NCBI GenBank assembly: GCA_964464475.1 | Contig: CAYXGG010000003.1 | Coordinates: 48,823 to 112,822, forward strand | Length of the DNA: 64,000 bases | Direction: 5' to 3' | Source: an uncultured Planctomycetales bacterium | GTDB taxonomy: Bacteria; Omnitrophota; Gorgyraeia; Zapsychrales; JAHFFX01 | In this document: piece by piece, positions 1-64,000 of the stretch | Position numbering within the stretch: position 1 is the first letter of the stretch | Layout: each line of letters begins with the position of its first letter | Position numbers and translations under genes: made by a program | Notes under the pieces: generated by a model | Told to the model about the DNA's origin: nothing | The model's input: only the letters and a program-made list of their open reading frames with translations | Database searches by the model: none

Positions 1-11
1 AACCTATTCAA

Positions 12-764
12 ATGCAGGCCGATGCCGTTTGCATGAGTCACCATTCCGAACCGGTTATGCCGGACACGCTTGTCCTAGGGGAAGGCAACACTTTGGGGAA
101 TGTTTTTATCTACGTGAAAAGTGGTTTAGCCAAAAAGGATTATCCTGCACCCACCCAGGAAGCGTTATTAGACCAAAAGGGATGCCAATACGTTCCTCAT
201 GTTTTGGGAGTTCAAGTAGGCCAAAAAGTAAAAATTCTTAATCCTGATGGGACTCTTCACAACGTCCATATCCTTAGCAAAGTTAATCAGGAAGAGAACA
301 TTGCCATGCCTAAATTCCGTAAGGAAATCGAAAAGGTATTCGCTAAAGAAGAGTTTATGTTCCCGGTTAAATGCGATGTCCACCCCTGGATGGGCGCCTA
401 TGTCACGGTACTTTCTCATCCTTTTTTTGCAACGACCACTAAAGACGGGAATTTTAGCATTAACAATTTGGAACCAGGAACTTATGAAATTGAAGCCTGG
501 CATGAAAAATTGGGAACTAAAACGGCCAGCATCACTATTGCCACGCCGGATGAATCTAAAACTCAAGATTTTACTTTTACCCGACCGGGAAAAGAGGGAG
601 AAGCCGCAGAGTCTAAACCGGTTGAGCCCAAAGCTGCTGTTACCCCGCCCGCAGAAGTGAAAGAGCAAGTCGCGGAGGTCGTTGCACCAGCTCAAGAAAC
701 TATCGCCGTAACCGCTGATGCCGCACCCCTAGCTGTTGAAAAAGAAACCATTTCTAATAACTGA
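12..764 (+). CDS. Cupredoxin-like (type-1 copper) protein, 5'-partial, with a Pro/Ala/Glu/Lys-rich C-terminal tail. Possible electron donor to the downstream oxidase.
   Basis: The ORF runs open to the window start. It carries the upstream His motif LHNVHIL and a C-x2-H-x2-M copper site (VKCDVHPWMGAYV), like plastocyanin or azurin. It sits directly upstream of ctaD. Confidence 0.45.
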   Translation: MQADAVCMSHHSEPVMPDTLVLGEGNTLGNVFIYVKSGLAKKDYPAPTQEALLDQKGCQYVPHVLGVQVGQKVKILNPDGTLHNVHILSKVNQEENIAMPKFRKEIEKVFAKEEFMFPVKCDVHPWMGAYVTVLSHPFFATTTKDGNFSINNLEPGTYEIEAWHEKLGTKTASITIATPDESKTQDFTFTRPGKEGEAAESKPVEPKAAVTPPAEVKEQVAEVVAPAQETIAVTADAAPLAVEKETISNN

Positions 765-787
765 CTAAGCAAATCCACCAAACCCCT

Positions 788-2548
788 ATGGGTCACGATC
801 ATCATAATTCTGGTCATACTGCTCATAAAAACACTGGCATCGTAAGCTTCTTAAAAACTTACGTCTTCAGTACTGATCACAAAATGATTGGTATCTGGTA
901 TGGTATAACGGCATTAGCATTTTTGTTTTTTGGATTTATGCTAATACTGCTCATGCGCTGGCAATTAGCCTATCCTGAGCAACCCTTACCCTTGATTGGC
1001 GCATGGTTTGGAGAAACCCGAATGCCGGGTGGCGTGATGCTTCCGGAATTCTACAACCAATTAGGCGCTATGCACGGGACGATCATGGTTTTCTTGGGTA
1101 TTGTTCCTTTAGCCGTCGGAGCATTTGGTAACTATCTGATTCCTTTAATGATTGGGGCTCCGGATATGGCCTTTCCCAAACTTAATTTGGCCAGCTACTG
1201 GAGCTTTTTTGCTGGCGGGGTTATTATGCTCGCTAGCTTTTTTGTTCCGGGTGGCGCGGCAAGCTCCGGGTGGACTTCTTATGCACCGTTGGCCGTAATT
1301 GCGACGACTGGTCAGACCATGTGGATCATCGGTATGGTTTTCTTGATTACGTCGTCTTTATTAGGGGCCGTAAATTTTATTGTCACCATTATTCAAATGC
1401 GGGCACCGGGTATGACTTTTATGAAAATGCCCTTTTTTATTTGGGCCCAACTGGTGACTTCATTTTTGCTATTATTAGCTTTTCCTCCCCTAGAAGCTGC
1501 AGGAATTATGCAACTCATGGATCGTGTCGCTCAGACCAGTTTCTTTATGCCATCAGGACTCGTGGTCAGTGGGCAGGCTTTACCCATTAGCGGAGGGGGC
1601 AGTGTTCTATTATGGCAACACTTGTTCTGGTTTCTGGCGCACCCGGAAGTTTATGTGTTGATTTTACCGGCCATGGGAATTGTTTGCGAAATCATCGCCA
1701 ATAATAGCCGCAAACCTATTTGGGGTTATAAATCCATGGTCTATTCCGTCATTTTCTTAGGATTTATGTCTTTCATTGTGTGGGCTCATCATATGTTCAT
1801 TACCGGTATGGGAACCGCCATCAGCGCGTTTTTCCAGGCCACAACCATGATTATTTCGATTCCCTCAGTTATTATCTTAACGGCCTTATTTATTTCGCTG
1901 TGGGGAGGATCAATTCGTTTTAATACCCCGATGCTATTTGCCTTGGCTTTCTTGCCAATGTTTGGCATCGGCGGACTCACGGGTTTACCCTTAGGATTAT
2001 CGACTCCTGACATTCAGCTGCATGATACCTATTATGTTATTGGTCATTTTCATTATGTCGTTGCGCCTGGGACCATATTTGGGCTTTTTGCCGGCATCTA
2101 TTATTGGTTTCCTAAGGTAACGGGAAGAAAGCTCAATGAAACCTTGGGTCAACTCCATTTTTGGCCATCGCTTATTTGTATGAATTTAATTTTTATGCCG
2201 ATGTTTATTCAGGGGTTAGCGGGTGTCTCACGCCGATTGTATGATGGAGGGGCTTCTTACATACACGCCAAAGAAGTCTTGCATTTGAACGTTTCAATGT
2301 CGCATTCAGCCTGGCTCATGGGCGCGGTACAACTATTCTTCATTATTAATATCATCTGGAGTTTATTTAAAGGTGAGAAGGCTAGCGATAATCCTTGGCA
2401 AGCCACGACGCTTGAATGGGCAACACCAACGCCACCACAGCATGGCAATTTTGAATTTGATCCTAAAGTCTATCGGGGACCCTACGAATACAGTGTTCCT
2501 GGCGCGACCCAAGACTTTACGCCCCAGCATCAAGAAAAGGTGATCTAA
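788..2548 (+). CDS. ctaD: Cytochrome c oxidase subunit I.
   Basis: 586 aa, polytopic. Conserved haem-copper oxidase motifs are present (WFFGHPEVY-like HLFWFLAHPEVYVLILP, and the histidines in the HHMF/VIGHFHYV region). Confidence 0.93.
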   Translation: MGHDHHNSGHTAHKNTGIVSFLKTYVFSTDHKMIGIWYGITALAFLFFGFMLILLMRWQLAYPEQPLPLIGAWFGETRMPGGVMLPEFYNQLGAMHGTIMVFLGIVPLAVGAFGNYLIPLMIGAPDMAFPKLNLASYWSFFAGGVIMLASFFVPGGAASSGWTSYAPLAVIATTGQTMWIIGMVFLITSSLLGAVNFIVTIIQMRAPGMTFMKMPFFIWAQLVTSFLLLLAFPPLEAAGIMQLMDRVAQTSFFMPSGLVVSGQALPISGGGSVLLWQHLFWFLAHPEVYVLILPAMGIVCEIIANNSRKPIWGYKSMVYSVIFLGFMSFIVWAHHMFITGMGTAISAFFQATTMIISIPSVIILTALFISLWGGSIRFNTPMLFALAFLPMFGIGGLTGLPLGLSTPDIQLHDTYYVIGHFHYVVAPGTIFGLFAGIYYWFPKVTGRKLNETLGQLHFWPSLICMNLIFMPMFIQGLAGVSRRLYDGGASYIHAKEVLHLNVSMSHSAWLMGAVQLFFIINIIWSLFKGEKASDNPWQATTLEWATPTPPQHGNFEFDPKVYRGPYEYSVPGATQDFTPQHQEKVI

Positions 2549-2549
2549 T

Positions 2550-3164
2550 ATGTCTTCATCTCACGCTCATGCGGAAGTGCTTCCTTATACGGTAGAGCCT
2601 CGCCCAGAAACCGGACTTTATAACGGTAAATTAGGCGTATGGTTATTTTTGGCATCGGAAGTCATGCTTTTTGGAGGGCTTTTCTCAGCCTACATTTTAT
2701 TACGCATGGGCTCGACTAATTGGCCATTGGGCTCGACGATTCTCAATGTTCCCATCGGAACCTTTAATACCATCGTGTTGATTTCTTCAAGCGTCACCAT
2801 GGTCTTGGCCTGGGCCGCCTTAAAAATGAATGATTTCAAAAAATACAAACTTTGGTTGGGGCTAACCATTTTGTGCGCCTTATTGTTTCTGGTCGTTAAA
2901 TATTTTGAGTATGGAGCTAAGTTTGAGCACCATTTACTGCCCAAAACCAGCACCTATATGGCAATTTATTTCACGCTAACGGGTTTACATGCGCTCCACA
3001 TCATCGGTGGGATTATCGTTAATACCTACCTCTGGGGGCCGGGAAGCAAAATGTGGTTTACTCAAAGAGAACGTTTTGAGAATCGCATTGAAGTTGCTGG
3101 CTTGTATTGGCATTTCGTTGATTTGGTTTGGATATTCTTATTTCCGGTACTTTATCTTTTGTGA
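2550..3164 (+). CDS. ctaE: Cytochrome c oxidase subunit III.
   Basis: 204 aa with the C-terminal HFVDLVWIFLF motif. Its start is 2 nt after the ctaD stop and has an AAAAGGTGA ribosome-binding site. Confidence 0.88.
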   Translation: MSSSHAHAEVLPYTVEPRPETGLYNGKLGVWLFLASEVMLFGGLFSAYILLRMGSTNWPLGSTILNVPIGTFNTIVLISSSVTMVLAWAALKMNDFKKYKLWLGLTILCALLFLVVKYFEYGAKFEHHLLPKTSTYMAIYFTLTGLHALHIIGGIIVNTYLWGPGSKMWFTQRERFENRIEVAGLYWHFVDLVWIFLFPVLYLL

Positions 3165-3170
3165 GGAACT

Positions 3171-3530
3171 ATGAGCGCCACCCACACCCATGACGTACAA
3201 AAAGAAGTCAAAATCTACTTAACGGTATTCGTCGCTTTGGGAATATTGACCGTTATTACCGTGGCGATTAGTAAATTACATTTTGGTTTAGTCGGGAATA
3301 TCACCGTGGCGTTGATTATTGCCACTATAAAAGCATCACTGGTTGCTTGCTATTTCATGCATCTGATTTCTGAAAAACAATTAATTTATGCTATTTTAGG
3401 AATGACGGGGTTTTTCTTTATATGCATGATTGTGTTGTTTATCGCCGGATTACATGACCCTATTATGGGGACGGAAATGATTAAAGGAGCAGGGCATGTC
3501 GCTCAAACAATTCCACATTCTGTTCATTAA
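3171..3530 (+). CDS. ctaF: Cytochrome c oxidase subunit IV (bacterial CtaF/CoxD type).
   Basis: 119 aa protein with three predicted TM helices, in the position normally occupied by ctaF, with a GAGGAA ribosome-binding site. Confidence 0.6.
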   Translation: MSATHTHDVQKEVKIYLTVFVALGILTVITVAISKLHFGLVGNITVALIIATIKASLVACYFMHLISEKQLIYAILGMTGFFFICMIVLFIAGLHDPIMGTEMIKGAGHVAQTIPHSVH

Positions 3531-3918
3531 TTTAGCGATACTTATGTTAGTTGGTTTCTTTGCCTGGACGCTTTCGCCGCAGGGCAAGACGCTTGGCAGT
3601 CAAACCGCTCTCTGGGGAGTGGTTTGCCTACTATTAGCTATAGGGCTAATTGTTTACGAAATTAGTTTCTTCAAGAAAACAAAAGGTCTCCTCATCGCAC
3701 TGGCCTTAATTGGTCAGCTTGTTGGAGTAAAATCCAGTCAAGCTTGCACGATGTGCTTTAGTCAAGGGGCTGGCAACAGTCAACTTATTGCAGTTAAGTT
3801 AGGAATTTTAAGTTTATTTCTGATTTTGATGGGAGTTCTAGCTACTTTGGTCTGGTTTTTTATAGGCATGGCGAAGAAAAGCAAATCGCTTAGTGTAAAT
3901 TCTGCAAATTTAACTTAA
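3496..3918 (+). CDS. Hypothetical polytopic membrane protein with a CxxC motif, embedded in the oxidase operon.
   Basis: 140 aa. An AAAGGAGCAGGG ribosome-binding site precedes the ATG. The start overlaps the ctaF 3' end by 35 nt. Contains QACTMCFSQG in a loop. No family recognised. Confidence 0.4.
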   Translation: MSLKQFHILFINLAILMLVGFFAWTLSPQGKTLGSQTALWGVVCLLLAIGLIVYEISFFKKTKGLLIALALIGQLVGVKSSQACTMCFSQGAGNSQLIAVKLGILSLFLILMGVLATLVWFFIGMAKKSKSLSVNSANLT

Positions 3919-3920
3919 TT

Positions 3921-4706
3921 ATGGAAAAAGGCTGGATACAAAAAATCATGGGGTTACCGCCCTTAGCTTCAGCGCAGGGTGGTGAAATTGACCTGATTAT
4001 TTTCCTCATGCATGTGTTGATGCTGGTTTTGTTGGTGGGCTGGGGAGTTTTCTTTATTTATGTTTTGTTCCGTTTCCGCGCGAAAAGAAATCCAAAAGCG
4101 AATTATACGGGAGTAACGAACCATTATTCGACCTACATTGAAGGTGCCGTGGCGCTTATCGAAGCCTTATTGTTAATCGGTTTCTCCATTCCTTTCTGGG
4201 CTAAAAATGTCAGTGCACTACCCACCGATAGAAATCCCATTGAAATCAGATTAGTGGCTGAGCAATTTGCCTGGGATTTTCATTATCCGGGTGCCGATGG
4301 AATTTTTGGAAAAACGGACATTAAATTTATCGACAAACAATCGAACCCGCTAGGATTAGACAAAGCAGATCCTGCATCTAAAGACGATATCGTTTCCATT
4401 AACCAATTATATCTACCTGTCAACCGTCAAGCCGTTATCCATGTTTCTAGTAAGGATGTTATTCATTCTTTTGCTCTTAATGTCATGCGGGTCAAACAGG
4501 ACGCCATTCCTGGCATGAGCATTCCCGTATGGTTTACGCCCACCCAAACCGGCCATTCTGAGATTGCCTGCGCTCAATTATGTGGATTAGGACATTACCG
4601 GATGAAGGGAGACCTCTACGTCGTTACTAATACAGAATACGACACGTGGTTGGCCTCTCAAGCCAAAACCTCGACTGGCTCCGGCGAAGAAGATTTTTGG
4701 AACTGA
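3921..4706 (+). CDS. ctaC: Cytochrome c oxidase subunit II (CuA subunit, no fused cytochrome c domain).
   Basis: Two N-terminal TM helices, then the CuA site HSFALNVMRVKQD...H...EIACAQLCGLGHYRMKG. Confidence 0.9.
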   Translation: MEKGWIQKIMGLPPLASAQGGEIDLIIFLMHVLMLVLLVGWGVFFIYVLFRFRAKRNPKANYTGVTNHYSTYIEGAVALIEALLLIGFSIPFWAKNVSALPTDRNPIEIRLVAEQFAWDFHYPGADGIFGKTDIKFIDKQSNPLGLDKADPASKDDIVSINQLYLPVNRQAVIHVSSKDVIHSFALNVMRVKQDAIPGMSIPVWFTPTQTGHSEIACAQLCGLGHYRMKGDLYVVTNTEYDTWLASQAKTSTGSGEEDFWN

Positions 4707-4717
4707 TTGGATAAATC

Positions 4718-5719
4718 ATGAGCAGCACTCCTGTCACAAATCCTGAAGCGCCTTCAGGGCTGAGACGATTTTCAAAAATTGTCTCTCTGACAACCTTAGC
4801 TTTAATTTTTGTCGGTGGCATGGTAACTAGCACCTCTTCGGGGCTGTCCGTTCCTGACTGGCCGCTTTCCTATGGAATGCTTTTCCCTCCTATGGTGGGA
4901 GGTGTTTTTTATGAACACGGGCACCGAATGGTTGCCGCCCTCGTAGGGTTCTTGACATTAATTCAGGCATTCTGGTTATGGCGAAGCCCCGTCGCTCCAT
5001 GGATAAAAAAGCTAGGTTGGGTTGCCTTAGGTGTGGTTATCTTGCAAGGTCTTTTGGGAGGATTAACGGTCTTAATGTTTTTGCCGCCACCAGTCTCGAT
5101 TTCTCACGGTGTCTTGGCCCAGACATTTTTCTTAATTACGATTGTCATTGCTTATGCTCTTTCGGTTGAGCGGCAAAATAAAATTAACGGAAAAACATTT
5201 TATCTGGAAAAAAATTTACTTAAATCAGCTTTATTACTTACCGCCGCAGTTTATATTCAACTCATCCTAGGGGCTTTGATGCGTCATACTCAATCGGGGC
5301 TCGCTATTCCTGATTTCCCAACAATGGGGGGAAAGATCATTGCTTCGTTTGATCAAAGCATGCTAAATTCGATCAATGATTGGCGCTTCGAGTATAATTA
5401 TCCACCGGTAGTTATGAAGCAAATAGTTATTCATTTTTTGCACCGGGCTTGGGCGATAGTCATTTTACTACTCGTTTTGTCTTTAGCTTGGAAACTTGTC
5501 CGGATGCCAACACTTTTTCCAAATATCAAAGCTTCGATTATCTATGTAAATAGTATTATCTGGATCCAAATAATCTTAGGAATTTTAACGGTATTAAATC
5601 ATAAATCGCCAGTACTTACGAGTCTACACGTCGTGACCGGGGCGACGACCTTAGGGTTATGCATGTTACTCTTACTTCGAGCTGCGCCTTTATCCTGGAA
5701 AGATTTCTTAAAATCATGA
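4718..5719 (+). CDS. ctaA: Haem A synthase (COX15/CtaA).
   Basis: 333 aa polytopic protein. The N-terminal region RFSKIVSLTTLALIFVGGMVTSTSSGLSVPDWPLSYG and the conserved His residues are typical of CtaA. Confidence 0.85.
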   Translation: MSSTPVTNPEAPSGLRRFSKIVSLTTLALIFVGGMVTSTSSGLSVPDWPLSYGMLFPPMVGGVFYEHGHRMVAALVGFLTLIQAFWLWRSPVAPWIKKLGWVALGVVILQGLLGGLTVLMFLPPPVSISHGVLAQTFFLITIVIAYALSVERQNKINGKTFYLEKNLLKSALLLTAAVYIQLILGALMRHTQSGLAIPDFPTMGGKIIASFDQSMLNSINDWRFEYNYPPVVMKQIVIHFLHRAWAIVILLLVLSLAWKLVRMPTLFPNIKASIIYVNSIIWIQIILGILTVLNHKSPVLTSLHVVTGATTLGLCMLLLLRAAPLSWKDFLKS

Positions 5720-6588
5720 ATCAACAAAATAAAGAATTGTTTAACGGTTATCTGGAACTTTCCAAACCCAGTATTACCACACTTATTTTAATCACAATGG
5801 GACTAGGATACTTTCTGGGCGGGAAGGGGATAGCAGACTGGATCAATTTCTGTTTTAGTCTTTCTGGTGCCGCGTTAGTTTGCGCCGGAGCATCAGCCCT
5901 CAATCATTACTTAGAGCGTGATGCTGATTGCAAAATGGCGCGTACAAAAAATCGGCCAATTCCCTCAGGACTAATTGCCGCTCACAACGCACTATCTTTT
6001 GGCATCATCACAATTTTAACCGGAATAACTCTCTTAGCCGTTAAGGTCAATTTGCTTACCGCTTTTTTAAGCCTTTTGACTGCTTTTCTATACGTTATTG
6101 TTTACACTCCTATGAAAAAACGTAGCTGGCTTAATACTTCTATTGGAGCAATTCCCGGAGCTATTCCACCAATGGGAGGCTGGGCAGCCGCTACAGGACA
6201 GTTGGACTGGGGAGCGTGGATCCTTTTTGGGATTCTGTTTTTGTGGCAACATCCCCATTTCTTCGCTATTGCCTGGATGTTTAAAGAGGACTATGGTAAA
6301 GCCGGATTTAAAATGCTGCCGGTCATTGATCCTGGCGGACAAAAAACATTTGAACAAATCGAAATTTTTTCGCTGTTGTTAATACCCGTTTCCCTTATGC
6401 CAACTTTAATTGGTTTGTCTGGGGGGCTGTACTTCTGGGGAGCATTGCTTCTAGGAATTAGCTTTTGGTGGGCGGGTAAAGCGTTGGCTCAAACTCATTC
6501 CTTTGCTGATGCACGCAAATTGCTTAAAGCCTCTGTTATTTATTTACCCTTACTATTTATTTTAATTATTGCTGATTTTTCCTTTTAA
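5716..6588 (+). CDS. ctaB: Protohaem IX farnesyltransferase (haem O synthase).
   Basis: UbiA-family motifs are present (DADCKMARTKNRPIPSG). The in-frame ATG forms an ATGA overlap with the ctaA stop. The track ORF begins earlier, at 5659. Confidence 0.88.
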   Translation: MNQQNKELFNGYLELSKPSITTLILITMGLGYFLGGKGIADWINFCFSLSGAALVCAGASALNHYLERDADCKMARTKNRPIPSGLIAAHNALSFGIITILTGITLLAVKVNLLTAFLSLLTAFLYVIVYTPMKKRSWLNTSIGAIPGAIPPMGGWAAATGQLDWGAWILFGILFLWQHPHFFAIAWMFKEDYGKAGFKMLPVIDPGGQKTFEQIEIFSLLLIPVSLMPTLIGLSGGLYFWGALLLGISFWWAGKALAQTHSFADARKLLKASVIYLPLLFILIIADFSF

Positions 6589-6592
6589 AGCT

Positions 6593-7195
6593 ATGCCTCC
6601 AAGCCGGAAAATATTCTGGTTATTGTTCGTGTTAACGACGCTCCTCATGTTGTCTTTTGCCGGATATCTTTTTTGGCGAGAATCTAGACCGCGAGAACTA
6701 CTCACCTTAGGAACAATCGCCAACGCAAAATTCACCACGAGTGACCGCCAAGAATTTGAATTATCCCAACTCAAAGGAAAGGTATGGGTCGCTGATTTTA
6801 TTTTCACCACTTGCGGTGGCATTTGTCCGATTATGTCAAAAAACATGGCCCAATTACACCGCTCTTACGTACTTCTCGATGATGTCCGCATGGTCTCTAT
6901 ATCCGTAAATCCTGAACAAGATACGCCCGAAGTCCTTCAGGAGTACGCCAAACGCTATAAAGCAGATACCGCACGCTGGCTTTTTCTTACGGCGCCTCGG
7001 GAAGTCATTCAGGATTTAGCCGTGCATAGCTTTAAAATGGGTTCCATTGATGAACCAATTTTTCATAGTTCTAAATTCGTTTTGGTTGATCGGGAGATGA
7101 AGATTCGGGGTTATTATGATGGGACAACGGCAGGAGATATTGCCCGACTATACACAGATGTGGCTTCTTTACTAAAAGAAAGAAATCGTAAGTGA
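6593..7195 (+). CDS. SCO1/SenC family copper chaperone.
   Basis: TM anchor followed by a thioredoxin-like fold with FIFTTCGGICP (CxxxC) and a downstream His. The track ORF starts at 6569 and overlaps ctaB, so the ATG at 6593 was chosen. Confidence 0.8.
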   Translation: MPPSRKIFWLLFVLTTLLMLSFAGYLFWRESRPRELLTLGTIANAKFTTSDRQEFELSQLKGKVWVADFIFTTCGGICPIMSKNMAQLHRSYVLLDDVRMVSISVNPEQDTPEVLQEYAKRYKADTARWLFLTAPREVIQDLAVHSFKMGSIDEPIFHSSKFVLVDREMKIRGYYDGTTAGDIARLYTDVASLLKERNRK

Positions 7196-7611
7196 ACGTA
7201 CCCTTGTTTCCGACTATCAATGCCAGTTTGAATGCGTTAGCGGGTGTCTTTCTTGTCTTGGGCTGGATGGCGATCAAGCAAGGAAACAAAGAACGCCACC
7301 GCCAATGCATGATCGGCGCTGTTTGTGCTTCGACATTATTCTTAATTTCTTACGTAACTTATCATGCAACGGTAGGGGTGGTAACGCGCTATGCAGGACA
7401 AGGAGTTAAACGGGCTATCTATTTCTTTATTCTGGGAACCCATACGCCTTTGGCGGTTCTCATATTACCTTTTGTAGTGGCAGCCATTTGGTACGCGGCC
7501 AAAGGTAACTTTGTTAAACACGCCCAAATTACTCGTTGGTTATGGCCAACCTGGATTTATGTATCTTTAACCGGCGTTCTGGTCTACTTAATGCTCTACG
7601 TTATTAAATAG
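7192..7611 (+). CDS. DUF420 (CtaM-like) membrane protein associated with aa3 oxidases.
   Basis: 139 aa protein with four TM helices and the typical DUF420 N-terminus. GTG start overlaps the sco stop. Last gene of the oxidase cluster. Confidence 0.65.
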   Translation: MNVPLFPTINASLNALAGVFLVLGWMAIKQGNKERHRQCMIGAVCASTLFLISYVTYHATVGVVTRYAGQGVKRAIYFFILGTHTPLAVLILPFVVAAIWYAAKGNFVKHAQITRWLWPTWIYVSLTGVLVYLMLYVIK

Positions 7612-7942
7612 ATTTCGCTGCCACAACTGATTTAGGCCGTAATCGATCCCGCAGGAACCTTCCCATTTTTTTTTGTCGCTCCCAAAAAAATGAGAATTGA
7701 CCGAGTAGCGCCGCATAGAACAACACAGAAATTTGGTACACCGGGAAGAAAATAAGCGGGAAGGAAAGAATTTTCGCCCAAAGAGGAGCGTGGTCAAGTC
7801 CCAAGAAATGAAAAATCTTAGGCCGAGTTAGCGAGATATTCATTCCGGCCAAAGAGAAGGTTATCAAAATTAGCGTCAAATCAAGGTTACTTTTGATTTG
7901 ATATTTAGCTTTAAATTTCTGCAAAAAATTTTCCTTACTCAT
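7604..7942 (-). CDS. Hypothetical small membrane protein (about 113 aa) and last gene of the minus-strand operon.
   Basis: ATG with a GGGGAG-like ribosome-binding site, 1 nt after the preceding peptide's stop. Two to three TM helices. The track ORF (7604..7966) uses an upstream start. Confidence 0.4.
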   Translation of the reverse strand: MSKENFLQKFKAKYQIKSNLDLTLILITFSLAGMNISLTRPKIFHFLGLDHAPLWAKILSFPLIFFPVYQISVLFYAALLGQFSFFWERQKKMGRFLRDRLRPKSVVAAKSI

Positions 7943-7943
7943 T

Positions 7944-8090
7944 TTAGCTCCCCAATCTCCAATCATTCGGAAACACCACCAACATAAAATATAAACCCAC
8001 GGCTAAGAGAACCACAGCCAAGAAAACCAAAACGTAGATCATTTTAAGAAAACCGTCTGCGCCAGTATCAAACTTCAGAATAGTCCTCAT
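7944..8090 (-). CDS. Putative small hydrophobic peptide (about 48 aa).
   Basis: Internal ATG (MRTILKF...) of track ORF 7944..8129. One TM helix. Tightly packed between neighbouring genes (5 nt and 1 nt gaps). No clear SD. Confidence 0.25.
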   Translation of the reverse strand: MRTILKFDTGADGFLKMIYVLVFLAVVLLAVGLYFMLVVFPNDWRLGS

Positions 8091-8095
8091 GTCAG

Positions 8096-8257
8096 CTATT
8101 TTTTGAGTAAATACGCTTCGATAATCCAACCAAAAATAAAAACAATCATGCCCAACGCTAACTCTTGATGACTCATTAATTGGGGAAATTTTTTAATAAA
8201 GAAGACCAATAAAATTGTCATCCCCGTCGCTTGCGAAATTTTAGCTAAAAGGTACAT
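8096..8257 (-). CDS. Putative small hydrophobic protein (about 53 aa, MYLLAKISQATGMTILLVFF...).
   Basis: Own reading of the minus strand. It falls below the ORF-track size cutoff. It starts 9 nt after the upstream membrane protein's stop. Coordinates approximate. Confidence 0.2.
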   Translation of the reverse strand: MYLLAKISQATGMTILLVFFIKKFPQLMSHQELALGMIVFIFGWIIEAYLLKK

Positions 8258-8266
8258 AAAACGCAA

Positions 8267-8758
8267 TCAGATTTTAGGCTGGGGACGAGAAACACCAGAC
8301 ATATCTAACACAATGTCCGTACTGTCTTTAAATGCCTTATGTTGTATAACTAACATATAAAAGAAATGCGCTAAAGTCGCCCAAAACAGCCAGCCGTGAA
8401 TTGATTTGGCGATCCGATTGGTATCTACAGCACCTCCCAAAATAAACAATATACTCACTAAAAAAATGTTGAGTAATATCGGGGGATATATCTTCATTTT
8501 GACTTGAAAGGAACGTTTAAGAAATTCTTTAGGTAAACCTTGTTCATTAACGTAGTCTCTGATACTTACGCCAATGCCAACAAAATAAAACATGACCAGC
8601 GTTTCCGTAAACAAATAAATAATAGACGTCAATAACGCAAACGTCGCGTGATTAGCATTAAAGATTGAGAATCCCCAATAACCTTGAGCTGCTGTCAGAG
8701 ACAGCAATACCAGTGTTATCCCGGTCAAAACATAGCAGGAAATCATAAAAAACCACAT
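8267..8758 (-). CDS. His-rich membrane protein with four TM helices (possible cytochrome b-like membrane anchor).
   Basis: The internal Met (MWFFMISCYVL...) of track ORF 8267..9049 was chosen because the longer N-terminus overlaps the convincing ferredoxin gene in another frame. His residues sit inside predicted TM helices (NANHATF; IHGWLFWATLAHFFYMLVIQH). Confidence 0.5.
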   Translation of the reverse strand: MWFFMISCYVLTGITLVLLSLTAAQGYWGFSIFNANHATFALLTSIIYLFTETLVMFYFVGIGVSIRDYVNEQGLPKEFLKRSFQVKMKIYPPILLNIFLVSILFILGGAVDTNRIAKSIHGWLFWATLAHFFYMLVIQHKAFKDSTDIVLDMSGVSRPQPKI

Positions 8759-8771
8759 GGGCGAGAGGAAA

Positions 8772-9131
8772 TTAAGCTGAAATGCTTTTGGTTGAAGGGA
8801 TGAACGCTTCGCTAATTTGAATGTTGAATTTTTTCTCGATTTCTTCTGTGGGTACCATTCGAATGGCGTCCCATGTAAGTTTATTACAAACACGAGAGCA
8901 AATTTGGCAACCGATACACTCGTTATAACGAATTTCAACGGGTGGTATCGTCGTTCCGTGATCCTGGGTGTGCGGCTGAATACAATCAACCGGGCAAAAC
9001 GGAACACAGACTTGACAGCCGGTGCAATTATCGACGTCAACCAGGGCAATAAGCTTAGGCCGTTTCTTCTTCGCTGAAATCTTATCCGGAAGTTCAGGAA
9101 TTGTTTTATAAAAAGAAGAAGGAACGGCCAT
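8772..9131 (-). CDS. Ferredoxin with two [4Fe-4S] motifs.
   Basis: CTGCQVCVPFCPVDC and CIGCQICSRVC motifs. 119 aa, with a basic N-terminal extension. Confidence 0.8.
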   Translation of the reverse strand: MAVPSSFYKTIPELPDKISAKKKRPKLIALVDVDNCTGCQVCVPFCPVDCIQPHTQDHGTTIPPVEIRYNECIGCQICSRVCNKLTWDAIRMVPTEEIEKKFNIQISEAFIPSTKSISA

Positions 9132-9161
9132 AAGTTAGCGCTATAGCAATAATTTAATTTT

Positions 9162-9443
9162 TTACTTCGGTGGAGCTAGCGGCGGTTTCTTTTCGGTAAT
9201 CGTAGGAAGTGAGGGAGCCTTTTCCCGATTCAATTGAGTATAGCTTTTCCATTTTTCAGGAACATCACCCTCGGCATAAATCGCTTGAACAGGGCATTCC
9301 GGAATACAAGCGCCGCAATCAATACAAACATCCGGATCAATAACTACCATTTCCGCATCTTCATGAAAGCAATCAACGGGGCAAACAGTAACACAATCCG
9401 TGTAACGGCATTTTACGCACGGTTCGGTAACGACATGAGCCAT
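9162..9443 (-). CDS. fdxA: 7Fe ferredoxin ([3Fe-4S][4Fe-4S], Azotobacter FdI type).
   Basis: Near-identical motif layout to FdI ([24 protein letters not shown]...[16 protein letters not shown]...TEKK). A strong AGGAGGAAGAG ribosome-binding site precedes it. Confidence 0.88.
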
Positions 9444-9571
9444 CTCTTCCTCCTATTGGTTGAAAAAAAACACAACTAATTTCTTATTTATCGACGACTA
9501 AATTTATTACTAAATACTGGGTAAGTATAACAAACGCGTTTTTTTTGTCAAACAACAATTTTCAAATAATC

Positions 9572-11077
9572 CTACAAGGAAACCGTGTCGTGTTGAGTAA
9601 TCTTACTAACGGCTTTTTCAGTGACCCCCAGATTCTTATTGGCGCGACTAGAGATTTTCTGTAAGAAATACTCAGCAAACGCTTTAAAGCCATGCAACTT
9701 ACGTAACAAATCGCCTACTGAATTGATCGAAATCAACATGCGCCACATTTGGCGGGGACGTAAATAAAATTCCTTTAATCCGGTGTCAATCAACTGATCA
9801 ATCTGTCGACTGGATAACTGCGGGTAATTAAGCAAGGTTCGTTGTTCTTTTTGGGCGGTTAGCCATTCATCCCATTTTTTGGTGACCAAATAGTCATTTT
9901 CTTTTGCCCATTTGTATAAAGTGGTTCCTGGATAAGCGGCCACACCCGTAATCTGAATAGTATCCAGTGGTAGTGACTTAGCAAAATCAATGGTCTGTCG
10001 AGCGCTCTCCTGAGTTTCGCCGGGGGCTCCGATCATAAAACAACCATGAATCGTAAAACCCAAATTATGGGCGCGATTAGCGTAGCGAGAGGCCATTTCA
10101 GTGCTGACGCCACCTTTACGAATAACCCGTAACTGTTCGTCAGTCCCAAATTCAAAACCCGTCATGAGCATGCGACACCCCGCTTTACGCATTAAGGGGA
10201 GAAGTTCTAAATCCGTATTGACCCGCATATTACACGACCAAGTAATTTTTTTGTTGATACCCCGACGCATGATTTCTTCACAGACTTCAGTTACATGCTT
10301 CTTATCAGCGGCAAAGGTATCTGTTTCAAACATAATTTCGCGAATTTGGGGATGAGTCTTTAAGTCATACTCCATCTCATCAACCACTAATTGCGCATCT
10401 CGATTACGCAAGCGGTAGCCATACATCAGTTGCGGATCTCGACAAAAAGTACAGGCGTTATTGCAGCCTCTTCCCGTGATAAGTGTCAAAAACGGGAATT
10501 TTTTACCGCCATCAGGATACCACTCGGGTTGGATTAATTGCCAGGCTGGAAAGGGGAGCTCATTGACGTCAATCGTGGGGCGATCTAGATTATTAACCAC
10601 CTGCGTGCCATCCCACCAGGACATTCCCAGAACATCCGCCGGTTTTACGTTATTAGCTAAATCTCTTAAAGCGTAATCATATTCGCGTCTTAAGACATAA
10701 TCAACAACGCCTCGGCCAATTTTGAAAGTGTCCTCAACTTCCGCCGTCACGTGTTGCCCTACAAACGCCACTTGGCAATGAGTCCTGTCTTTGATGATTT
10801 TGGCTTGGTTGATATCCGCAAAAATGGATGGGGTCGTTGCGTGAATAACTAGTAAATCGGGATGAGCATTAACTGTAAGGTTGATGGAATCTTCGGGAGG
10901 CAAGTTTCGAGCGGCCGCTTCAATAAACTCAACTTTATGGCCCGCGTTAAGAAGGACTTGCGCGGCAATCAATAAGAATTCTGGGTGCCTTTGAACACGT
11001 CCACGTGATTTAGCTGACCACCGAGCGACCCTGACAAAATCATCCCCATAACTGGGGTTGAGAATAACTACCTTCAT
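9572..11077 (-). CDS. B12-binding-domain radical SAM enzyme (class B radical SAM). Substrate unknown.
   Basis: N-terminal cobalamin-binding-like domain plus a radical SAM core with GRGCNNACTFC (CxxxCxxC). 501 aa. GAAAGG ribosome-binding site. Confidence 0.8.
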   Translation of the reverse strand: MKVVILNPSYGDDFVRVARWSAKSRGRVQRHPEFLLIAAQVLLNAGHKVEFIEAAARNLPPEDSINLTVNAHPDLLVIHATTPSIFADINQAKIIKDRTHCQVAFVGQHVTAEVEDTFKIGRGVVDYVLRREYDYALRDLANNVKPADVLGMSWWDGTQVVNNLDRPTIDVNELPFPAWQLIQPEWYPDGGKKFPFLTLITGRGCNNACTFCRDPQLMYGYRLRNRDAQLVVDEMEYDLKTHPQIREIMFETDTFAADKKHVTEVCEEIMRRGINKKITWSCNMRVNTDLELLPLMRKAGCRMLMTGFEFGTDEQLRVIRKGGVSTEMASRYANRAHNLGFTIHGCFMIGAPGETQESARQTIDFAKSLPLDTIQITGVAAYPGTTLYKWAKENDYLVTKKWDEWLTAQKEQRTLLNYPQLSSRQIDQLIDTGLKEFYLRPRQMWRMLISINSVGDLLRKLHGFKAFAEYFLQKISSRANKNLGVTEKAVSKITQHDTVSL

Positions 11078-11082
11078 AAGTA

Positions 11083-11214
11083 CCTTTCTACTGGCCTATT
11101 TACTACCAAAGACAGAAGTAAGCCAGTACCTGATGAAGTCAGGCCTTTCTTCTGTTCGGGGAAAGGCCGTATTCACCTCAATATTCTTGTCTTTCGTAGT
11201 AGAAAGGTCAATAA
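11083..11214. repeat. Copy A of a ~120-130 nt structured element. It contains a conserved hairpin (TACTGGCC...N28...AAGCCAGTA) and a 3' box GTAGTAGAAAGGTCAATAA, flanked by a near-perfect 10-11 bp inverted repeat (CCTTTCTACT/AGTAGAAAGG).
   Basis: Direct sequence comparison with a second copy at about 43200-43321. Lies between the radical SAM start and the acnA promoter. Confidence 0.6.
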
Positions 11215-11342
11215 GCCGTTGGCTCTTAAAAAATTATCTACTAAAATAGTATCCTAAAAAATGCCGTTTGCAAGACCAAAGTCGGTTTTTATCCAAACCC
11301 CGTTGTTAACCTAAGTCTTCTGTTATCAAATAGATAAATAAT

Positions 11343-11371
11343 TTGACGAACTTAGGGGCATTCACTATAAT
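11343..11371 (+). promoter_or_regulatory. Sigma70-like promoter for acnA (TTGACG-N17-TATAAT).
   Basis: Consensus hexamers with 17-nt spacing, about 80 nt upstream of the acnA ATG. Confidence 0.5.
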
Positions 11372-11449
11372 GGGGGCTCGTTTGTTTTGTTTTGCTGCCC
11401 ATTTCCTTAATATTTAAATAATTAATAAGTTAATAACTAGGACAGACAC

Positions 11450-14152
11450 ATGAAAGCCCCATTCACAAACCAAATCACCAAGAAATCACTCAAAGTTGGC
11501 TCCCAAAATTACAACTACTATAAATTAGCTGAACTTTCCAAAGCCGGGATATCGGTTAACCCTAAACTACCTTACTCAATTAAAGTACTGCTAGAAAGCG
11601 CTCTGAGAAACTACGACAACTTTCAAGTAACCCTGGATGACATAACGCGCTTGGCTTCCTGGAAGCCAACCTCTGGCGTCACCACTGAAATTGCCTTTAA
11701 GCCTGGACGTGTGATTTTGCAAGATTTCACTGGCGTGCCCTGCGTCGTTGATTTAGCAGCCATGCGTTCGGCCATGAAAAAAATAGGGGGTGATATTCGC
11801 AAAATAAATCCCCAGGTTCCTTGCGATTTAGTCATTGATCATTCCGTTCAAGTTGATGCTTTCGGCTCTCGCGGAGCTATGCGCATTAACGTGACCAAAG
11901 AATTTGAACGCAACGCAGAACGCTATGAATTTCTCAAGTGGGGACAACAGGCTTTACAAAACTTTAGGGTTGTACCACCAGCAACGGGTATCGTACACCA
12001 AGTTAATTTAGAATACTTAGCTAAAGGAGTCCTGCAAAAAAAGATCGGTAAAGAAACAGTGGTTTTTCCAGATAGCTTGGTCGGGACCGATAGCCATACC
12101 ACCATGATCAATGGTTTAGGGATCGTGGGGTGGGGCGTGGGAGGAATTGAGGCCGAGGCGGTGATGCTCGGTGAACCGATTTATATGCTAATGCCGGAAG
12201 TGATTGGCGTTAAGTTAATCGGTCAGCTTAAAGAAGGAATGACCGCTACCGATTTAGTTTTGACCATTACTCAATTGCTACGTAAAAAGGGTGTCGTCGA
12301 TAAATTTGTGGAATTCTTTGGTCCGGGCCTTAAACATCTTTCGCTCCCGGATCGAGCGACCATCGCCAACATGGCACCCGAATATGGAGCCACTATTGGT
12401 TTTTTCCCTATTGATTCAGAGACATTAAAATATTTGGCGTTAAGTGGAAGAACCAAAGGTGAAGTTACCTTACTGGAAAAATACGCCAAGGCGCAGGGTA
12501 TGTTTTATTCTGGTGACCAGAATGCTGAATATACCGAAACTCTAGAATTTGATTTGAATTCGGTCGTCACTTGCCTGGCGGGTCCCAAACGTCCCCAGGA
12601 TCGAGTTAATCTGACGGACATGAAATCGGTGTTTCGGAAATCACTCGAGACTCCAATTAAAGAAAGGGGTTTTGGGCTGGATAAAACGGCGTTACTTAAT
12701 TCTGCGACCGTCACCAACGGCACAAAAGAGACAATTTCTCATGGATCTGTGGTGATCGCGGCGATTACCAGTTGTACTAATACCTCCAACCCCTCAGTTT
12801 TAATTGGCGCCGGATTATTGGCCAAAAAGGCGGTTGAAAAAGGATTAGCGGTAAAACACTTCGTCAAGACCAGCTTTGCGCCAGGATCGAAAGTTGTTGA
12901 AGAGTATTTGCAAACTGCGGGGCTTTTAGGTTATTTAGAAAAATTAGGATTCAACATCATTGGCTATGGATGCACTACCTGTATTGGTAACAGTGGCCCC
13001 TTGCCTGAACACGTGACGGCGGCCCTCAAAAAAACCAACTTGGTTGCGGCAAGTGTATTAAGTGGCAACCGAAATTTTGAAGGTCGTGTTAATCCTTTAG
13101 CGAAGGCCAATTACCTGGCTAGTCCTCCGTTAGTTGTGGCCTACGCTTTGGCAGGGAGCGTGGATGTTGATTTAACCGCTGAACCGCTTGGCAAAGATAA
13201 AAAAGGCAAAGAAGTCTTTCTTAAAGATATTTGGCCTAGCCAACAAGAGATTAACCAATTGATTGCCAAAACGGTCACAGCCGCCAAGTTTCGAGCGCGC
13301 TATAAAGATGTGCTAAAAGGAACACCTGATTGGAGCAAAATAAAGACGGTAAAGTCTGACTTATACGCTTGGAAAGAGAACAGCACCTATATTCAGGAGC
13401 CGCCATTTTTCACCAATTTAGCAGCGAGTGACCAAGCTCTGGGCGACATTAAAAATGCGCGCGTCTTGGTCATGGTGGGAGATTCCATTACGACTGATCA
13501 CATTTCCCCAGCCGGAGATATTGAAGAATCAAGCCCTGCGGGACAATACTTAAAATCTTTAGGCGTTCAAAAAGCCGACTTTAATAGTTATGGCGCCCGT
13601 CGTGGCAATGATCGCGTCATGACCCGCGGCACATTTGCCAACATTCGTTTGCGAAATTTATTGGCTCCGGGAACAGAAGGATCTTGGTCGACACATTTTC
13701 CCAGCAACCGCCGCGCCAGCATCTATGATACAGCCCAAGAGTATAAAAAAACAGGAACGCCGCTAGTCGTACTTGCCGGAAAAGAGTACGGTACGGGATC
13801 AAGTCGCGACTGGGCGGCCAAAGGGACTTCGCTACTGGGAGTTAAAGTTGTTCTCGCAGAAAGTTATGAACGTATTCATCGCAGTAATCTGGTCGGGATG
13901 GGGGTGTTACCCCTGATTTATAAGACTGGCCAGAACGCTGAAAGTTTAGGCCTCAAAGGGGATGAAATATTCAGTTTTCTGGGCATCACTAATCATATCA
14001 AGCCACGCCAGGAAATCGCTGTCGTCGCACAATCATCTAGTGGGGCTAAAATAGAATTCCAAGCTGTTTGCCGGTTAGATACACCGGTTGATATTGAATA
14101 TTACCGTAACGGCGGTATTTTGCCGACGGTATTAAAAAAATTAGCCAAATAA
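11450..14152 (+). CDS. acnA: Aconitate hydratase A.
   Basis: 900 aa protein with the aconitase Fe-S cluster cysteines and a C-terminal swivel domain (SRDWAAKG...). Confidence 0.93.
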
Positions 14153-14171
14153 TTATTTGAGGGAGATTCTG

Positions 14172-15578
14172 ATGGGTAAAACAATGTATCAAAAAATATG
14201 GGAAGACCATCTGGTCTACGAAAAAGCCCAGGAAACAGCCATTATTTATGTGGATCTGCATTTAATTCATGAAGTCACATCACCTCAGGCTTTTGCTGGA
14301 TTAAGAGAGACCAAGAGAGGGGTGCGAGTTCCCCAGAAAACATTTGCCACCATGGATCATAATGTTTCTACCCGAACTAAAGATATGGCTAAAGTGGAAT
14401 CCATGTCGAGAACTCAAATGGAGACCTTGTCCAAAAACTGTCGTGACTTTGGCGTTAAACTTTATGATTTTCAAAGTGAGGATCAGGGCATTGTTCATGT
14501 CATTGGACCCGAAAAAGGCATTACCCAACCCGGTATGGTGATTGTTTGCGGAGATTCACACACGTCGACTCATGGCGCTTTTGGGGCGCTGGCATTTGGC
14601 ATAGGAACTTCGGAAGTTGAACACGTTTTAGCTACACAAACTCTGCAGCAGCAAAAAGCCAAATCAATGCTTATCAGTATTGACGGCCAACTGGGTTTTG
14701 GCGTCACGGCGAAAGACATCATCCTCTACATTATTGGTCAAATTGGTACGGCTGGAGCCACTGGCTATGTTATTGAATACGCCGGAAGCGCCATCCGAGC
14801 CTTATCCATGGAAGGACGCATGACTATTTGCAATATGAGCATCGAGGCCGGTGGTCGGGCGGGGATGATCGCACCGGATGAAACCACTTTTGCTTATTTA
14901 AGAAATCGCGAATTTGCTCCAAAAGGATCTGATTGGGACAAGGCCCTCACTTACTGGAAAAGCTTGACTTCTGATTCTGACGCGCAATTTGACCGTGTCA
15001 TTAAAATTAAAGCAGAAGATATTGAGCCGCAAGTGACCTGGGGGACGAGCCCTGGTCAAGTAGTTTCCGTGACGGGGCAAGTGCCTAATCCGGACAATTT
15101 TTCAGATCCGGTGGAACGAATGGCCGCGCGCAATGCTCTTAGTTATATGGGACTCGAACCACAGGTTAAATTGACTGACATTACGATTGATAAAGTATTT
15201 ATTGGCTCCTGCACCAACGGACGCATTGAAGATTTACGAGTCGCCGCTAGTTTGGTGAAAGGGAAGAAAGTGCATCCTAACGTCAACGGCATTGTCGTTC
15301 CTGGTTCGGGTCGGGTGCGAGAGCAAGCGATTAAAGAAGGCTTAGATAAAACCTTCATCGAGGCGGGATTTGAATGGCGTTATGCGGGTTGTTCCATGTG
15401 TCTGGGGATGAACGACGACCAATTAAAAAAAGGAGAGCGTTGCGCCTCAACCAGCAATCGGAATTTTGAAGGACGTCAAGGCCCCGGAGGTAGAACGCAT
15501 CTGATGAGTCCTCAAATGGCCATCGCGGCCGCCGTGGAAGGGAAAATTACTGACGTTAGAAAATTCATGAAAGGTTAA
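14172..15578 (+). CDS. leuC: 3-isopropylmalate dehydratase large subunit.
   Basis: Aconitase-family large subunit ([15 protein letters not shown]...). A GAGGGA ribosome-binding site precedes the internal ATG. The track ORF begins at 14157. Confidence 0.88.
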
Positions 15579-15586
15579 AATATTCT

Positions 15587-16201
15587 ATGGAACCCTTTGT
15601 GCAGCATACCGGCGTGGTTGCACCGTTAGATCGAGTCAACATCGATACGGACGCAATCATCCCAAAACAATTTTTAAAAAAAGTGGACCGGACGGGATTC
15701 GGTATTCACTTATTTCATGAATGGCGTTACTTAGATTATGAAGGGACCAAGGAGAATCCAGATTTTATTCTCAATCAGCCGCTTTATCGAAAAGCAACGG
15801 TGTTATTAACCCGGGACAATTTTGGCTGTGGGTCAAGCCGTGAGCACGCACCCTGGGCGTTGGCTGATTTTGGTTTCAGAGTTATTATTGCGCCAAGTTT
15901 TGCCGATATCTTTGCCAACAACTGTGTCAAAAATGGCATCCTGCTGATCACGCTGAGCTCCGCAGATGTAGATGTGCTTTTTAAGCAATCACTGGCTCAG
16001 CCTGGAGTCAAACTTTCAGCAGACCTTCCCTCACAACAGTTAACTGGGCCAGATGGAAATAAGTATTCTTTCTCAATCAACTCATTTTCCAAAGACTGTT
16101 TATTAAAAGGCCTGGATCAAATTGGTTGGACGCTACAGTTTGCCAATCGCATTCAGGAATTTGAGACGAAATTAAAAACCGCCAAACCCTGGCTAAAATA
16201 A
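15587..16201 (+). CDS. leuD: 3-isopropylmalate dehydratase small subunit.
   Basis: 204 aa aconitase swivel-domain homolog immediately downstream of leuC. Confidence 0.88.
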
Positions 16202-16208
16202 CTGACCT

Positions 16209-17909
16209 ATGTCCAAAACTCATAAAATGTCGAAAAAAGATTTGCACCGTGCCCACTCGGCCTTGGTGATTGATGGCCATGAACGCGCGCCTTCGCGGGC
16301 GATGCTACGCGCGGTAGGGTTCAAGGATAACGATTTTAAGAAATCACAGATTGGGGTAGCCTCGACGTGGAGCATGGTAACCCCCTGCAATATGCACATT
16401 GATAAGCTGGCGCAAAGAACCGCGCAAGGGATTGATGAGAATGGCGGCAAAGCAGTCGTTTTTGGAACGATCACGATTTCAGATGGCATTTCGATGGGAA
16501 CCGAAGGGATGAAATATTCGCTGGTGTCCCGAGAAGTGATCGCGGATTCAATTGAAACCGTGGTGGGATGTGAGGGTTTTGACGGATTTGTGGCCATCGG
16601 TGGCTGCGACAAAAATATGCCAGGCTGCCTCATCGCCATGGCGCGTTTAAATCGTCCCTCGGTATTCGTCTACGGAGGAACGATCCTCCCGGGTTGCCAT
16701 CAAGAGCGTAACGTTGATATCGTTTCCGTTTTTGAAGCTGTGGGGGCACACGCGAATCAAAAAATTAACGATCAGGAATTGACCGCGATTGAATCTTCCG
16801 CCATCCCCGGACCGGGTTCCTGCGGAGGGATGTATACGGCCAATACCATGGCGTCCGCAATTGAAGCTTTAGGCATGAGTCTTCCCAACAGCTCCGCGCA
16901 GGCCGCTATTTCTCCCGACAAAGACCAGGATTGTTATGAAGCGGGTAAAGCCGTTCTTAACTTAATCAAACTTGGAATCACGCCAAAGGACATCTTAACT
17001 AAAAAAGCTTTTGAAAACGCAATCACTGTGGTCATTGCTCTCGGAGGCTCAACTAACGCCGTTTTACATCTGTTGGCCATGGCCCACGCCGCGAGAATAA
17101 AACTTTCCATCGATGATTTTACCAGAATAGGAAAACGAGTTCCGGTGCTTGCGGATTTAAAACCAAGTGGACGTTTTGTGATGGCCGAATTAGTCAAAAT
17201 TGGCGGAACCATGCCTTTGCTGAAAATGCTTTTGGATGCAGGGTTGATCCATGGCGATTGCCTGACGGTGACTGGGAAAACCATGCGCGAGAATTTAATT
17301 CACGTTCGACCTTATACGGCAGACCAAGAAATCATTCGTCCCCTAACCAACCCCATCAAAAAAAGTAGCCACTTAGTCATCCTCTACGGTAATTTAGCCC
17401 CAACCGGAGCGGTAGCCAAGATTTCTGGCAAAGAAGGCAATCAATTTACGGGAACTGCCCGAGTTTATAATTCAGAAGAAGCCGCGCTGCAGCGCATTCT
17501 CGATGGCACGATAAAAAAAGGTGATGTCATCGTTGTCCGTTATGAAGGTCCCAAAGGGGGACCAGGCATGCGCGAAATGCTAGCTCCAACTTCCGCGGTT
17601 ATGGGAAAAGGCTTAGGCAAAGATGTCGCGCTCATTACAGATGGTAGATTCTCTGGAGGAAGCCATGGATTTGTGGTAGGACATATTACACCGGAGGCTT
17701 ATGTCGGTGGACCGCTCGCCATTGTTAAAGACGGTGATAAAATTACAATTGATGCCAACCACCAAGAACTAAATCTACACTTATCCTCGGCAGAAATCAA
17801 AAAAAGGTTAAAGCAGTGGAAACAACCAAAACCCCGCTATACAATGGGCGTGCTTAGTAAATATATGAAAGTCGTTTCCTCGGCGTCGCAAGGAGCAGTA
17901 ACGGATTAA
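16209..17909 (+). CDS. ilvD: Dihydroxy-acid dehydratase.
   Basis: IlvD/EDD family motifs ([22 protein letters not shown]), 566 aa. Confidence 0.88.
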
Positions 17910-17930
17910 TTCCTATCTAAAGAGGATTAT

Positions 17931-18998
17931 ATGGCCAGTAATTCATTCGGACAAATTTTTAAAATTACGACCTTCGGTGAAAGCCATGGGCCCGCTATTG
18001 GTGTCGTCATTGATGGCTGTCCGGCTGGATTAGAAGTATCGGAAGCGGAAATTCAAAGAGAACTGGATCGACGTCGACCAGGACAAAGTACCATTACGAC
18101 ACAGCGCCAAGAAAGTGACAAAGGAGAAATTCTTTCCGGAGTTTTTGAAGGAAAAACAACCGGACATCCGATCACTATTCTCATCCGCAATCAAGACCAG
18201 CGCTCTCAGGATTACTCGAATATTAAGGACGCATTCCGGCCTGGTCATGCCGACTTTACCTATGCCGAAAAATATGGCATTCGTGACTATCGCGGAGGCG
18301 GTCGCTCTTCCGGAAGAGAAACCGCCTGTCGGGTAGCTGCTGGAGCGATTGCCAAGAAATACCTAGCCGAATTTGGCGTTTCTATTACTGCCTACACGCT
18401 AGCTGTCGGAGATATTTACGCGCAGCAACGAGATTTTTCGGTCATTGAGCAAAACTTGGTCCGTGCCCCGGATCGTGAACAAGCTGAGCGTATGATCGCC
18501 AGAATCGAAGAGGCGCGCAAAGACGGCGATTCCCTGGGAGGTATTGTGGAGGCCGTTGTCCAAGGATGTCCCATTGGACTAGGCGATCCGATTTACGATA
18601 AACTATCCGCCAAATTAGCTTACGCGCTCATGTCTATTGGGACGGCCAAAGGAATTGAAATCGGAGATGGTTTCGGCATTACCAAACTAAAGGGAAGTGA
18701 GGCCAACGATATCTTTCAAATGGTTGATGGTCAAATCCGAACCCGCACTAACCACTGCGGAGGGATTCTGGGAGGTATTTCTACCGGAGAAAATATTGTA
18801 TTGCGCTTAGCGATTAAACCACCTTCATCCATCGCCAAGTTTCAAGAAACGATCGACAGCAACAAAAATCCCGCGTCTATTCAAGTCCGAGGTCGTCATG
18901 ACCCATGCATTTGCCCACGGGTAGTTCCGGTTGTGGAAGCCATGATTGCTATTACTTTGGCTGACAGCCTACTGCTTTTTAAAGCCCATCAAGGGTAA
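17931..18998 (+). CDS. aroC: Chorismate synthase.
   Basis: N-terminus [28 protein letters not shown] is typical of AroC, with an RGGGRSS motif. Confidence 0.9.
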
Positions 18999-19000
18999 CA

Positions 19001-19864
19001 ATGAAAGAAAATCGTCAAGTTGTCTTAGTCACGGGGTCCTCCAGTGGCTTTGGCATGCTGACATGCCTGAGACTTGCCCGGAAAGGCTATCATGTTTTTG
19101 CCTCCATGCGCGACCCAAGCAAAGGGCAAGAACTAATCGCGAAAGCACAAGAGTTTCAACAAGCTATTACCATCATTCCGCTTGATGTTACCCAAGTAAA
19201 TTTGATCCAATCCGCTGTTGATCTCATTATTAGCAAAGCCGGCGCTATTGATGTACTGATTAATAACGCGGGTTTTGGCATGGGAGGGTTCTTTGAAGAT
19301 TTAAGCGACCAGGACATTCGCCAGCAATTCGAGGTCAATTATTTCGGTGTACAAAATGTCTGCCGGGCGGTGATTCCTCTGATGCGTTCGCAAAAAAAAG
19401 GGAAGATTATCAACATTTCCAGCTTAGCCGGCATTCAGGCAAGCCCCTGTTTTAGCGCCTATAACGCGAGCAAATGGGCCCTGGAGGCGTTTTCGGAAAG
19501 CCTTTGGTATGAGTTAGCGCCTTTTGGTATTAGCGTTCACTTGGTCGAACCCGGAACTTATAAAACAAAAATTTTTTACGAAAATTCGCGATTTGCTCAA
19601 AATTTTAATAATCCGGCCAGTCCTTATTTTGCCCGTTCACAATTCTTGTTTAAGAAAGTCATGGCTTATGTCAACCAATGCCATAAGGATCCAGAAAACA
19701 TCCCCCGGCTCATCGAGAAAGTTATCAACCAACCTAACGCGCCTTTAAGAAATATTCCCGATTTAGAAGGCAAAACGCTTTACTTTCTGCGCAAGCTTCT
19801 CCCATTTAAACTATATAGTTTAATGATCAAAAAAGCGCTGTACTCCGATTATCCGAAAGATTAA
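19001..19864 (+). CDS. Short-chain dehydrogenase/reductase (SDR) family oxidoreductase.
   Basis: TGSSSGFG Rossmann motif and a YNASK catalytic motif. Confidence 0.8.
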   Translation: MKENRQVVLVTGSSSGFGMLTCLRLARKGYHVFASMRDPSKGQELIAKAQEFQQAITIIPLDVTQVNLIQSAVDLIISKAGAIDVLINNAGFGMGGFFEDLSDQDIRQQFEVNYFGVQNVCRAVIPLMRSQKKGKIINISSLAGIQASPCFSAYNASKWALEAFSESLWYELAPFGISVHLVEPGTYKTKIFYENSRFAQNFNNPASPYFARSQFLFKKVMAYVNQCHKDPENIPRLIEKVINQPNAPLRNIPDLEGKTLYFLRKLLPFKLYSLMIKKALYSDYPKD

Positions 19865-19867
19865 TTT

Positions 19868-20521
19868 CTAAAAGATACCCATTCGCTCACGCAAGAACTC
19901 TTTGATATCCTTGCATTGGAGATAGGGGTTGGTTTGTTTTTGTTCAGCGAGCGTCGCGAACGGAACAGGACCATAGTTATGCCCAGGATAAATTAAGGTA
20001 TTATCCGGGAGCGGCATAATTTTGTTATAGAGAGAATCATACATTTGCTTAGGATCGCTACCAGGAAGATCGCAGCGACCACAACCATCAATAAAAATAG
20101 TGTCACCGGCGAGCAAAACATCATCAATCAGAAAACACTGGCACCCCGGAGAATGTCCCGGCGTATGTAATAAAGTAACCCTCAAATTCCCGACTTTTAA
20201 AACATCGTTAGCCGTCACTTCTTTGAGGTTAGGGTGTGTGGGCTTAAAAAGAGTGTGCTCAAATTTATTAATGTATATCGGGACGTTAAATCTCTTCAAA
20301 AACGTCTCCAAACCATTCACATGGTCCGGATGACCATGTGTCAAAAAAACTGCCGATACCTGGTAATCATTCTTAACAATCTGTTCAATCAGAAAAGGGA
20401 CGTCCCAAGCCGGGTCAATCACCGCAATCTCGCGAGACTGAGGATCGCCCAAGAAATACAAAAAGTTATTGAGCGGACCTAACTCGAACTGTTTTAAAAT
20501 GATGTTAGTTTGATTTTTCAT
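19868..20521 (-). CDS. MBL-fold metallo-hydrolase (glyoxalase II-like).
   Basis: THGHPDHVNG motif plus downstream His/Asp ligands, 217 aa. Confidence 0.8.
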   Translation of the reverse strand: MKNQTNIILKQFELGPLNNFLYFLGDPQSREIAVIDPAWDVPFLIEQIVKNDYQVSAVFLTHGHPDHVNGLETFLKRFNVPIYINKFEHTLFKPTHPNLKEVTANDVLKVGNLRVTLLHTPGHSPGCQCFLIDDVLLAGDTIFIDGCGRCDLPGSDPKQMYDSLYNKIMPLPDNTLIYPGHNYGPVPFATLAEQKQTNPYLQCKDIKEFLRERMGIF

Positions 20522-20567
20522 TTCTTATCTTAAGCCGCCTTATTATAAAAAAATATATCTTTAACGC

Positions 20568-20621
20568 AATTCTATTCATTATTATTGTCATTTTCCTAAT
20601 CAATGCTCAGCAAGAAGCATT
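20568..20621. promoter_or_regulatory. Candidate Fur-family operator: a run of hexamer repeats (AATGAC AATAAT AATGAA TAGAAT on the minus strand) followed by the inverted repeat AATGCT-N8-AGCATT. Located upstream of the fur-family gene.
   Basis: Sequence pattern only. It lies in the divergent promoter region between the MBL hydrolase and the fur-like gene. Confidence 0.3.
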
Positions 20622-20692
20622 CATCCCGTTTTTTAAATCACACTAAAATTAAAACTTGCAGATTATTTAACAGATGATACACTGTCTCATGT

Positions 20693-21160
20693 ATGAAACG
20701 AACTAATTCTTCAATCAATCAAGAGAAAGAAAAACTTCGCTCCCACCTGGAGAAAGCAAAACTTCGCTTAACCAAAGGACGAGAAGCTGTATTTAATAAA
20801 ATTATCTCTTCCCACGGCCACTTCACCGCTGAAGAACTAGCCAAAGCTCTAAAAAGCGATGGGCAAAAAGTCTCGCGAGCCACCGTTTATCGTTCCATCA
20901 AGGAACATTTAGAAGCGGGTGTTATTAGAGAAACCGCCTTCGGAGACAAACATCATCACTACGAACACCTGTATGACGAGAAACAACATCATCACGCTCA
21001 ATGTTTACGCTGCCACCGGTTCATCGAATTTCCTGATCTAAAAGAGGACTCCATCTATCATCCTTACTTGGAAAAGCAAGGATTTAAAATATTAGGGCAT
21101 GAAATGCATTTTTACGGTATCTGCAAGAATTGTCAATCTCACGAAAACAAGGAATTTTAA
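20693..21160 (+). CDS. Fur-family metalloregulator (Fur, Zur or Mur; specificity undetermined).
   Basis: Winged-helix N-terminal domain followed by an HHHYEH...HHH...CxxC (C-x2-C near the C-terminus) metal-site pattern. It heads a metal-uptake operon. Confidence 0.78.
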   Translation: MKRTNSSINQEKEKLRSHLEKAKLRLTKGREAVFNKIISSHGHFTAEELAKALKSDGQKVSRATVYRSIKEHLEAGVIRETAFGDKHHHYEHLYDEKQHHHAQCLRCHRFIEFPDLKEDSIYHPYLEKQGFKILGHEMHFYGICKNCQSHENKEF

Positions 21161-22041
21161 TGAAACTAACCGCTATTCAACAAGTAATATTCATTATAGC
21201 TCTCGCTTTCATACTTGACGGGCAAGCGATCGCACAGCAACCGGAAGCAGACACTGTAAACAAAAGTCAATACCACTTATTTAACCCTACTCCCAAAATT
21301 AACCTTCGAGATCTTTCCACCGATCGACCCGACAAAACAGAAAGTGCCTACACGGTGGATGCGGGTCATTTTCAAATGGAAACCAGTTTCCTAGATTATA
21401 CTCGAGACAGACACAACAGTGATTCCACCCAAGAAGAAACAGACAATTTTGCTGTCATGGCCACTAATTTGAAAATCGGTCTTACTAATAATACAGATGT
21501 CCAATTGGTGATTGAACCCTATCATTATCAAAGCGCCTCCGATGACTCAGAAAAAACCCTCAAAAAAGGGTTTGGTGATATAACTACACGATTAAAATTC
21601 AATGTGTGGGGCAATGATGTTGGGAGTACCGCTTTTGCTTTGATGCCATTTGTAAAATTCCCAACTAATGGAGCTAATTTAGGCAACGATTCAGTTGAGG
21701 GGGGACTTATTTTACCTCTCGCCATCTCGTTACCGGGGGAATGGAAATTGGGTTTAATGGCTGAATTTGATGCCACCAGAAACAGCGAAGAAGACGGCTA
21801 TCATCCTGAATTCATTCAAAGCATTACGTTAAGCCACTCCATTTTAGGCCCATTGAGTGGCTATTTAGAATTCTTTTATCTTTATAACTCTGAAGAAGAC
21901 GCACAACCTATCGGAACAATTGATACGGGTCTTACTTATACCTTAACCGCTGACGTTCAATTAGATGCAGGCGTTAACTGGGGCGCAACTCGCGCCGCGG
22001 ATGATTTTAACCCTTTTTGTGGAATAGCTTGGCGCTATTAA
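21160..22041 (+). CDS. Outer-membrane beta-barrel channel of the 'transporter' (Phenol_MetA_deg-like) family. Probably the outer-membrane entry for the downstream metal ABC importer.
   Basis: A signal peptide follows the Met at 21160 (TAATG overlap with fur). Alternating amphipathic beta-strands, a TDRPD motif near the N-terminus, and a C-terminal aromatic residue. Confidence 0.55.
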   Translation: MKLTAIQQVIFIIALAFILDGQAIAQQPEADTVNKSQYHLFNPTPKINLRDLSTDRPDKTESAYTVDAGHFQMETSFLDYTRDRHNSDSTQEETDNFAVMATNLKIGLTNNTDVQLVIEPYHYQSASDDSEKTLKKGFGDITTRLKFNVWGNDVGSTAFALMPFVKFPTNGANLGNDSVEGGLILPLAISLPGEWKLGLMAEFDATRNSEEDGYHPEFIQSITLSHSILGPLSGYLEFFYLYNSEEDAQPIGTIDTGLTYTLTADVQLDAGVNWGATRAADDFNPFCGIAWRY

Positions 22042-22055
22042 TAATGGAGATACCG

Positions 22056-22988
22056 ATGAATAAAATATCATTTTTAATCAATAGACTCACATGGCCGCTT
22101 ATTCTTTTAGGGTCACTGCTTGTACAATCACCAACCCATGCAGCTGAGATCAAATTAATAAAAGTCGTTGCCACCACAGGTCAAATTGCTGATGCCGTTG
22201 CCCATATTGGCGGTTCTCTAGTTGAGGTTCAAGCTTTAATGGGGCCCGGGGTTGATCCGCATTTGTACCAAGCCAGCCAGGGAGACGTATTAAAACTAGC
22301 TACTGCTGAAATTATTTTTTATAACGGTTTGCATTTAGAAGCTAAAATGGGAGAAATCTTTGAGAAAATGGGCCGCAAAATTAAAACTGTTGGCCTGGGC
22401 GACCATTTACCTACAGAAAAACTTTTAAGTAGTGATACTTTCAGCAATCAGCACGACCCACATATCTGGTTCGATGTTCCCCTATGGAGCCAAGCCGTTG
22501 AGAAAATCAATACATCGCTTCAAACAGTTGATCCTAAAAATAAAGAAATTTATGAATCTAACTTTCAAAAATACCGAGAAAAACTTACGAAGCTCCATGC
22601 CTTTTGCGAAGCCAAAATTAGCGAGGTACCGGAGTCCCAACGAGTATTGGTCACGGCCCATGACGCTTTTCGCTACTTTGGCCGCGCGTACGGATTTCAA
22701 GTTTTAGGATTGCAAGGCATTAGTACTGAATCGGAAGCCGGGACTGCGGACGTTAAAAACCTCGCCGATTTTATTGCTCAACAGAAAATCAAAGCGATCT
22801 TTGTTGAATCCTCTGTTCCCACCAGAAATATTCAAGCGGTTCAAGAAGCAGTGAAGTCCAGAGGCTGGGAAGTCAAAATTGGAGGAGAGCTATTCTCTGA
22901 CGCCCTAGGTGCTCAAGGAACAGAAGAGGGAACCTACATTGGAATGGTGACGCATAACGTAACAACTATTACTAATGCATTAAAATGA
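22056..22988 (+). CDS. Metal (Mn/Zn/Fe) ABC transporter substrate-binding protein, TroA/ZnuA/YtgA family.
   Basis: Signal peptide and cluster-9 SBP fold with conserved His/Asp ligands (PHLY, HDPHIW). GGAGA ribosome-binding site. Confidence 0.82.
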   Translation: MNKISFLINRLTWPLILLGSLLVQSPTHAAEIKLIKVVATTGQIADAVAHIGGSLVEVQALMGPGVDPHLYQASQGDVLKLATAEIIFYNGLHLEAKMGEIFEKMGRKIKTVGLGDHLPTEKLLSSDTFSNQHDPHIWFDVPLWSQAVEKINTSLQTVDPKNKEIYESNFQKYREKLTKLHAFCEAKISEVPESQRVLVTAHDAFRYFGRAYGFQVLGLQGISTESEAGTADVKNLADFIAQQKIKAIFVESSVPTRNIQAVQEAVKSRGWEVKIGGELFSDALGAQGTEEGTYIGMVTHNVTTITNALK

Positions 22989-23001
22989 TTGAGGCTTACC
23001 T

Positions 23002-23760
23002 ATGGAAAACTCTAAAATTATAGTTCCGGCCATTGAAGTGACGGACTTGACCGTTGCCTACCGAGAACGTCCTGTGCTTTGGGACGTCGATTTTAAAGCC
23101 TTGCAAGGGACCTTACTAGCTATCGTTGGTCCCAATGGAGCCGGAAAATCTACCTTAATCAAAACCATTCTGGGGCTCATTACTCCGGCTGCTGGACAAG
23201 TCTTAGTATTCGGAGAACGTTACAACGCGCAGTCCCGCATGATTGGTTATGTACCGCAACGCGGTAGTGTTGATTGGGACTTCCCGACGACAGTTCTGGA
23301 TGTCGTGATGATGGGACGCTATGGTCATCTGGGATGGTTTAAGCGCCCTGGAAAAAATGAGCAAACCTTGGCGATTCAATGTTTAGAGAAAGTCGGCATG
23401 GCAGATTTTATCAATCGGCAAATCAGTCAACTATCAGGCGGCCAACAACAACGCGTCTTTATTGCGCGTGCTTTTATTCAAGACGCGCCAATCTACCTCA
23501 TGGACGAACCGTTTGCTGGAGTGGATGCGACCACTGAAAAAAGCATTATCACCTTGTTGAGAGAGCTGCGTTCGAAAGGAAAAACCGTAGTCTGCGTTCA
23601 TCACGATTTAGAAACCTTAAAAGAATATTTTGATTGGGTCATGCTTCTCAACGTCCGCTCCGTTGCCCTGGGCCCAGTCAACGATGTCCTCACTCATGAC
23701 AATTTACGCCGAGCTTACGGAGGCCGCGCCATTTTCTTAGGTAGCGCTAAAGAAAGTTAA
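23002..23760 (+). CDS. Metal ABC transporter ATP-binding protein.
   Basis: Walker [10 protein letters not shown], signature LSGGQQQR and Walker B LMDEP. Confidence 0.88.
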
Positions 23761-23762
23761 TT

Positions 23763-24893
23763 ATGTGGGAAATATTACAAACCATTCTTAGCGATTACAC
23801 CTTACAAATTGTGGCTTTGGGCGCCATCATTCTAGGCATAACAACAGGAAGTCTAGGTGCCTTTGCTGTCCTACGCCAACAAAGCTTGTTAGGTGATGCC
23901 ATTTCTCACGCGACTTTGCCCGGCGTTGGTTTAGCCTTTTTATTAACTCAAGAGAAATCACCTCTGGTGCTGTTAATTGGGGCCGCTCTCGCGGGCTGTG
24001 TAGGCACTTTTTTAGCCATGGCCATTGTTCGCACCACCAGAATCAAACAAGACACCGCGTTAGGAATGATACTTTCTGTCTTTTTTGGAGCGGGATTAGT
24101 GCTCTTGACCATGATCCAAAAGCTCCCGGATGCCAGCAAAGCAGGTTTAAACAAATTTCTTTTTGGCAACGCTGCCACTTTACTCAAAAGCGATATTTAT
24201 CTCATGAGCTTTTTAGCACTCATTGCTTTCACTATCATGCTCTTTAATTGGAAAGAATTTAAGATTTTGGTCTTTGATTATGATTACGCGCGGAGCATTG
24301 GGTTACCGGTTCGACGTATTGAATTCTTACTAACGGGCCTCATGGTGCTAGCTATTGTTTTGGGTTTACAAATGGTAGGGGTAGTCCTCATGAGCGCGAT
24401 GCTGGTCGCTCCCGCCGCTGCCGCGCGCCAATGGACGGATCGCCTCAGCGTAATGGTTATTCTTTCTGCCATCTTCGGTGCCTGCGCTGGTTGCCTGGGC
24501 GCCTTAACCAGTAGCCTGATTCCTAACTTACCCACGGGACCCACCATCGTTGTCTTTGTAAGTTTCTTTGTTTTAACTTCCTTAATTTTTGCGCCTAACC
24601 GAGGGCTACTCTGGGACTGGTTTCGCGTTCAGCAACAACGCAAACGAATTTCTGCATCCATGATTCTCAAAAGTATGCTCATTTTTTCTCAAAATCATGT
24701 GGATCCCTATCATCCGCATGACATCGCTGCGATCAAAAGCTTAGGTCTTAAAACCATTGAGCAAAATATTAATGATCTACAAAAGCATGGCTGGGTCAAA
24801 CGCTGTGCTCATAATCAATGGGCACTAACCGCGCCCGGGCTGGAAGAAGCCAAAAGAGTCACTCTGGAATTTGCGGAAGGATCTCATGCTTAG
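23763..24893 (+). CDS. Metal ABC transporter permease fused to a C-terminal winged-helix (DtxR-like) DNA-binding domain, resembling chlamydial YtgC-YtgR.
   Basis: About 285 aa of TroC/MntC-like permease followed by about 90 extra residues (..LKTIEQNINDLQKHGWVKR..WALTAPGLEEAKRV) that resemble the DtxR/MntR N-terminal wHTH. Confidence 0.7.
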   Translation: MWEILQTILSDYTLQIVALGAIILGITTGSLGAFAVLRQQSLLGDAISHATLPGVGLAFLLTQEKSPLVLLIGAALAGCVGTFLAMAIVRTTRIKQDTALGMILSVFFGAGLVLLTMIQKLPDASKAGLNKFLFGNAATLLKSDIYLMSFLALIAFTIMLFNWKEFKILVFDYDYARSIGLPVRRIEFLLTGLMVLAIVLGLQMVGVVLMSAMLVAPAAAARQWTDRLSVMVILSAIFGACAGCLGALTSSLIPNLPTGPTIVVFVSFFVLTSLIFAPNRGLLWDWFRVQQQRKRISASMILKSMLIFSQNHVDPYHPHDIAAIKSLGLKTIEQNINDLQKHGWVKRCAHNQWALTAPGLEEAKRVTLEFAEGSHA

Positions 24894-25998
24894 CCCCCAA
24901 ATTGAAATAATCATTTTAGCGTGCCTGGTTGCTGTAGCCTGCGCGCTACCAGGAAATTTTCTAGTGTTACGGCGCGTTTCTTTAATGAGTGACGCAATCA
25001 GTCATTCGATACTTTTTGGCATTGTCATCGCTTTTTTTATTTCCCAAAATTTAAAATCTCCATTGATGGTGGTAGGCGCGGCTCTCACTGGGGTTCTAAC
25101 CGTTAGCCTGACCGAACTTGTAATCAGGACTCGCAAGTTAAAAGAAGACGCAGCGATTGGTTTGGTTTTTCCACTATTATTTTCATTGGGTGTGATTCTT
25201 ATTAATCTATTCGCCAAACATGTCCATTTGGATACTCAATGCGTTTTAATGGGGGAGATCGCCTACGCGCCATTCGACCGTCTTTTATTAGGCACGCACG
25301 ACCTAGGCCCGTTAGGATTTTGGTCGGTGGGAAGCATTTTAGTGCTTAATTTGTTATTCGTGCTTTTGTATTACAAAGAATTAAAAATCTCTACGTTTGA
25401 TCCTGGGTTAGCCGCCAGTCTTGGCTTTCGTCCTGCCTGGATCCATTATGCCTTAATGACTATCGTTAGTATTACGGCCGTGGGAGCTTTTGAATCAGTA
25501 GGATCCATCTTGGTGGTCGCTTTGATGATCGTGCCTCCGGCGACGGCATACCTGTTAACGCATCGCCTTTCCCACATGCTCATGATCAGCGCGATCGTGA
25601 GTATTCTATCGGCGATTTCAGGATATTTTCTCGCGAAATCTTGGGACGCAAGTATTTCTGGTTGCATGGCACTGATGAGCGGCGTTTTCTTTGTAGCCGT
25701 TTGGATCTTTGCCCCGGAACAAGGACTGCTAGCTCGTTTTGTTTTACTCCGATTCCGACAATTGGATTTTGCTTCCCAAATGCTTGCCGTGCATCTTTTG
25801 CAAAGCGAACTCACGCACGCGGAAGAAACTGAAAGCATTGTCGGGCACATGCGCAACCACATGTCCTGGCAAGACGATTTCACCTCAACCGTTATCGCAC
25901 AGTGTATTGAAGAAGGTCTCATCAAGAAGACCGGCAACAAGCTTAGTCTAACTTCCTATGGTCGCGAAAAAGCCAAGAACACCTTAATTAAAAGTTGA
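24886..25998 (+). CDS. Second metal ABC transporter permease, also carrying a C-terminal winged-helix (DtxR-like) extension.
   Basis: ATG with a GGAAGGA ribosome-binding site and an 8-nt overlap with the upstream gene. The track ORF begins at 24871 on a TTG. The C-terminal tail ..VIAQCIEEGLIKKTGNKLSLTSYGREKA is wHTH-like. Confidence 0.7.
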   Translation: MLSPQIEIIILACLVAVACALPGNFLVLRRVSLMSDAISHSILFGIVIAFFISQNLKSPLMVVGAALTGVLTVSLTELVIRTRKLKEDAAIGLVFPLLFSLGVILINLFAKHVHLDTQCVLMGEIAYAPFDRLLLGTHDLGPLGFWSVGSILVLNLLFVLLYYKELKISTFDPGLAASLGFRPAWIHYALMTIVSITAVGAFESVGSILVVALMIVPPATAYLLTHRLSHMLMISAIVSILSAISGYFLAKSWDASISGCMALMSGVFFVAVWIFAPEQGLLARFVLLRFRQLDFASQMLAVHLLQSELTHAEETESIVGHMRNHMSWQDDFTSTVIAQCIEEGLIKKTGNKLSLTSYGREKAKNTLIKS

Positions 25999-26051
25999 AT
26001 CTGGCCTAACAAGCACTATAATTTGGTTTGCAGTCACGAAAGGGCCACAGC

Positions 26052-27239
26052 ATGGAATTTATTAATCGAGTCACTTTGCAAACCGAAATAGAAAAAATTA
26101 TTCCTGAATTAACCGCAGGACTTCAAGAAAACTACGATATTGGCTTTTTGTTCATTTCTTCATTCAGCAAAACGACTCAAGAAGAAATAGTTGAGCAGCT
26201 CTCGCGCCGCCTTAGAATCACCCACCTGTTAGGATGCACGTGCGCTGGCATTATTAGCTCAAACACCGAAGTTGAACATCGCCCGGCTACCTCGCTCATC
26301 TTAGGCAAAATGCCCGGCATTAAAATTTCTCCTTTTAACATTAATCAAACCGACCTAGATAATCTGACAACTCCTGAAGACTGGTTCAACTTTCTTGAAG
26401 TCTACCCAAATGAAAAACCAAATTTTATCGTTTTACCGGATCCTTTTCAATTTGACATGAATTCTTTCCTACGTAGCCTCAATAAAATCTACCCTGGCAG
26501 CAGTGTCGTGGGTGGTTTGGCTTCCGGCGCGTATCAACCTCTAGAAAACACCTTATTTTGCAATCATCAACTTTATCAAGAAGGTTTAGTCGGCGTGATT
26601 CTCACGGGAGGCGTGCACATTGAAACAATCGTTTCACAAGGATGTCGCCCGATCGGCGAAACATATATTGTCACTAAATCTGAAGGCAACCTCATCCATG
26701 AGCTAGCCGGGAAGCCATTCGTTGAAATATTGCAAGCCGTCTTACATAAGGCGTCTGCCAAAGATAAATTATTGGCCCAAGAAGCAATTTTTGTCGGGAT
26801 CGCCATGAATGAATACCAAGAAAAGTTTAAACGCGGGGACTTTCTCATCAGGGGCGTCATCGGCGTTGACCGCCATTCTGGTGCGGGAGCGATTGCCGAT
26901 TACATCAAATCAGGTCAAACAGTTCAGTTTCATATTCGCGACGCTCAGACCGCTGCGGAGGACCTCAATGAGCTCTTAAGCGCACAACAAGCCAAAATGA
27001 ATAAACAAAAACCAAAGGGGGCACTGGTTTTTTCTTGCAATGGACGTGGCGAGAATTTGTTTCGGCAACCGCATCACGACATTCAAATTATCCAGAAATT
27101 TCTGGGACCGATTCCCGCCGCTGGATTTTTTTGCGCAGGAGAAATAGGACCGGTTTGCCAAAACAATTTTTTGCATGGATTTACCAGTAGTATTGCCTTA
27201 TTTTACCCGTCTTCATCTATGGGTAATTCAAAGGATTGA
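26052..27239 (+). CDS. FIST-domain sensor protein (FIST_N plus FIST_C).
   Basis: The C-terminal GFFCAGEIGP motif is characteristic of FIST_C. About 395 aa with no TM segment or output domain. Confidence 0.6.
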   Translation: MEFINRVTLQTEIEKIIPELTAGLQENYDIGFLFISSFSKTTQEEIVEQLSRRLRITHLLGCTCAGIISSNTEVEHRPATSLILGKMPGIKISPFNINQTDLDNLTTPEDWFNFLEVYPNEKPNFIVLPDPFQFDMNSFLRSLNKIYPGSSVVGGLASGAYQPLENTLFCNHQLYQEGLVGVILTGGVHIETIVSQGCRPIGETYIVTKSEGNLIHELAGKPFVEILQAVLHKASAKDKLLAQEAIFVGIAMNEYQEKFKRGDFLIRGVIGVDRHSGAGAIADYIKSGQTVQFHIRDAQTAAEDLNELLSAQQAKMNKQKPKGALVFSCNGRGENLFRQPHHDIQIIQKFLGPIPAAGFFCAGEIGPVCQNNFLHGFTSSIALFYPSSSMGNSKD

Positions 27240-27284
27240 AAGTATTTGAATTGTGTGTTATATCTTGCAGTGAGGAAATCACTT

Positions 27285-27656
27285 ATGAATACGCCAAATC
27301 AGAATCAAACAACATCCGAGACTCGTACCAAATCCATTATTGAGCTGACCCCTGCGGCTATTAATAAAATCAAAGCCATGATGGATAAAGATGGCAAAGC
27401 TGACCACTACTTAAGAGTCGGGGTTCTAACAGGAGGGTGCGCTGGGCTTTCTTATGACATGAGTTTTCAGAAAAAAGTATTTGATAACGATTATACGGAT
27501 GAACAGGGCGGTATAAGAATCGCCATTAACGAAGACTGCGAAACATTTTTGTCCCGAGTTAAAATTGACTATGTTGATTCCTTAAAAGAAAGCGGCTTTA
27601 AATACATCAATCCTAACGCCAAAAGCAGCTGCGGATGCGGCACATCCTTTAGTTAA
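27285..27656 (+). CDS. erpA: Iron-sulfur cluster insertion protein (A-type carrier, ErpA/IscA/HesB family).
   Basis: About 123 aa after the internal ATG, which has a GAGGAA ribosome-binding site. Conserved Cys in GGCAGLSY and the C-terminal SSCGCGTSFS. Confidence 0.8.
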   Translation: MNTPNQNQTTSETRTKSIIELTPAAINKIKAMMDKDGKADHYLRVGVLTGGCAGLSYDMSFQKKVFDNDYTDEQGGIRIAINEDCETFLSRVKIDYVDSLKESGFKYINPNAKSSCGCGTSFS

Positions 27657-27730
27657 TTCCAACCCAATTATCTTTAACCGCTATTAAAGTTGCGCTCCCA
27701 GAGGGGGCATATTATAATGGCCCCGTTTAA

Positions 27731-29563
<1,833 letters not shown>

Positions 29564-29586
29564 TTTAAACGTATTCAATAAAATCA

Positions 29587-29623
29587 AAAAGCCCTTTTCA
29601 ATAGAAAAGGGCTTTTTGGTTTT
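29587..29623. terminator. Bidirectional rho-independent terminator between the convergent thiC and flavoprotein genes.
   Basis: GCCCTTTT/AAAAGGGC stem flanked by an A-run and a T-run (AAAAAGCCCTTTTCAATAGAAAAGGGCTTTTTGGTTTT). Confidence 0.7.
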
Positions 29624-29639
29624 CACATACAATAAGTGT

Positions 29640-31472
29640 TTAAGAAATAACTGCCGCCGGATCCATCGCAAACATCTGACGATTTGCATCAATCAATTCT
29701 TCCAATTTCTTCTTGTAAGAAGCCAACTCTAAAATCATTCTTTCACGATACTCTAATGATTCTTCAAGCATTTTTGGAATAATGAGCCTGTAGTACTCAA
29801 TTCCCTCTAATAAATTCTTTTTGAATTCAACAAAATATTCAACCTGCTTTTGCGTAGGCTCTAAGACTTTGGAGACTTCTTTCTGCAAATACTCAATGTA
29901 AAGATTTAACTCTTTAATAAATAAATTCGGTCTATAAGTCTCATTAAGCAAATTGCAACGACCATAAATATGATCCACCATTTCCTTAAGGGTGGCAATT
30001 TTAGAAAAATAAGCAATATTGGGGCCAGGGCATACAGCGCCGAACCGTTTAACCCATTCCTTGCCAATTTTCTTAATGACCATAACCCCTTCACCCAGAT
30101 CATTACAAATGCAGGCTTTATTGACAACTGAATCAAAAATACGTTTAAAATGACGCGGCTCAAGATTAAGTGCCGACACCTGATCCAATTTCAATTTCTG
30201 ATATTGCCGTGATGCCGTACAGATGGGCAGTTTTGTAAATTCTGTATTAGAAACCAAATATCCTTTCGGACAGGGGCTTCCCGGACGACCAGCGAGGACA
30301 CGTCTTTCTTTTTCTAACTCGCTACTGGATTTTCGTAGCGTGTGGAAGGGGACCCCTAAAGGAGAGATATCACTTAAATAGACATCTTGCTCCCCCGCAC
30401 TTGCTAATTTCTGCAACGTATCCTCTTCGACATTGGTCACTTCAGGCACCAACAAAAACGGCGTTCCCCAGCCAGTGCTGTCTAATTGAAAGAATTCACG
30501 CAAAAATTTATCTTCTTTAGCAGTTCCAATTCCACCCTGGGCTGTGATTTTCATTTGCGGGGTCACCAAAAAGGGGGCCAGTGACTTCGCCTTTAACGCC
30601 TCGTTACAAATACCCTGCAGCATAACTTGCAATTCATCACGTCTATTTTTGAACTCCTCCATGATAGGACCAAACAAAAACCCATCTGAAGCGAAAGCGT
30701 GCCCACCACAGTTTAAACCCGACTCAATTCTAAATTCTGAAACCCAAATACCTTTTTTAGCTAAAAATTTTCCCTGTGTTAAAGCCGAACGAAAATCACT
30801 TACTTTTAAGGTAATTTTTTTCTTGATGTACCCAGCGACATCGGCGTAGAAATCTTTAAATTCTTCAATATAACCATACAAACGACGATTAAAACCGGCG
30901 GAAAAAATGATAGAGGCGGCAAGTTCACTTTTAGCAAATCCGCGTAACGCAGCCAACGCATCGGAATACTCAGCAGGCAACTCATTTCCATCCTTATCAA
31001 AATTAGGGCGATCTAGCTTCGTCATAATATTGACATTGATATCCCCCTTACGTAAGGACTGACGAATAGCCATCTGCAATTCTTCTTTAGCCAAAGGATC
31101 TTTTGATCGCGACATGATCAAATAGAGATTCTTTAAGGGAGAATTATCAGGGAGTAATTCGCAATATTTGGTAATTTCACTACCCGGCTCAAAAGGAGAC
31201 TTTTTAAGCTCTTCAAATTGACGTTGAACAATCCGATTCAATAAATTTAAATATTCCGTAATGCGGCGAGCGCGGAAATCATGCTCCTCTTTTGTAATAG
31301 GAACATAGGTTTCACCGCTTTGTTCACAGTAATGTCGACGCATGTCCTCTATCAAAACATCATCAACTAACGAAATAACCGAGGAGATGCCGTAACGGGC
31401 TACTTTAACGGGAGTATCGATCGAAAAACCCGTCCCCATGACGGGGATATGAAAGGAGTGAATGGGTTTCAT
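29640..31472 (-). CDS. Large uncharacterised flavoprotein-like enzyme with an NMO/FabK-type FMN TIM-barrel core, a roughly 190-aa insertion and a Cys-rich C-terminal domain.
   Basis: N-terminal HIPVMGTGFSIDTPVKVARYGISSV and later ITAQGGIGTAKEDKFLREFFQLDSTGWGTPFLLVPE resemble the FMN/phosphate-binding motifs of nitronate monooxygenase/FabK. The C-terminal 250 aa carry CPKG, C(I)C and CPGP Cys clusters. The track ORF starts at a TTG (31508), so the ATG at 31472 was chosen. Confidence 0.4.
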   Translation of the reverse strand: MKPIHSFHIPVMGTGFSIDTPVKVARYGISSVISLVDDVLIEDMRRHYCEQSGETYVPITKEEHDFRARRITEYLNLLNRIVQRQFEELKKSPFEPGSEITKYCELLPDNSPLKNLYLIMSRSKDPLAKEELQMAIRQSLRKGDINVNIMTKLDRPNFDKDGNELPAEYSDALAALRGFAKSELAASIIFSAGFNRRLYGYIEEFKDFYADVAGYIKKKITLKVSDFRSALTQGKFLAKKGIWVSEFRIESGLNCGGHAFASDGFLFGPIMEEFKNRRDELQVMLQGICNEALKAKSLAPFLVTPQMKITAQGGIGTAKEDKFLREFFQLDSTGWGTPFLLVPEVTNVEEDTLQKLASAGEQDVYLSDISPLGVPFHTLRKSSSELEKERRVLAGRPGSPCPKGYLVSNTEFTKLPICTASRQYQKLKLDQVSALNLEPRHFKRIFDSVVNKACICNDLGEGVMVIKKIGKEWVKRFGAVCPGPNIAYFSKIATLKEMVDHIYGRCNLLNETYRPNLFIKELNLYIEYLQKEVSKVLEPTQKQVEYFVEFKKNLLEGIEYYRLIIPKMLEESLEYRERMILELASYKKKLEELIDANRQMFAMDPAAVIS

Positions 31473-31668
31473 AATTTTTGTTTGGCCGATACCGATAGGC
31501 ACACACAACTATAATCTAAAGTACTCAAAACGCAAGAAAAATATTCCTCTTTTTAATTTCTTAAATATACAATATTTCAGTAGTTTAGCATCAGTTAAAA
31601 CACTAACATTCCCATTGAAATAATACACTTTTGTACTAAAATACGACCAAAATTCAAGAAAGGTTTTT

Positions 31669-32793
31669 ATGAGCCATTTAAATCTAGCCTCTTTAGCCCA
31701 ACGTTCACTTAACGGAGAATTATTATCGCATCATGAATGCCGTCAAGTGCTTTCCGACCCTGGTATTGAGCTACTTCCACTCCTTAACGAAGCCTATGTG
31801 GTACGGAAACACACCCATGGCAAAGACGTTCATGTGCACATCATTAATAACGCTCAGAATGGTTTTTGCCCAGAGGACTGTGGTTATTGCGCGCAGGCAA
31901 AAACGTCGGCGGCTGACATCGAAGAATATCCGCTTAAGCCAGACGCTGAAATTCTTGCCGAAGCCAAGAATGCTTACGAAAAAGGAGCTTTTCGCTATTG
32001 TATGGTTTTTGCCGGAAGAGGGCCATCTCCCCGCAGAGTGGAACATTTAGCTAAGCTCATTCGCGACATTAAATCCAAGTATCCAATTGAAATCTGTGTT
32101 TCGGCGGGACTCATGAACGAAGCAGCAGCGAGAACACTAAAAGAAGCCGGATTAGACCGCCTAAACCACAATTTAAATACTTCGGAACGTCGCTATCCTG
32201 AAATTTGCACCACGCATACTTTTGAGGATCGACTTAATACTTTACGTGCCGCTCAAACCGTTGGGCTAGAAATGTGCTCTGGAATTATTGTGGGTATGGG
32301 AGAAGAACTGGATGACGTTATTGATATCGGCATACGCCTAAGAGAAATGAAAGTGAAATCAATCCCAGTCAACTTTTTAATCCCAATTCCTGGGAACCAA
32401 CTCAAAGAAATATCGAATTTAACTCCGGAATATTGTCTAAGAATTCTCTGCCTGTACCGCTTCCTTAATCCCACTTCAGAATTACGTGTTGCCGCAGGGA
32501 GGGAAGGGCATTTAAGAAGCCTGGAAGTCTTAGCTCTTTACCCGGCTAACTCACTCTTTTTGGACGGCTATCTCAACACTAAGGGCTCCAACAGCGCTAA
32601 AACCCTGCGCATGATTAAAGATGCGGGCTTTAACATTAAATCAGAATTTTCTGTTGATGATCTATTGGGCCAAGAAACTCCAGGACCTGACCAATTTAAT
32701 ATTGATCACAACCCTAGCATCATGAAGGAATTAAAAGACTTACGGCCAAAGCTCTCTACCTTAAACTCAGCCCCAAGTCCCCAAAAAGCTTAG
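31669..32793 (+). CDS. bioB: Biotin synthase.
   Basis: Radical SAM CPEDCGYC motif and BioB-type auxiliary-cluster Cys/Arg residues. 374 aa with a short C-terminal extension. AGAAAGG ribosome-binding site. Confidence 0.88.
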   Translation: MSHLNLASLAQRSLNGELLSHHECRQVLSDPGIELLPLLNEAYVVRKHTHGKDVHVHIINNAQNGFCPEDCGYCAQAKTSAADIEEYPLKPDAEILAEAKNAYEKGAFRYCMVFAGRGPSPRRVEHLAKLIRDIKSKYPIEICVSAGLMNEAAARTLKEAGLDRLNHNLNTSERRYPEICTTHTFEDRLNTLRAAQTVGLEMCSGIIVGMGEELDDVIDIGIRLREMKVKSIPVNFLIPIPGNQLKEISNLTPEYCLRILCLYRFLNPTSELRVAAGREGHLRSLEVLALYPANSLFLDGYLNTKGSNSAKTLRMIKDAGFNIKSEFSVDDLLGQETPGPDQFNIDHNPSIMKELKDLRPKLSTLNSAPSPQKA

Positions 32794-32823
32794 AAGCAAA
32801 GAAGCCATAATTAAGTATTTTTC

Positions 32824-32852
32824 TTGTCAAAAAAATTGAGAATGTTATAGTA
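32824..32852 (+). promoter_or_regulatory. Sigma70-like promoter for korAB (TTGTCA-N17-TATAGT).
   Basis: Hexamer match and spacing about 55 nt upstream of the korA ATG. Confidence 0.4.
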
Positions 32853-32907
32853 AGCCATCTATTTAGCCGCAGTCATTCTGCAAAAAATTTAATCAAAGGA
32901 TTCAACC

Positions 32908-34734
32908 ATGATAAAAGAAAAAAAGAAAGTATCACGTTTTGAACTATTAATGGATGCTGGGTTTGGGGCCCAGAAAGCAGGAGACATCCTCATCAGCGCT
33001 TTTGCCGCTACTGGAAAATATGTCTATATCGAACCTATGATTCCTGCCGAAATCAGCCCACCGCCGCGCACGCGTCCAGCGCTCTCTGGCGTTATTATTC
33101 GCGTCGCAGATTTTGATATTACTAATATTGGCAATGATGCGGATGTGATTGTGGCTGCTCATGAAATCGTTCTGGACCGTCGTTTGGACGATGAAGAAAC
33201 AAATCCAAACTGTCGAGTTCTACTCGACATGGGCGATAAACCGGGCAATGAAGACGCCTACGAAAAGGTATGCAAGCGCGTAGCTGAACTTGGCTTAACC
33301 ATTATTCCCTTTGAAGTTGACGCCGAATCAAAAGCCATCATCACCAGCATGGCCGGAGCCGGCAAAAACATGTATTACATTGGCATGTTAGCCGCGATCT
33401 ACAACACCCCCAAAGATGTCGTCAACGCCAAAATCCAAAAAACATTTGGAAAAAAGCTTAAAGAAGAGATTCTACAAAAAAACATTAAAGTTTTTGAAAA
33501 CGGCTATGATTACGCCAGCAAAAGCGTTTTCTTCTCGTTTGAGATCGAGTCTCGCACGCGCACCGGTGAGAAAATAATGATTGATGGAAATTCCGCATTA
33601 AGTACGGGAATCATTGATGCCGGCATCAAACTTTTTTCAGGTTATCCTATTACGCCCGCGTCTTCCATCATGCATATGCTTGCCAAGCAATTCCCAGCCT
33701 ACGGCGGCGTGGTGCATCAAGCCGAAGATGAAATTGCCGCCATTGGCACGGCAGTAGGCGCTTATTTTGGAGGAACCCCCGCGATTACCTGTACATCTGG
33801 CCCAGGACTTTCCTTAAAACAAGAATTTATTGGTTTTGCTTCCGCGGCGGAGATCCCTTTAATCGTAATCGACGCCCAACGTTCTGGTCCTTCGACGGGT
33901 ATGCCCACTAAAACAGAACAATCAGATTTACCGGCAGCTATTTTTGGGTGCCATGGTGACAATACCAAAGTCGTACTGAGCGTTTCCAATGTCATTGACT
34001 GCTTTTACGCTCCCCAAATGGCCCGTTATCTAACAGAAAAATTACGGGTTCCCGTCATTATCTTAAGCGATTTTCAAACGGCCAATAGCTACAAAATCAT
34101 TGACCGCCCTAAAGCCAACGAAATCACCAATGTGGATGATGTCCCGGATTTTGTTTTTGAACGATTTCATTTGCAACGCTTAACAGACACTATCGAAATG
34201 GTTCGACCCTTGCAGGCCGCACCCGGGACTCCGGGGGGCATGCGTCGCGTCACCGGATTAAATACAGATAAAGAGGGCCGAGTTAGTTATTTCTCAAAAG
34301 TCAATCACCGCTCGCATGCCGTCAGAAACGAAAAACTGCACCTCGTCAAACGCGCCCTCACCAAACCAGAAATGTTTGGTAAAGAAGAAGGAGAACTGTT
34401 GATTGTTGGCTGGGGAAGCACGCGTGGCGCTATCGAAGAATCGATCAATTTGTGTCAAAACGACGGTCTACCTATTTCCGGGATGCATTTAAAAATTGTC
34501 AACCCGCTTCCTATGATGCTTAAAGATATATTCTCAAAATTCAATCGCGTCGTGACCGTTGAAGTCGCGTACGGTGACAACATCAAGTTTTCTCCCTTGG
34601 CCTATTTATTAAGGGCGGAAACACTAGTTGACATCCGCTCCATGCTTTCAAAAGCGACCGGCAGACCGATCCGACCCAAAATTATTTATCAAACGGCAAA
34701 GGAGTACATCCATGAGTACGCAGGTTCAAGATAA
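32908..34734 (+). CDS. korA: 2-oxoacid:ferredoxin oxidoreductase alpha subunit (KorA-type), probably 2-oxoglutarate specific.
   Basis: 608 aa alpha/gamma-type OFOR subunit. Followed by a TPP-binding beta subunit. Confidence 0.75.
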   Translation: MIKEKKKVSRFELLMDAGFGAQKAGDILISAFAATGKYVYIEPMIPAEISPPPRTRPALSGVIIRVADFDITNIGNDADVIVAAHEIVLDRRLDDEETNPNCRVLLDMGDKPGNEDAYEKVCKRVAELGLTIIPFEVDAESKAIITSMAGAGKNMYYIGMLAAIYNTPKDVVNAKIQKTFGKKLKEEILQKNIKVFENGYDYASKSVFFSFEIESRTRTGEKIMIDGNSALSTGIIDAGIKLFSGYPITPASSIMHMLAKQFPAYGGVVHQAEDEIAAIGTAVGAYFGGTPAITCTSGPGLSLKQEFIGFASAAEIPLIVIDAQRSGPSTGMPTKTEQSDLPAAIFGCHGDNTKVVLSVSNVIDCFYAPQMARYLTEKLRVPVIILSDFQTANSYKIIDRPKANEITNVDDVPDFVFERFHLQRLTDTIEMVRPLQAAPGTPGGMRRVTGLNTDKEGRVSYFSKVNHRSHAVRNEKLHLVKRALTKPEMFGKEEGELLIVGWGSTRGAIEESINLCQNDGLPISGMHLKIVNPLPMMLKDIFSKFNRVVTVEVAYGDNIKFSPLAYLLRAETLVDIRSMLSKATGRPIRPKIIYQTAKEYIHEYAGSR

Positions 34735-35635
34735 ATCGGCCAACCAACCGTTAACCATTAAAGACCTTCATACCGAAAATCCTCGCTGGTGCGCGGGGTG
34801 CGGCGACTTTGGTATTATTGCCGCTGTCAAAAAATTTATGGTTGACGAACAGCTCGTTGCTGCAAAAACCGTTAACGTGTCCGGCATTGGCTGTTCAGGT
34901 CGCGCCCCCAACTACATCCATGCCTATGGTGTGCATTCGATTCACGGACGCCCCATCACGGTAGCTACCGGATTGGCTTTATCGCGACCCGACGTCAATC
35001 TTTTTGTCCATTCCGGCGATGGTGACGCTATCAGCATTGGTGGAAACCACCTCATTCACGGAATCAACAAAAATTTCAAATGCGTCTTTTTAATGTATGA
35101 CAACGAACTTTACGCGTTAACCAAGAACCAAACGTCTCCAACAACACGTAAAGGTCATGCCACCATGACTCAGCCGGCAGGGACTTACCTGGATCCCATC
35201 AACCCGCTGAGAACCGCACTTGGCTTAGGTGCTTCCTTTGTGGCGAGCACGGCGGACTGGTTACAAGATCATTTAGGTAACACCCTCAAAGCGGCTTTTG
35301 AACACCCGGGTTTTGCTTTCGTTCACATTTCCCAGCGATGTCCCCATTTTGATCCGCTGAACTTTGACCACAAAACTTCAGGCTGGTTTTCCTTTTTAAA
35401 AAGTCAAAATGGAATAGATCCAGATAAACGTTGGGCAGATAAAACCGAACAAATTGACCATGATCCCAGCAATATTGAAAGTGCATTTCGTTTTGCCAAT
35501 GCCGAACGACGCTATTTTGGATTATTTTTTCAAAATAAAGAAAAGCCTCGTTACGATGAAATCTTGCGTAACCAGCTCAAAAGCGCCACTCAACGACCAC
35601 GTGCAAAAGTTTTAGAGCAATTTTTGTTGGAATAA
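34712..35635 (+). CDS. korB: 2-oxoacid:ferredoxin oxidoreductase beta subunit (TPP-binding).
   Basis: CAGCGDF Cys motif and a TPP-binding GDG fold ([14 protein letters not shown]). The internal ATG (MSTQVQ) has a GGAG ribosome-binding site. Confidence 0.75.
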
Positions 35636-35640
35636 CCTTT

Positions 35641-36591
35641 ATGAGTGCCGCAGAAAAAGTTGTCATTATTGGTTCAGGACCAGCGGCGCATACGGCTGCC
35701 ATTTATGCCGCAAGAGCTAACTTGACGCCCTTGCTCTATGAAGGATTTCTGGCTGGTGGCATCGCGGCCGGCGGACAACTCACCACCACTACGGAAGTAG
35801 AAAATTTTCCTGGATTTCCTGAAGGGATTCAAGGCCCTGAACTCATGATGCGCATGCGGGCGCAGTCCATCAAATGCGGAACTCGGATTAAAACTTTAAC
35901 GGTGGACCGGGTTGATCTTTCTCAAAAACCTTTCCGATTATTTGTGGGGACAGAAGAAGTTATCGCAGAGACCATTATCATTGCCACGGGGGCCACAGCC
36001 AAACGCATGCATGTTCCTGGAGAAGATTTACTCTGGCAAAAAGGTATTTCGGCGTGCGCTGTTTGCGATGGGGCCTTACCTATTTTTCGAAACAAACCCC
36101 TCATAGTAGTGGGCGGAGGGGATTCAGCCGCAGAAGAGGCCACGTATCTCACCAAATTTGCAAGCAAAGTTATGTTACTCGTGAGGAGAGACCAGCTACG
36201 CGCCTCTCAAGCCATGCAAACAAAACTAAAGCAAAATAATAAAATTGAAATTCATTGGAACACTGTACTTTTAAAGGTGATAGGCACTAAATTACTGACC
36301 AGCGTAGAAATAAAAAATACCCAGACCGGAACCATTAGCACCTTAGATACCGGTGGGTTATTTTATGCCATTGGCCATGAACCTAATACCGCCTTCCTCA
36401 ACCATCAAGTTGAACTTGATGATGTCGGTTATATAAAAACCACCCCTGGAACGACTCGAACCAATGTGGCCGGCGTTTTTGCTTGTGGTGATGTCCAAGA
36501 CAAGGTTTATCGTCAAGCCATAACCGCAGCCGGTTCTGGTTGCATGGCGGCACTCGAGGCCGAACGATACCTTAGTCATCACCACAACTAA
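35641..36591 (+). CDS. trxB: Thioredoxin-disulfide reductase.
   Basis: [19 protein letters not shown] motif and the redox-active CAVCDG motif. Confidence 0.9.
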
Positions 36592-36689
36592 TAATCTCAA
36601 CATTCTCAATAAAGACGAGTTGGTCAAATTGAATATCAAGCTTGGCTATGCTAAGATGATTTCATTTTATTCACAAATTTTGCTTAATT

Positions 36690-37415
36690 ATGACTCACCC
36701 ATCTGATGAAAAAACTGCCAAAGCTGACTCTTGGCGGATGTTTAATAAAATTTCAGCCAATTACGATTTCCTCAACCGGATACTCTCCTGGGGACAGGAT
36801 TCGCGCTGGCGGAATCGAATGGTTGAACTCATTCCTAATGAAAGCGACATGATTGCTTTGGATCTGGCTACGGGGACCGCTGACGTGTTATTAACCATGT
36901 TTCGCCTGCGCCCCAACATCAAGCAAGGCTTAGGGCTAGACCTTTCGGACCGAATGTTGGATATCGGCCGACATAAAGTGGCGAAACAAGGCCTTTCTAG
37001 CCATATTCTCTTACGTCATGGTGACGCTCAAAATATTCCCAATCCGGATAATATTTTTTCGGTGGTCACGATCGCATTCGGCATAAGAAATATGCCTGAT
37101 CCACATAAAGCCCTTAAAGAAATGCATCGGGTTTTGCTTCCTGGAGGGAAAGCCCTTATTTTAGAGTTTTCTTTACCCAGAAACCCTCTAATCCGGTTCT
37201 TTCATTTGAATTACCTGCGCCATATTGTGCCACTCGCAGGCTACGTATTTTCAGGGCACTACCAAGCTTACAAATATTTAAACACAACCATTGAAAAATT
37301 TCCTTATGGAGAAAAATTTCAATTTATGATGAAGGAAGCAGGATTCATCAACGTTTGTGAACGGTCATTAATGCTTGGAGCGGCCAGTATTTACGAAGGG
37401 TTTAAGGCGCCATGA
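36690..37415 (+). CDS. ubiE: Demethylmenaquinone/ubiquinone C-methyltransferase.
   Basis: UbiE/MenG family (YDFLNRILSWGQDSRWR; SAM motif LDLATGTADV). Confidence 0.82.
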   Translation: MTHPSDEKTAKADSWRMFNKISANYDFLNRILSWGQDSRWRNRMVELIPNESDMIALDLATGTADVLLTMFRLRPNIKQGLGLDLSDRMLDIGRHKVAKQGLSSHILLRHGDAQNIPNPDNIFSVVTIAFGIRNMPDPHKALKEMHRVLLPGGKALILEFSLPRNPLIRFFHLNYLRHIVPLAGYVFSGHYQAYKYLNTTIEKFPYGEKFQFMMKEAGFINVCERSLMLGAASIYEGFKAP

Positions 37416-38785
37416 ATCTAGCGGCTACTGCACCCAAGCAATATCTATTTAAGGATATTCGACAAAAATTTGAAAGTTGGCTTAATCAACATACATCTAA
37501 ATCAACGCCGGCTCATTCAGTTCGTCAATTTTCATGCCCCATCCCTGAAACCGATATCCTAAAAGAACTAATTATTTATCCAACAGAGCACCGTTGCTAT
37601 TGGCAGAACCGTGACGCAACAGAAGAATGGGGAACCTGGGAAAAAGCGGTCGAGTTCATTGGCACGAACAACAATGAGTGCGCTAAAAATTTACAAGAAA
37701 TTTCCAAACTCTTAGTTGATCCACAAATCACTTGTTTTTGTGGCCTGGCTTTTGATCCTAATAATATCAACCTAAGCTGGAAGAATTTCTCAGCCGGTTT
37801 TTGTTTCTTGCCGCGATTTGCTATTGGTCGCCAACACGATCATTACACCTTTTATTGCTACATACGACCAGGTGAATTAACTCCATTTTCTGTTCAAAAC
37901 CTATTGACTGAATTTGACCATATCTTCAAAACGGCAACCCACCCCCAAGATATTAGCAATAATAACTTAAGATTTATTCAGCATTCCCCGCAAAAAGAGC
38001 AGTGGGTGGGAATGGTCCATCATGTTTTAGACGAAATACGCCGAGAAAATTTAAAAAAAGTAGTCTTGGCACGCCAATCATTATTCGAATTAAATCAGAC
38101 CCTGGATCCGTTTTTATTGCTGCCCAAAATAAAAAAGTCAAACCCACATTGTTTCATTTTTTGTTATGCCCCCCAACCCGATGAGGCATTTTTGGGCGCT
38201 TCACCAGAGAGACTATTTTCCAGATCAGAGAAGCAAATTACCTCTGAGGCATTAGCCGGTACCAGGCCTCGCTCTAAATCCACATCTCAAGACCAGAAAT
38301 TAGGGGAAGAATTGCTGTCGTCAGAAAAAGACCGTCACGAACAACATTTGGTTGTCGAATTCTTAAAAGCTAAACTTACTCCAATGACCCAGCATCTCAA
38401 TATAGATGATTCGGCAAAACTATTAAAATTAAGAGAAGGCCAACACCTGGTCTCAAATTTGCAGGGCGAACTAACATCGACCAATATTAAAGACGCTGAT
38501 ATATTGACGACTTTGCACCCCACACCAGCCGTGGCCGGCACACCAACGCAGTCCGCCTTAACCATGATTGCTCGGCTCGAGAATTTTAGTCGGGGGTTAT
38601 ACGCAGGAGCTATTGGAACCCTGAGCCAGAACAAAAGTGAACTGGCCGTTGGTATTCGTTCTGCTCGATTACAAGGAAAAAGCTTGGCCATTTTTGCGGG
38701 GGCAGGTATTGTTCAAGGATCTCAGCCAGAGGCCGAATGGGAGGAGATCGAAAACAAAATGAACAGTCTCTTAAAAGCCCTCTAA
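37412..38785 (+). CDS. menF: Isochorismate synthase (menaquinone-specific).
   Basis: Chorismate-binding enzyme C-terminal motifs (GAIGTL...AGAGIV). First gene of the men cluster. Confidence 0.8.
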   Translation: MNLAATAPKQYLFKDIRQKFESWLNQHTSKSTPAHSVRQFSCPIPETDILKELIIYPTEHRCYWQNRDATEEWGTWEKAVEFIGTNNNECAKNLQEISKLLVDPQITCFCGLAFDPNNINLSWKNFSAGFCFLPRFAIGRQHDHYTFYCYIRPGELTPFSVQNLLTEFDHIFKTATHPQDISNNNLRFIQHSPQKEQWVGMVHHVLDEIRRENLKKVVLARQSLFELNQTLDPFLLLPKIKKSNPHCFIFCYAPQPDEAFLGASPERLFSRSEKQITSEALAGTRPRSKSTSQDQKLGEELLSSEKDRHEQHLVVEFLKAKLTPMTQHLNIDDSAKLLKLREGQHLVSNLQGELTSTNIKDADILTTLHPTPAVAGTPTQSALTMIARLENFSRGLYAGAIGTLSQNKSELAVGIRSARLQGKSLAIFAGAGIVQGSQPEAEWEEIENKMNSLLKAL

Positions 38786-38802
38786 TAAGAATTTTAAAAA
38801 CC

Positions 38803-40584
38803 ATGAACGAATTTCAAGTTCCTAACCTCAACTACCTGTGGTCCAGCTTGGTTATCGAAGAGCTCATCCGGCAAGGAGTGGATTATTTCTGTATAGCGCC
38901 GGGATCTCGAAGCGCGCCTTTAAGCGTCGCCGCTGGCATTAATATTGCCGCCAAAACCTGCGTGCATTTTGACGAACGTGGATTAGCCTTTCATGCGGTT
39001 GGGTACATAACGGCCACCCGCAAACCCGCAGTGCTCATCTGCACCTCTGGAACCGCCGTTGCCAATTTTTTGCCTGCCGTCATTGAATGCGCTAAGAAGA
39101 AGTTACCTTTAATCATTTTCACGGCAGATCGTCCTCCGGAATTACGCAAAACCGGTGCCAACCAGACTATTGAGCAAACCGGAATTTTTGGTGAGTATGC
39201 CCGCTGGAAGATCGATGTTCCATGCCCCGACACTCAAATTCCAGCCGCGAATCTTTTAACGCTCATCGACCAGGCAGTTTATCAAGCCAAGCGTCTCCCT
39301 GCGGGACCCGTCCATTTAAATTTTATGTTCCGAGAACCACTGGCTCCCATTGAACAAAACAAAGATTTTAACGCTTATCTTCAACCACTGGCCAGATGGT
39401 TTAACGCCACAACGCCTTTCACGAGTTATCTTGAGAAAGAAAGCACATTAAGTGCAAAATCTCTAACGAGTCTTATTAAAACAATTTCTAATATCAAAAA
39501 TGGGTTACTCGTTGTTGGAAAGCTGACGGGACCAGACGAAGCTAGTGCGGTTCTTCAACTGGGCAATAAATTAGGCTGGCCGATTTTTCCTGATATTTCC
39601 TCAGGATTAAGACTTGCTCGTAAACATCCCCTAGTTATTGAGAATTTTGACCTTTTACTAAATTCTCATAAATGGCAAAACACGTTATCCTTTGATGGTG
39701 TTTTGCATTTAGGGGGACGTATGACTTCCAAGCGGCTTAATCAATTCCTAGAACATAAGAAGATCGCTCCTTATATTATGGTCTTGAACCATCCGCTGCG
39801 CAATGATCCGACCAATCAAGTCACTTTACGGGTGGAAAGTAGTGTTAAAAATTTTTGTAATGCACTGCAACCCAAAATATCTAAAAAGCCGAACACCGCA
39901 ATCGTCAAAATCATACAAAAATCCTCCCGCGCTGTGGACAAACTCGTTATAAAGAATCTACGATTGAGTGGACTCAACGAGCCTGCTGTCGCGCGAATTC
40001 TATCCCAGCAATTAAAACCCAGACAAGGATTATTCTTGGGAAACAGTTTGCCGATCAGAGAATTTGATATGTTCGCACAAGGCGGTGGGGCAACCCCCAG
40101 TATCGGAACCAACCGTGGGGCCAGCGGTATTGATGGCCTTATCGCAAGCGCAAGTGGTTTCGCGAAAGGATTAAACGCACCAACGACGCTCCTTATTGGG
40201 GACCTGTCTTTTCTCCATGATTTAAATTCGTTAGCGCTATTGCGAAGCAACCAACCGCCTTTAATCATCGTCATTTTGAATAACGATGGCGGCGGTATTT
40301 TTTCTTTTTTACCTATTGCTCAATTCAGAAAAAACTTTGAACAGCTCTTTGGAACACCGCACGGCCTGAAATTTAGTGACTCGGCCAAACAATTTCAGCT
40401 ACATTATTCCCGACCAACCACTCCTCAAGAATTCATCAAAGCTTACCGACAAGCTTTAAAATACTCTCGCTCCACCATCATTGAGATCACAACTAATCGC
40501 GAACAAAATGCCGTCTTGCAACGAGATCTTCAGGAGCAAATTCGTAATTCATTAGCCCATTCGATTAAGGAGCAAAAAAATTAA
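38803..40584 (+). CDS. menD: SEPHCHC synthase (2-succinyl-5-enolpyruvyl-6-hydroxy-3-cyclohexene-1-carboxylate synthase).
   Basis: TPP enzyme with the MenD-typical N-terminus [33 protein letters not shown]. The track ORF begins at 38737. Confidence 0.85.
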
Positions 40585-40585
40585 T

Positions 40586-41410
40586 ATGACTAAATCAATT
40601 CATTGGAAAACCGCCCAAGATTTCACTGACATTAAATATGAAAAAGCCGAAGGTATCGCCAAAATCACCATCAACCGCCCCGCCGTTCGTAACGCTTTTC
40701 GTCCGTTAACAGTCGTAGAAATGTCTCAGGCACTTAATGACGCCCGCGATGATGAAAAAATCGGTGTGATTATTTTAACCGGCGAAGGCAAGCTCGCGTT
40801 TTGCTCGGGAGGTGACCAGAAAATCCGCGGGGATGCGGGCTACAAAGATGAAAAGGGCATACATCGCTTAAATGTGCTAGACTTTCAACGCCAAATGCGC
40901 ACCTGCCCTAAGCCCATTATCGCCATGATCGCCGGGTACGCGATCGGCGGGGGGCACATCCTGCACTTACTCTGCGATATTTCCATTGCGGCGGACAATG
41001 CGATCTTCGGCCAAACCGGACCGAAGGTAGGATCTTTTGATGGAGGCTACGGAGCCAGTTACATGGCCCGAATTGTGGGCCAAAAAAAAGCACGTGAAAT
41101 TTGGTTTCTTTGCCGCCAATACAATGCTCAACAAGCATTGGCCATGGGCTTAGTGAATACGGTGGTACCTTATGATCGACTGGAGATGGAAACCGTCCAA
41201 TGGTGTCGAGAAATTCTGGCCAATTCCCCGCTCGCCATTCGCTGTTTAAAATCCGCCCTAAACGCGGATTGCGACGGCCAAGCCGGTCTGCAAGAATTGG
41301 CGGGTAACGCCACCTTGCTCTTTTATATGACGGAAGAAGGACAGGAAGGCCGTAATGCTTTTGTACAAAAACGAAAACCTGACTTTTCTAAATTTCCTAA
41401 ACGTCCCTAA
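40586..41410 (+). CDS. menB: 1,4-dihydroxy-2-naphthoyl-CoA synthase.
   Basis: Crotonase fold with MenB-specific regions ([12 protein letters not shown]; [19 protein letters not shown]). Confidence 0.9.
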
Positions 41411-41427
41411 ATTAAGGATATTGATTT

Positions 41428-41757
41428 GTGGCTTATGATGAACGCTTAGAATCACGACTTATCCTGCTAGTCCAAAGACGGGACGATATCTTTGCCAGAA
41501 AAATGTTTGGTGGGGTAGGATTTTTACTAAGAGGTAACATGTGTTTTGGTATTTGGAAGGACTCATTGATATTACGCCTGGACATTAAGACCGCTGAAAA
41601 AGCCTTATTACAGCGAGGAGTGCGTCCTTTTGACATCACGGGACGTCCAATGAGAGGCTGGATATTGGTTGAGCCATCGGCGATGAAAACCACCGCCTCT
41701 CTTAAAAAGTGGGTCAACCTAAGCTTACGCTACGTTGCCAAGTTGCCCCGCAAGTAG
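41428..41757 (+). CDS. TfoX N-terminal domain protein.
   Basis: KMFGGVGFLLRGNMCFGI...LILRLD is the TfoX_N signature. GTG start. 109 aa. Confidence 0.6.
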   Translation: MAYDERLESRLILLVQRRDDIFARKMFGGVGFLLRGNMCFGIWKDSLILRLDIKTAEKALLQRGVRPFDITGRPMRGWILVEPSAMKTTASLKKWVNLSLRYVAKLPRK

Positions 41758-41804
41758 GACTAAACATACTTCCTCAATTTTATGGAAGAGAAAGAACAGG
41801 GATC

Positions 41805-43016
41805 ATGGAAACATCAACACTAAGTTTTACCGGTCTGGGAATTGCCCCCCGGATTATGGACACGCTAAATAGTTTAAAGTTCAAACACCCTACGCCCATT
41901 CAACATCAAGCCATTCCGGTGATTTTGGAAGGAAAAGATTTCATGGGCATCGCCCAAACAGGTACCGGCAAAACTTTAGCCTTTACGATTCCCACCATTC
42001 AACAAATGGCCCAAACCAAAGATAAAGCGGTCGTGGTTGTCCCAACACGAGAGCTGGCCGTACAGGTCAACGAAACGTTTACCAAAATTGCCCGTCCCTT
42101 TAATATTCGAACTGCGGTTCTCATCGGTGGAGAACCTCTGCATAAACAATTTAAAGCCCTGGCCGCGCATCCGCGCGTTATTATTGCCACGCCTGGCCGT
42201 CTAATCGATATCATGAAACAACGAAGAATATCTTTGGCTGATGCCAAAATTCTTATTTTGGACGAAGCAGATCGAATGTTTGATATGGGTTTCGCTCCTC
42301 AAATCGAAGAAATTCTTAGGTCTATTCCTAAAGATCGACAGACGCTATTATTTTCAGCAACGATGCCCTCGGAAATACTGTCCGTGGTCAGAAGACATTT
42401 GCGTATGCCGGTCACGATTGAAATCGCACCACCCGGAACCAAATCCGAAGCAGTCACTCATGAGCTTTTCATTGTCCGTCAGGAAATGAAAAAAACTCTC
42501 TTAGAGAAACTATTAACCCGCTTTAGGGGCTCCGTCTTGCTATTCTGTCGTACCAAAATTGCCGCTCACCGTATCGCCAAAACAATGATCGCGCGCGGTT
42601 ATAACGCGGCGGAAATCCATTCTGATCGATCGCTAGGCCAGCGTCGAGAAGCGCTGGAAGGCTTCAAGAACGGCAAATATCGCATTCTCATTGCCACGGA
42701 TATCGCCTCCCGAGGGATTGATGTCAAAGGCATAGAACTCGTCGTCAATTATGATCTTCCGGATGATCCGGAAAATTATGTTCATCGTATCGGAAGAACC
42801 GGACGCGCCGGGCAACAAGGACACGCCATTAGCTTTGCGACGGCCGATCAAAGGGAAGAGGTCAATAAAATTGAACGATTACTAAAAGCGACTTTGCCGA
42901 TTTCAAAGCATCCGGAAATTCCTACCGATGATTTTGCTCCGCCACGTCCGGTCTATACTCATAAGCAACGATCTGGTTCCTGGAGCAATCGCCGCTCCTT
43001 CGGTCGCCGAAGATAA
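41805..43016 (+). CDS. DEAD-box ATP-dependent RNA helicase (RhlE-like).
   Basis: Q-motif, AQTGTGKT, DEAD, SAT and HRIGRTGR motifs, with an Arg-rich C-terminal tail. ATG preceded by GGAAGAGAAAGA. Confidence 0.88.
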   Translation: METSTLSFTGLGIAPRIMDTLNSLKFKHPTPIQHQAIPVILEGKDFMGIAQTGTGKTLAFTIPTIQQMAQTKDKAVVVVPTRELAVQVNETFTKIARPFNIRTAVLIGGEPLHKQFKALAAHPRVIIATPGRLIDIMKQRRISLADAKILILDEADRMFDMGFAPQIEEILRSIPKDRQTLLFSATMPSEILSVVRRHLRMPVTIEIAPPGTKSEAVTHELFIVRQEMKKTLLEKLLTRFRGSVLLFCRTKIAAHRIAKTMIARGYNAAEIHSDRSLGQRREALEGFKNGKYRILIATDIASRGIDVKGIELVVNYDLPDDPENYVHRIGRTGRAGQQGHAISFATADQREEVNKIERLLKATLPISKHPEIPTDDFAPPRPVYTHKQRSGSWSNRRSFGRRR

Positions 43017-43199
43017 AAGCCCTTTCGATAACTTCCCTAACACCATCCTTAGGGAAGTTATCGTACAAAATTCTTCCTACTGAATCAATCTCACAAGAAT
43101 AGCCTCGCTAGCTGATTGAGTTCCTTTCAAATAAATTCCTACAATTGATTTATTCTTTTGCCCGTATAAATCCACCATAAAACTTTATTCAGGAAATCG

Positions 43200-43321
43200 G
43201 CAATACTGGCCTTTTCTCTTCCAATGCTAGTTAAGGAAGCCAGTATTAACCCTTTCTTCTCTTTGAGAAAAGGCGGTATTGACTACATTAAATACAGCAT
43301 TAGTAGTAGAAAGGTCAATAA
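43200..43321. repeat. Copy B of the structured element (TACTGGCC hairpin plus GTAGTAGAAAGGTCAATAA box), immediately upstream of menA.
   Basis: Aligned by eye with copy A. The hairpin stems are conserved and the loops differ. Confidence 0.6.
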
Positions 43322-43368
43322 AAGAGCTAGTCATTGAATTAACACTGAATTTTGTTAAAATTCAATTC

Positions 43369-44238
43369 ATGAATCCTTGGCTCTTGGCCATTCGCCCCAG
43401 AACCTTACCTGCCGCAATAGCTCCGGTACTGATTGGAACGGCCATGGCGCTACGCGACGGCATTTTGCATATTCCTTCGGCTCTCCTGGCTTGCTTAGGT
43501 GCTTTGTTTATCCAAATCGGAACCAATCTCGCAAATGATTATTATGATTTTATTAAAGGAACGGATAAAAACAGAATAGGCCCAACTCGGGTGACTCAGG
43601 CCGGATTGATTGCCCCTCAAACAGTCAAAAAAGCATTTTGGCTTTTTTTTGGACTAGCGGCCGTATGTGCCTGTTTATTGCTAGGGAGGGGGGGATGGCC
43701 GATTGCCGTCATTGGTATTTTTTCGATCATTTCTGGGTTACTTTATACCGCTGGACCTTACCCACTTGGGTACTTAGGGCTAGGAGAAATTTTTGTTTTA
43801 ATTTTCTTTGGTCCCGTGGCTGTGGCGGGAACATATTACGTACAAACTCTAGACATGACCCTCCCGGTTCTGTTAGCAGGCTTAGCCTCAGGCTTAATTT
43901 CTGCGGCTATTTTGGCCGTTAATAACCTACGCGATAAGGAAGGTGATGCCCGTTCCCATAAGCGCACGTTAGCTGTACGTTTTGGCCTTAAATTCGCACG
44001 TTTAGAATTTGCCTTATGCCTGATAGGTGCCGCACTAATCCCCGTGATCCTGGTCAGCCTAACCCAGGATTTCTTTTATTCGTTAGCAGGATGTTTAATT
44101 ATTGTTCCATCAATTCCAGTGATCAAGGTAGTTAATTCCAGAACCGATGGCCCAGCGCTCAATAAAGCGTTAGCCGATACCGGAAAAATTCTTTTTATTT
44201 ACAGTATCTTATTTTCCCTCGGATGGATCTTATCCTGA
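43369..44238 (+). CDS. menA: 1,4-dihydroxy-2-naphthoate polyprenyltransferase.
   Basis: UbiA-family (NDYYDFIKGTDK...). The internal ATG was chosen because the track ORF N-terminus runs over the repeat element. A TTGAAT-N16-TAAAAT promoter-like sequence ends about 8 nt before the ATG, so the mRNA may be leaderless. Confidence 0.8.
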   Translation: MNPWLLAIRPRTLPAAIAPVLIGTAMALRDGILHIPSALLACLGALFIQIGTNLANDYYDFIKGTDKNRIGPTRVTQAGLIAPQTVKKAFWLFFGLAAVCACLLLGRGGWPIAVIGIFSIISGLLYTAGPYPLGYLGLGEIFVLIFFGPVAVAGTYYVQTLDMTLPVLLAGLASGLISAAILAVNNLRDKEGDARSHKRTLAVRFGLKFARLEFALCLIGAALIPVILVSLTQDFFYSLAGCLIIVPSIPVIKVVNSRTDGPALNKALADTGKILFIYSILFSLGWILS

Positions 44239-45344
44239 TAAAATCTTATCGTCTTTTTTCTTACGTGTTACCGTTTAAGAAACCGGTACGCATTAAAGGG
44301 CACGCGCTAACTAAGCGACAGGGATTATTAGTTCAATTATCTGATGGAAAATCGGTGGGCTGGGGCGAGGCAGCGCCACTGCCTCATTTTAGTCACGAAA
44401 CAACCGCACAGGCATTTAAACAACTACAGAAAATTCTGCCACGACTGATCACCACAACACAACAGCAGGGTTCGATAACAGCAGCCCAAGACTATTTAGA
44501 ATCAAAAAAGAATTATCCCTCGGTTGAATTTGCCTTGGAGTGCGCGCTACAGAATCTTTCCGACAACACTAAGCGACCTAGACAGAAAACCCCTAACTCA
44601 AACCACACGACTGTACTCGCCGTTCCCTTAAGCGGACTACTCCAGGGAAACTCTCGAGAAATTATTAACGAGGCTCATCGATTACAAAATTTGGGGGTAA
44701 CCTCATTTAAACTCAAGCTTAGCAATAACCACCAGCAAGACATTCAGCTATTACACAAACTTGACCGTTCTCTAAAACCAGGTATTGGGCTACGACTAGA
44801 TGCCAATCAACGCCTTAATTTTTCCGAGGCGGTAACGCTCATTTCGCGCTCTCCTCGCCACCGCATCGATTACATTGAAGAACCTTTCAGAAATTTGCAA
44901 ATAGCTGAAAAACTCTTTCAAGCAACTCAAACTCCTTACGCACTAGATGAAAGTTTAAGTAAAATTAGTTATAATGTTTTACCTAAACTAAAAGGGTTAA
45001 AAGCGCTTATTCTAAAACCCACCCTGCTGGGTGGATCAAAAAATTTGCGCCATTGGGTGACCTGGGGCAATAAATTAAAATTGCAAATAATTTTTAGCGC
45101 TTGTTTTGAAAGTTCTCTGGGCTTAAACCGAATCATCGGGTATATTCTTAAACTGCTCAAGCAGCCAGTGCCCCAGGGGTTAGACACTTATAAATATTTT
45201 AAGCACGAGCTGACCAGTTATCCGTTAACCATCAAGAATGGAAATTTGATCAGCGCTCCAACAATTAATCATATTGAAGTAATAACGCCGAACTTCATAA
45301 AGGATGTGACGTATGAACCCAATTATTCCTTGCCCGCTTGCTGA
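44223..45344 (+). CDS. menC: o-succinylbenzoate synthase (enolase superfamily).
   Basis: Enolase-superfamily MR/MLE-type barrel (KLKL...DANQ...DE). Overlaps menA by 16 nt. Confidence 0.7.
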   Translation: MDLILIKSYRLFSYVLPFKKPVRIKGHALTKRQGLLVQLSDGKSVGWGEAAPLPHFSHETTAQAFKQLQKILPRLITTTQQQGSITAAQDYLESKKNYPSVEFALECALQNLSDNTKRPRQKTPNSNHTTVLAVPLSGLLQGNSREIINEAHRLQNLGVTSFKLKLSNNHQQDIQLLHKLDRSLKPGIGLRLDANQRLNFSEAVTLISRSPRHRIDYIEEPFRNLQIAEKLFQATQTPYALDESLSKISYNVLPKLKGLKALILKPTLLGGSKNLRHWVTWGNKLKLQIIFSACFESSLGLNRIIGYILKLLKQPVPQGLDTYKYFKHELTSYPLTIKNGNLISAPTINHIEVITPNFIKDVTYEPNYSLPAC

Positions 45345-46779
45345 GGCAGCCAAAAAATTCAGCACACAACCAGCCCTGATCTACGGTCCTCGAGCCATCT
45401 CTTTTCGACAATTAGATCTCTGCGTGTCCTCAACCGCTAAGCAATTAAAAAAACTGGGCGTCCACAAAGGTCAACGCGTGGCACTCGCGGACGAGAGGAC
45501 GCTAGAATCCATCGTCATCTTATGGGCTCTGTGGAGAATTGGCGTGGTCGTTGGGTTACTGTCCAATAAACTCCCTGAAGACGCCTTTAACACTCAACTA
45601 AAGAAAATTAACGCTCAACTCTTGTTTACCTCAGAGAAAGCCTACATGGTTTCCCGTCGAATCCTACAACGCAAATTTAGACCTGATGAAGTCATTAGTT
45701 TTGATGTCAAAGAACCATCCAGTGGTAATCCAGAAAAAATGGATCTCTCTCAACCTGCCACCATTATTTTTACTTCAGGAAGCTCATCCGAGCCGAAAGC
45801 AGCATTACATACTTTGGGGAACCATGTGTACAGCGCTCTAGGAGCCAATATGAACATCTCCATCGAGAAGGGAGATAAATGGCTATTATCGTTACCGCTA
45901 TACCACGTCAGTGGTGTCAGTATCTTGTTTCGTTGTTTGCTGGGGGGGGGCACCATTATTATTCCTCGGGAAGATGAGGACATTCTACCCGCGATCCGCC
46001 GCAATAAAATCACCCATGTTTCATTAGTAACGACCCAATTATTTAGACTCATGAATAATGGCCCCTCGCAAACCGAATTATCTTCCATCAAATGTGTTCT
46101 GCTGGGAGGAGGCCCGATTCCTCCATCGTTGCTTAAAGATGCCGCGGAATTCGAATTACCCGTATATCCGACCTACGGTTTAACTGAAATGGCTTCTCAA
46201 GTTGCCACTGCAAATACGCCATTAAAAAATGCCGATGATAAACTGGAACTCAAAGTCTTGAAATATCGAGATCTTAAAATCTCTGGGCAAGGAGAGATTC
46301 TGGTCAAGGGAGAAACACTGTTTAAAGGTTATGTTGAAGCAGAGCGTATTAAATTACCTTTGAATAGCGAGGGTTGGTTTGAGACCGGGGACCTCGGGGA
46401 AATGGATCAAAACGGAAATTTGAAAATATGGGGACGAAAAGACAACATGTTTATATCCGGTGGAGAAAACATCCAACCGGAAGAAATTGAAAAATTACTT
46501 AACCAAAAAGAGGAAATTCTGGAGGCCCGGGTCATTCCGGTCAAAAATACAGAATTTGGCTTTCGTCCAGCTGCTTTTATTAAAATCCGTGAAACTGACA
46601 AGGAATTAACGACGGAATCGCTGCGTTCCTATTTAGGACAGCAGCTTCCTAAATTTAAAATTCCTGTAGCATTTTACCCCTGGCCCACCGAATTGGAGCG
46701 TGAAAATCTAAAAATTAGCCGCAAGGTGTTAAGCGAGCTACTAACCAATCCCCAGCGTCCTATTTCACCCATTTCTTAA
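45313..46779 (+). CDS. menE: o-succinylbenzoate--CoA ligase.
   Basis: AMP-binding motifs (TSGSSSEPK; YGLTE; GWFETGDLG). Contains a G9 homopolymer at about 45935-45943. Confidence 0.8.
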   Translation: MNPIIPCPLAEAAKKFSTQPALIYGPRAISFRQLDLCVSSTAKQLKKLGVHKGQRVALADERTLESIVILWALWRIGVVVGLLSNKLPEDAFNTQLKKINAQLLFTSEKAYMVSRRILQRKFRPDEVISFDVKEPSSGNPEKMDLSQPATIIFTSGSSSEPKAALHTLGNHVYSALGANMNISIEKGDKWLLSLPLYHVSGVSILFRCLLGGGTIIIPREDEDILPAIRRNKITHVSLVTTQLFRLMNNGPSQTELSSIKCVLLGGGPIPPSLLKDAAEFELPVYPTYGLTEMASQVATANTPLKNADDKLELKVLKYRDLKISGQGEILVKGETLFKGYVEAERIKLPLNSEGWFETGDLGEMDQNGNLKIWGRKDNMFISGGENIQPEEIEKLLNQKEEILEARVIPVKNTEFGFRPAAFIKIRETDKELTTESLRSYLGQQLPKFKIPVAFYPWPTELERENLKISRKVLSELLTNPQRPISPIS

Positions 46780-47164
46780 GCGACAACCGCATTTTAGGTG
46801 GTAAGGGGATTTTCTTATTAGTTTCTTGGCTAATGGTTACGTGAACGGTTTTTGCTGTACCAACCAGTACTTCCTTTACGTTAAAAATTTGATAACTAAA
46901 GGTAAAAGACGTCGTCCCAATGTGAGCAACCCTGATGGTAATAATAAGCCGATCACCAACAAAAAGTGGCTTTTTATAAGTTGCCTCGGCATGAACAATC
47001 GGTAAGAAAAAACTGGTTTTTCGGAGCATATGAGAAAAACTGAAACCCATTTTTTCCAACAGGGCTTCATACGCGTCATGAATGATGGAAAATTGATGGC
47101 TAAAAAAAAGCCTACCGGCAGCGTCGGTTTCATGCAATTTCACGGTGTGTGCATAGGTAAACAT
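46760..47164 (-). CDS. Hotdog-fold acyl-CoA thioesterase (4HBT/YbgC-like), a candidate DHNA-CoA thioesterase.
   Basis: 134 aa, 4HBT-like (HETDAAGRLFFSHQF). Convergent with menE and overlapping its end. Confidence 0.65.
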   Translation of the reverse strand: MFTYAHTVKLHETDAAGRLFFSHQFSIIHDAYEALLEKMGFSFSHMLRKTSFFLPIVHAEATYKKPLFVGDRLIITIRVAHIGTTSFTFSYQIFNVKEVLVGTAKTVHVTISQETNKKIPLPPKMRLSLKKWVK

Positions 47165-47257
47165 ATGATCTCCTTTGTAATTTTCCTTTAGTTTAAACCC
47201 GTCGGAGAAAAATTCAAACTTTTCCTCTAATTATTAAATTAAGAAGCGTTTTACTTA

Positions 47258-47285
47258 TTGACAAATGAATCTAAAGGGTTAATAT
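47258..47285 (+). promoter_or_regulatory. Sigma70-like promoter for the aquaporin gene (TTGACA-N16-TAATAT).
   Basis: Consensus -35 hexamer, about 60 nt upstream of the ATG, with a strong CAGGAGGAG ribosome-binding site. Confidence 0.45.
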
Positions 47286-47345
47286 AAGGAACATTTTTTT
47301 AGCATTTTTCGTTATTCCAATCAACCATCAGAATCAGGAGGAGTT

Positions 47346-48014
47346 ATGAACCTAAAAGCTTTGGTTGCGGAATTTATCGGCACTTTTGCGTTAATTTTTA
47401 TTGGCGTTGGTGCTATTGCCGGCAATCATTTAGGTAATGGAGCAACTGGTCTAACGGGTATCGCTCTAGCGCATGGTTTAGCCATTGCCGTGATGGTGAC
47501 GGCGACCGCGGCGGTTAGCGGTGGGCATCTTAATCCTGCGGTAACAATTGGCTTACTTTCGGTTGGCAAAATTGAAATTGGTAATGCCTTAGGCTATATT
47601 TTGGCCCAATGCTTTGGGGCTATTAGTGCGGCGGCCTTAATCAAATTATGCGTTCCGGCTGACGCTCTGGCTGCCGTTGGCATGGGAACCCCGTCTTTAG
47701 GCGCCCATATTTCAGTCACAATGGGGTTAATTACAGAAATCATTTTAACCTTTTTCTTAGCGTTTGTTGTTTTGGGATCCGCGGTTGATCAACGCGCTCC
47801 CAAAATGGGGGGACTTTTTATTGGGTTAACCGTCGCTTTAGATATCTTGATGGGAGGACCGATTTCTGGAGCTGCCATGAACCCGGCTCGCCATCTGGGA
47901 CCAGCATTGCTCGGAGGCGGACTGGACAATATCTGGCTATATTGGGTTGGACCTATTGTGGGTGCGGTATTGGCCGCTCAAATTTATAAAAACATTTTAG
48001 AACAGAAAACTTAA
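47346..48014 (+). CDS. aqpZ: MIP-family channel (aquaporin Z / glycerol facilitator-like).
   Basis: Two NPA boxes (GGHLNPAVT; AAMNPAR). 222 aa. Confidence 0.85.
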   Translation: MNLKALVAEFIGTFALIFIGVGAIAGNHLGNGATGLTGIALAHGLAIAVMVTATAAVSGGHLNPAVTIGLLSVGKIEIGNALGYILAQCFGAISAAALIKLCVPADALAAVGMGTPSLGAHISVTMGLITEIILTFFLAFVVLGSAVDQRAPKMGGLFIGLTVALDILMGGPISGAAMNPARHLGPALLGGGLDNIWLYWVGPIVGAVLAAQIYKNILEQKT

Positions 48015-48035
48015 GAAGCAGAAAGGAGTCGACAC

Positions 48036-48548
48036 ATGTCTGAACGACAAGGAGCCATAACATTAAAAGGTAATCCGATGACCTTAACGGGTTCGGAATT
48101 AAAAGTAGGTGATGCCGCCCCAGACGTCACTTTGGTCGCCAACGATTTATCGGAAATTAAGCTATCGTCTTACAAAGGCAAAAAATCGATCATTCTAACC
48201 ATACCCTCTTTGGATACGCCGGTTTGTGATACGGAAACCCGTCGTTTTAACGTTGAGGCCTCCAAACTGGCGGATGTCAAAGTTCTGGCCGTCAGCATGG
48301 ATCTTCCCTTTGCTCAAAAAAGATGGTGCGCTGCGGCGGGTATTCAGAATGTACAAACCTTGTCAGATTATCGATACGCTGATGCGGGAAATAAATTGGG
48401 CGTCATGATCAAAGAACTAAAACTACTCGCTCGCGCCGTTTTTGTCATTGATTCAAACGGAAAATTGGCCCATGTGCAACTGGTCAAAGAAGTCGCCAGC
48501 GAACCTGATTATAACGCGGTCTTAGAAGCGGTTAAAAAAGCGGCGTAA
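48036..48548 (+). CDS. tpx: Thiol peroxidase.
   Basis: Tpx-type peroxiredoxin (DTPVCDTE peroxidatic Cys plus a resolving Cys). Confidence 0.88.
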
Positions 48549-48577
48549 TTTTTAATTCAAAATTAAGGAGGCTTATC

Positions 48578-49204
48578 ATGGCTTTTAGTTTACCGAAATT
48601 GGCTTATGACTATACGGCTCTGGAGCCGCATATCGACGCCAAAACAATGGAAATTCATCACAGCAAGCATCACCAAGCCTACGTGGATAATTGTAATAAT
48701 GCTCTCAAAGGGAATGCTGAATTAGAGGCAAAATCACTGGATCAACTTATCGCCCATATTGGCGCTGTTCCCGAAAACATCCGCGCCGCCGTCCGTAATA
48801 ACGGAGGAGGGCATGCTAACCATTCTTTATTCTGGAACATTATTGCTCCTCATGCTGGCGGAGAACCTAAGGGAGAAATTGCTGACGCGATCAATAAAGA
48901 ATTTGGTAGTTTGGCAACTTTTAAAGAAAAATTTGAAACAGCGGCAAAAACTCGCTTTGGCAGTGGCTGGGCCTGGTTTGCGGTGCAAAATGGCAAGCTG
49001 GCTGTTGGTTCAACGCCTAATCAAGATAATCCCACCATGGATGTTTCTGATTTTAAGGGTGTTCCCATTCTAGGGCTTGATGTTTGGGAGCACGCCTACT
49101 ACTTAAAATATCAAAATCGACGCCCCGAATATGTCACCGCTTTTTGGAATGTTGTCAATTGGACTGCGGTGAACGAGCTTTATAAAAAAGCCATCAAGAA
49201 GTAA
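48578..49204 (+). CDS. sod: Fe/Mn superoxide dismutase.
   Basis: [22 protein letters not shown] and the DVWEHAYY motif. Confidence 0.92.
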
Positions 49205-49221
49205 TAATAAGATAGCATCCT

Positions 49222-49255
49222 CAGGGCGGATTTTCCGACGGAAAATCCGCCCTGA
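49222..49255 (+). terminator. Rho-independent-like terminator hairpin downstream of sod.
   Basis: CAGGGCGGATTTTCCGACGGAAAATCCGCCCTGA is a 12-bp perfect stem. Confidence 0.65.
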
Positions 49256-49286
49256 CAAATTACTTAAAAAATTTTCGCGCATTAGC

Positions 49287-49314
49287 TTGACACTACCAAA
49301 ACATTTTTTATACT
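49287..49314 (+). promoter_or_regulatory. Sigma70-like promoter (TTGACA-N16-TATACT) about 200 nt upstream of nrdA.
   Basis: Near-consensus hexamers. It implies a long (~195 nt) nrdA leader. Confidence 0.45.
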
Positions 49315-49515
49315 ACATCTAGTGGTTTAAAAACATCAACCGCAAAATATAGTAGCAGTAATTAATTTTGATTCCGGCCCTCGTTGACCGTTAATATAAA
49401 AGCAATCTTCAAATAAGATGACACAGCAGCTCTTCCAAATTAGTAAAAATTCATTCTCTCACTTAAGTTATAAAAACCCTCGTTTGAATAGGACCCGCTA
49501 AGGAGGATCATTTTC

Positions 49516-52500
49516 ATGTCGCAAGAAACCATCCTGGTCACCAACATGAAAGTTAAAAAGCGTAACGGGCAAGTCGTATCGTTTAACTCCATTCGCATTT
49601 CCAACGCCATCGCCAATTCTTTCAAAGAGCACTTACGTTTACCCCGCGAAGTTGATTTAGCAGACACGACCGGAGATGCCGTTGATAAAGTCACGCAATG
49701 CGTACTATCGGTTTTAAAAGGACGCATCCTTAATAAAGAATTCTTGACGGTCGAAGAAATCCAGGATGAAGTCATTCGTCAGCTTTATGAAAACGGGCAC
49801 AAAGAAGTCGGCGAACGTTATGCGAGTTACCGTCGCCATCATGCTGCCCGCCGGGCTCTCTTTGAACTTTACACGACCACTAAACGAGATGGAAAAGTGG
49901 TCTCCTTTAAACCAGAAAAGATTACATTAGCGATTGCCAAAGCGTTTCGCGCCAGCAACAATGGAGAACTCAACGAAATTTTGATTGAAAAATCACGCGA
50001 GCTTTCCGATAAAGTCGTCGCCGAGGTCAAGAAACTCTGGCCGGAAGGAAAATCTGTCCACATTGAAGAATTGCAGGACATTGTCGAGCGCACTTTAATG
50101 GGATCTGGCTATCATGACGTGGCCCGACGCTACATTCTCTATCGAGAAGAGCACGCCAAAATTCGCAAAATCCAGCCGGAAGAATCGACATCTCCAATTA
50201 CCTGGGCCAAAAATATTCTCGTTAAATCAGAAACCGGTGAAGAAAAACCCATTGATCTTGAACACATTCGTTTTCAAATTGAGACCTGCTGTAAAGGTTT
50301 AAAGGACGTCTCCGCCGAAAAAATCTTTAACGAAGCGTTGAAGAATTATTACAATGGCATCACCGATCATAAAATAGCCATTTCCAACATTATGGCCGCC
50401 CGTTCATTAATTGAGATTGAACCGAATTACAGCTATGTTGCCGGCCGTCTCTTATTACTTTCTGAATACAAAGAAGCTTTAGGAAAAGAAGTCAGCTTTG
50501 AGGATATCAAAAAAGAATATCCCATCTACTTAAAACAGTTTATCGATTACGCCATATCCAAAGACCTTTTAAATCCGGATTTAAAACAATTCGACTTAGA
50601 TCTTCTCGGCTCGAAAATGGATCCGTCTCGCGATTTTCTGTTCCGTTACATGGGATTACAGACCCTTTACGACCGATATTTTATCCATTGGGATGATCGT
50701 CGGATTGAATTACCTCAAGTATTCTGGATGCGGGTAGCTATGGGTCTAGCCAGAAATGAGGGCGAGCAGAAGAACCAACGGGCGCTAGAATTCTATCATG
50801 CGCTTTCGACACTACGCTTCATGTCTTCGACCCCGACTTTGTTTAATTCGGGGACCATGCACTCGCAACTTTCCTCATGTTTTTTAACCACCGTCAACGA
50901 TGACTTGTTTCATATTTTTAAATGCATCCAAGATGATGCCATGCTGTCCAAATGGAGTGGCGGTCTAGGTAATGACTGGACTAATGTTCGAGCGATGGGC
51001 TCACGCATTAAAGGCACTAACGGCCGTAGCCAAGGAGTCATTCCGTTTTTAAAAGTCGCCAATGACACCGCTTTAGCCGTTAATCAAGGAGGGAAGCGGC
51101 AAGGTGCTATGTGCGCTTATTTAGAAGCCTGGCATTTGGATATTGAAGAATTTCTTGAATTAAGAAAAAACACTGGAGACGACCGACGCCGCACGCATGA
51201 TATGCATACCGCTAATTGGATTCCGGATCTATTCATGAAGCGGGTCAAACAGAATGCTCCCTGGACACTCTTTACTCCTAGCGAAGCTCCGGATTTGCAT
51301 CACCTTTTTGGCCAAGCCTTTGAGAAACGATACGAAGAGTACGAGCAAATGGCGAAAGAGGGGAAAATAAAACATTTTCGCGTTCTTTCGGCTGTTCAAT
51401 TGTGGCGAAAAATGCTCAGTATGCTCTTTGAAACGGGACATCCTTGGATCACCTTTAAGGATCCGTCCAATGTACGCTCACCTCAAGATCATGTGGGTGT
51501 TGTGCATAGCTCTAACCTCTGTACAGAAATTCTCTTAAATACGTCCGAAGAAGAAACGGCGGTTTGTAATCTTGGTTCCATCAATCTGGCGGCGCACACA
51601 ACGGCCCAAGGGCTCGATCATGATTTACTTAAAGCCACCATCGTTACGGCTATGCGTATGTTGGACAACGTTATTGATATTAATTATTATCCAACCAAAG
51701 AATCGCAAAACGCCAATTACCGCCACCGTCCGGTAGGGCTTGGCATCATGGGTTTTCAAGACGCCCTTTATATTCAAGACCTCAGTTACGCATCTCCTCA
51801 GGCGGTCCAATTTGCCGATGAGAGTATGGAGGCTATTTCCTACTATGCGTTACTAGGATCCGCGGAATTAGCTAAAGAACGAGGCAAATATTCCACTTAT
51901 ACAGGCTCGAAATGGGATCGTGGCATGCTGCCATTAGACACGCTATTTTTATTAGAAAAAGAGCGTGGAGGATACCTGGATGTTGATCGTTCTTCACAAA
52001 TGGACTGGGCACCCGTCAGAAATGCCATCAAACAACACGGCCTAAGAAATAGTCTCTCCATGGCAATTGCCCCGACGGCCACGATCGGCAATATTGTTGG
52101 CGTCACCGCTTCCATTGAACCCATGTACAAAAACGTTTTTGTGAAAAGCAATCTTTCCGGTGAATTCACGGTCATCAACGAATACCTAGTAGAGGATTTA
52201 AAAAAACTCGGTATTTGGGACGCCGAAATGGTCAGCGATCTCAAATATTTTGATGGGAGTGTTCAGGAAATTACCCGAATCCCCGATAATTTAAAAGCCA
52301 AGTACGCGACCGCCTTTGAAATTGACTACGAGTGGATCATTGACGCAGCCAGCCGTCGACAGAAATGGATTGATCAAGGACAATCTTTAAACCTCTATCA
52401 AGCCAAACCTAGCGGCAAAAAAGTTAGCGACATGTACATGCTAGCCTGGGAAAAGGGCCTCAAAACAACCTATTATCTGCGTTCCATGGGTGCGACTCGA

Positions 52501-52641
52501 ATTGAAAAAAGCACTTTGGACGTCACCAAATACGCCAATGTTGTTGGACAGCGCACCCGAGATGATAAGGGCAAAGTAGCGGCATCGCCTAACAATGGCC
52601 CGACGGCTGAACCTAAAGAAGATTGTGAAGCTTGTCAATAA
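49516..52641 (+). CDS. nrdA: Class I ribonucleotide reductase alpha subunit with three N-terminal ATP-cone domains.
   Basis: 1041 aa. Three successive ATP-cone-like segments ([11 protein letters not shown]..; [15 protein letters not shown]..; a third before the catalytic core). Catalytic Cys/Asn/Glu and a C-terminal CEAC tail. Strong TAAGGAGGA ribosome-binding site. Confidence 0.9.
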
Positions 52642-52691
52642 ATTGAGTAAACTTTTTTCCGTACAAATCCACTTAAAGTAGTGAGGAGGTC

Positions 52692-53795
52692 ATGATGCCT
52701 GAGATCACACCTGAAACAACCCCCAACAACCGTGAATGCAAAAACCTTTCTGGTTCTTCAGCATTACGGATGACACGAGACCGCGTGTCTGCAGACAACA
52801 AACATTTAATTAATAACGGGCGTACCGTTGACGTTAACCAGCTCGTGCCTATTAAGTATCAATGGGCTTGGCATTTTTATCTGGATGGCTGCGCCAACCA
52901 CTGGATGCCGACCGAAGTTTCCATGCAACGCGACATTGAACAATGGAAAAATCCTAAAGCTTTCACGGATGATGAACGACATGTCATTAAAAGAAATCTA
53001 GGGTTTTTCTCGACGGCAGAAACGCTCGTGGGGAACAATATCGTACTTTCCATCTATAAATTGGTAGATAACCCAGAATGTCGCCAATACCTTTTACGTC
53101 AAGCCTTTGAGGAAGCCATTCATGTTCATGCTTTTCAATACATTATCGAATCCTTATCTATGGATGAAGGCGAATTATTTAATATGTATCGCGAAAACAA
53201 AGAAATTTACGAAAAAGACGAATTCTCCATGAGTTGCACCGATGGGATCCTTGATGAAAATGTTGACCTAAACACCGTTGAAGGGAAACAGCGTTTCCTT
53301 AACAACCTGGTTGGCTTTTATGTCGTCACCGAGGGGATTTTCTTTTATAGCGGCTTTGTCACCATGCTATCATTTGGCCGACAAAACCGTATGCCGGGAA
53401 CCTGCGAACAAATTCAATATATCTTACGAGATGAGAGCATTCATATGAATTTTGGCATCGCACTGATCAACGGTATCATCGATGAGCATCCCGAGGTTTG
53501 GACGAAAGATTTCCAAGACTATATTGTCCAACGCATTAAAAAAGCCGTTGAACTGGAAGTATCTTACGCCCAAGAATGCCTCCCCAGAGGAGTCCTGGGA
53601 CTGAATGTACCCCTTATGAGAGAATACGTCCAATATATCGCGGATCGTCGGCTGGAAAAATTGCGTCTACCCAAGCAATATTTCTCGGAGAATCCTTTTC
53701 CTTGGATGAGCGAGGTCATTGATTTAAAGAAAGAAAAGAATTTCTTTGAAACACGAGTCACGGAATATCAAACGGGTGGAGCTCTGGAGTGGTAA
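52692..53795 (+). CDS. nrdB: Ribonucleotide reductase beta subunit with Phe at the radical-Tyr position (class Ic-like).
   Basis: The ferritin-like [13 protein letters not shown] aligns to E. coli ETIHSRSYTHII, with F in place of Y122. Glu sits at the first metal-ligand position. GAGGAGG ribosome-binding site. Confidence 0.85.
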
Positions 53796-53821
53796 AATTG
53801 CCAGGGAATCATTAAAAACCC

Positions 53822-53849
53822 AAAGGGCCCTGCGCTAGCAGGGCCCTTT
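53822..53849 (+). terminator. Terminator hairpin downstream of nrdB.
   Basis: AAAGGGCCCTGC/GCAGGGCCCTTT is a 12-bp stem. Confidence 0.55.
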
Positions 53850-53927
53850 GAGTTTCAATGAGAATTTGCAAAGTTACCCTATATACTCTATACTGCAACT
53901 CTCAATTCTTTAATCAACTAAACAAAA

Positions 53928-54362
53928 GTGACCCCAATGCCCTGTTCGGACAGTTCCTCAGGAATCAATGTTTTCCTTGATTCCGCAGGACGATTACTCA
54001 AATTTCAATTTGCCAAGATTACTTGTAGCCAAGAAATCAGCTCATCCACCGGCTACGCGGAGTACTGCCAAGGACAATCTCCAGAAACTATCCTAGAGCA
54101 TCGTTACGCTGATCTTGTTAATCTCTTAAAACTTCACGATGAAGAAAAGCAATTTATTCTTCACTTAGAGTGGGAAGCCCTGCGTGCCGCAATCGCTCAA
54201 TACCTAGGACTAACACATCCCGATATAGATTCAGAACGTTGTAAAATCACATCCATCTCTTATTCACCCGAAGGCGTGGAGATCAATGAAGTGATTCTGC
54301 CCCCTAAATCGCTTCCCAAAATTATGGCCTGCGGGATGATTGATGGAGAGACATCGCACTAA
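53928..54362 (+). CDS. Hypothetical Cys-containing protein with weak NifU/IscU-like C-terminal resemblance.
   Basis: 144 aa. Poor ribosome-binding site and a GTG or internal ATG start. EALRAAIAQY resembles the IscU C-terminus. Uncertain. Confidence 0.3.
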   Translation: MTPMPCSDSSSGINVFLDSAGRLLKFQFAKITCSQEISSSTGYAEYCQGQSPETILEHRYADLVNLLKLHDEEKQFILHLEWEALRAAIAQYLGLTHPDIDSERCKITSISYSPEGVEINEVILPPKSLPKIMACGMIDGETSH

Positions 54363-54381
54363 AACTAGTTTGGGAAACAAA

Positions 54382-54415
54382 AAAGCCTCCGGGGTTACTA
54401 TCCCAGGAGGCTCTT
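54382..54415. terminator. Bidirectional terminator hairpin between the hypothetical gene and ilvH.
   Basis: AGCCTCCGGGG...CCCAGGAGGCT stem with flanking A-run and T-run. Confidence 0.5.
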
Positions 54416-54436
54416 CATTGCAAAAAGCTAAAAAGA

Positions 54437-54961
54437 TTACGTCTCTTTTTTACCTCGCATCATAAGAATTTTTCCAGTCCTAACCATTTCCAAAACGCCA
54501 AATTTCTTTAACTGCTCTTCCAATTGATCTAAATCAGCAGAAGTGCCCGTTTGCTCCACGATCAAGCATTTTTCTGAATCATCTACGATATGAGCACGGT
54601 ATTTCTTAATGAGTTTACTAACCGTTGCCTTGCTGCCGGGTTTGGCTTGAATTTTGACCAAAGCTAACTCTTTTTCAATGGCGCCTTCGGCCGTGTGTTC
54701 ACTAACGTGAAGCACATCAATCAATTTACCGGCTTGCTTAATAATCTGCTCCAAAGATTCAGGATTCCCGGAAGCGGTAATGGTCATCCGAGAATAATCG
54801 GCATTTAAGGTGGGGGAGACGACCAACGAATCAATATTGAATCCTCTTCGCGCAAAAACCAGCGCAATGCGCACCAAAACACCAGGTTTATTAGCAACCA
54901 ACAAACTGATCGTATGCAAATCTTTACGTTGCGAACGTTTTAATTCGGCTGTGATAGTCAT
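54437..54961 (-). CDS. ilvH: Acetolactate synthase small (regulatory) subunit.
   Basis: N-terminal ACT domain (HTISLLVANKPGVLVRIALVFARRGFNIDSL). 174 aa. Confidence 0.88.
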   Translation of the reverse strand: MTITAELKRSQRKDLHTISLLVANKPGVLVRIALVFARRGFNIDSLVVSPTLNADYSRMTITASGNPESLEQIIKQAGKLIDVLHVSEHTAEGAIEKELALVKIQAKPGSKATVSKLIKKYRAHIVDDSEKCLIVEQTGTSADLDQLEEQLKKFGVLEMVRTGKILMMRGKKET

Positions 54962-54962
54962 A

Positions 54963-56717
54963 TTATGTACTTCCTGTTGGTTTCTCTAACTTTTGATCTT
55001 TTTTTGGTGGTTCAATGATCATGTGATACGCCGATTTTCCCGCAGGAATCATAGGAAAAACATTATCTTCCTTGATGACTTCGGCATGGATAACACAGGG
55101 GCCAGCATATTCCATCGCCTGTTTCAAAACTCTATGGGCATCCTCGGGTTTAGCCACATGAAATCCCTTAATGCCATACGCTTCCGCCAATTTCACAAAA
55201 TCCGGATTACCTTCCAAATCCACTCCGGAAAGCCGGTTGTCAAAAAACAATTCCTGCCATTGACGCACCATCCCCAAATATTTATTATCAATAATCAAAA
55301 CCTTAACCGGTAATTTATGCACAAAAACCGTCGACAATTCGTATAACGTCATTTGAAATCCACCGTCACCCACAATGGCCACGACCAAATCGTCCGGTTT
55401 ACCAAACTGCGCCCCAACAGCCGCAGGAAAACCAAATCCCATTGTCCCCGCGCCACCCGAAGACAACCAATAATCGCATTGGTCGGTCAAATAAAACTGA
55501 GCCGCCCACATTTGGTGCTGGCCCACGTCGGTAGAGACAATCGCCTTACCCTTGGTGACTTTATACAATTCGTGAATGACTTGTTGCGCGGTCAAACCAT
55601 TTTTGGTTTCATATTTTAACGGATACTGTGCTTTTAAATGATTCAATTCATTTAACCAATCTTTAGTATTCAACGGTTCCACCAACTTGACCAATTCTTC
55701 AACGATCTCTTTGGCGTCACCAACCACACTGGCATCCGGCTTGACGATTTTATTCACTTCCGCCGGATCAATATCGATATGTAATTTCTTAGCACCAATA
55801 CAAAACTCAGCGTTATTACCGTTAATACGATCATCCCATCTGGACCCAATTGAAATAATTAAATCGCAAAGCGTGAGGGCTTTATTTGCGTAAGCGGTTC
55901 CGTGCATTCCCAGCATCCCTAAAGAAAGGGGATGAGTTTCTGGAAATCCGCCTTTACCCAATAAAGTATTAGTGACCGGGGCGTTTAACTTTTGGGCTAA
56001 CTTCATGATGGCTTGACCCGCGCGAGAAATAACCGTTCCATGCCCAACTAAAATTAATGGCTTTTTGGAACCCTTAAACAATTGCGCCATTTTCAGAATA
56101 TCTTTTTTGCTCGCTGGGCCAGGCACTTTATACCCGGGAATATCCATCTCAGGGTCGAGAGAGGGACCCGTAAATGGACCCGAAGAAATATCTTTAGGAA
56201 TATCAATCAACACCGGACCTGGTCGTCCCGTTGACGCAATAAAAAAAGCTTCCTTGATCATCCGAGGAATATCATTTGTTTTCTTGACCAGGTAATTATG
56301 CTTAACCACCGGCATTGAAACACCAAAAATATCCGCCTCCTGAAAGGCGTCCTTCCCCAACATCGCGGTAATGGTTTGCCCCGTGATCACAATCATCGGC
56401 ACTGAATCCATATGTGCAGTCATCATTCCGGTGACCGTATTAGTAGCACCTGGACCACTGGTAACAAGAACCACACCCGGCTTACCCGTTGCGCGCGCAT
56501 AACCGTCCGCCATATGAGTTGCGCCTTGTTCGTGGCGGACTAGAATTAATTTAATTTTTGAACCGACTAACGCGTCAAAGATGGGGATAGCCGCTCCCCC
56601 AGAGAGACCAAAAATGTACTCGACCTCTAAATTTTCTAAACAGCGAATCAGCGCTTCGGCGCCGGTCATCGGTTTAGGCGGTGTTGGGGTTTTAACTTTT
56701 GTGGGCATATTTTTCAT
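54963..56717 (-). CDS. ilvB: Acetolactate synthase large subunit.
   Basis: TPP enzyme with an FAD-binding middle domain. 584 aa. Its stop is 1 nt before the ilvH start. Confidence 0.88.
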
Positions 56718-56813
56718 AAAATTCCTTAAGTTTATAAGGCTGTAATATTAACAAAATTGCCCTAGTGACGCAAGACAAAATTTGGGAATACCGTCAGCGT
56801 ATCAACATTCAGC

Positions 56814-56842
56814 TTGCCAGCGTCCTCATTTTTGTTTATAGT
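56814..56842 (+). promoter_or_regulatory. Sigma70-like promoter (TTGCCA-N17-TATAGT) ending about 11 nt before the next ATG. It may yield a leaderless mRNA.
   Basis: Hexamer match. No SD lies between the -10 hexamer and the ATG at 56854. Confidence 0.35.
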
Positions 56843-56853
56843 ATCGACCTGTC

Positions 56854-57870
56854 ATGATTTCAATAAAACAAACAGCAACTACGATCAAAGCCGTGGGCAT
56901 GATCTCCGGCGGTTTGGATAGCCTCTTAGCCGCAAAAATCATGCGCGATCTGGGGGTTGAAGTTCACGGGGTCTATTTTGCCATGCCCTGGGGCTGTTGC
57001 GATAAAGACAAAGCCCTGAAAGGAGCCGCTAAGCTAGGCATCCAGTGCCTAGTACTACAGCTAGATGAACGCTACCTTGAAATAGTCAAGAAACCCAAAC
57101 ATGGCTATGGCGCCGCCCTCAATCCTTGCGTTGATTGCCGTATTCATATGTTTAGTCGGGCTCAAAAATACATGGAACAAATTGGCGCTCACTTTGTTTT
57201 TACAGGTGAAGTGGTTGGCCAAAGACCTATGTCACAATTAAAGCATAAAATGGAACTGATTGAGCGCAATAGCGGTTTACAAGGACGCCTCCTACGGCCC
57301 CTGTGCGCCCAAATATTGGAACCGACTATTCCTGAACTAGATGGCTTAGTTGACCGAAAGAAACTATTGGCGCTCACTGGGCGCGGCCGTCGCGATCAGC
57401 TAGACCTAGCCGATCAATTTGGGATTACTGATTTTCTCGCTCCAGCAGGAGGATGTCTGTTAACGGACAAACATTTTGCAGTCAAAATGAAGGATACCTT
57501 TAAATTCGGTTATCGCAGTTTCCGGGAAACAATTGCTTTGAAATGGGGCCGACATTTCCGCTATAACTCAGAATTTAAGATTATTTTAGGAAGAGATGAA
57601 TTGGAAAATGAATCACTGAAGAGCTATGCCCATATGGATGATCTGATTATGGAGCTTCCTGATCGTAAGGGTCCGACATTAATTCTTAAAGGTACCAATC
57701 CAAGCACCGAACTGTTAACATTTTGCGCGGGACTTATTCAGAAATTCTCTATTTACAAAAATGCTCCACCCAAAATAACTCATTACTGGAAATCCGCTGA
57801 ACCGAACAATCAGTTCAACATCCAAGCTAGGATGATTGAAGATACAGAATTAGAACCTATGAAAATATAA
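56854..57870 (+). CDS. ThiI-like PP-loop ATP pyrophosphatase (adenine-nucleotide alpha-hydrolase) lacking the THUMP domain. Probable sulfurtransferase.
   Basis: SGGLDS PP-loop at the N-terminus, CVDCR, and FTGEVVGQRPMSQ (compare ThiI ITGESLGQVASQT). 338 aa. Confidence 0.6.
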   Translation: MISIKQTATTIKAVGMISGGLDSLLAAKIMRDLGVEVHGVYFAMPWGCCDKDKALKGAAKLGIQCLVLQLDERYLEIVKKPKHGYGAALNPCVDCRIHMFSRAQKYMEQIGAHFVFTGEVVGQRPMSQLKHKMELIERNSGLQGRLLRPLCAQILEPTIPELDGLVDRKKLLALTGRGRRDQLDLADQFGITDFLAPAGGCLLTDKHFAVKMKDTFKFGYRSFRETIALKWGRHFRYNSEFKIILGRDELENESLKSYAHMDDLIMELPDRKGPTLILKGTNPSTELLTFCAGLIQKFSIYKNAPPKITHYWKSAEPNNQFNIQARMIEDTELEPMKI

Positions 57871-57893
57871 TAAACCAGCAAATAATAAAACCT

Positions 57894-59204
57894 ATGTTAA
57901 CAGAACAAGACATTCTCAAGCCCTTATCGCAAATCATTGATCCGGATTTAAACCGTGATATTGTGTCGCTCGGATTCATTAAGAACCTCGTGATCAAAGG
58001 AGGGGACGTTAGTTTTGACATTGAATTAACAACTCCGGCCTGTCCCGTCAAATCCGAGTTTCAAAAGCAGGCAGAAAAACTCGTTGGTCAAATGGCTGGA
58101 GTTAAAAATGTAGCGGTCAATATGACCGCTCCGGAACGCGCCCGGCAAGCACCCACGGAACTCCTGGACAGCACCTTAAAAGATGTTAAATCCATCATTG
58201 CTGTCTCCTCGTGCAAAGGGGGCGTGGGGAAATCAACCATTGCGGCGGGTTTAGCGCTCACCTTGGCCCAGCGCGGGTTTAAGGTGGGTTTAGTCGATGC
58301 GGATTTATATGGGCCCTCAGTTCCATCTCTTTTTAAAATACCCCAATCTAAAGTCTTTGCGGATGAGAAAAACCACATCATTCCGTTGCAGTTCGGGCCC
58401 TTAAAAGTCATGTCGTTCGGATATCTCTTAGGTGATTCACCAGCCGTCATGCGCGGTCCGATTGTGTCTCGATATATCCAGCAGTTATTGCATAGCACGG
58501 CCTGGGGTAACTTGGATTATCTTTTTATTGATATGCCTCCTGGGACCGGAGATATTCAACTGACGATCACTCAGACGGTACGATTATCTGGAGCCGTCAT
58601 CGTCACGACCCGGCAAACTCTTTCCTTAGTGGACGTCTCACGCGGGATATTGATGTTTGAGAAAGTTGCCGTCCCGATGCTAGGCATCATTGAAAACATG
58701 TCTTATTTTGTTTGCGATCACTGTTCTAAGAAACATTACATTTTTGGAGGAAGTCAATCAACAGACCTGGAATCCCGATTTGGGTTACCGACATTAGCCG
58801 AAATACCTATTCTGCAATCCTTGACCGGGACCTTAGATGCGCAGCAAACCAATCCAGTCATGAATCATGCCGTTGACCAAGTCATTCGGGCCCTGGGACG
58901 CCAACAGCTCATCAGCCAGGACATTCCTAGTGTTAAATTCGATAAGAATCAATTAAATTTGGAATGGCGTGATGGGAGGAAGGTTTCGTTAGCTCACCGC
59001 CCGATTCGCCTAAGCTGTCAATGCGCTCTTTGCGTCAATGAATTAACTGGAGAGAGACTGCTTAAAGAAGGGAATATTCCCGTGGACATTCAGCCTAAAG
59101 AAATCTTTCCCTTAGGAAATTACGCGCTAGGAATTAACTGGAGCGACGGGCATTCTTCCGGAATTTATCCGTACAAATCCCTACTGAAACTGGCTGGCCA
59201 ATAA
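57894..59204 (+). CDS. apbC: Fe-S cluster carrier ATPase Mrp/ApbC (NBP35 family) with an N-terminal DUF59 and a C-terminal DUF971-like domain.
   Basis: P-loop CKGGVGKST, CxxC (VCDHC) and a C-terminal Cys-containing extension. Confidence 0.85.
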   Translation: MLTEQDILKPLSQIIDPDLNRDIVSLGFIKNLVIKGGDVSFDIELTTPACPVKSEFQKQAEKLVGQMAGVKNVAVNMTAPERARQAPTELLDSTLKDVKSIIAVSSCKGGVGKSTIAAGLALTLAQRGFKVGLVDADLYGPSVPSLFKIPQSKVFADEKNHIIPLQFGPLKVMSFGYLLGDSPAVMRGPIVSRYIQQLLHSTAWGNLDYLFIDMPPGTGDIQLTITQTVRLSGAVIVTTRQTLSLVDVSRGILMFEKVAVPMLGIIENMSYFVCDHCSKKHYIFGGSQSTDLESRFGLPTLAEIPILQSLTGTLDAQQTNPVMNHAVDQVIRALGRQQLISQDIPSVKFDKNQLNLEWRDGRKVSLAHRPIRLSCQCALCVNELTGERLLKEGNIPVDIQPKEIFPLGNYALGINWSDGHSSGIYPYKSLLKLAGQ

Positions 59205-59212
59205 AAGCACCA

Positions 59213-59524
59213 TCACTTTCCCAGTTTTTGCTTCAATTCCCCGGAATCATGCATTTCCATGACGATATCGCAACCGCCAATAAATTCACCATTGATAAAG
59301 ACTTGTGGGATGGTGGGCCATTCGGTGAAATCTTTAATACCTTGTCGTAATTCAGGATCTTCCAAAACATTACGCGCTCCAAAAGGTAACCCGTAAGATT
59401 TAAGCACCTCAACTGTACGCGCGGAGAACCCGCATTGAGGAAAGTCAGGGGAACCTTTCATATAAATCATTACCTTATTCTCTTTAATATCTTGTTCAAT
59501 CATGTGTTTAATTTGGTCGTTCAT
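59213..59524 (-). CDS. grxD: Monothiol glutaredoxin (Grx4/GrxD type).
   Basis: CGFS active site (FPQCGFSARTVEVL). Confidence 0.9.
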   Translation of the reverse strand: MNDQIKHMIEQDIKENKVMIYMKGSPDFPQCGFSARTVEVLKSYGLPFGARNVLEDPELRQGIKDFTEWPTIPQVFINGEFIGGCDIVMEMHDSGELKQKLGK

Positions 59525-59536
59525 GGAGGCCTCCTC

Positions 59537-59800
59537 TTAAAATCCCAATTTAGTTTTTTCTTCCTGCCAGCGCTGCGGCGTAAAAGTTTTTAAACCTAAC
59601 GCGTGGACTGTCTGAAATGCTTCTTTTAAAGCTTTCATCACCAGTTGCTGTTGCTTAACAAGTGTCATACCTTCGAATACGGGGCTTACCACAAAAGCCT
59701 GTAAATGCTGACCGTCATTCATCGGATCCAAAACATACGCCACCGAATCGGGAACCGCAAGTTCGATAATGTTCTTAATTTCCTCTAAAGTCATGCTCAT
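59537..59800 (-). CDS. BolA-family protein.
   Basis: 87 aa, BolA fold signature (..HALGLKTFTP..W). Confidence 0.65.
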   Translation of the reverse strand: MSMTLEEIKNIIELAVPDSVAYVLDPMNDGQHLQAFVVSPVFEGMTLVKQQQLVMKALKEAFQTVHALGLKTFTPQRWQEEKTKLGF

Positions 59801-59801
59801 G

Positions 59802-60038
59802 TCATTTCCAATTCTTCTTTAACCACTCAATGATATCTAAGGATTCGTATAACGCTTTTCCATCAATCACCAAACAAGGAACCTGTCGCTTCCCACCGAT
59901 GGCCAAAAGTTCTTTTTCATAATTTGAATTTTGATGGATGTCTTTAAGCGGTAAAACAATATTGTTTTTTGCCAGGTAATCCCGAACCCGCGCGCAATAA
60001 GGGCAACCCGCAAAATGATAAAGTGTCAATTCCGCCAT
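59802..60038 (-). CDS. Dithiol glutaredoxin.
   Basis: CPYC active site. 78 aa. Confidence 0.85.
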   Translation of the reverse strand: MAELTLYHFAGCPYCARVRDYLAKNNIVLPLKDIHQNSNYEKELLAIGGKRQVPCLVIDGKALYESLDIIEWLKKNWK

Positions 60039-60068
60039 GGATAGTATCCTTTCATCCTGAAGCGTAGA

Positions 60069-61019
60069 CTACATTGCCTTCTGCCGAGCTACCAATTTCT
60101 CCACAAACTCAATCACATTTAACTCTAACCGCTGTCCATACAAATAATTCATTTCCTGCAAGCAGGTAGGAGAGGTGACGTTCACTTCCGTCAAAAATTT
60201 GCCGATGATATCGATGCCAACAAAATAGAGCTGCAATTCTTTAAGAAATGGTTTTAACAACGCAATGATTTTCTGGTCGTTAGAGGTAATCTCGCAAGCT
60301 TGTGCTTTGCCACCCGCAAAAAAATTATTACGATGATCCTGCTCGGAGTGAACTCTTAATAAAGCGCCCAAGGGTTCACCGTCTAACAATAAAATTCGTT
60401 TATCACCTTGTTGGGCTTCAGGAAGATATTGCTGGGCGATTATTTCTCGTGTGAAGTTATGGGTTAAGGTTTCCAAAATCACGTTGGTATTAGGATCTGC
60501 TTTTGGAATTATAAAGACGCCTTTCCCGCCATGACCATCGGTTGGCTTAACCACTATCTTTTGTTCGGAAAACAAAAAATTAATTAAGTCGGCCCGCTTT
60601 CGCGAAATGAGCGTGCGTGGAGCCACTTGGGGAAAGCGGGAGAGCCAAATCTTTTCATTCACGCTGCGTAACCCATGTGGACTGTTAATAACCGGGATTG
60701 ATTTAGGGAGTAGATCCAACAACCACGTGTTCAATAAATAATTGGCATCAAAAGGTGGGTCGCTGCGGACAAAAACAGCATCAATCTCCTGAGCAGACAA
60801 TTCGACTGTCTTTTTGCGAATAAAGGGGCTGCCTAGGACCCTTTGGGCAATGATTGACTGAGCTTGACAATAGACCGATCCGTTGAGAAAAGAAAAGTCG
60901 CCGTCTGTCGCAAAGAATACGGAATGGCCGCGTTCTTGAGCTCCCAGCATAAAAGCAAAGGATGTGTCCTTTTCCATCAACACCGTTTCCAAAGGATCCA
61001 TGAGGAAAACAAAATTCAT
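60069..61019 (-). CDS. gshB: Glutathione synthetase (prokaryotic ATP-grasp type).
   Basis: Collinear with E. coli GshB (DPPFD, KPLDGHGGKGVF, DGEP, GIDIIG). Confidence 0.9.
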   Translation of the reverse strand: MNFVFLMDPLETVLMEKDTSFAFMLGAQERGHSVFFATDGDFSFLNGSVYCQAQSIIAQRVLGSPFIRKKTVELSAQEIDAVFVRSDPPFDANYLLNTWLLDLLPKSIPVINSPHGLRSVNEKIWLSRFPQVAPRTLISRKRADLINFLFSEQKIVVKPTDGHGGKGVFIIPKADPNTNVILETLTHNFTREIIAQQYLPEAQQGDKRILLLDGEPLGALLRVHSEQDHRNNFFAGGKAQACEITSNDQKIIALLKPFLKELQLYFVGIDIIGKFLTEVNVTSPTCLQEMNYLYGQRLELNVIEFVEKLVARQKAM

Positions 61020-62305
61020 TTTGCTTGGCTCTCCAAATGTAAGATTTCCTGATGCGCAGCAATGACCGCAATGCGCGCCAGAATTCTATAGATATCAAAA
61101 ATATTTATTTCCGAATGACTTTCACAACAGCCATATTTGGGCAGGTGAGGACACATTCTTTTAAATTCCATCCCTGGAGAATTAAGGTTTTGACGGTCAG
61201 ATTTTGCGGAATTAACGCGATAAAAACCGCCCACCATATTGTTGGTAATCTGGTAAACGCAGACTTCGCTAGCTTTATTGTCAAAACTATAAACTGTTGG
61301 CACGCCTTCCTGAATTAAATATTTTTCAATAACCTGAGCGCTTTTTCCGGTAGATAAATTATTCCGTGCCCGACGGTTTAATTCCAAAATATCATTGGGA
61401 TCTTCAATAGGAACGACGGCCATGCCATAGGTTCCCGAATCACCCTTTAAAAAGACAAAGGGTTTCTGCTCCAGCTTGTGTTCAGCATATTTTTGACGGA
61501 TATCTTTAAATAAATCACTCGTTAGATCCATCAATTTCTGACGATCGTGCACATCATTAACATCAATTTTCTCTGCAGTCCGGAAGAAACAAGAAAAATA
61601 CCAAGGATCCAGATCTAAAATATTAGCGAAATCCAGAAGTAATTTATTGGCCAATTCAAAATGATGAGACTTAGATCTAGAATGCCATCCGGCCTGAATG
61701 GAAGGATAAATCGGTGTATGCGAATGCTTCAACACATCCGGAATACCTGAAGTAAGATCATTATTTAAAATGATCAAATCATATTTATCTTCATCGTGAG
61801 AAATCTTGTTAAGAATTTTTTTGAAGCAATAAATGCGGACGGATTTCTGCGTAGCTGTTTCCAACTCAATGTAATTCGCGCTTTCACAAAATTCGGGCTG
61901 AATATTAAAAAAAGTCGCGATGCGGGCCTGAAAACCGGCATTCTTAATAATTTCTTCCAGAATGCGAATATTCTCTAGATACCACGTATTGCGGGTATGC
62001 TCTTCAACAACCAATAATACTTTCTGACACTGCGGCACACGCTCCAGAATGGCCGAACGAATAAACTTAGCCGAATCCTCAATGCCATGCTCGCACAAAT
62101 TATTAAAACCGGCGGGAAAAAGATTGGTATCTACGACGGCAATTTTAAAACAGGCGTCGCGAATGTCCACCGAAGAATACAGCGGCAAATCCTTAATCGT
62201 CTCTTGAGAGCGTAACCAGGAATAGATATCGGCTTGCTTGTCGCGCATGCGCGCCATTAATAAATCAGCGCAATTGCCACGAGATAAATTATTTGTAGAA
62301 CTCAT
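61016..62305 (-). CDS. Putative glutamate--cysteine ligase-like protein (divergent; function inferred).
   Basis: About 430 aa. ATGA overlap with the gshB start suggests translational coupling. No confident family motif recognised. The ATG at 62305 was chosen over the track's TTG at 62326. Confidence 0.4.
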   Translation of the reverse strand: MSSTNNLSRGNCADLLMARMRDKQADIYSWLRSQETIKDLPLYSSVDIRDACFKIAVVDTNLFPAGFNNLCEHGIEDSAKFIRSAILERVPQCQKVLLVVEEHTRNTWYLENIRILEEIIKNAGFQARIATFFNIQPEFCESANYIELETATQKSVRIYCFKKILNKISHDEDKYDLIILNNDLTSGIPDVLKHSHTPIYPSIQAGWHSRSKSHHFELANKLLLDFANILDLDPWYFSCFFRTAEKIDVNDVHDRQKLMDLTSDLFKDIRQKYAEHKLEQKPFVFLKGDSGTYGMAVVPIEDPNDILELNRRARNNLSTGKSAQVIEKYLIQEGVPTVYSFDNKASEVCVYQITNNMVGGFYRVNSAKSDRQNLNSPGMEFKRMCPHLPKYGCCESHSEINIFDIYRILARIAVIAAHQEILHLESQAK

Positions 62306-62354
62306 AGGGGCACTATTATGCCTCAAAAACTCTTAAAAGTCACGTTGGAAGAAT

Positions 62355-63605
62355 TCAAGAAACTCGAGGTTGATCCATTGAAGGCACCAATCGCTGAACA
62401 ATCAATGCGCCCACCGCGTCACCTTCGACATTGACCATGGTGCGGAAGGTATCGAGGATTCGATCCATCGGTAAGAGGATGGCGATCGCCTCCACCGGCA
62501 GCCCAACTGATTGCAGGACCATCACCATCGTCACCATACCGGCACTGGGAATTCCCGGCGCTCCCATTGAAGCCAAGACCGAGGTTAGCAAAACAATAAT
62601 TTGTTGCGCTAAATTTAATTCAACGCCAGACAAATTAGCCACCAAAAGCGCCGCTGACGCTTCATAAAGGGCGGTTCCATCCATATTGATAGTGGCACCC
62701 AACGGAAAAACAAAACCCGCGATTTCTTTACGCACTCCCAAATTTTCCCGAGCACATTTAATGCTAATAGGAAGCGTCGCGTTACTAGAACTTGTCGTTA
62801 AGGCGGTGAGGAGGGCTTCTTTAAAACCACCGAAGAATTTTATCGGAGAATACTTTCCCACGATGGTAAGCGCTGCTGGCAAAATCACCAAACCATGAAA
62901 GAGCGTCGCGCCCAAAATAACCAATACAAATTGACCCAACATTTTAAGCAATCCGACATCCTGTGTGGCCACTAATTTAACTAACAACGCCAAAATACCT
63001 ACGGGAGCCAAACGCATAATCCAGCCGACCATCACCATCAAAATTTCAAAAAGCTCGTTTATGATATCGGTGGTATGCCGGCCACGCTCGCGCAACGCCA
63101 GTAACGCGGCCCCCAGAAACATCGCAAAAACAACAACAGCCAACACTTCCCCCTTGGCCATAGCGGCGATCGGATTAAGAAATACATTACCTAAAAACGA
63201 TTTTATAAACTCACCGACTGACATTTGCGCCGCTTTAAATTCAGCCATCTGAACGGAAAAAAGAGCGGTACTCAAACCGACTCCCGGCTTAAACACGTTC
63301 ATGACGAGCAATCCTAAGACCGAAGCACACGTTGAACTGATCATAAAATAAGTTAAGGTAACAACCCAAACTTTGCGCATCTGCTGGTGTGCTTTCAAAT
63401 TCACAATACCCACCACGATTGAAGAAAAGACCAGGGGGATAATGATCATTTTTAATAAATTAACAAAAACTGCCGCGACCAGCTCCGCCACATAGATGAC
63501 ATTGCTAAAAAGCGGATCTGCGGCCGGAATCTGCCGTAAAACAAAACCCAACCCCGCTCCGACTATCGCCCCTAAGAATATTTGTTGATTTAAGGAGATC
63601 TTCAT
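62355..63605 (-). CDS. Dicarboxylate/amino acid:cation symporter (DAACS, GltP/SstT-like).
   Basis: 8-TM/hairpin architecture with DAACS-typical motifs. About 416 aa. Confidence 0.8.
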   Translation of the reverse strand: MKISLNQQIFLGAIVGAGLGFVLRQIPAADPLFSNVIYVAELVAAVFVNLLKMIIIPLVFSSIVVGIVNLKAHQQMRKVWVVTLTYFMISSTCASVLGLLVMNVFKPGVGLSTALFSVQMAEFKAAQMSVGEFIKSFLGNVFLNPIAAMAKGEVLAVVVFAMFLGAALLALRERGRHTTDIINELFEILMVMVGWIMRLAPVGILALLVKLVATQDVGLLKMLGQFVLVILGATLFHGLVILPAALTIVGKYSPIKFFGGFKEALLTALTTSSSNATLPISIKCARENLGVRKEIAGFVFPLGATINMDGTALYEASAALLVANLSGVELNLAQQIIVLLTSVLASMGAPGIPSAGMVTMVMVLQSVGLPVEAIAILLPMDRILDTFRTMVNVEGDAVGALIVQRLVPSMDQPRVS

Positions 63606-63623
63606 TGTTATCAACTTTGTGGT

Positions 63624-63926
63624 ATGCTAACCAACATGGAAGAAAAAATTAAAGATCGCATGACCCGATTACTGCAGCAAACCTTTAAACCCGAACATCT
63701 TGAAGTTACTGATGAAAGCCATCGTCACCACGGCCACTTACCAGATCGGCCGCAAGGTGAATCGCATTTTTCGGTGCTCATTGTGAGCGATCAGTTTCAT
63801 GGGTTAACCCAGGTCCAACGGCATCGTTTGGTTTATCAGTGTTTGAAGGTGGATTTAAAAGAACACATCCACGCGCTGGCCCTTAAAACCCTCACCAACG
63901 CCGAATTTTCTGTACGCCAGCCATGA
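63624..63926 (+). CDS. BolA/IbaG-family protein.
   Basis: 100 aa, ..IHALALKT.. signature. Second BolA paralog in the window. Confidence 0.65.
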   Translation: MLTNMEEKIKDRMTRLLQQTFKPEHLEVTDESHRHHGHLPDRPQGESHFSVLIVSDQFHGLTQVQRHRLVYQCLKVDLKEHIHALALKTLTNAEFSVRQP

Positions 63927-64000
63927 TCGTCTTCAGTAACGTTCATCCACCGATGGCTGGCTCTGCGTACCGATCCTCATCCCAAGGCTCAGCAGAATTA

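Follow-up and report, generated by a model that had tools for sequence, protein, structure and literature searches.

A seven-gene locus of Omnitrophota as a possible composite of an HpnJ-like radical SAM gene, a ferredoxin operon and a membrane add-on

The region at 7604-11077 of the window (the whole 64,000-nt stretch of Omnitrophota DNA that was analysed) is tentatively regarded as a composite of three layers rather than one module, namely a radical SAM gene (rSAM), the ferredoxin gene fdxA and a membrane add-on. We read rSAM as an orphan gene of the sugar-modifying type that adjoins a separately promoted ferredoxin operon. Seven consecutive ORFs, all on the minus strand, make up the region (rSAM, fdxA, Fd2, Mem163, pepA, pepB and DUF6787), and every gene that an earlier note on this DNA had listed there is present.

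The rSAM gene (9572..11077, minus strand, start at 11077; assigned by Pfam and NCBIfam) encodes an HpnJ-like enzyme of the class-B type with 501 aa. Its CxxxCxxC motif reads C205-NNA-C209-TF-C212, and the protein scores 68.8 bits against Pfam Radical_SAM and 26.1 bits against Pfam B12-binding, the latter below the cut-off of 32.1; the class-B architecture proposed from the sequence alone was borne out. In the profile search, the best NCBIfam family is HpnJ, yet with 334.1 bits the enzyme stays under the family cut-off of 577.6, and BchE (111 bits) and HpnR (61 bits) score lower. Homologues within Omnitrophota are 65-82% identical, and the orthologue group is narrow, comprising about five 50%-identity clusters above 45% identity, after which the next matches fall to about 35%. 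Upstream, in the rSAM/acnA intergenic region, lies an imperfect palindromic repeat (copy A, 11089..11214) that is 68% identical to 43204-43321 and folds on both strands (z -3.6 and -5.2). The repeated element announced earlier does exist and copy A overlaps the Shine-Dalgarno sequence of rSAM; it has no Rfam match and, being species-specific, was found in none of the related loci.

Two characterized enzymes help to place rSAM. AprD4 is a radical SAM 1,2-diol dehydratase acting on the aminoglycoside paromamine (an aminosugar dehydratase). A fold search of the PDB with the AlphaFold2 model of rSAM (pLDDT 77) returned AprD4 at the top, followed by MgmA, TsrM and OxsB, and AprD4 (PDB 6fd2) is the closest solved structure both by sequence (E 1e-14) and by fold (E 3.6e-20, TM 0.64-0.70). 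It is non-methylating and sugar-acting, although it is only 17% identical to rSAM, belongs to actinomycete antibiotic biosynthesis and has another gene context. HpnJ carries out a ring contraction on the glucosamine head group of a glycolipid (PMC13459092, PMC9204698); this best-scoring family aligns with rSAM over its full length (residues 2-470) and both have the same two-domain architecture. Unlike HpnJ, rSAM forms a separate narrow orthologue group, and in Omnitrophota it pairs with fdxA instead of hpnI or hpnK; hopanoid genes and GT2 matches were not found in the window, where the remaining ORFs were partly scanned. Seven rSAM loci were recovered outside Omnitrophota (Elusimicrobia, Rifleibacterium, a Dehalococcoides-labelled MAG and unclassified MAGs), with 41-57% identity. 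All seven carry a MftF-like GT2 gene within 3 kb of rSAM, much as hpnJ adjoins hpnI (PMC13459092), and polyprenyl-phosphate sugar synthase, DegT, RmlD, GT4 and PMT_2 genes also occur near these loci.

The best family matches are non-methylating and sugar-acting (HpnJ by sequence, AprD4 by fold), leaving the methylation of a lipid or quinone suggested in the earlier note unsupported. We read rSAM as an effectively stand-alone gene, an orphan relative of the sugar-acting class-B-type enzymes HpnJ and AprD4. Its substrate is probably a sugar or a glycolipid head group, and the enzyme would perform a 5'-deoxyadenosyl-radical rearrangement, such as contraction of the ring or a similar step without methylation, with its target sugar part of a lipid-linked or envelope glycan. 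The window is without a glycosyltransferase partner for rSAM, so that this substrate is inferred solely from relatives at 41-57% identity.

The second layer begins with fdxA (9162..9443, minus strand), which encodes a 7Fe ([3Fe-4S][4Fe-4S]) ferredoxin of 93 aa. FdxA matches Azotobacter vinelandii ferredoxin I over its full length (E 1e-32) and has the same cysteine motifs, differing by a shorter C-terminal tail; it scores 122.4 bits against NCBIfam FdxA_Protbact (cut-off 135). We read it as a general low-potential 7Fe ferredoxin. The gene is preceded by a strong AGGAGG ribosome-binding site, and the 128-nt gap between rSAM and fdxA contains a near-consensus, promoter-like site of the sigma-70 extended -10 type (9524..9551, minus strand; TTGACA-N16-(TG)-TATACT, 11/12 match). 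An equivalent site (score of at least 11/13) is found in 29 of 38 unique orthologous gaps compared with 0.6% of shuffled gaps. With this conserved strong promoter, fdxA would open its own transcription unit. No terminator was found in the 128-nt gap, so that read-through co-transcription from rSAM is possible. The spacing of 1-30 nt described for the whole gene row holds from fdxA to DUF6787 (30, 13, 9, 5 and 1 nt) but not between rSAM and fdxA.

Neighbourhoods were scored at 49 Omnitrophota loci. In 38 of them rSAM is immediately followed by the 7Fe ferredoxin gene, which makes FdxA a reasonable dedicated or preferred reductant, and it is plausible that FdxA reduces the [4Fe-4S] cluster of rSAM. 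At 17 of the 49 loci Fd2 and every membrane gene are missing (fdxA adjoins rSAM in six of them), and at the seven loci from other phyla neither a ferredoxin nor any membrane gene was found. On the rSAM tree, the membrane genes and Fd2 map to one clade. Since the membrane genes arose a single time, at the root of this clade, rSAM functioned in their absence through most of its evolution.

These distributions weigh on the interpretation of the seven genes as one operon for a membrane-tethered rSAM module, in which rSAM is reduced by the ferredoxins, and membrane proteins either tether it to the membrane or exchange electrons with the membrane; its rationale is that aerobes would need extra components that keep an oxygen-sensitive rSAM reduced or at a lipid substrate. 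Strand and gene order are unchanged in over 30 of the clade's loci, the genes downstream from fdxA are tightly spaced, the rSAM-fdxA gap is without a terminator, DUF6787 remains beside rSAM-fdxA in loci L012, L014 and L059 where the oxidase cluster is not adjacent, and the restriction to an aerobic clade could reflect an aerobe-specific need with no direct oxidase role. Nevertheless, rSAM is at least equally conserved where the membrane genes are lacking, those genes were acquired once and late, Fd2, Mem163 and the peptides were lost repeatedly while rSAM stayed, the conserved promoter belongs to fdxA itself and the supposed haem-ligand histidines are not conserved. A membrane-tethered module is unlikely on this evidence, and the self-contained system proposed earlier was largely contradicted by the orthologues that are without Fd2 and the membrane genes.

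The third layer of the composite starts with Fd2 (8772..9131, minus strand; Pfam Fer4_21 and Fer4_7), a 2x[4Fe-4S] ferredoxin of 119 aa whose N-terminus carries a basic extension and whose two cluster motifs are separated by an insert. Among solved structures, FwdF, NdhI/NuoI and PsaC are its nearest relatives (E 2e-8 to 1e-5). Like the membrane-complex-bound subunits NuoI/NdhI and PsaC, Fd2 has two CxxCxxCxxxC motifs split by an insert; it differs in its own conserved basic N-terminal extension, the matches are weak and complex I or photosystem genes are not adjacent to it.

Next to Fd2, Mem163 (8267..8758, minus strand) encodes a membrane protein of 163 aa modelled by AlphaFold2 as an up-down four-helix bundle (pLDDT 91.7), with zero Pfam or NCBIfam matches. 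It has 626 homologues, and the named ones among the 120 matches listed are from Omnitrophota. Across 39 homologues the invariant residues are C8, Y48, E52, K87, Y91 and N97 and none is a histidine: H37 is kept in 34/39 (87%), H131 in 24/39 and H140 in 11/39, whereas H121 is found in this genome alone, with Tyr at that site in 37/39. The histidines laid out like a b-haem anchor, as the protein had first been described, fail as such, and a b-haem anchor was rejected since these homologues have no conserved histidine pair. The best natural membrane fold match is oxidase subunit III, but this match is not significant (Foldseek E 0.14) and designed four-helix bundles score higher. A relationship to the C-terminal four-helix bundle of subunit III (CyoC/COX3) is not supported, the fold being a generic one and hhalign comparisons with the COX3 and DUF420 of the window being negative.

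The genes that follow are smaller. pepA (8096..8257, minus strand, alternative TTG start at 8266) encodes a two-helix membrane peptide of 53 aa with the motif MYY.AK..QA.GL...FP.LM...G...F..GW, conserved in about 20 loci, and pepB (7944..8090, minus strand, alternative TTG start at 8129) a single-helix membrane peptide of 48 aa, in which the hydrophobic helix comes after a conserved N-terminal motif, ILKFDTGADGF, likewise in about 20 loci. Both are under purifying selection (pN 0.35 vs pS 0.79 for pepA, pN 0.30 vs pS 0.81 for pepB) at levels equal to those of the larger neighbouring genes; this selection and the conservation in about 20 or more loci confirm the small ORFs as real translated genes. 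DUF6787 (7604..7942, minus strand, alternative ATG start at 7966) encodes a membrane protein of 112 aa matching PF20584 with 65.4 bits (cut-off 27.5). It also occurs on low-GC contigs outside Omnitrophota, which we would guess to originate in Bacteroidota, beside nadC, DUF4783, iPGM and Usp genes; rSAM or oxidase genes were not found nearby on these contigs.

The minus-strand genes converge with an aa3-type oxidase/haem A cluster on the plus strand (788..7611), consisting of COX1 (788-2548), COX3 (2550-3164), a 140-aa ORF (3496-3918), COX2 (3921-4706), CtaA (4718-5719), CtaB (5659-6588), SCO1 (6569-7195) and DUF420 (7192-7611), with the families assigned by Pfam. The 3' ends of DUF420 and DUF6787 overlap by 8 nt, and this tail-to-tail adjacency is kept in 31 loci. 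All of these oxidase-adjacent loci have DUF6787, 26 have Mem163 and pepA, and 16 have Fd2; Fd2 occurs in 0/17 loci without the oxidase. In seven loci of the clade without the oxidase, ilvB-ilvN sits after fdxA. According to the rSAM tree, the oxidase cluster and Mem163-pepA-pepB were lost jointly in L012 and L014; L005 and L026/L027 kept the oxidase and are missing Mem163 and the peptides. The association between oxidase and membrane genes comes down to roughly a single gain plus a single joint loss and is phylogenetically non-independent and weak. Also against a respiratory link, the membrane genes share the strand of rSAM and fdxA, opposite to the oxidase, and DUF6787 exists without oxidase context in the low-GC loci.

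It is somewhat doubtful, on balance, that the arrangement is synteny only, with lineage-specific membrane proteins (e.g., for envelope or stress functions) fixed by chance between fdxA and the oxidase cluster and serving neither rSAM nor respiration. The single acquisition event, the unrelated neighbourhoods of DUF6787 outside Omnitrophota and the variable gene content of the block agree with it; the order Mem163-pepA-pepB-DUF6787 and its very short gaps were nevertheless kept despite saturation of synonymous sites, and the joint loss in L012 and L014 also speaks against it. Quite improbable is a new electron link in which FdxA or Fd2 docks on a Mem163-pepA-pepB-DUF6787 complex and feeds low-potential electrons to the aerobic chain, through menaquinone or CtaA. 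For CtaA as acceptor there is an analogy in yeast Cox15, Yah1 and Arh1. Such a link would suit the NuoI/PsaC-like character of Fd2, the strict adjacency to ctaA-ctaB-SCO1-DUF420, the buried invariant polar residues of Mem163 (Y48, E52, K87, Y91 and N97) together with its largely conserved H37, and the 2-oxoacid:ferredoxin oxidoreductase and menaquinone biosynthesis genes also encoded in the window. However, the membrane proteins have no evident redox cofactor site, homology to known quinone- or haem-binding families was not found, about half of the loci lack Fd2, and several oxidase-bearing ones lack Mem163 and the peptides.

Returning to the composite of three layers, Fd2, Mem163, pepA, pepB and DUF6787 would have joined the end of the fdxA operon in a single event, within the Omnitrophota clade whose locus abuts the oxidase. 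Most likely they form a small membrane complex or act as a group of accessory factors, in which the NuoI/PsaC-like Fd2 would be a peripheral and dispensable subunit. Within Omnitrophota, the distribution of cytochrome c oxidase is patchy (PMC10066038). We read the locus as one in which an aerobic branch of Omnitrophota extended the fdxA operon by a further ferredoxin gene and four genes for small membrane proteins, and it is more likely that this add-on serves the aerobic respiratory apparatus than the reaction of rSAM.

Seven open reading frames (ORFs) lie in a row on the minus strand of the window between positions 7604 and 11077: the gene of the radical SAM protein (rSAM, 11077..9572, 501 aa), fdxA (9443..9162, 93 aa), a second ferredoxin gene (Fd2, 9131..8772, 119 aa), the genes for a four-helix membrane protein (Mem163, 8758..8267, 163 aa) and two small membrane peptides (pepA, 8257..8096, 53 aa; pepB, 8090..7944, 48 aa), and that for a DUF6787 protein (7942..7604, 112 aa). 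The earlier note had described them as one closely spaced operon, a description that holds from fdxA onward, where the successive gaps are 30, 13, 9, 5 and 1 nt, but not between rSAM and fdxA, which are 128 nt apart. This gap contains TTGACA and TATACT separated by a 16-nt spacer with a TG, and a sigma-70 extended -10 promoter scoring at least 11/13 was found in 29 of 38 unique orthologous gaps compared with 0.6% of shuffled gaps, the end of the -10 element being typically located 35–50 nt ahead of the fdxA start codon. The conservation of this predicted promoter indicates that fdxA would head a separate, conserved transcription unit; no terminator is predicted after rSAM, so read-through into fdxA is possible. 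An Rfam search of positions 7000–12000 detected no riboswitch (cobalamin, SAM or other) at E values up to 1. Upstream of rSAM lies acnA in divergent orientation, and on the other side the block converges with a plus-strand aa3-type oxidase and haem A cluster (COX1, COX3, a 140-aa ORF, COX2, CtaA, CtaB, SCO1 and DUF420; 788..7611). The convergent 3′ ends of the DUF6787 and DUF420 genes overlap by 8 nt (7604–7611), and by 30 nt in the orthologous locus L002 (9211–9240); this leaves no space for terminators, so the transcripts of both genes must overlap as antisense. Genes of Fe-S-dependent dehydratases (acnA, leuC, leuD and ilvD) surround rSAM and fdxA; together with the distant pair ilvB-ilvN they take up 11450–17909 and 54437–56717.

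The rSAM protein matches Pfam Radical_SAM with 68.8 bits and its CxxxCxxC motif (C205-x3-C209-x2-C212) is invariant in 42 homologues, whereas the N-terminal B12-binding domain reaches 26.1 bits, below the cut-off of 32.1. The AlphaFold2 model (pLDDT 77) finds its best fold match in AprD4 (E 3.6e-20), followed by MgmA, TsrM, OxsB, CysS and TokK. The class-B assignment in the earlier note is therefore secure for the radical SAM part and sub-threshold for the B12 domain profile; the predicted fold, with AprD4 and the cobalamin-binding TsrM, OxsB and TokK as matches, has the class-B architecture, and cobalamin use is putative. AprD4 itself is a dehydratase of the radical SAM type whose substrate is an aminoglycoside sugar. 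Among NCBIfam models, HpnJ (TIGR03471) scores best, with a full-length alignment of 334.1 bits, ahead of BchE (111 bits), a ladderane-type model (85 bits), HpnR (61 bits) and a tryptophan-methylase model (37 bits). Since 334 bits is under the HpnJ equivalog cut-off of 577.6, rSAM is classified by profile as HpnJ-like and outside HpnJ itself; its orthologues in other phyla score 283–403 bits against the same model. The earlier suggestion of a quinone or lipid methylase was rejected because the HpnR, TsrM-type and ladderane-type models reach only 37–85 bits. HpnJ does not methylate its substrate; its proposed reaction is a ring contraction at the glucosamine of a hopanoid glycolipid, and a similar contraction has been proposed for the archaeal calditol synthase (PMC13459092, PMC9204698). 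Unlike HpnJ, rSAM has no hopanoid neighbours (shc, hpnH, hpnI, hpnK) and is accompanied in the window by acnA, leuCD, ilvD, fdxA and the oxidase cluster. A tblastn search of the window detected no GT2 gene, and there was no squalene-hopene cyclase among the large ORFs scanned, which covered part of it. Residues 11–32 of rSAM (10982–11047), GDDFVRVARWSAKSRGRVQRHP, are nearly all invariant in 42 homologues and are modelled with pLDDT below 50; this stretch could form a loop for binding a cofactor, a substrate or a partner.

The rSAM family is narrow, with about five clusters above 45% identity and the next at about 35% in a search of 1.8 billion cluster representatives. Homologues that are 65–82% identical belong almost entirely to Candidatus Omnitrophota MAGs (some labelled 'uncultured Planctomycetales', and a few others) and occur in more than 50 species-level Omnitrophota genomes; rSAM is among the most conserved proteins at the locus. 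Neighbourhoods were compared across 59 loci of species-representative genomes and a further 80 from metagenomes. Seven orthologues, 41–57% identical, come from outside Omnitrophota: three Elusimicrobia-type (two labelled, one unlabelled but syntenic), two Rifleibacterium-type (one labelled, one syntenic), one from a Dehalococcoides-labelled MAG and one from an unclassified MAG. Neither a ferredoxin gene nor any of the membrane genes is present at any of these seven loci; a gene for an MftF-like GT2 glycosyltransferase lies within 3 kb at all seven, and between them they encode a polyprenyl-phosphate sugar synthase, DegT, RmlD, GT4, PMT_2 and further B12-type radical SAM paralogues. From this glycan and glycolipid context a sugar substrate is inferred for rSAM. 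In the three Elusimicrobia-type loci (L047, L048 and L050), two to three B12-type radical SAM paralogues, 25–33% identical among themselves, share a single cluster with GT2, GT4, DegT, RmlD and PMT_2, which suggests a glycan altered by several radical steps.

Within Omnitrophota, 49 loci extend at least 2.5 kb downstream of rSAM. An oxidase cluster follows in 31, all of which have DUF6787, while Mem163 and pepA are found in 26 of them (25 of these with pepB) and Fd2 in 16. By contrast, 17 of the 49 lack the oxidase cluster and every membrane gene, with fdxA still adjacent in six and not in eleven. The locus L059 carries DUF6787 without an oxidase cluster, a pattern shared by L012 and L014, which are slightly too short for the tally. 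In seven oxidase-less loci (L030, L031, L033, L037, L038, L045 and L046) fdxA is followed by ilvB-ilvN, a pair that in the window lies 45 kb away on the same strand as fdxA. The conserved partnership of rSAM with ferredoxin and membrane genes that the earlier note had envisaged is not borne out, either in the other phyla or in these 17 Omnitrophota loci. Its broader proposal, a self-contained membrane-linked radical SAM module, starts from a real block of adjacent genes and is now improbable, since rSAM functions without the membrane genes in many lineages. It is a robust conclusion that rSAM worked without them through most of its history and continues to do so in those lineages, and equally robust that they are not integral to its catalysis. 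A haem-related role of rSAM, considered from its adjacency to ctaA and ctaB, was rejected because rSAM is kept in oxidase-less Omnitrophota and its loci in other phyla are free of oxidase genes.

In a neighbour-joining tree of rSAM, all loci with membrane genes fall in one clade, and two loci with fdxA only (L024 and L034) are its sisters. The membrane genes and the oxidase cluster thus appear to have arisen once at this locus, which makes the contrast between 31 and 17 loci phylogenetically non-independent. Cytochrome c oxidase has a patchy distribution across Omnitrophota (PMC10066038). Inside the clade, a joint loss of the oxidase cluster and Mem163-pepA-pepB left L012 and L014 with DUF6787, L005 and L026/L027 lost Mem163 and the peptides and retained the oxidase, and Fd2 was lost many times. 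We tentatively read the block as a composite, in which rSAM is effectively a stand-alone gene and a membrane add-on has joined the tail of the separate fdxA unit. That the genes stand together through synteny alone is a rather unlikely account: the single appearance fits it, and the joint loss of oxidase and Mem163-pepA-pepB bears on the other side. Under the composite reading, FdxA is well supported by its ancestral and frequent adjacency as the likely reductant of rSAM, and the add-on may go with the aerobic respiratory apparatus, as hinted at by its single gain, one loss shared with the oxidase, its adjacency and two weak resemblances in structure.

The two peptides of about 50 aa noticed earlier are evidently real genes, occupying the same position in some 20 or more loci with conserved lengths and motifs, and with a nonsynonymous divergence of 0.30–0.35 against a synonymous divergence saturated at about 0.8; Mem163, DUF6787 and Fd2 behave alike. 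Searches of Pfam, NCBIfam and PDB sequences gave no match for Mem163, and its 626 detectable homologues appear to be limited to Omnitrophota, to which the named ones among the matches listed belong. It is modelled confidently (pLDDT 91.7) as an up-down four-helix bundle. Its histidines had been likened in the earlier note to a b-haem anchor, but conserved ligand pairs are absent: among 39 homologues H37 occurs in 34, H131 in 24 and H140 in 11, H121 is confined to this genome and none is invariant, so that a di-haem or b-haem anchor was discarded. The invariant polar residues are instead C8, Y48, E52, K87, Y91 and N97, which suggest a predicted functional site. Profile comparisons of Mem163 with the window's COX3 and DUF420 were negative, and those with PDB sequences by remote homology, with the small membrane protein of the Rifleibacterium glycan cluster and with a conserved 199-aa neighbour upstream of DUF6787 in low-GC loci were negative or non-significant. 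In the locus L017 (9921–10407) two overlapping ORFs take the place of an intact Mem163 orthologue, owing to a frameshift (pseudogene) or to a fault in the assembly. The DUF6787 protein belongs to PF20584 (65.4 bits; gathering threshold 27.5), on which a literature search found no papers, and it does not match the Rifleibacterium small membrane protein. As a single-sequence search returned only two matches, metagenome contigs were scanned with a profile; outside Omnitrophota, DUF6787 lies on low-GC contigs, which we guess to be Bacteroidota-like, beside nadC, DUF4783, iPGM and Usp; oxidase and rSAM genes were not found nearby.

The earlier identification of FdxA stands: it carries the CxxCxxxxCxxxCP and CxxCxxCxxxCP motifs, resembles Azotobacter ferredoxin I over residues 2–90 (E 1e-32) and scores 122.4 in NCBIfam, just below the cut-off of 135. 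By sequence it is a typical 7Fe ferredoxin of the Azotobacter type. Among solved structures, those nearest to Fd2 are complex-bound subunits (FwdF, NdhI/NuoI and PsaC). A new link from ferredoxin to the membrane would be a still slimmer prospect than the self-contained module, and could extend to providing haem A synthase with electrons, on the model of yeast Cox15, Yah1 and Arh1; we know of no established electron donor for the bacterial enzyme, CtaA. In its fullest form, improbable as a whole, Fd2 and/or FdxA would make up a new minimal membrane complex with Mem163, pepA, pepB and DUF6787, passing low-potential electrons into the aerobic chain of Omnitrophota with menaquinone or CtaA as acceptor, while rSAM would separately make a carbocyclic or rearranged sugar head group of an undetected envelope glycolipid. 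The window holds a menaquinone biosynthesis gene set at 38737–46779 (menD-like, 38737–40584; menA, 43279 or 43370 to 44238; menC, 44223–45344; menE-like, 45313–46779) and a 2-oxoacid:ferredoxin oxidoreductase gene (32908–34734), which bear on a possible connection between reduced ferredoxin and quinone in this organism. Up to E 1e-5, Pfam gave no match for a 622-aa ORF on the minus strand (29640–31508).

Two imperfect palindromic copies of about 125 nt, 68% identical, are located at 11089–11214 (copy A) and 43204–43321 (copy B), and both fold on either strand (z -2.0 to -5.2). Copy A overlaps the Shine-Dalgarno sequence of rSAM, as the earlier note had observed, and copy B is some 50 nt upstream of the probable start codon of menA (43370). 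Being absent from all 142 related loci and without an Rfam match, the element has the appearance of a species-specific REP/MITE-like repeat rather than of a conserved regulator.

The rSAM protein is thus a highly conserved HpnJ/AprD4-like enzyme outside the characterised subfamilies, and the glycan clusters in which its relatives lie suggest that an as yet unrecognised radical reaction modifies a sugar of the envelope in several uncultured phyla. Mem163, pepA and pepB belong to no assigned family and are found solely next to the oxidase genes in aerobic Omnitrophota; should they be accessory factors of the oxidase or an entry point for ferredoxin electrons, they would bear on the simplified aerobic chain of very small bacteria.

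Follow-up and report, generated by a model that had tools for sequence, protein, structure and literature searches.

Two intergenic repeats upstream of acnA and menA are probably copies of a palindromic mobile element in Omnitrophota-type bacteria

Why should two regions 32 kb apart, one upstream of acnA and one upstream of menA, share the same structured sequence? The original prediction, made from the 64-kb stretch of DNA analysed here (the window), described two colinear elements and left two readings open: a structured RNA, either an sRNA or a cis-regulatory leader, or a mobile repeat of the MITE or REP type. Both elements are readily confirmed. Copy A occupies 11089-11213 on the plus strand (nhmmer E=4.7e-27, aligned with 9-10 other copies) and consists of a TA dinucleotide (11089-11090), a core of 121 nt (11091-11211) and a second TA (11212-11213). 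Copy B occupies 43204-43320, also on the plus strand (E=4.7e-28), with TA at 43204-43205, a core of 113 nt (43206-43318) and TA at 43319-43320. The two are colinear, about 70-75% identical to each other, and have in common the exact 19-mer GTAGTAGAAAGGTCAATAA (11196-11214 and 43303-43321). When up to three mismatches are allowed, the 19-mer has 2 matches in the window against 0.01 expected, and the pattern TACTGGCC-N20-40-GCCAGTA has 2 against 0 expected; the matches between the copies are thus not due to chance. A profile HMM finds no third copy in the 64 kb: A and B score at E ~1e-27, and nothing else does.

All of the sequence landmarks of the original prediction are present as well. Both copies start with TACTGGCC (11089-11096 and 43204-43211), continue to the closing arm AAGCCAGTA (11120-11128 and 43237-43245), and contain AAAGGC(C/G)GTATT(C/G)AC. 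The loop between start and closing arm, thought to be free to diverge, can in fact be aligned between the copies. Hairpin 1 pairs TACTGGC with GCCAGTA in copy A (11089-11095 with 11122-11128; hairpin 11089-11128) and in copy B (43204-43210 with 43239-43245; hairpin 43204-43245). The second hairpin of the original prediction does exist in copy A, as a small hairpin CCTGATGAAGTCAGG at 11129-11143, but it is made by a private 10-nt insertion and corresponds to a gap in all other copies; a simple scan flags it as terminator-like. The central hairpin 2 of copy A lies further on (11142-11168), with GGCCTTTC (11142-11149) paired to GAAAGGCC (11161-11168). Hairpin 3 spans 11170-11213 in copy A, where TATTCAC (11170-11176) pairs with GTCAATA (11207-11213) with one mismatch, because copy A has C where other copies have G; in copy B it spans 43277-43320, TATTGAC (43277-43283) pairing with GTCAATA (43314-43320). 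A motif of about 14 nt, TAyTGrCCTTTyCT, is repeated within each of the two copies.

The ends of both copies are related as inverted repeats. In copy A, the left terminal repeat CTACTGGCCTATTTACTACCAA (11088-11109) agrees at 16 of 22 positions with the reverse complement of the right one, TTCGTAGTAGAAAGGTCAATAA (11193-11214), which includes the conserved 19-mer; in copy B, ATACTGGCCTTTTCTCTTCCAA (43203-43224) agrees at 16 of 23 aligned positions with the reverse complement of TTAGTAGTAGAAAGGTCAATAA (43300-43321). A further inverted repeat reported to bracket copy A is also present, as CCTTTCTACT (11084-11093) against AGTAGAAAGG (11198-11207). Its left arm does overlap the ribosome-binding site of the neighbouring radical SAM gene, as had been noted, in that the arm consists of the gene's own ACCTTTC followed by the first bases of the element. 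The idea that the element supplies the ribosome-binding site is wrong, because the orthologous locus L012 has the site and lacks the element.

Copy A lies 11 nt upstream of the start codon of a B12-binding radical SAM gene, assigned by Pfam and encoded on the minus strand, whose start region covers 11075-11089 (start codon 11077-11075, Shine-Dalgarno GAAAGGT 11089-11083). This Shine-Dalgarno sequence is native, since ...CCTTTCC also stands beside the CAT of L012, the orthologue that is free of the element; the site abuts copy A and is not part of it. Copy B lies between the stop codon of a DEAD-box helicase gene (43016) and the ATG of menA (43369); the same copy B is found in another assembly of this species, which matches the window over 5657 bp at 99.84% identity. 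Both copies were expected to lie 5′ of plus-strand promoters, and promoter-like sites do follow both of them. The acnA site (TTGACG-17-TATAAT, 11 of 12 matches, 11343-11371 on the plus strand) is 129 nt downstream of copy A, and the menA site (TTGAAT-16-TAAAAT with a TG extension) is at 43334-43361, also on the plus strand, downstream of copy B. In the public annotation menA has 319 aa and begins at a TTG within copy B, which is probably a mis-annotation; MenA orthologues are 289-294 aa long.

In related genomes the same spacers are empty. The acnA/radical SAM spacer measures 372 nt in the window, as against 156-217 nt, free of the element, in L010, L012 (which is the Omnitrophota MAG nzgw300) and L013, and the menA spacer at the nzgw300-type locus L016 is 44 nt long and likewise lacks the element. 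It follows that the element is not a conserved part of the acnA/radical SAM or menA control regions. Copies A and B are lineage-specific and, judging from sequence comparison, probably old and immobile insertions, since they are intergenic, only ~70% identical, and missing at the same sites in relatives.

Elsewhere, the element is found at further loci. A search with the 19-mer recovered full-length copies on three contigs of nzgw300, two contigs of the MAG CAYJRN01 and three metagenome contigs, which answers the question of further copies in other genomes in the affirmative; locus L014 carries another copy with a variant 19-mer, which this search did not retrieve. In total, the family comprises at least 12 DNA copies at loci unrelated to one another, from no fewer than 4 genomes or metagenomes, and the 2-3 copies per genome obtained with the exact word are a lower bound. 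The neighbours all differ (tRNA-binding protein, MscS/NlpC, H+-PPase/HAD, 4-alpha-glucanotransferase, pilin-like/anthranilate synthase), and copies occur in either orientation; some follow a stop codon, one lies in the loop of a terminator, and others fall within coding sequences. Recent amplification within the nzgw300 genome seems likely, because its three copies are 92-97% identical, as compared to 70-88% between genomes. Viral contigs searched with two element words gave no matches.

These copies define a consistent anatomy. A typical copy is 115-118 nt long (range 110-127 nt) and does not itself code for a protein; an expanded variant of ~219 nt, L009, contains repeated hairpin modules, the stems of which differ in sequence yet still pair. 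The element starts with (T)TA-CTGGCCTTTTCT and ends with AGAAAGGTCAA-TA(A), so the ends form imperfect inverted repeats of about 22 bp, with 15-18 of 22-24 aligned positions matching in each of the 11 copies compared. The family profile also matches its own reverse strand at E values down to ~4e-8. The core has TA on both sides in all 11 copies, where TA may equally be a conserved terminus of the element. The sequence can fold into either three local hairpins or one long hairpin, and 81-90% of cells are paired in either model. Among the local hairpins, pairing is highest in hairpin 3 (98.5% across the family) and hairpin 1 (97% of cells in 10 copies), and the hairpin 2 helix is paired in 75%. 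In the best-kept copies, 3 of the 6 reading frames are free of stop codons, versus 0.3-0.6 in shuffled sequences (P<=0.01).

The open frames matter, as several copies lie within protein genes. In L001 and L007 the purQ ORF continues straight through the element, which sits at two points ~10 codons apart in one and the same loop, the outcome of two independent insertions. The loop is 55 aa long in L001, compared with 9 aa in the solved structure of Salmonella PurL. When the core and one TA are removed (111, 111 and 114 nt), stop-free ORFs are restored, and L001 after removal (...AGGFRQDATLTYNDS) is colinear with the native sequence of L007 (...ADGFHQQATLTYNDS); an alternative excision, cutting after TTAC on the left and after TCAA on the right, likewise leaves purQ in frame. 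The peptide encoded in frame, IDLSTTK...VFGKEKASK, is also found within a VTT/DedA-domain protein (P0125), a cyclophilin (P0127, at L014), a DUF192 protein (P0130), a pfkB-like fragment (P0001) and others; these additional host proteins come from an exhaustive HMMER search, as the peptide profile had only 2 matches against the word-indexed protein database. Because the frame is open and the combined length of core and one TA is divisible by three, insertions in surface loops or at the ends of proteins survive as in-frame peptide inserts.

Could the element nevertheless be an RNA gene or a cis-regulatory leader, its hairpins acting in the transcript to control neighbours such as acnA and menA, or the radical SAM gene on the minus strand? 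Some features would be expected of such an RNA. Both strands fold better than shuffled sequences (z=-5.2 for the plus strand of copy A, z=-3.6 and -3.8 for the minus strands), and in the well-paired hairpin 1 a G-C pair has been replaced by A-T through a compensatory change in L001. The covariation score is 0.080 as against 0.048 in shuffles, a value that none of 500 shuffles reaches. Read on the minus strand, copy A immediately precedes the ribosome-binding site of the radical SAM gene, and its right end holds a promoter-like TTGACC-17-AAGAAT. On closer inspection, however, the covariation amounts to three double changes, each in a single sequence, and a control alignment slid by -3 scores 0.079 (L009, an expanded variant with a misaligned left end, is excluded from the count); the fold into one long hairpin, with paired terminal repeats, shows no covariation above shuffles. 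Covariation thus lends a conserved RNA fold little support. Nor does the context fit: copies A and B precede the promoter-like sites of acnA and menA, the orthologous spacers are free of the element, and other copies are found beside unrelated genes in both orientations, in a terminator loop and in coding sequences, with no conserved gene association. Rfam 15 gives no match in the window at the gathering threshold, and only weak, irrelevant ones at E 1-10 in both regions; a tRNA/tmRNA scan gave no match, and no terminator is conserved across the copies. A small ORF or leader peptide following the SD-like GAAAGG at the right end was also considered and rejected, there being no start codon common to the copies. 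Taken together, we consider a regulatory or structural RNA very improbable. Still less credible is the notion that A and B arose by local duplication or gene conversion, or represent an array of binding sites for a shared regulator, with no transposition involved. The copies have the same orientation, lie 32 kb apart and each repeat the 14-nt motif; yet the same element with the same boundaries is found at unrelated loci of other genomes, the flanks of A and B have nothing in common, and each resembles copies from other genomes (up to 76-79%) more closely than it does its partner in the window (70%). As far as sequence comparison goes, the distribution across genomes already contradicts this reading.

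A more serious question concerns the mode of mobility. The element might move as single-stranded DNA through a hairpin-recognising HUH (Y1) enzyme, as a palindrome derived from IS200/IS605 or as a REP/BIME-like unit served by a RAYT, and not as a MITE of the DDE type. This would fit its construction from three local hairpins, and the repetition of hairpin modules with differing but still paired stems in L009. It would also fit L001, where the sole change at the left end, G to A, is accompanied by a matching change in the local hairpin partner and by none in the terminal repeat on the right. Recognition of hairpins, or an RNA structure, accounts for this somewhat better than classical recognition of terminal repeats. 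In addition, 7 of 10 copies have TTAC at the left junction, and on the right the core ends in TCAA; these are the cleavage tetranucleotides of IS608. A GTAG motif, as in REPs, is invariant. Against this stand ends that are clearly inverted repeats of each other, flanked left and right by TA, and hairpins that reach the very ends of the element. To our knowledge, IS200/IS605 elements have neither terminal inverted repeats nor target duplications, and their subterminal hairpins are set back from the cleavage sites; here, the putative cleavage sites would fall within hairpin stems. Moreover, the base after TCAA is conserved (TAA), even in L014, which is unexpected for flanking DNA, and a Y1 transposase is not seen in the window. 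REP/BIME units are imperfect palindromes of ~20-40 nt (~35 nt for REPs), strictly extragenic and highly abundant, and RAYT genes are flanked by REPs; our element is ~115 nt long, also intragenic, and found in few copies. The family thus has the hallmarks of neither REP/BIME units nor IS200/IS605-derived elements, and we regard this mode of movement as unlikely.

In our view, both stretches are most probably relic copies of a non-autonomous palindromic mobile repeat of Omnitrophota-type bacteria, a MITE similar in behaviour to the Rickettsia palindromic elements (RPEs). The defining features of bacterial MITEs are small size, terminal inverted repeats, target duplications and stable stem-loops (PMC10969869, PMC2229807); more specifically, they are shorter than 500 bp and lack a transposase gene, have terminal repeats of ~4-30 bp, occur as dispersed copies that may be present in one genome and missing from a relative, and have a cognate autonomous IS with matching ends (PMC10969869 section 2.1, PMC2229807 Table 1). 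At 110-127 nt, or ~219 nt for the expanded variant, the copies are so short that a transposase gene cannot fit; terminal inverted repeats are found in all 11 copies; the copies are dispersed over unrelated loci, with orthologous sites empty in L010, L012, L013 and L016; and the stem-loops are stable, with fold z-scores of -2.0 to -5.2. Unrelated contexts, coding sequences among them, together with terminal repeats, TA ends and empty orthologous spacers, bear out the MITE- or REP-like mobile family of the original prediction in its MITE form. The copies would have been inserted at TA dinucleotides by a transposase acting in trans. The TA ends suggest an enzyme of the IS630/Tc1-mariner type, as elements of that group target TA and duplicate it (PMC2170065). 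No transposase was found among the 50 window ORFs screened, and no pair of the terminal repeats flanks an IS in the window. Copy A would have inserted directly upstream of the radical SAM ribosome-binding site and would now lie in the promoter or 5′ leader region of that gene, on the strand opposite to the one considered in the original prediction. Any regulatory effect of copy A or B would be a putative by-product of insertion.

How does the family relate to known repeats? In-frame fusion is known for RPEs, for ERIC and for the 107-bp Correia element (PMC10969869, PMC2229807). RPEs, as Ogata et al. (2000) are cited in PMC2229807 and PMC10969869, are palindromes of 105-150 bp with terminal inverted repeats. 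Like our element, they are found both between genes and in frame in conserved, unrelated protein genes, where an RPE adds ~35-50 aa, have several open frames, and have no transposase assigned. They differ in their host, Rickettsia as opposed to free-living or uncultured Omnitrophota-type bacteria, in an apparently higher copy number, and in that only some RPEs have TA at both ends, as all copies of the element do. The likeness is one of behaviour, with no relationship in sequence expected; the element may be said to behave like an RPE and is not filed as one. RUP of Streptococcus pneumoniae and Correia/NEMIS of Neisseria, both IS630/Tc1-mariner-derived MITEs (PMC2229807), resemble it in size (~107-155 bp), terminal inverted repeats and TA termini, and the 107-bp Correia form also in its open frames and intragenic occurrence. 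In contrast to the element, RUP has a documented terminal-repeat similarity to IS630-Spn1, and RUP and Correia reach ~100 or more copies per genome; their terminal repeats are probably unrelated in sequence to those of the element. ERIC/IRU, a 127-bp enterobacterial repeat, is likewise an imperfect palindrome of near-equal length with TA termini and occasional in-frame fusions, and is transcribed within operons (PMC2229807); it differs in taxon and sequence, in its short 7-bp terminal repeats, and in the effects on mRNA stability that have been shown for it experimentally. Finally, QMITE1 and QMITE2 of Coxiella burnetii, in the account of PMC5896051 given by PMC10969869, share terminal inverted repeats, stable hairpins and some copies in ORFs, and some of their copies overlap sRNAs; unlike the element, they are 190-400 bp long, carry 7-9 bp direct repeats, and are present in many tens of copies in each genome. 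We conclude that the element is a new family of an already known kind of repeat. A text search of the PMC and bioRxiv literature found no description of it, and in this poorly studied phylum the family has apparently gone undescribed so far.

For the window itself, these results remove a false lead, as the element is not a regulator that links acnA and menA. For the family, we give an even chance to the broader proposition that the RPE way of life, selfish DNA in protein genes, exists outside Rickettsia: a stop-free palindrome in Omnitrophota and relatives would repeatedly colonise tolerant enzyme loops and be translated as a conserved peptide of ~37 aa (IDLSTTK...NTAF...VFGKEKASK), perhaps neutral or under domestication. 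The two independent insertions in the purQ loop are the clearest sign of such repeated colonisation. In a bolder variant of this proposition, a long shot at best, movement would require the local hairpins or the pairing of bases with the target, which would explain an 11-nt match between the left flank and the right end of copy A. A family that inserts in frame in housekeeping enzymes is a marker of genome dynamics in uncultured lineages. When MAGs are annotated, such elements also give rise to spurious "novel domains" and to split gene calls; at the same time, they are natural experiments on which protein loops tolerate inserts of 37 residues.

The spacers between the radical SAM gene and acnA and between a DEAD-box helicase gene and menA each contain a palindromic repeat, copy A at 11089-11213 and copy B at 43204-43320. 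Read directly and aligned, the copies are colinear, with 70-75% identity in pairwise alignment, and every landmark listed for them in the original prediction is present in both: TACTGGCC at the left end, AAGCCAGTA about 30 nt beyond it, AAAGGC(C/G)GTATT(C/G)AC, and an identical 19-mer, GTAGTAGAAAGGTCAATAA, closing the right end. Within the window, the 19-mer with up to 3 mismatches has 2 matches (0.01 expected), the first-hairpin pattern also has 2 (0 expected), and a profile HMM built from all collected copies matches only A and B in 64 kb. Thus, the two copies are real, and the window has exactly two.

The boundaries are constant across the aligned copies, which open at the left with (T)TA-CTGGCC... 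and close at the right with ...GGTCAA-TA(A). When the leading 22 nt are aligned to the reverse-complemented final 22 nt, 15-18 of 22-24 positions agree, and the family profile matches its own opposite strand (E down to about 4e-8), indicating that the ends are imperfect terminal inverted repeats (TIRs). Three local hairpins can form, TACTGGC/GCCAGTA, (A)CCTTTC/GAAAGG(C) and TATTGAC/GTCAATA; alternatively, the same bases pair end to end in a single long hairpin. A typical copy is 115-118 nt, with a G+C content of 34-41% versus 44% for the window. Copy A is longer (127 nt): a 10-nt insertion private to it creates the small hairpin CCTGATGAAGTCAGG at 11129-11143. An expanded variant of ~219 nt, in metagenome locus L009 (437-656, minus strand), has the normal left start TTACTGGCC and duplicated hairpin-1 and hairpin-2 modules, whose stems GCCCCAGCTT/AAGCTGGGGC and CACTTGCT/AGCAAGTG both pair despite differing in sequence. 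Similar long variants are seen in protein matches P0129, P0132 and P0134. In better-kept copies, three of six frames are stop-free, versus 0.3-0.6 in shuffles (P<=0.01).

Further copies in related genomes, a check proposed with the original prediction, were found in two MAGs and in metagenomes. The exact 19-mer scan covered one genome per species. Full-length copies lie on three contigs (L003, L004, L005) of nzgw300, a Candidatus Omnitrophota MAG, and on two (L001, L006) of CAYJRN01, a MAG labelled Planctomycetales; the metagenome scan added three (L007-L009). A Paenibacillus match, limited to the 19-mer alone, is due to chance. The copy in locus L014 has a variant 19-mer, so exact-word scans undercount the family. 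The window comes from an Omnitrophota-type organism: its radical SAM protein is matched at 100% on an NCBI contig and is closest to homologues named Omnitrophota/Omnitrophica. Contig L015 (ENA assembly ERZ3430527) contains copy B and matches window 41972-47628 at 99.84% identity. Identity is 92-97% among the three nzgw300 copies, 70-88% between genomes and only 70% between A and B, which is the pattern of amplification within a genome, then decay.

The neighbours of intergenic copies are unrelated, and the orientation of the element relative to them varies. In L003 the repeat follows a tRNA-binding protein gene, 10 nt past its stop codon; in L005 it separates a HAD hydrolase gene from an H+-pyrophosphatase gene; and in L004 (3470-3640) it lies between MscS-like and NlpC/P60 genes, where a GC-rich, terminator-like hairpin (GCGCGGGGCGGGCC ... 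GGCCCGCCCCGCGC, then TTTTT) holds it in its loop. In L006, the repeat overlaps the end of a 4-alpha-glucanotransferase gene (ORF 4391-6016); its right end supplies the stop codon (6010-6016, ...TGT GTT TAT TGA), so the 3′ end that the gene first had was replaced on insertion. The L008 copy is flanked by a prepilin-like ORF and an anthranilate-synthase-like gene. Of these, the prepilin-like ORF (KRG|FLLAE motif) is open through the entire repeat (1180-1311) and has no canonical start codon left; it appears that its leader peptide was cut off from its start by the insertion. An upstream ATG is out of frame if the TA-excision model is applied.

Several relatives lack the element at orthologous sites. 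The divergent radical-SAM/acnA spacer is 372 nt in the window, with the element, and 217, 156 and 177 nt, without it, in L010 (GCA_023247705.1), L012 (nzgw300 itself) and L013 (ENA metagenome contig ERZ27247363), respectively; a profile search of 57 kb from these three found no match anywhere. In two further orthologous contigs, gene calls give spacers of ~220 nt. Even minus the repeat (remainder at 11215-11342), the window spacer is ~30-90 nt longer than those of the three relatives (156-217 nt) and does not align with them. At the nzgw300-type menA locus, L016, the spacer is 44 nt and again element-free. The equivalent of window 41428-43016, which holds a TfoX_N-domain ORF and the helicase gene between menB and menA, is occupied in L016 by an MBOAT gene and a 425-aa protein without a Pfam match.

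Other copies are found in frame inside genes. purQ (Pfam GATase_5) contains the repeat in L001 (5425-5539) and L007 (141-255), and both ORFs read through it uninterrupted, on the element's minus strand, yielding ...LPGFRDAAFAGG-FIDLSTTKSKEVVNTAFSSREERSNTSLPSVFGREKAS-RQDATLTYNDSG... and ...LPG-LIDLSTTKQRKEEVNTAFLQEKKGHNTGLSVFGNKKAG-KGPTASADGFHQQATLTYNDSG..., respectively. These two genomes have their insertion points in one loop, ~10 codons apart, implying independent events at one tolerant site. The stretch from ...LPG to N(D/H)S..F spans 55 residues in L001 versus 9 in solved structures (Salmonella PurL, 6jt7). Removal of the core (the sequence between the terminal TAs) plus one TA, 111 nt from L001, 111 from L007 and 114 from L014, leaves each ORF uninterrupted, and the reconstructed L001 sequence, ...AGGFRQDATLTYNDS, is colinear with native ...ADGFHQQATLTYNDS of L007. 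An element-peptide profile retrieved two fragments from a word-indexed protein database, one of them P0001, with a pfkB-like N-terminus. Exhaustive HMMER against 1.84 billion representatives gave 16 proteins at E<=0.001, and the element peptide is present in all 11 of these that were examined (the two query fragments counted in). In P0125 it occupies residues 110-150, inside the VTT domain; in P0127 it occupies residues 182-225, where the cyclophilin domain ends; and in P0130, a DUF192 protein, it is in the N-terminal region. Several peptide variants occur, some with an extra mid-peptide insert.

The window's own genes include cox and men operons, acnA-leuCD-ilvD-aroC, the radical SAM gene and RNR. 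Among 50 ORFs screened with Pfam (every non-overlapping ORF of >=150 aa, 48 in total, together with the ferredoxin and TfoX ORFs), none is a transposase and every assignable one is housekeeping; the minus-strand ORFs 29640-31508 (622 aa) and 8267-9049 (260 aa) have no match at E<=1e-5. Copy A lies between the B12-binding radical SAM gene (start codon 11077-11075, minus strand) and acnA, beginning directly beside the Shine-Dalgarno of the former. The inverted repeat said to bracket copy A does pair, its left arm with the SD-like AGAAAGG carried by every right end. In element-free L012 the same CCTTTCC stands beside its CAT, so the Shine-Dalgarno is native and the left arm combines it with the element's first bases. 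On the minus strand, copy A must lie within the promoter or 5′ UTR region of the radical SAM gene; a weak promoter-like site, TTGACC-17-AAGAAT, is found in its right end on that strand. Both copies do sit 5′ of plus-strand promoter-like sites, as described. For copy A, the strong acnA site (11343-11371) is 129 nt downstream, placing the repeat outside any acnA leader. Copy B lies 187 nt past the helicase stop and 48 nt ahead of the menA ATG (43369), with TTGAAT-16-TAAAAT between it and menA. The public MenA call, P0137 (319 aa), uses a TTG within copy B as its start. Orthologues have 289-294 aa, which the ATG at 43369 fits; the 30-residue N-terminal extension (window 43279-43368) is thus probably an artefact of annotation that the open frame of the repeat gave rise to.

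Two readings were originally offered, an sRNA or cis-regulatory leader and a MITE- or REP-like mobile repeat. Rfam gave 0 matches at gathering scores across the whole window and, on either strand of regions A and B, only weak, irrelevant ones (E between 1 and 10); a tRNA/tmRNA scan found none. The hairpins are clearly a conserved property of the family. Over ten properly aligned copies (expanded variant L009 left out), the three-local-hairpin model has 90.2% of cells paired, 3 double changes and a covariation score of 0.080, versus 0.048 in shuffles (0/500 reach the observed score) and 0.079 in the best slid control (slid -3). One long TIR-paired hairpin gives 81.4%, 1 double change and 0.060, versus 0.054 (99/500) and 0.073 (slid -3). 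In L001, a G-C to A-T compensation involves the local hairpin partner, not the opposite end of the repeat. Statistically, the covariation is weak, and it would fit RNA and DNA hairpins alike. The repeat's surroundings argue for mobility over regulation: copies are dispersed, neighbours unrelated, and sites empty in relatives, which upholds the mobile-repeat proposal and speaks against the regulatory one.

The repeat forms a dispersed family whose boundaries are fixed and whose ends are inverted, with TA flanks and empty orthologous sites; near-identical copies occur in one genome, and unrelated genes are occupied in frame. It has the MITE features tested, and a putative TA target duplication is consistent with the data; no cognate IS was found in the window. 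We infer that it may be mobilised in trans by a transposase, with the IS630/Tc1-mariner type favoured, since elements of that type target TA and duplicate it on insertion (PMC2170065) and the repeat resembles RUP, Correia and ERIC, known bacterial MITEs that all have TA termini (PMC2229807). The main rival, a hairpin-dependent HUH mechanism, is rated lower because TIRs are present, TA is conserved on both sides, and the hairpins extend to the very ends of the repeat. In its in-frame, "selfish DNA" behaviour the repeat is like Rickettsia palindromic elements (PMC10969869, PMC2229807); its host, however, belongs to a different phylum, and we do not classify it as an RPE. Text searches of PMC and bioRxiv turned up no account of a repeat like this from Omnitrophota. 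The family is new, but elements of its kind are already known. The two decayed intergenic copies are ordinary; the more interesting by-product is the in-frame behaviour of the family.
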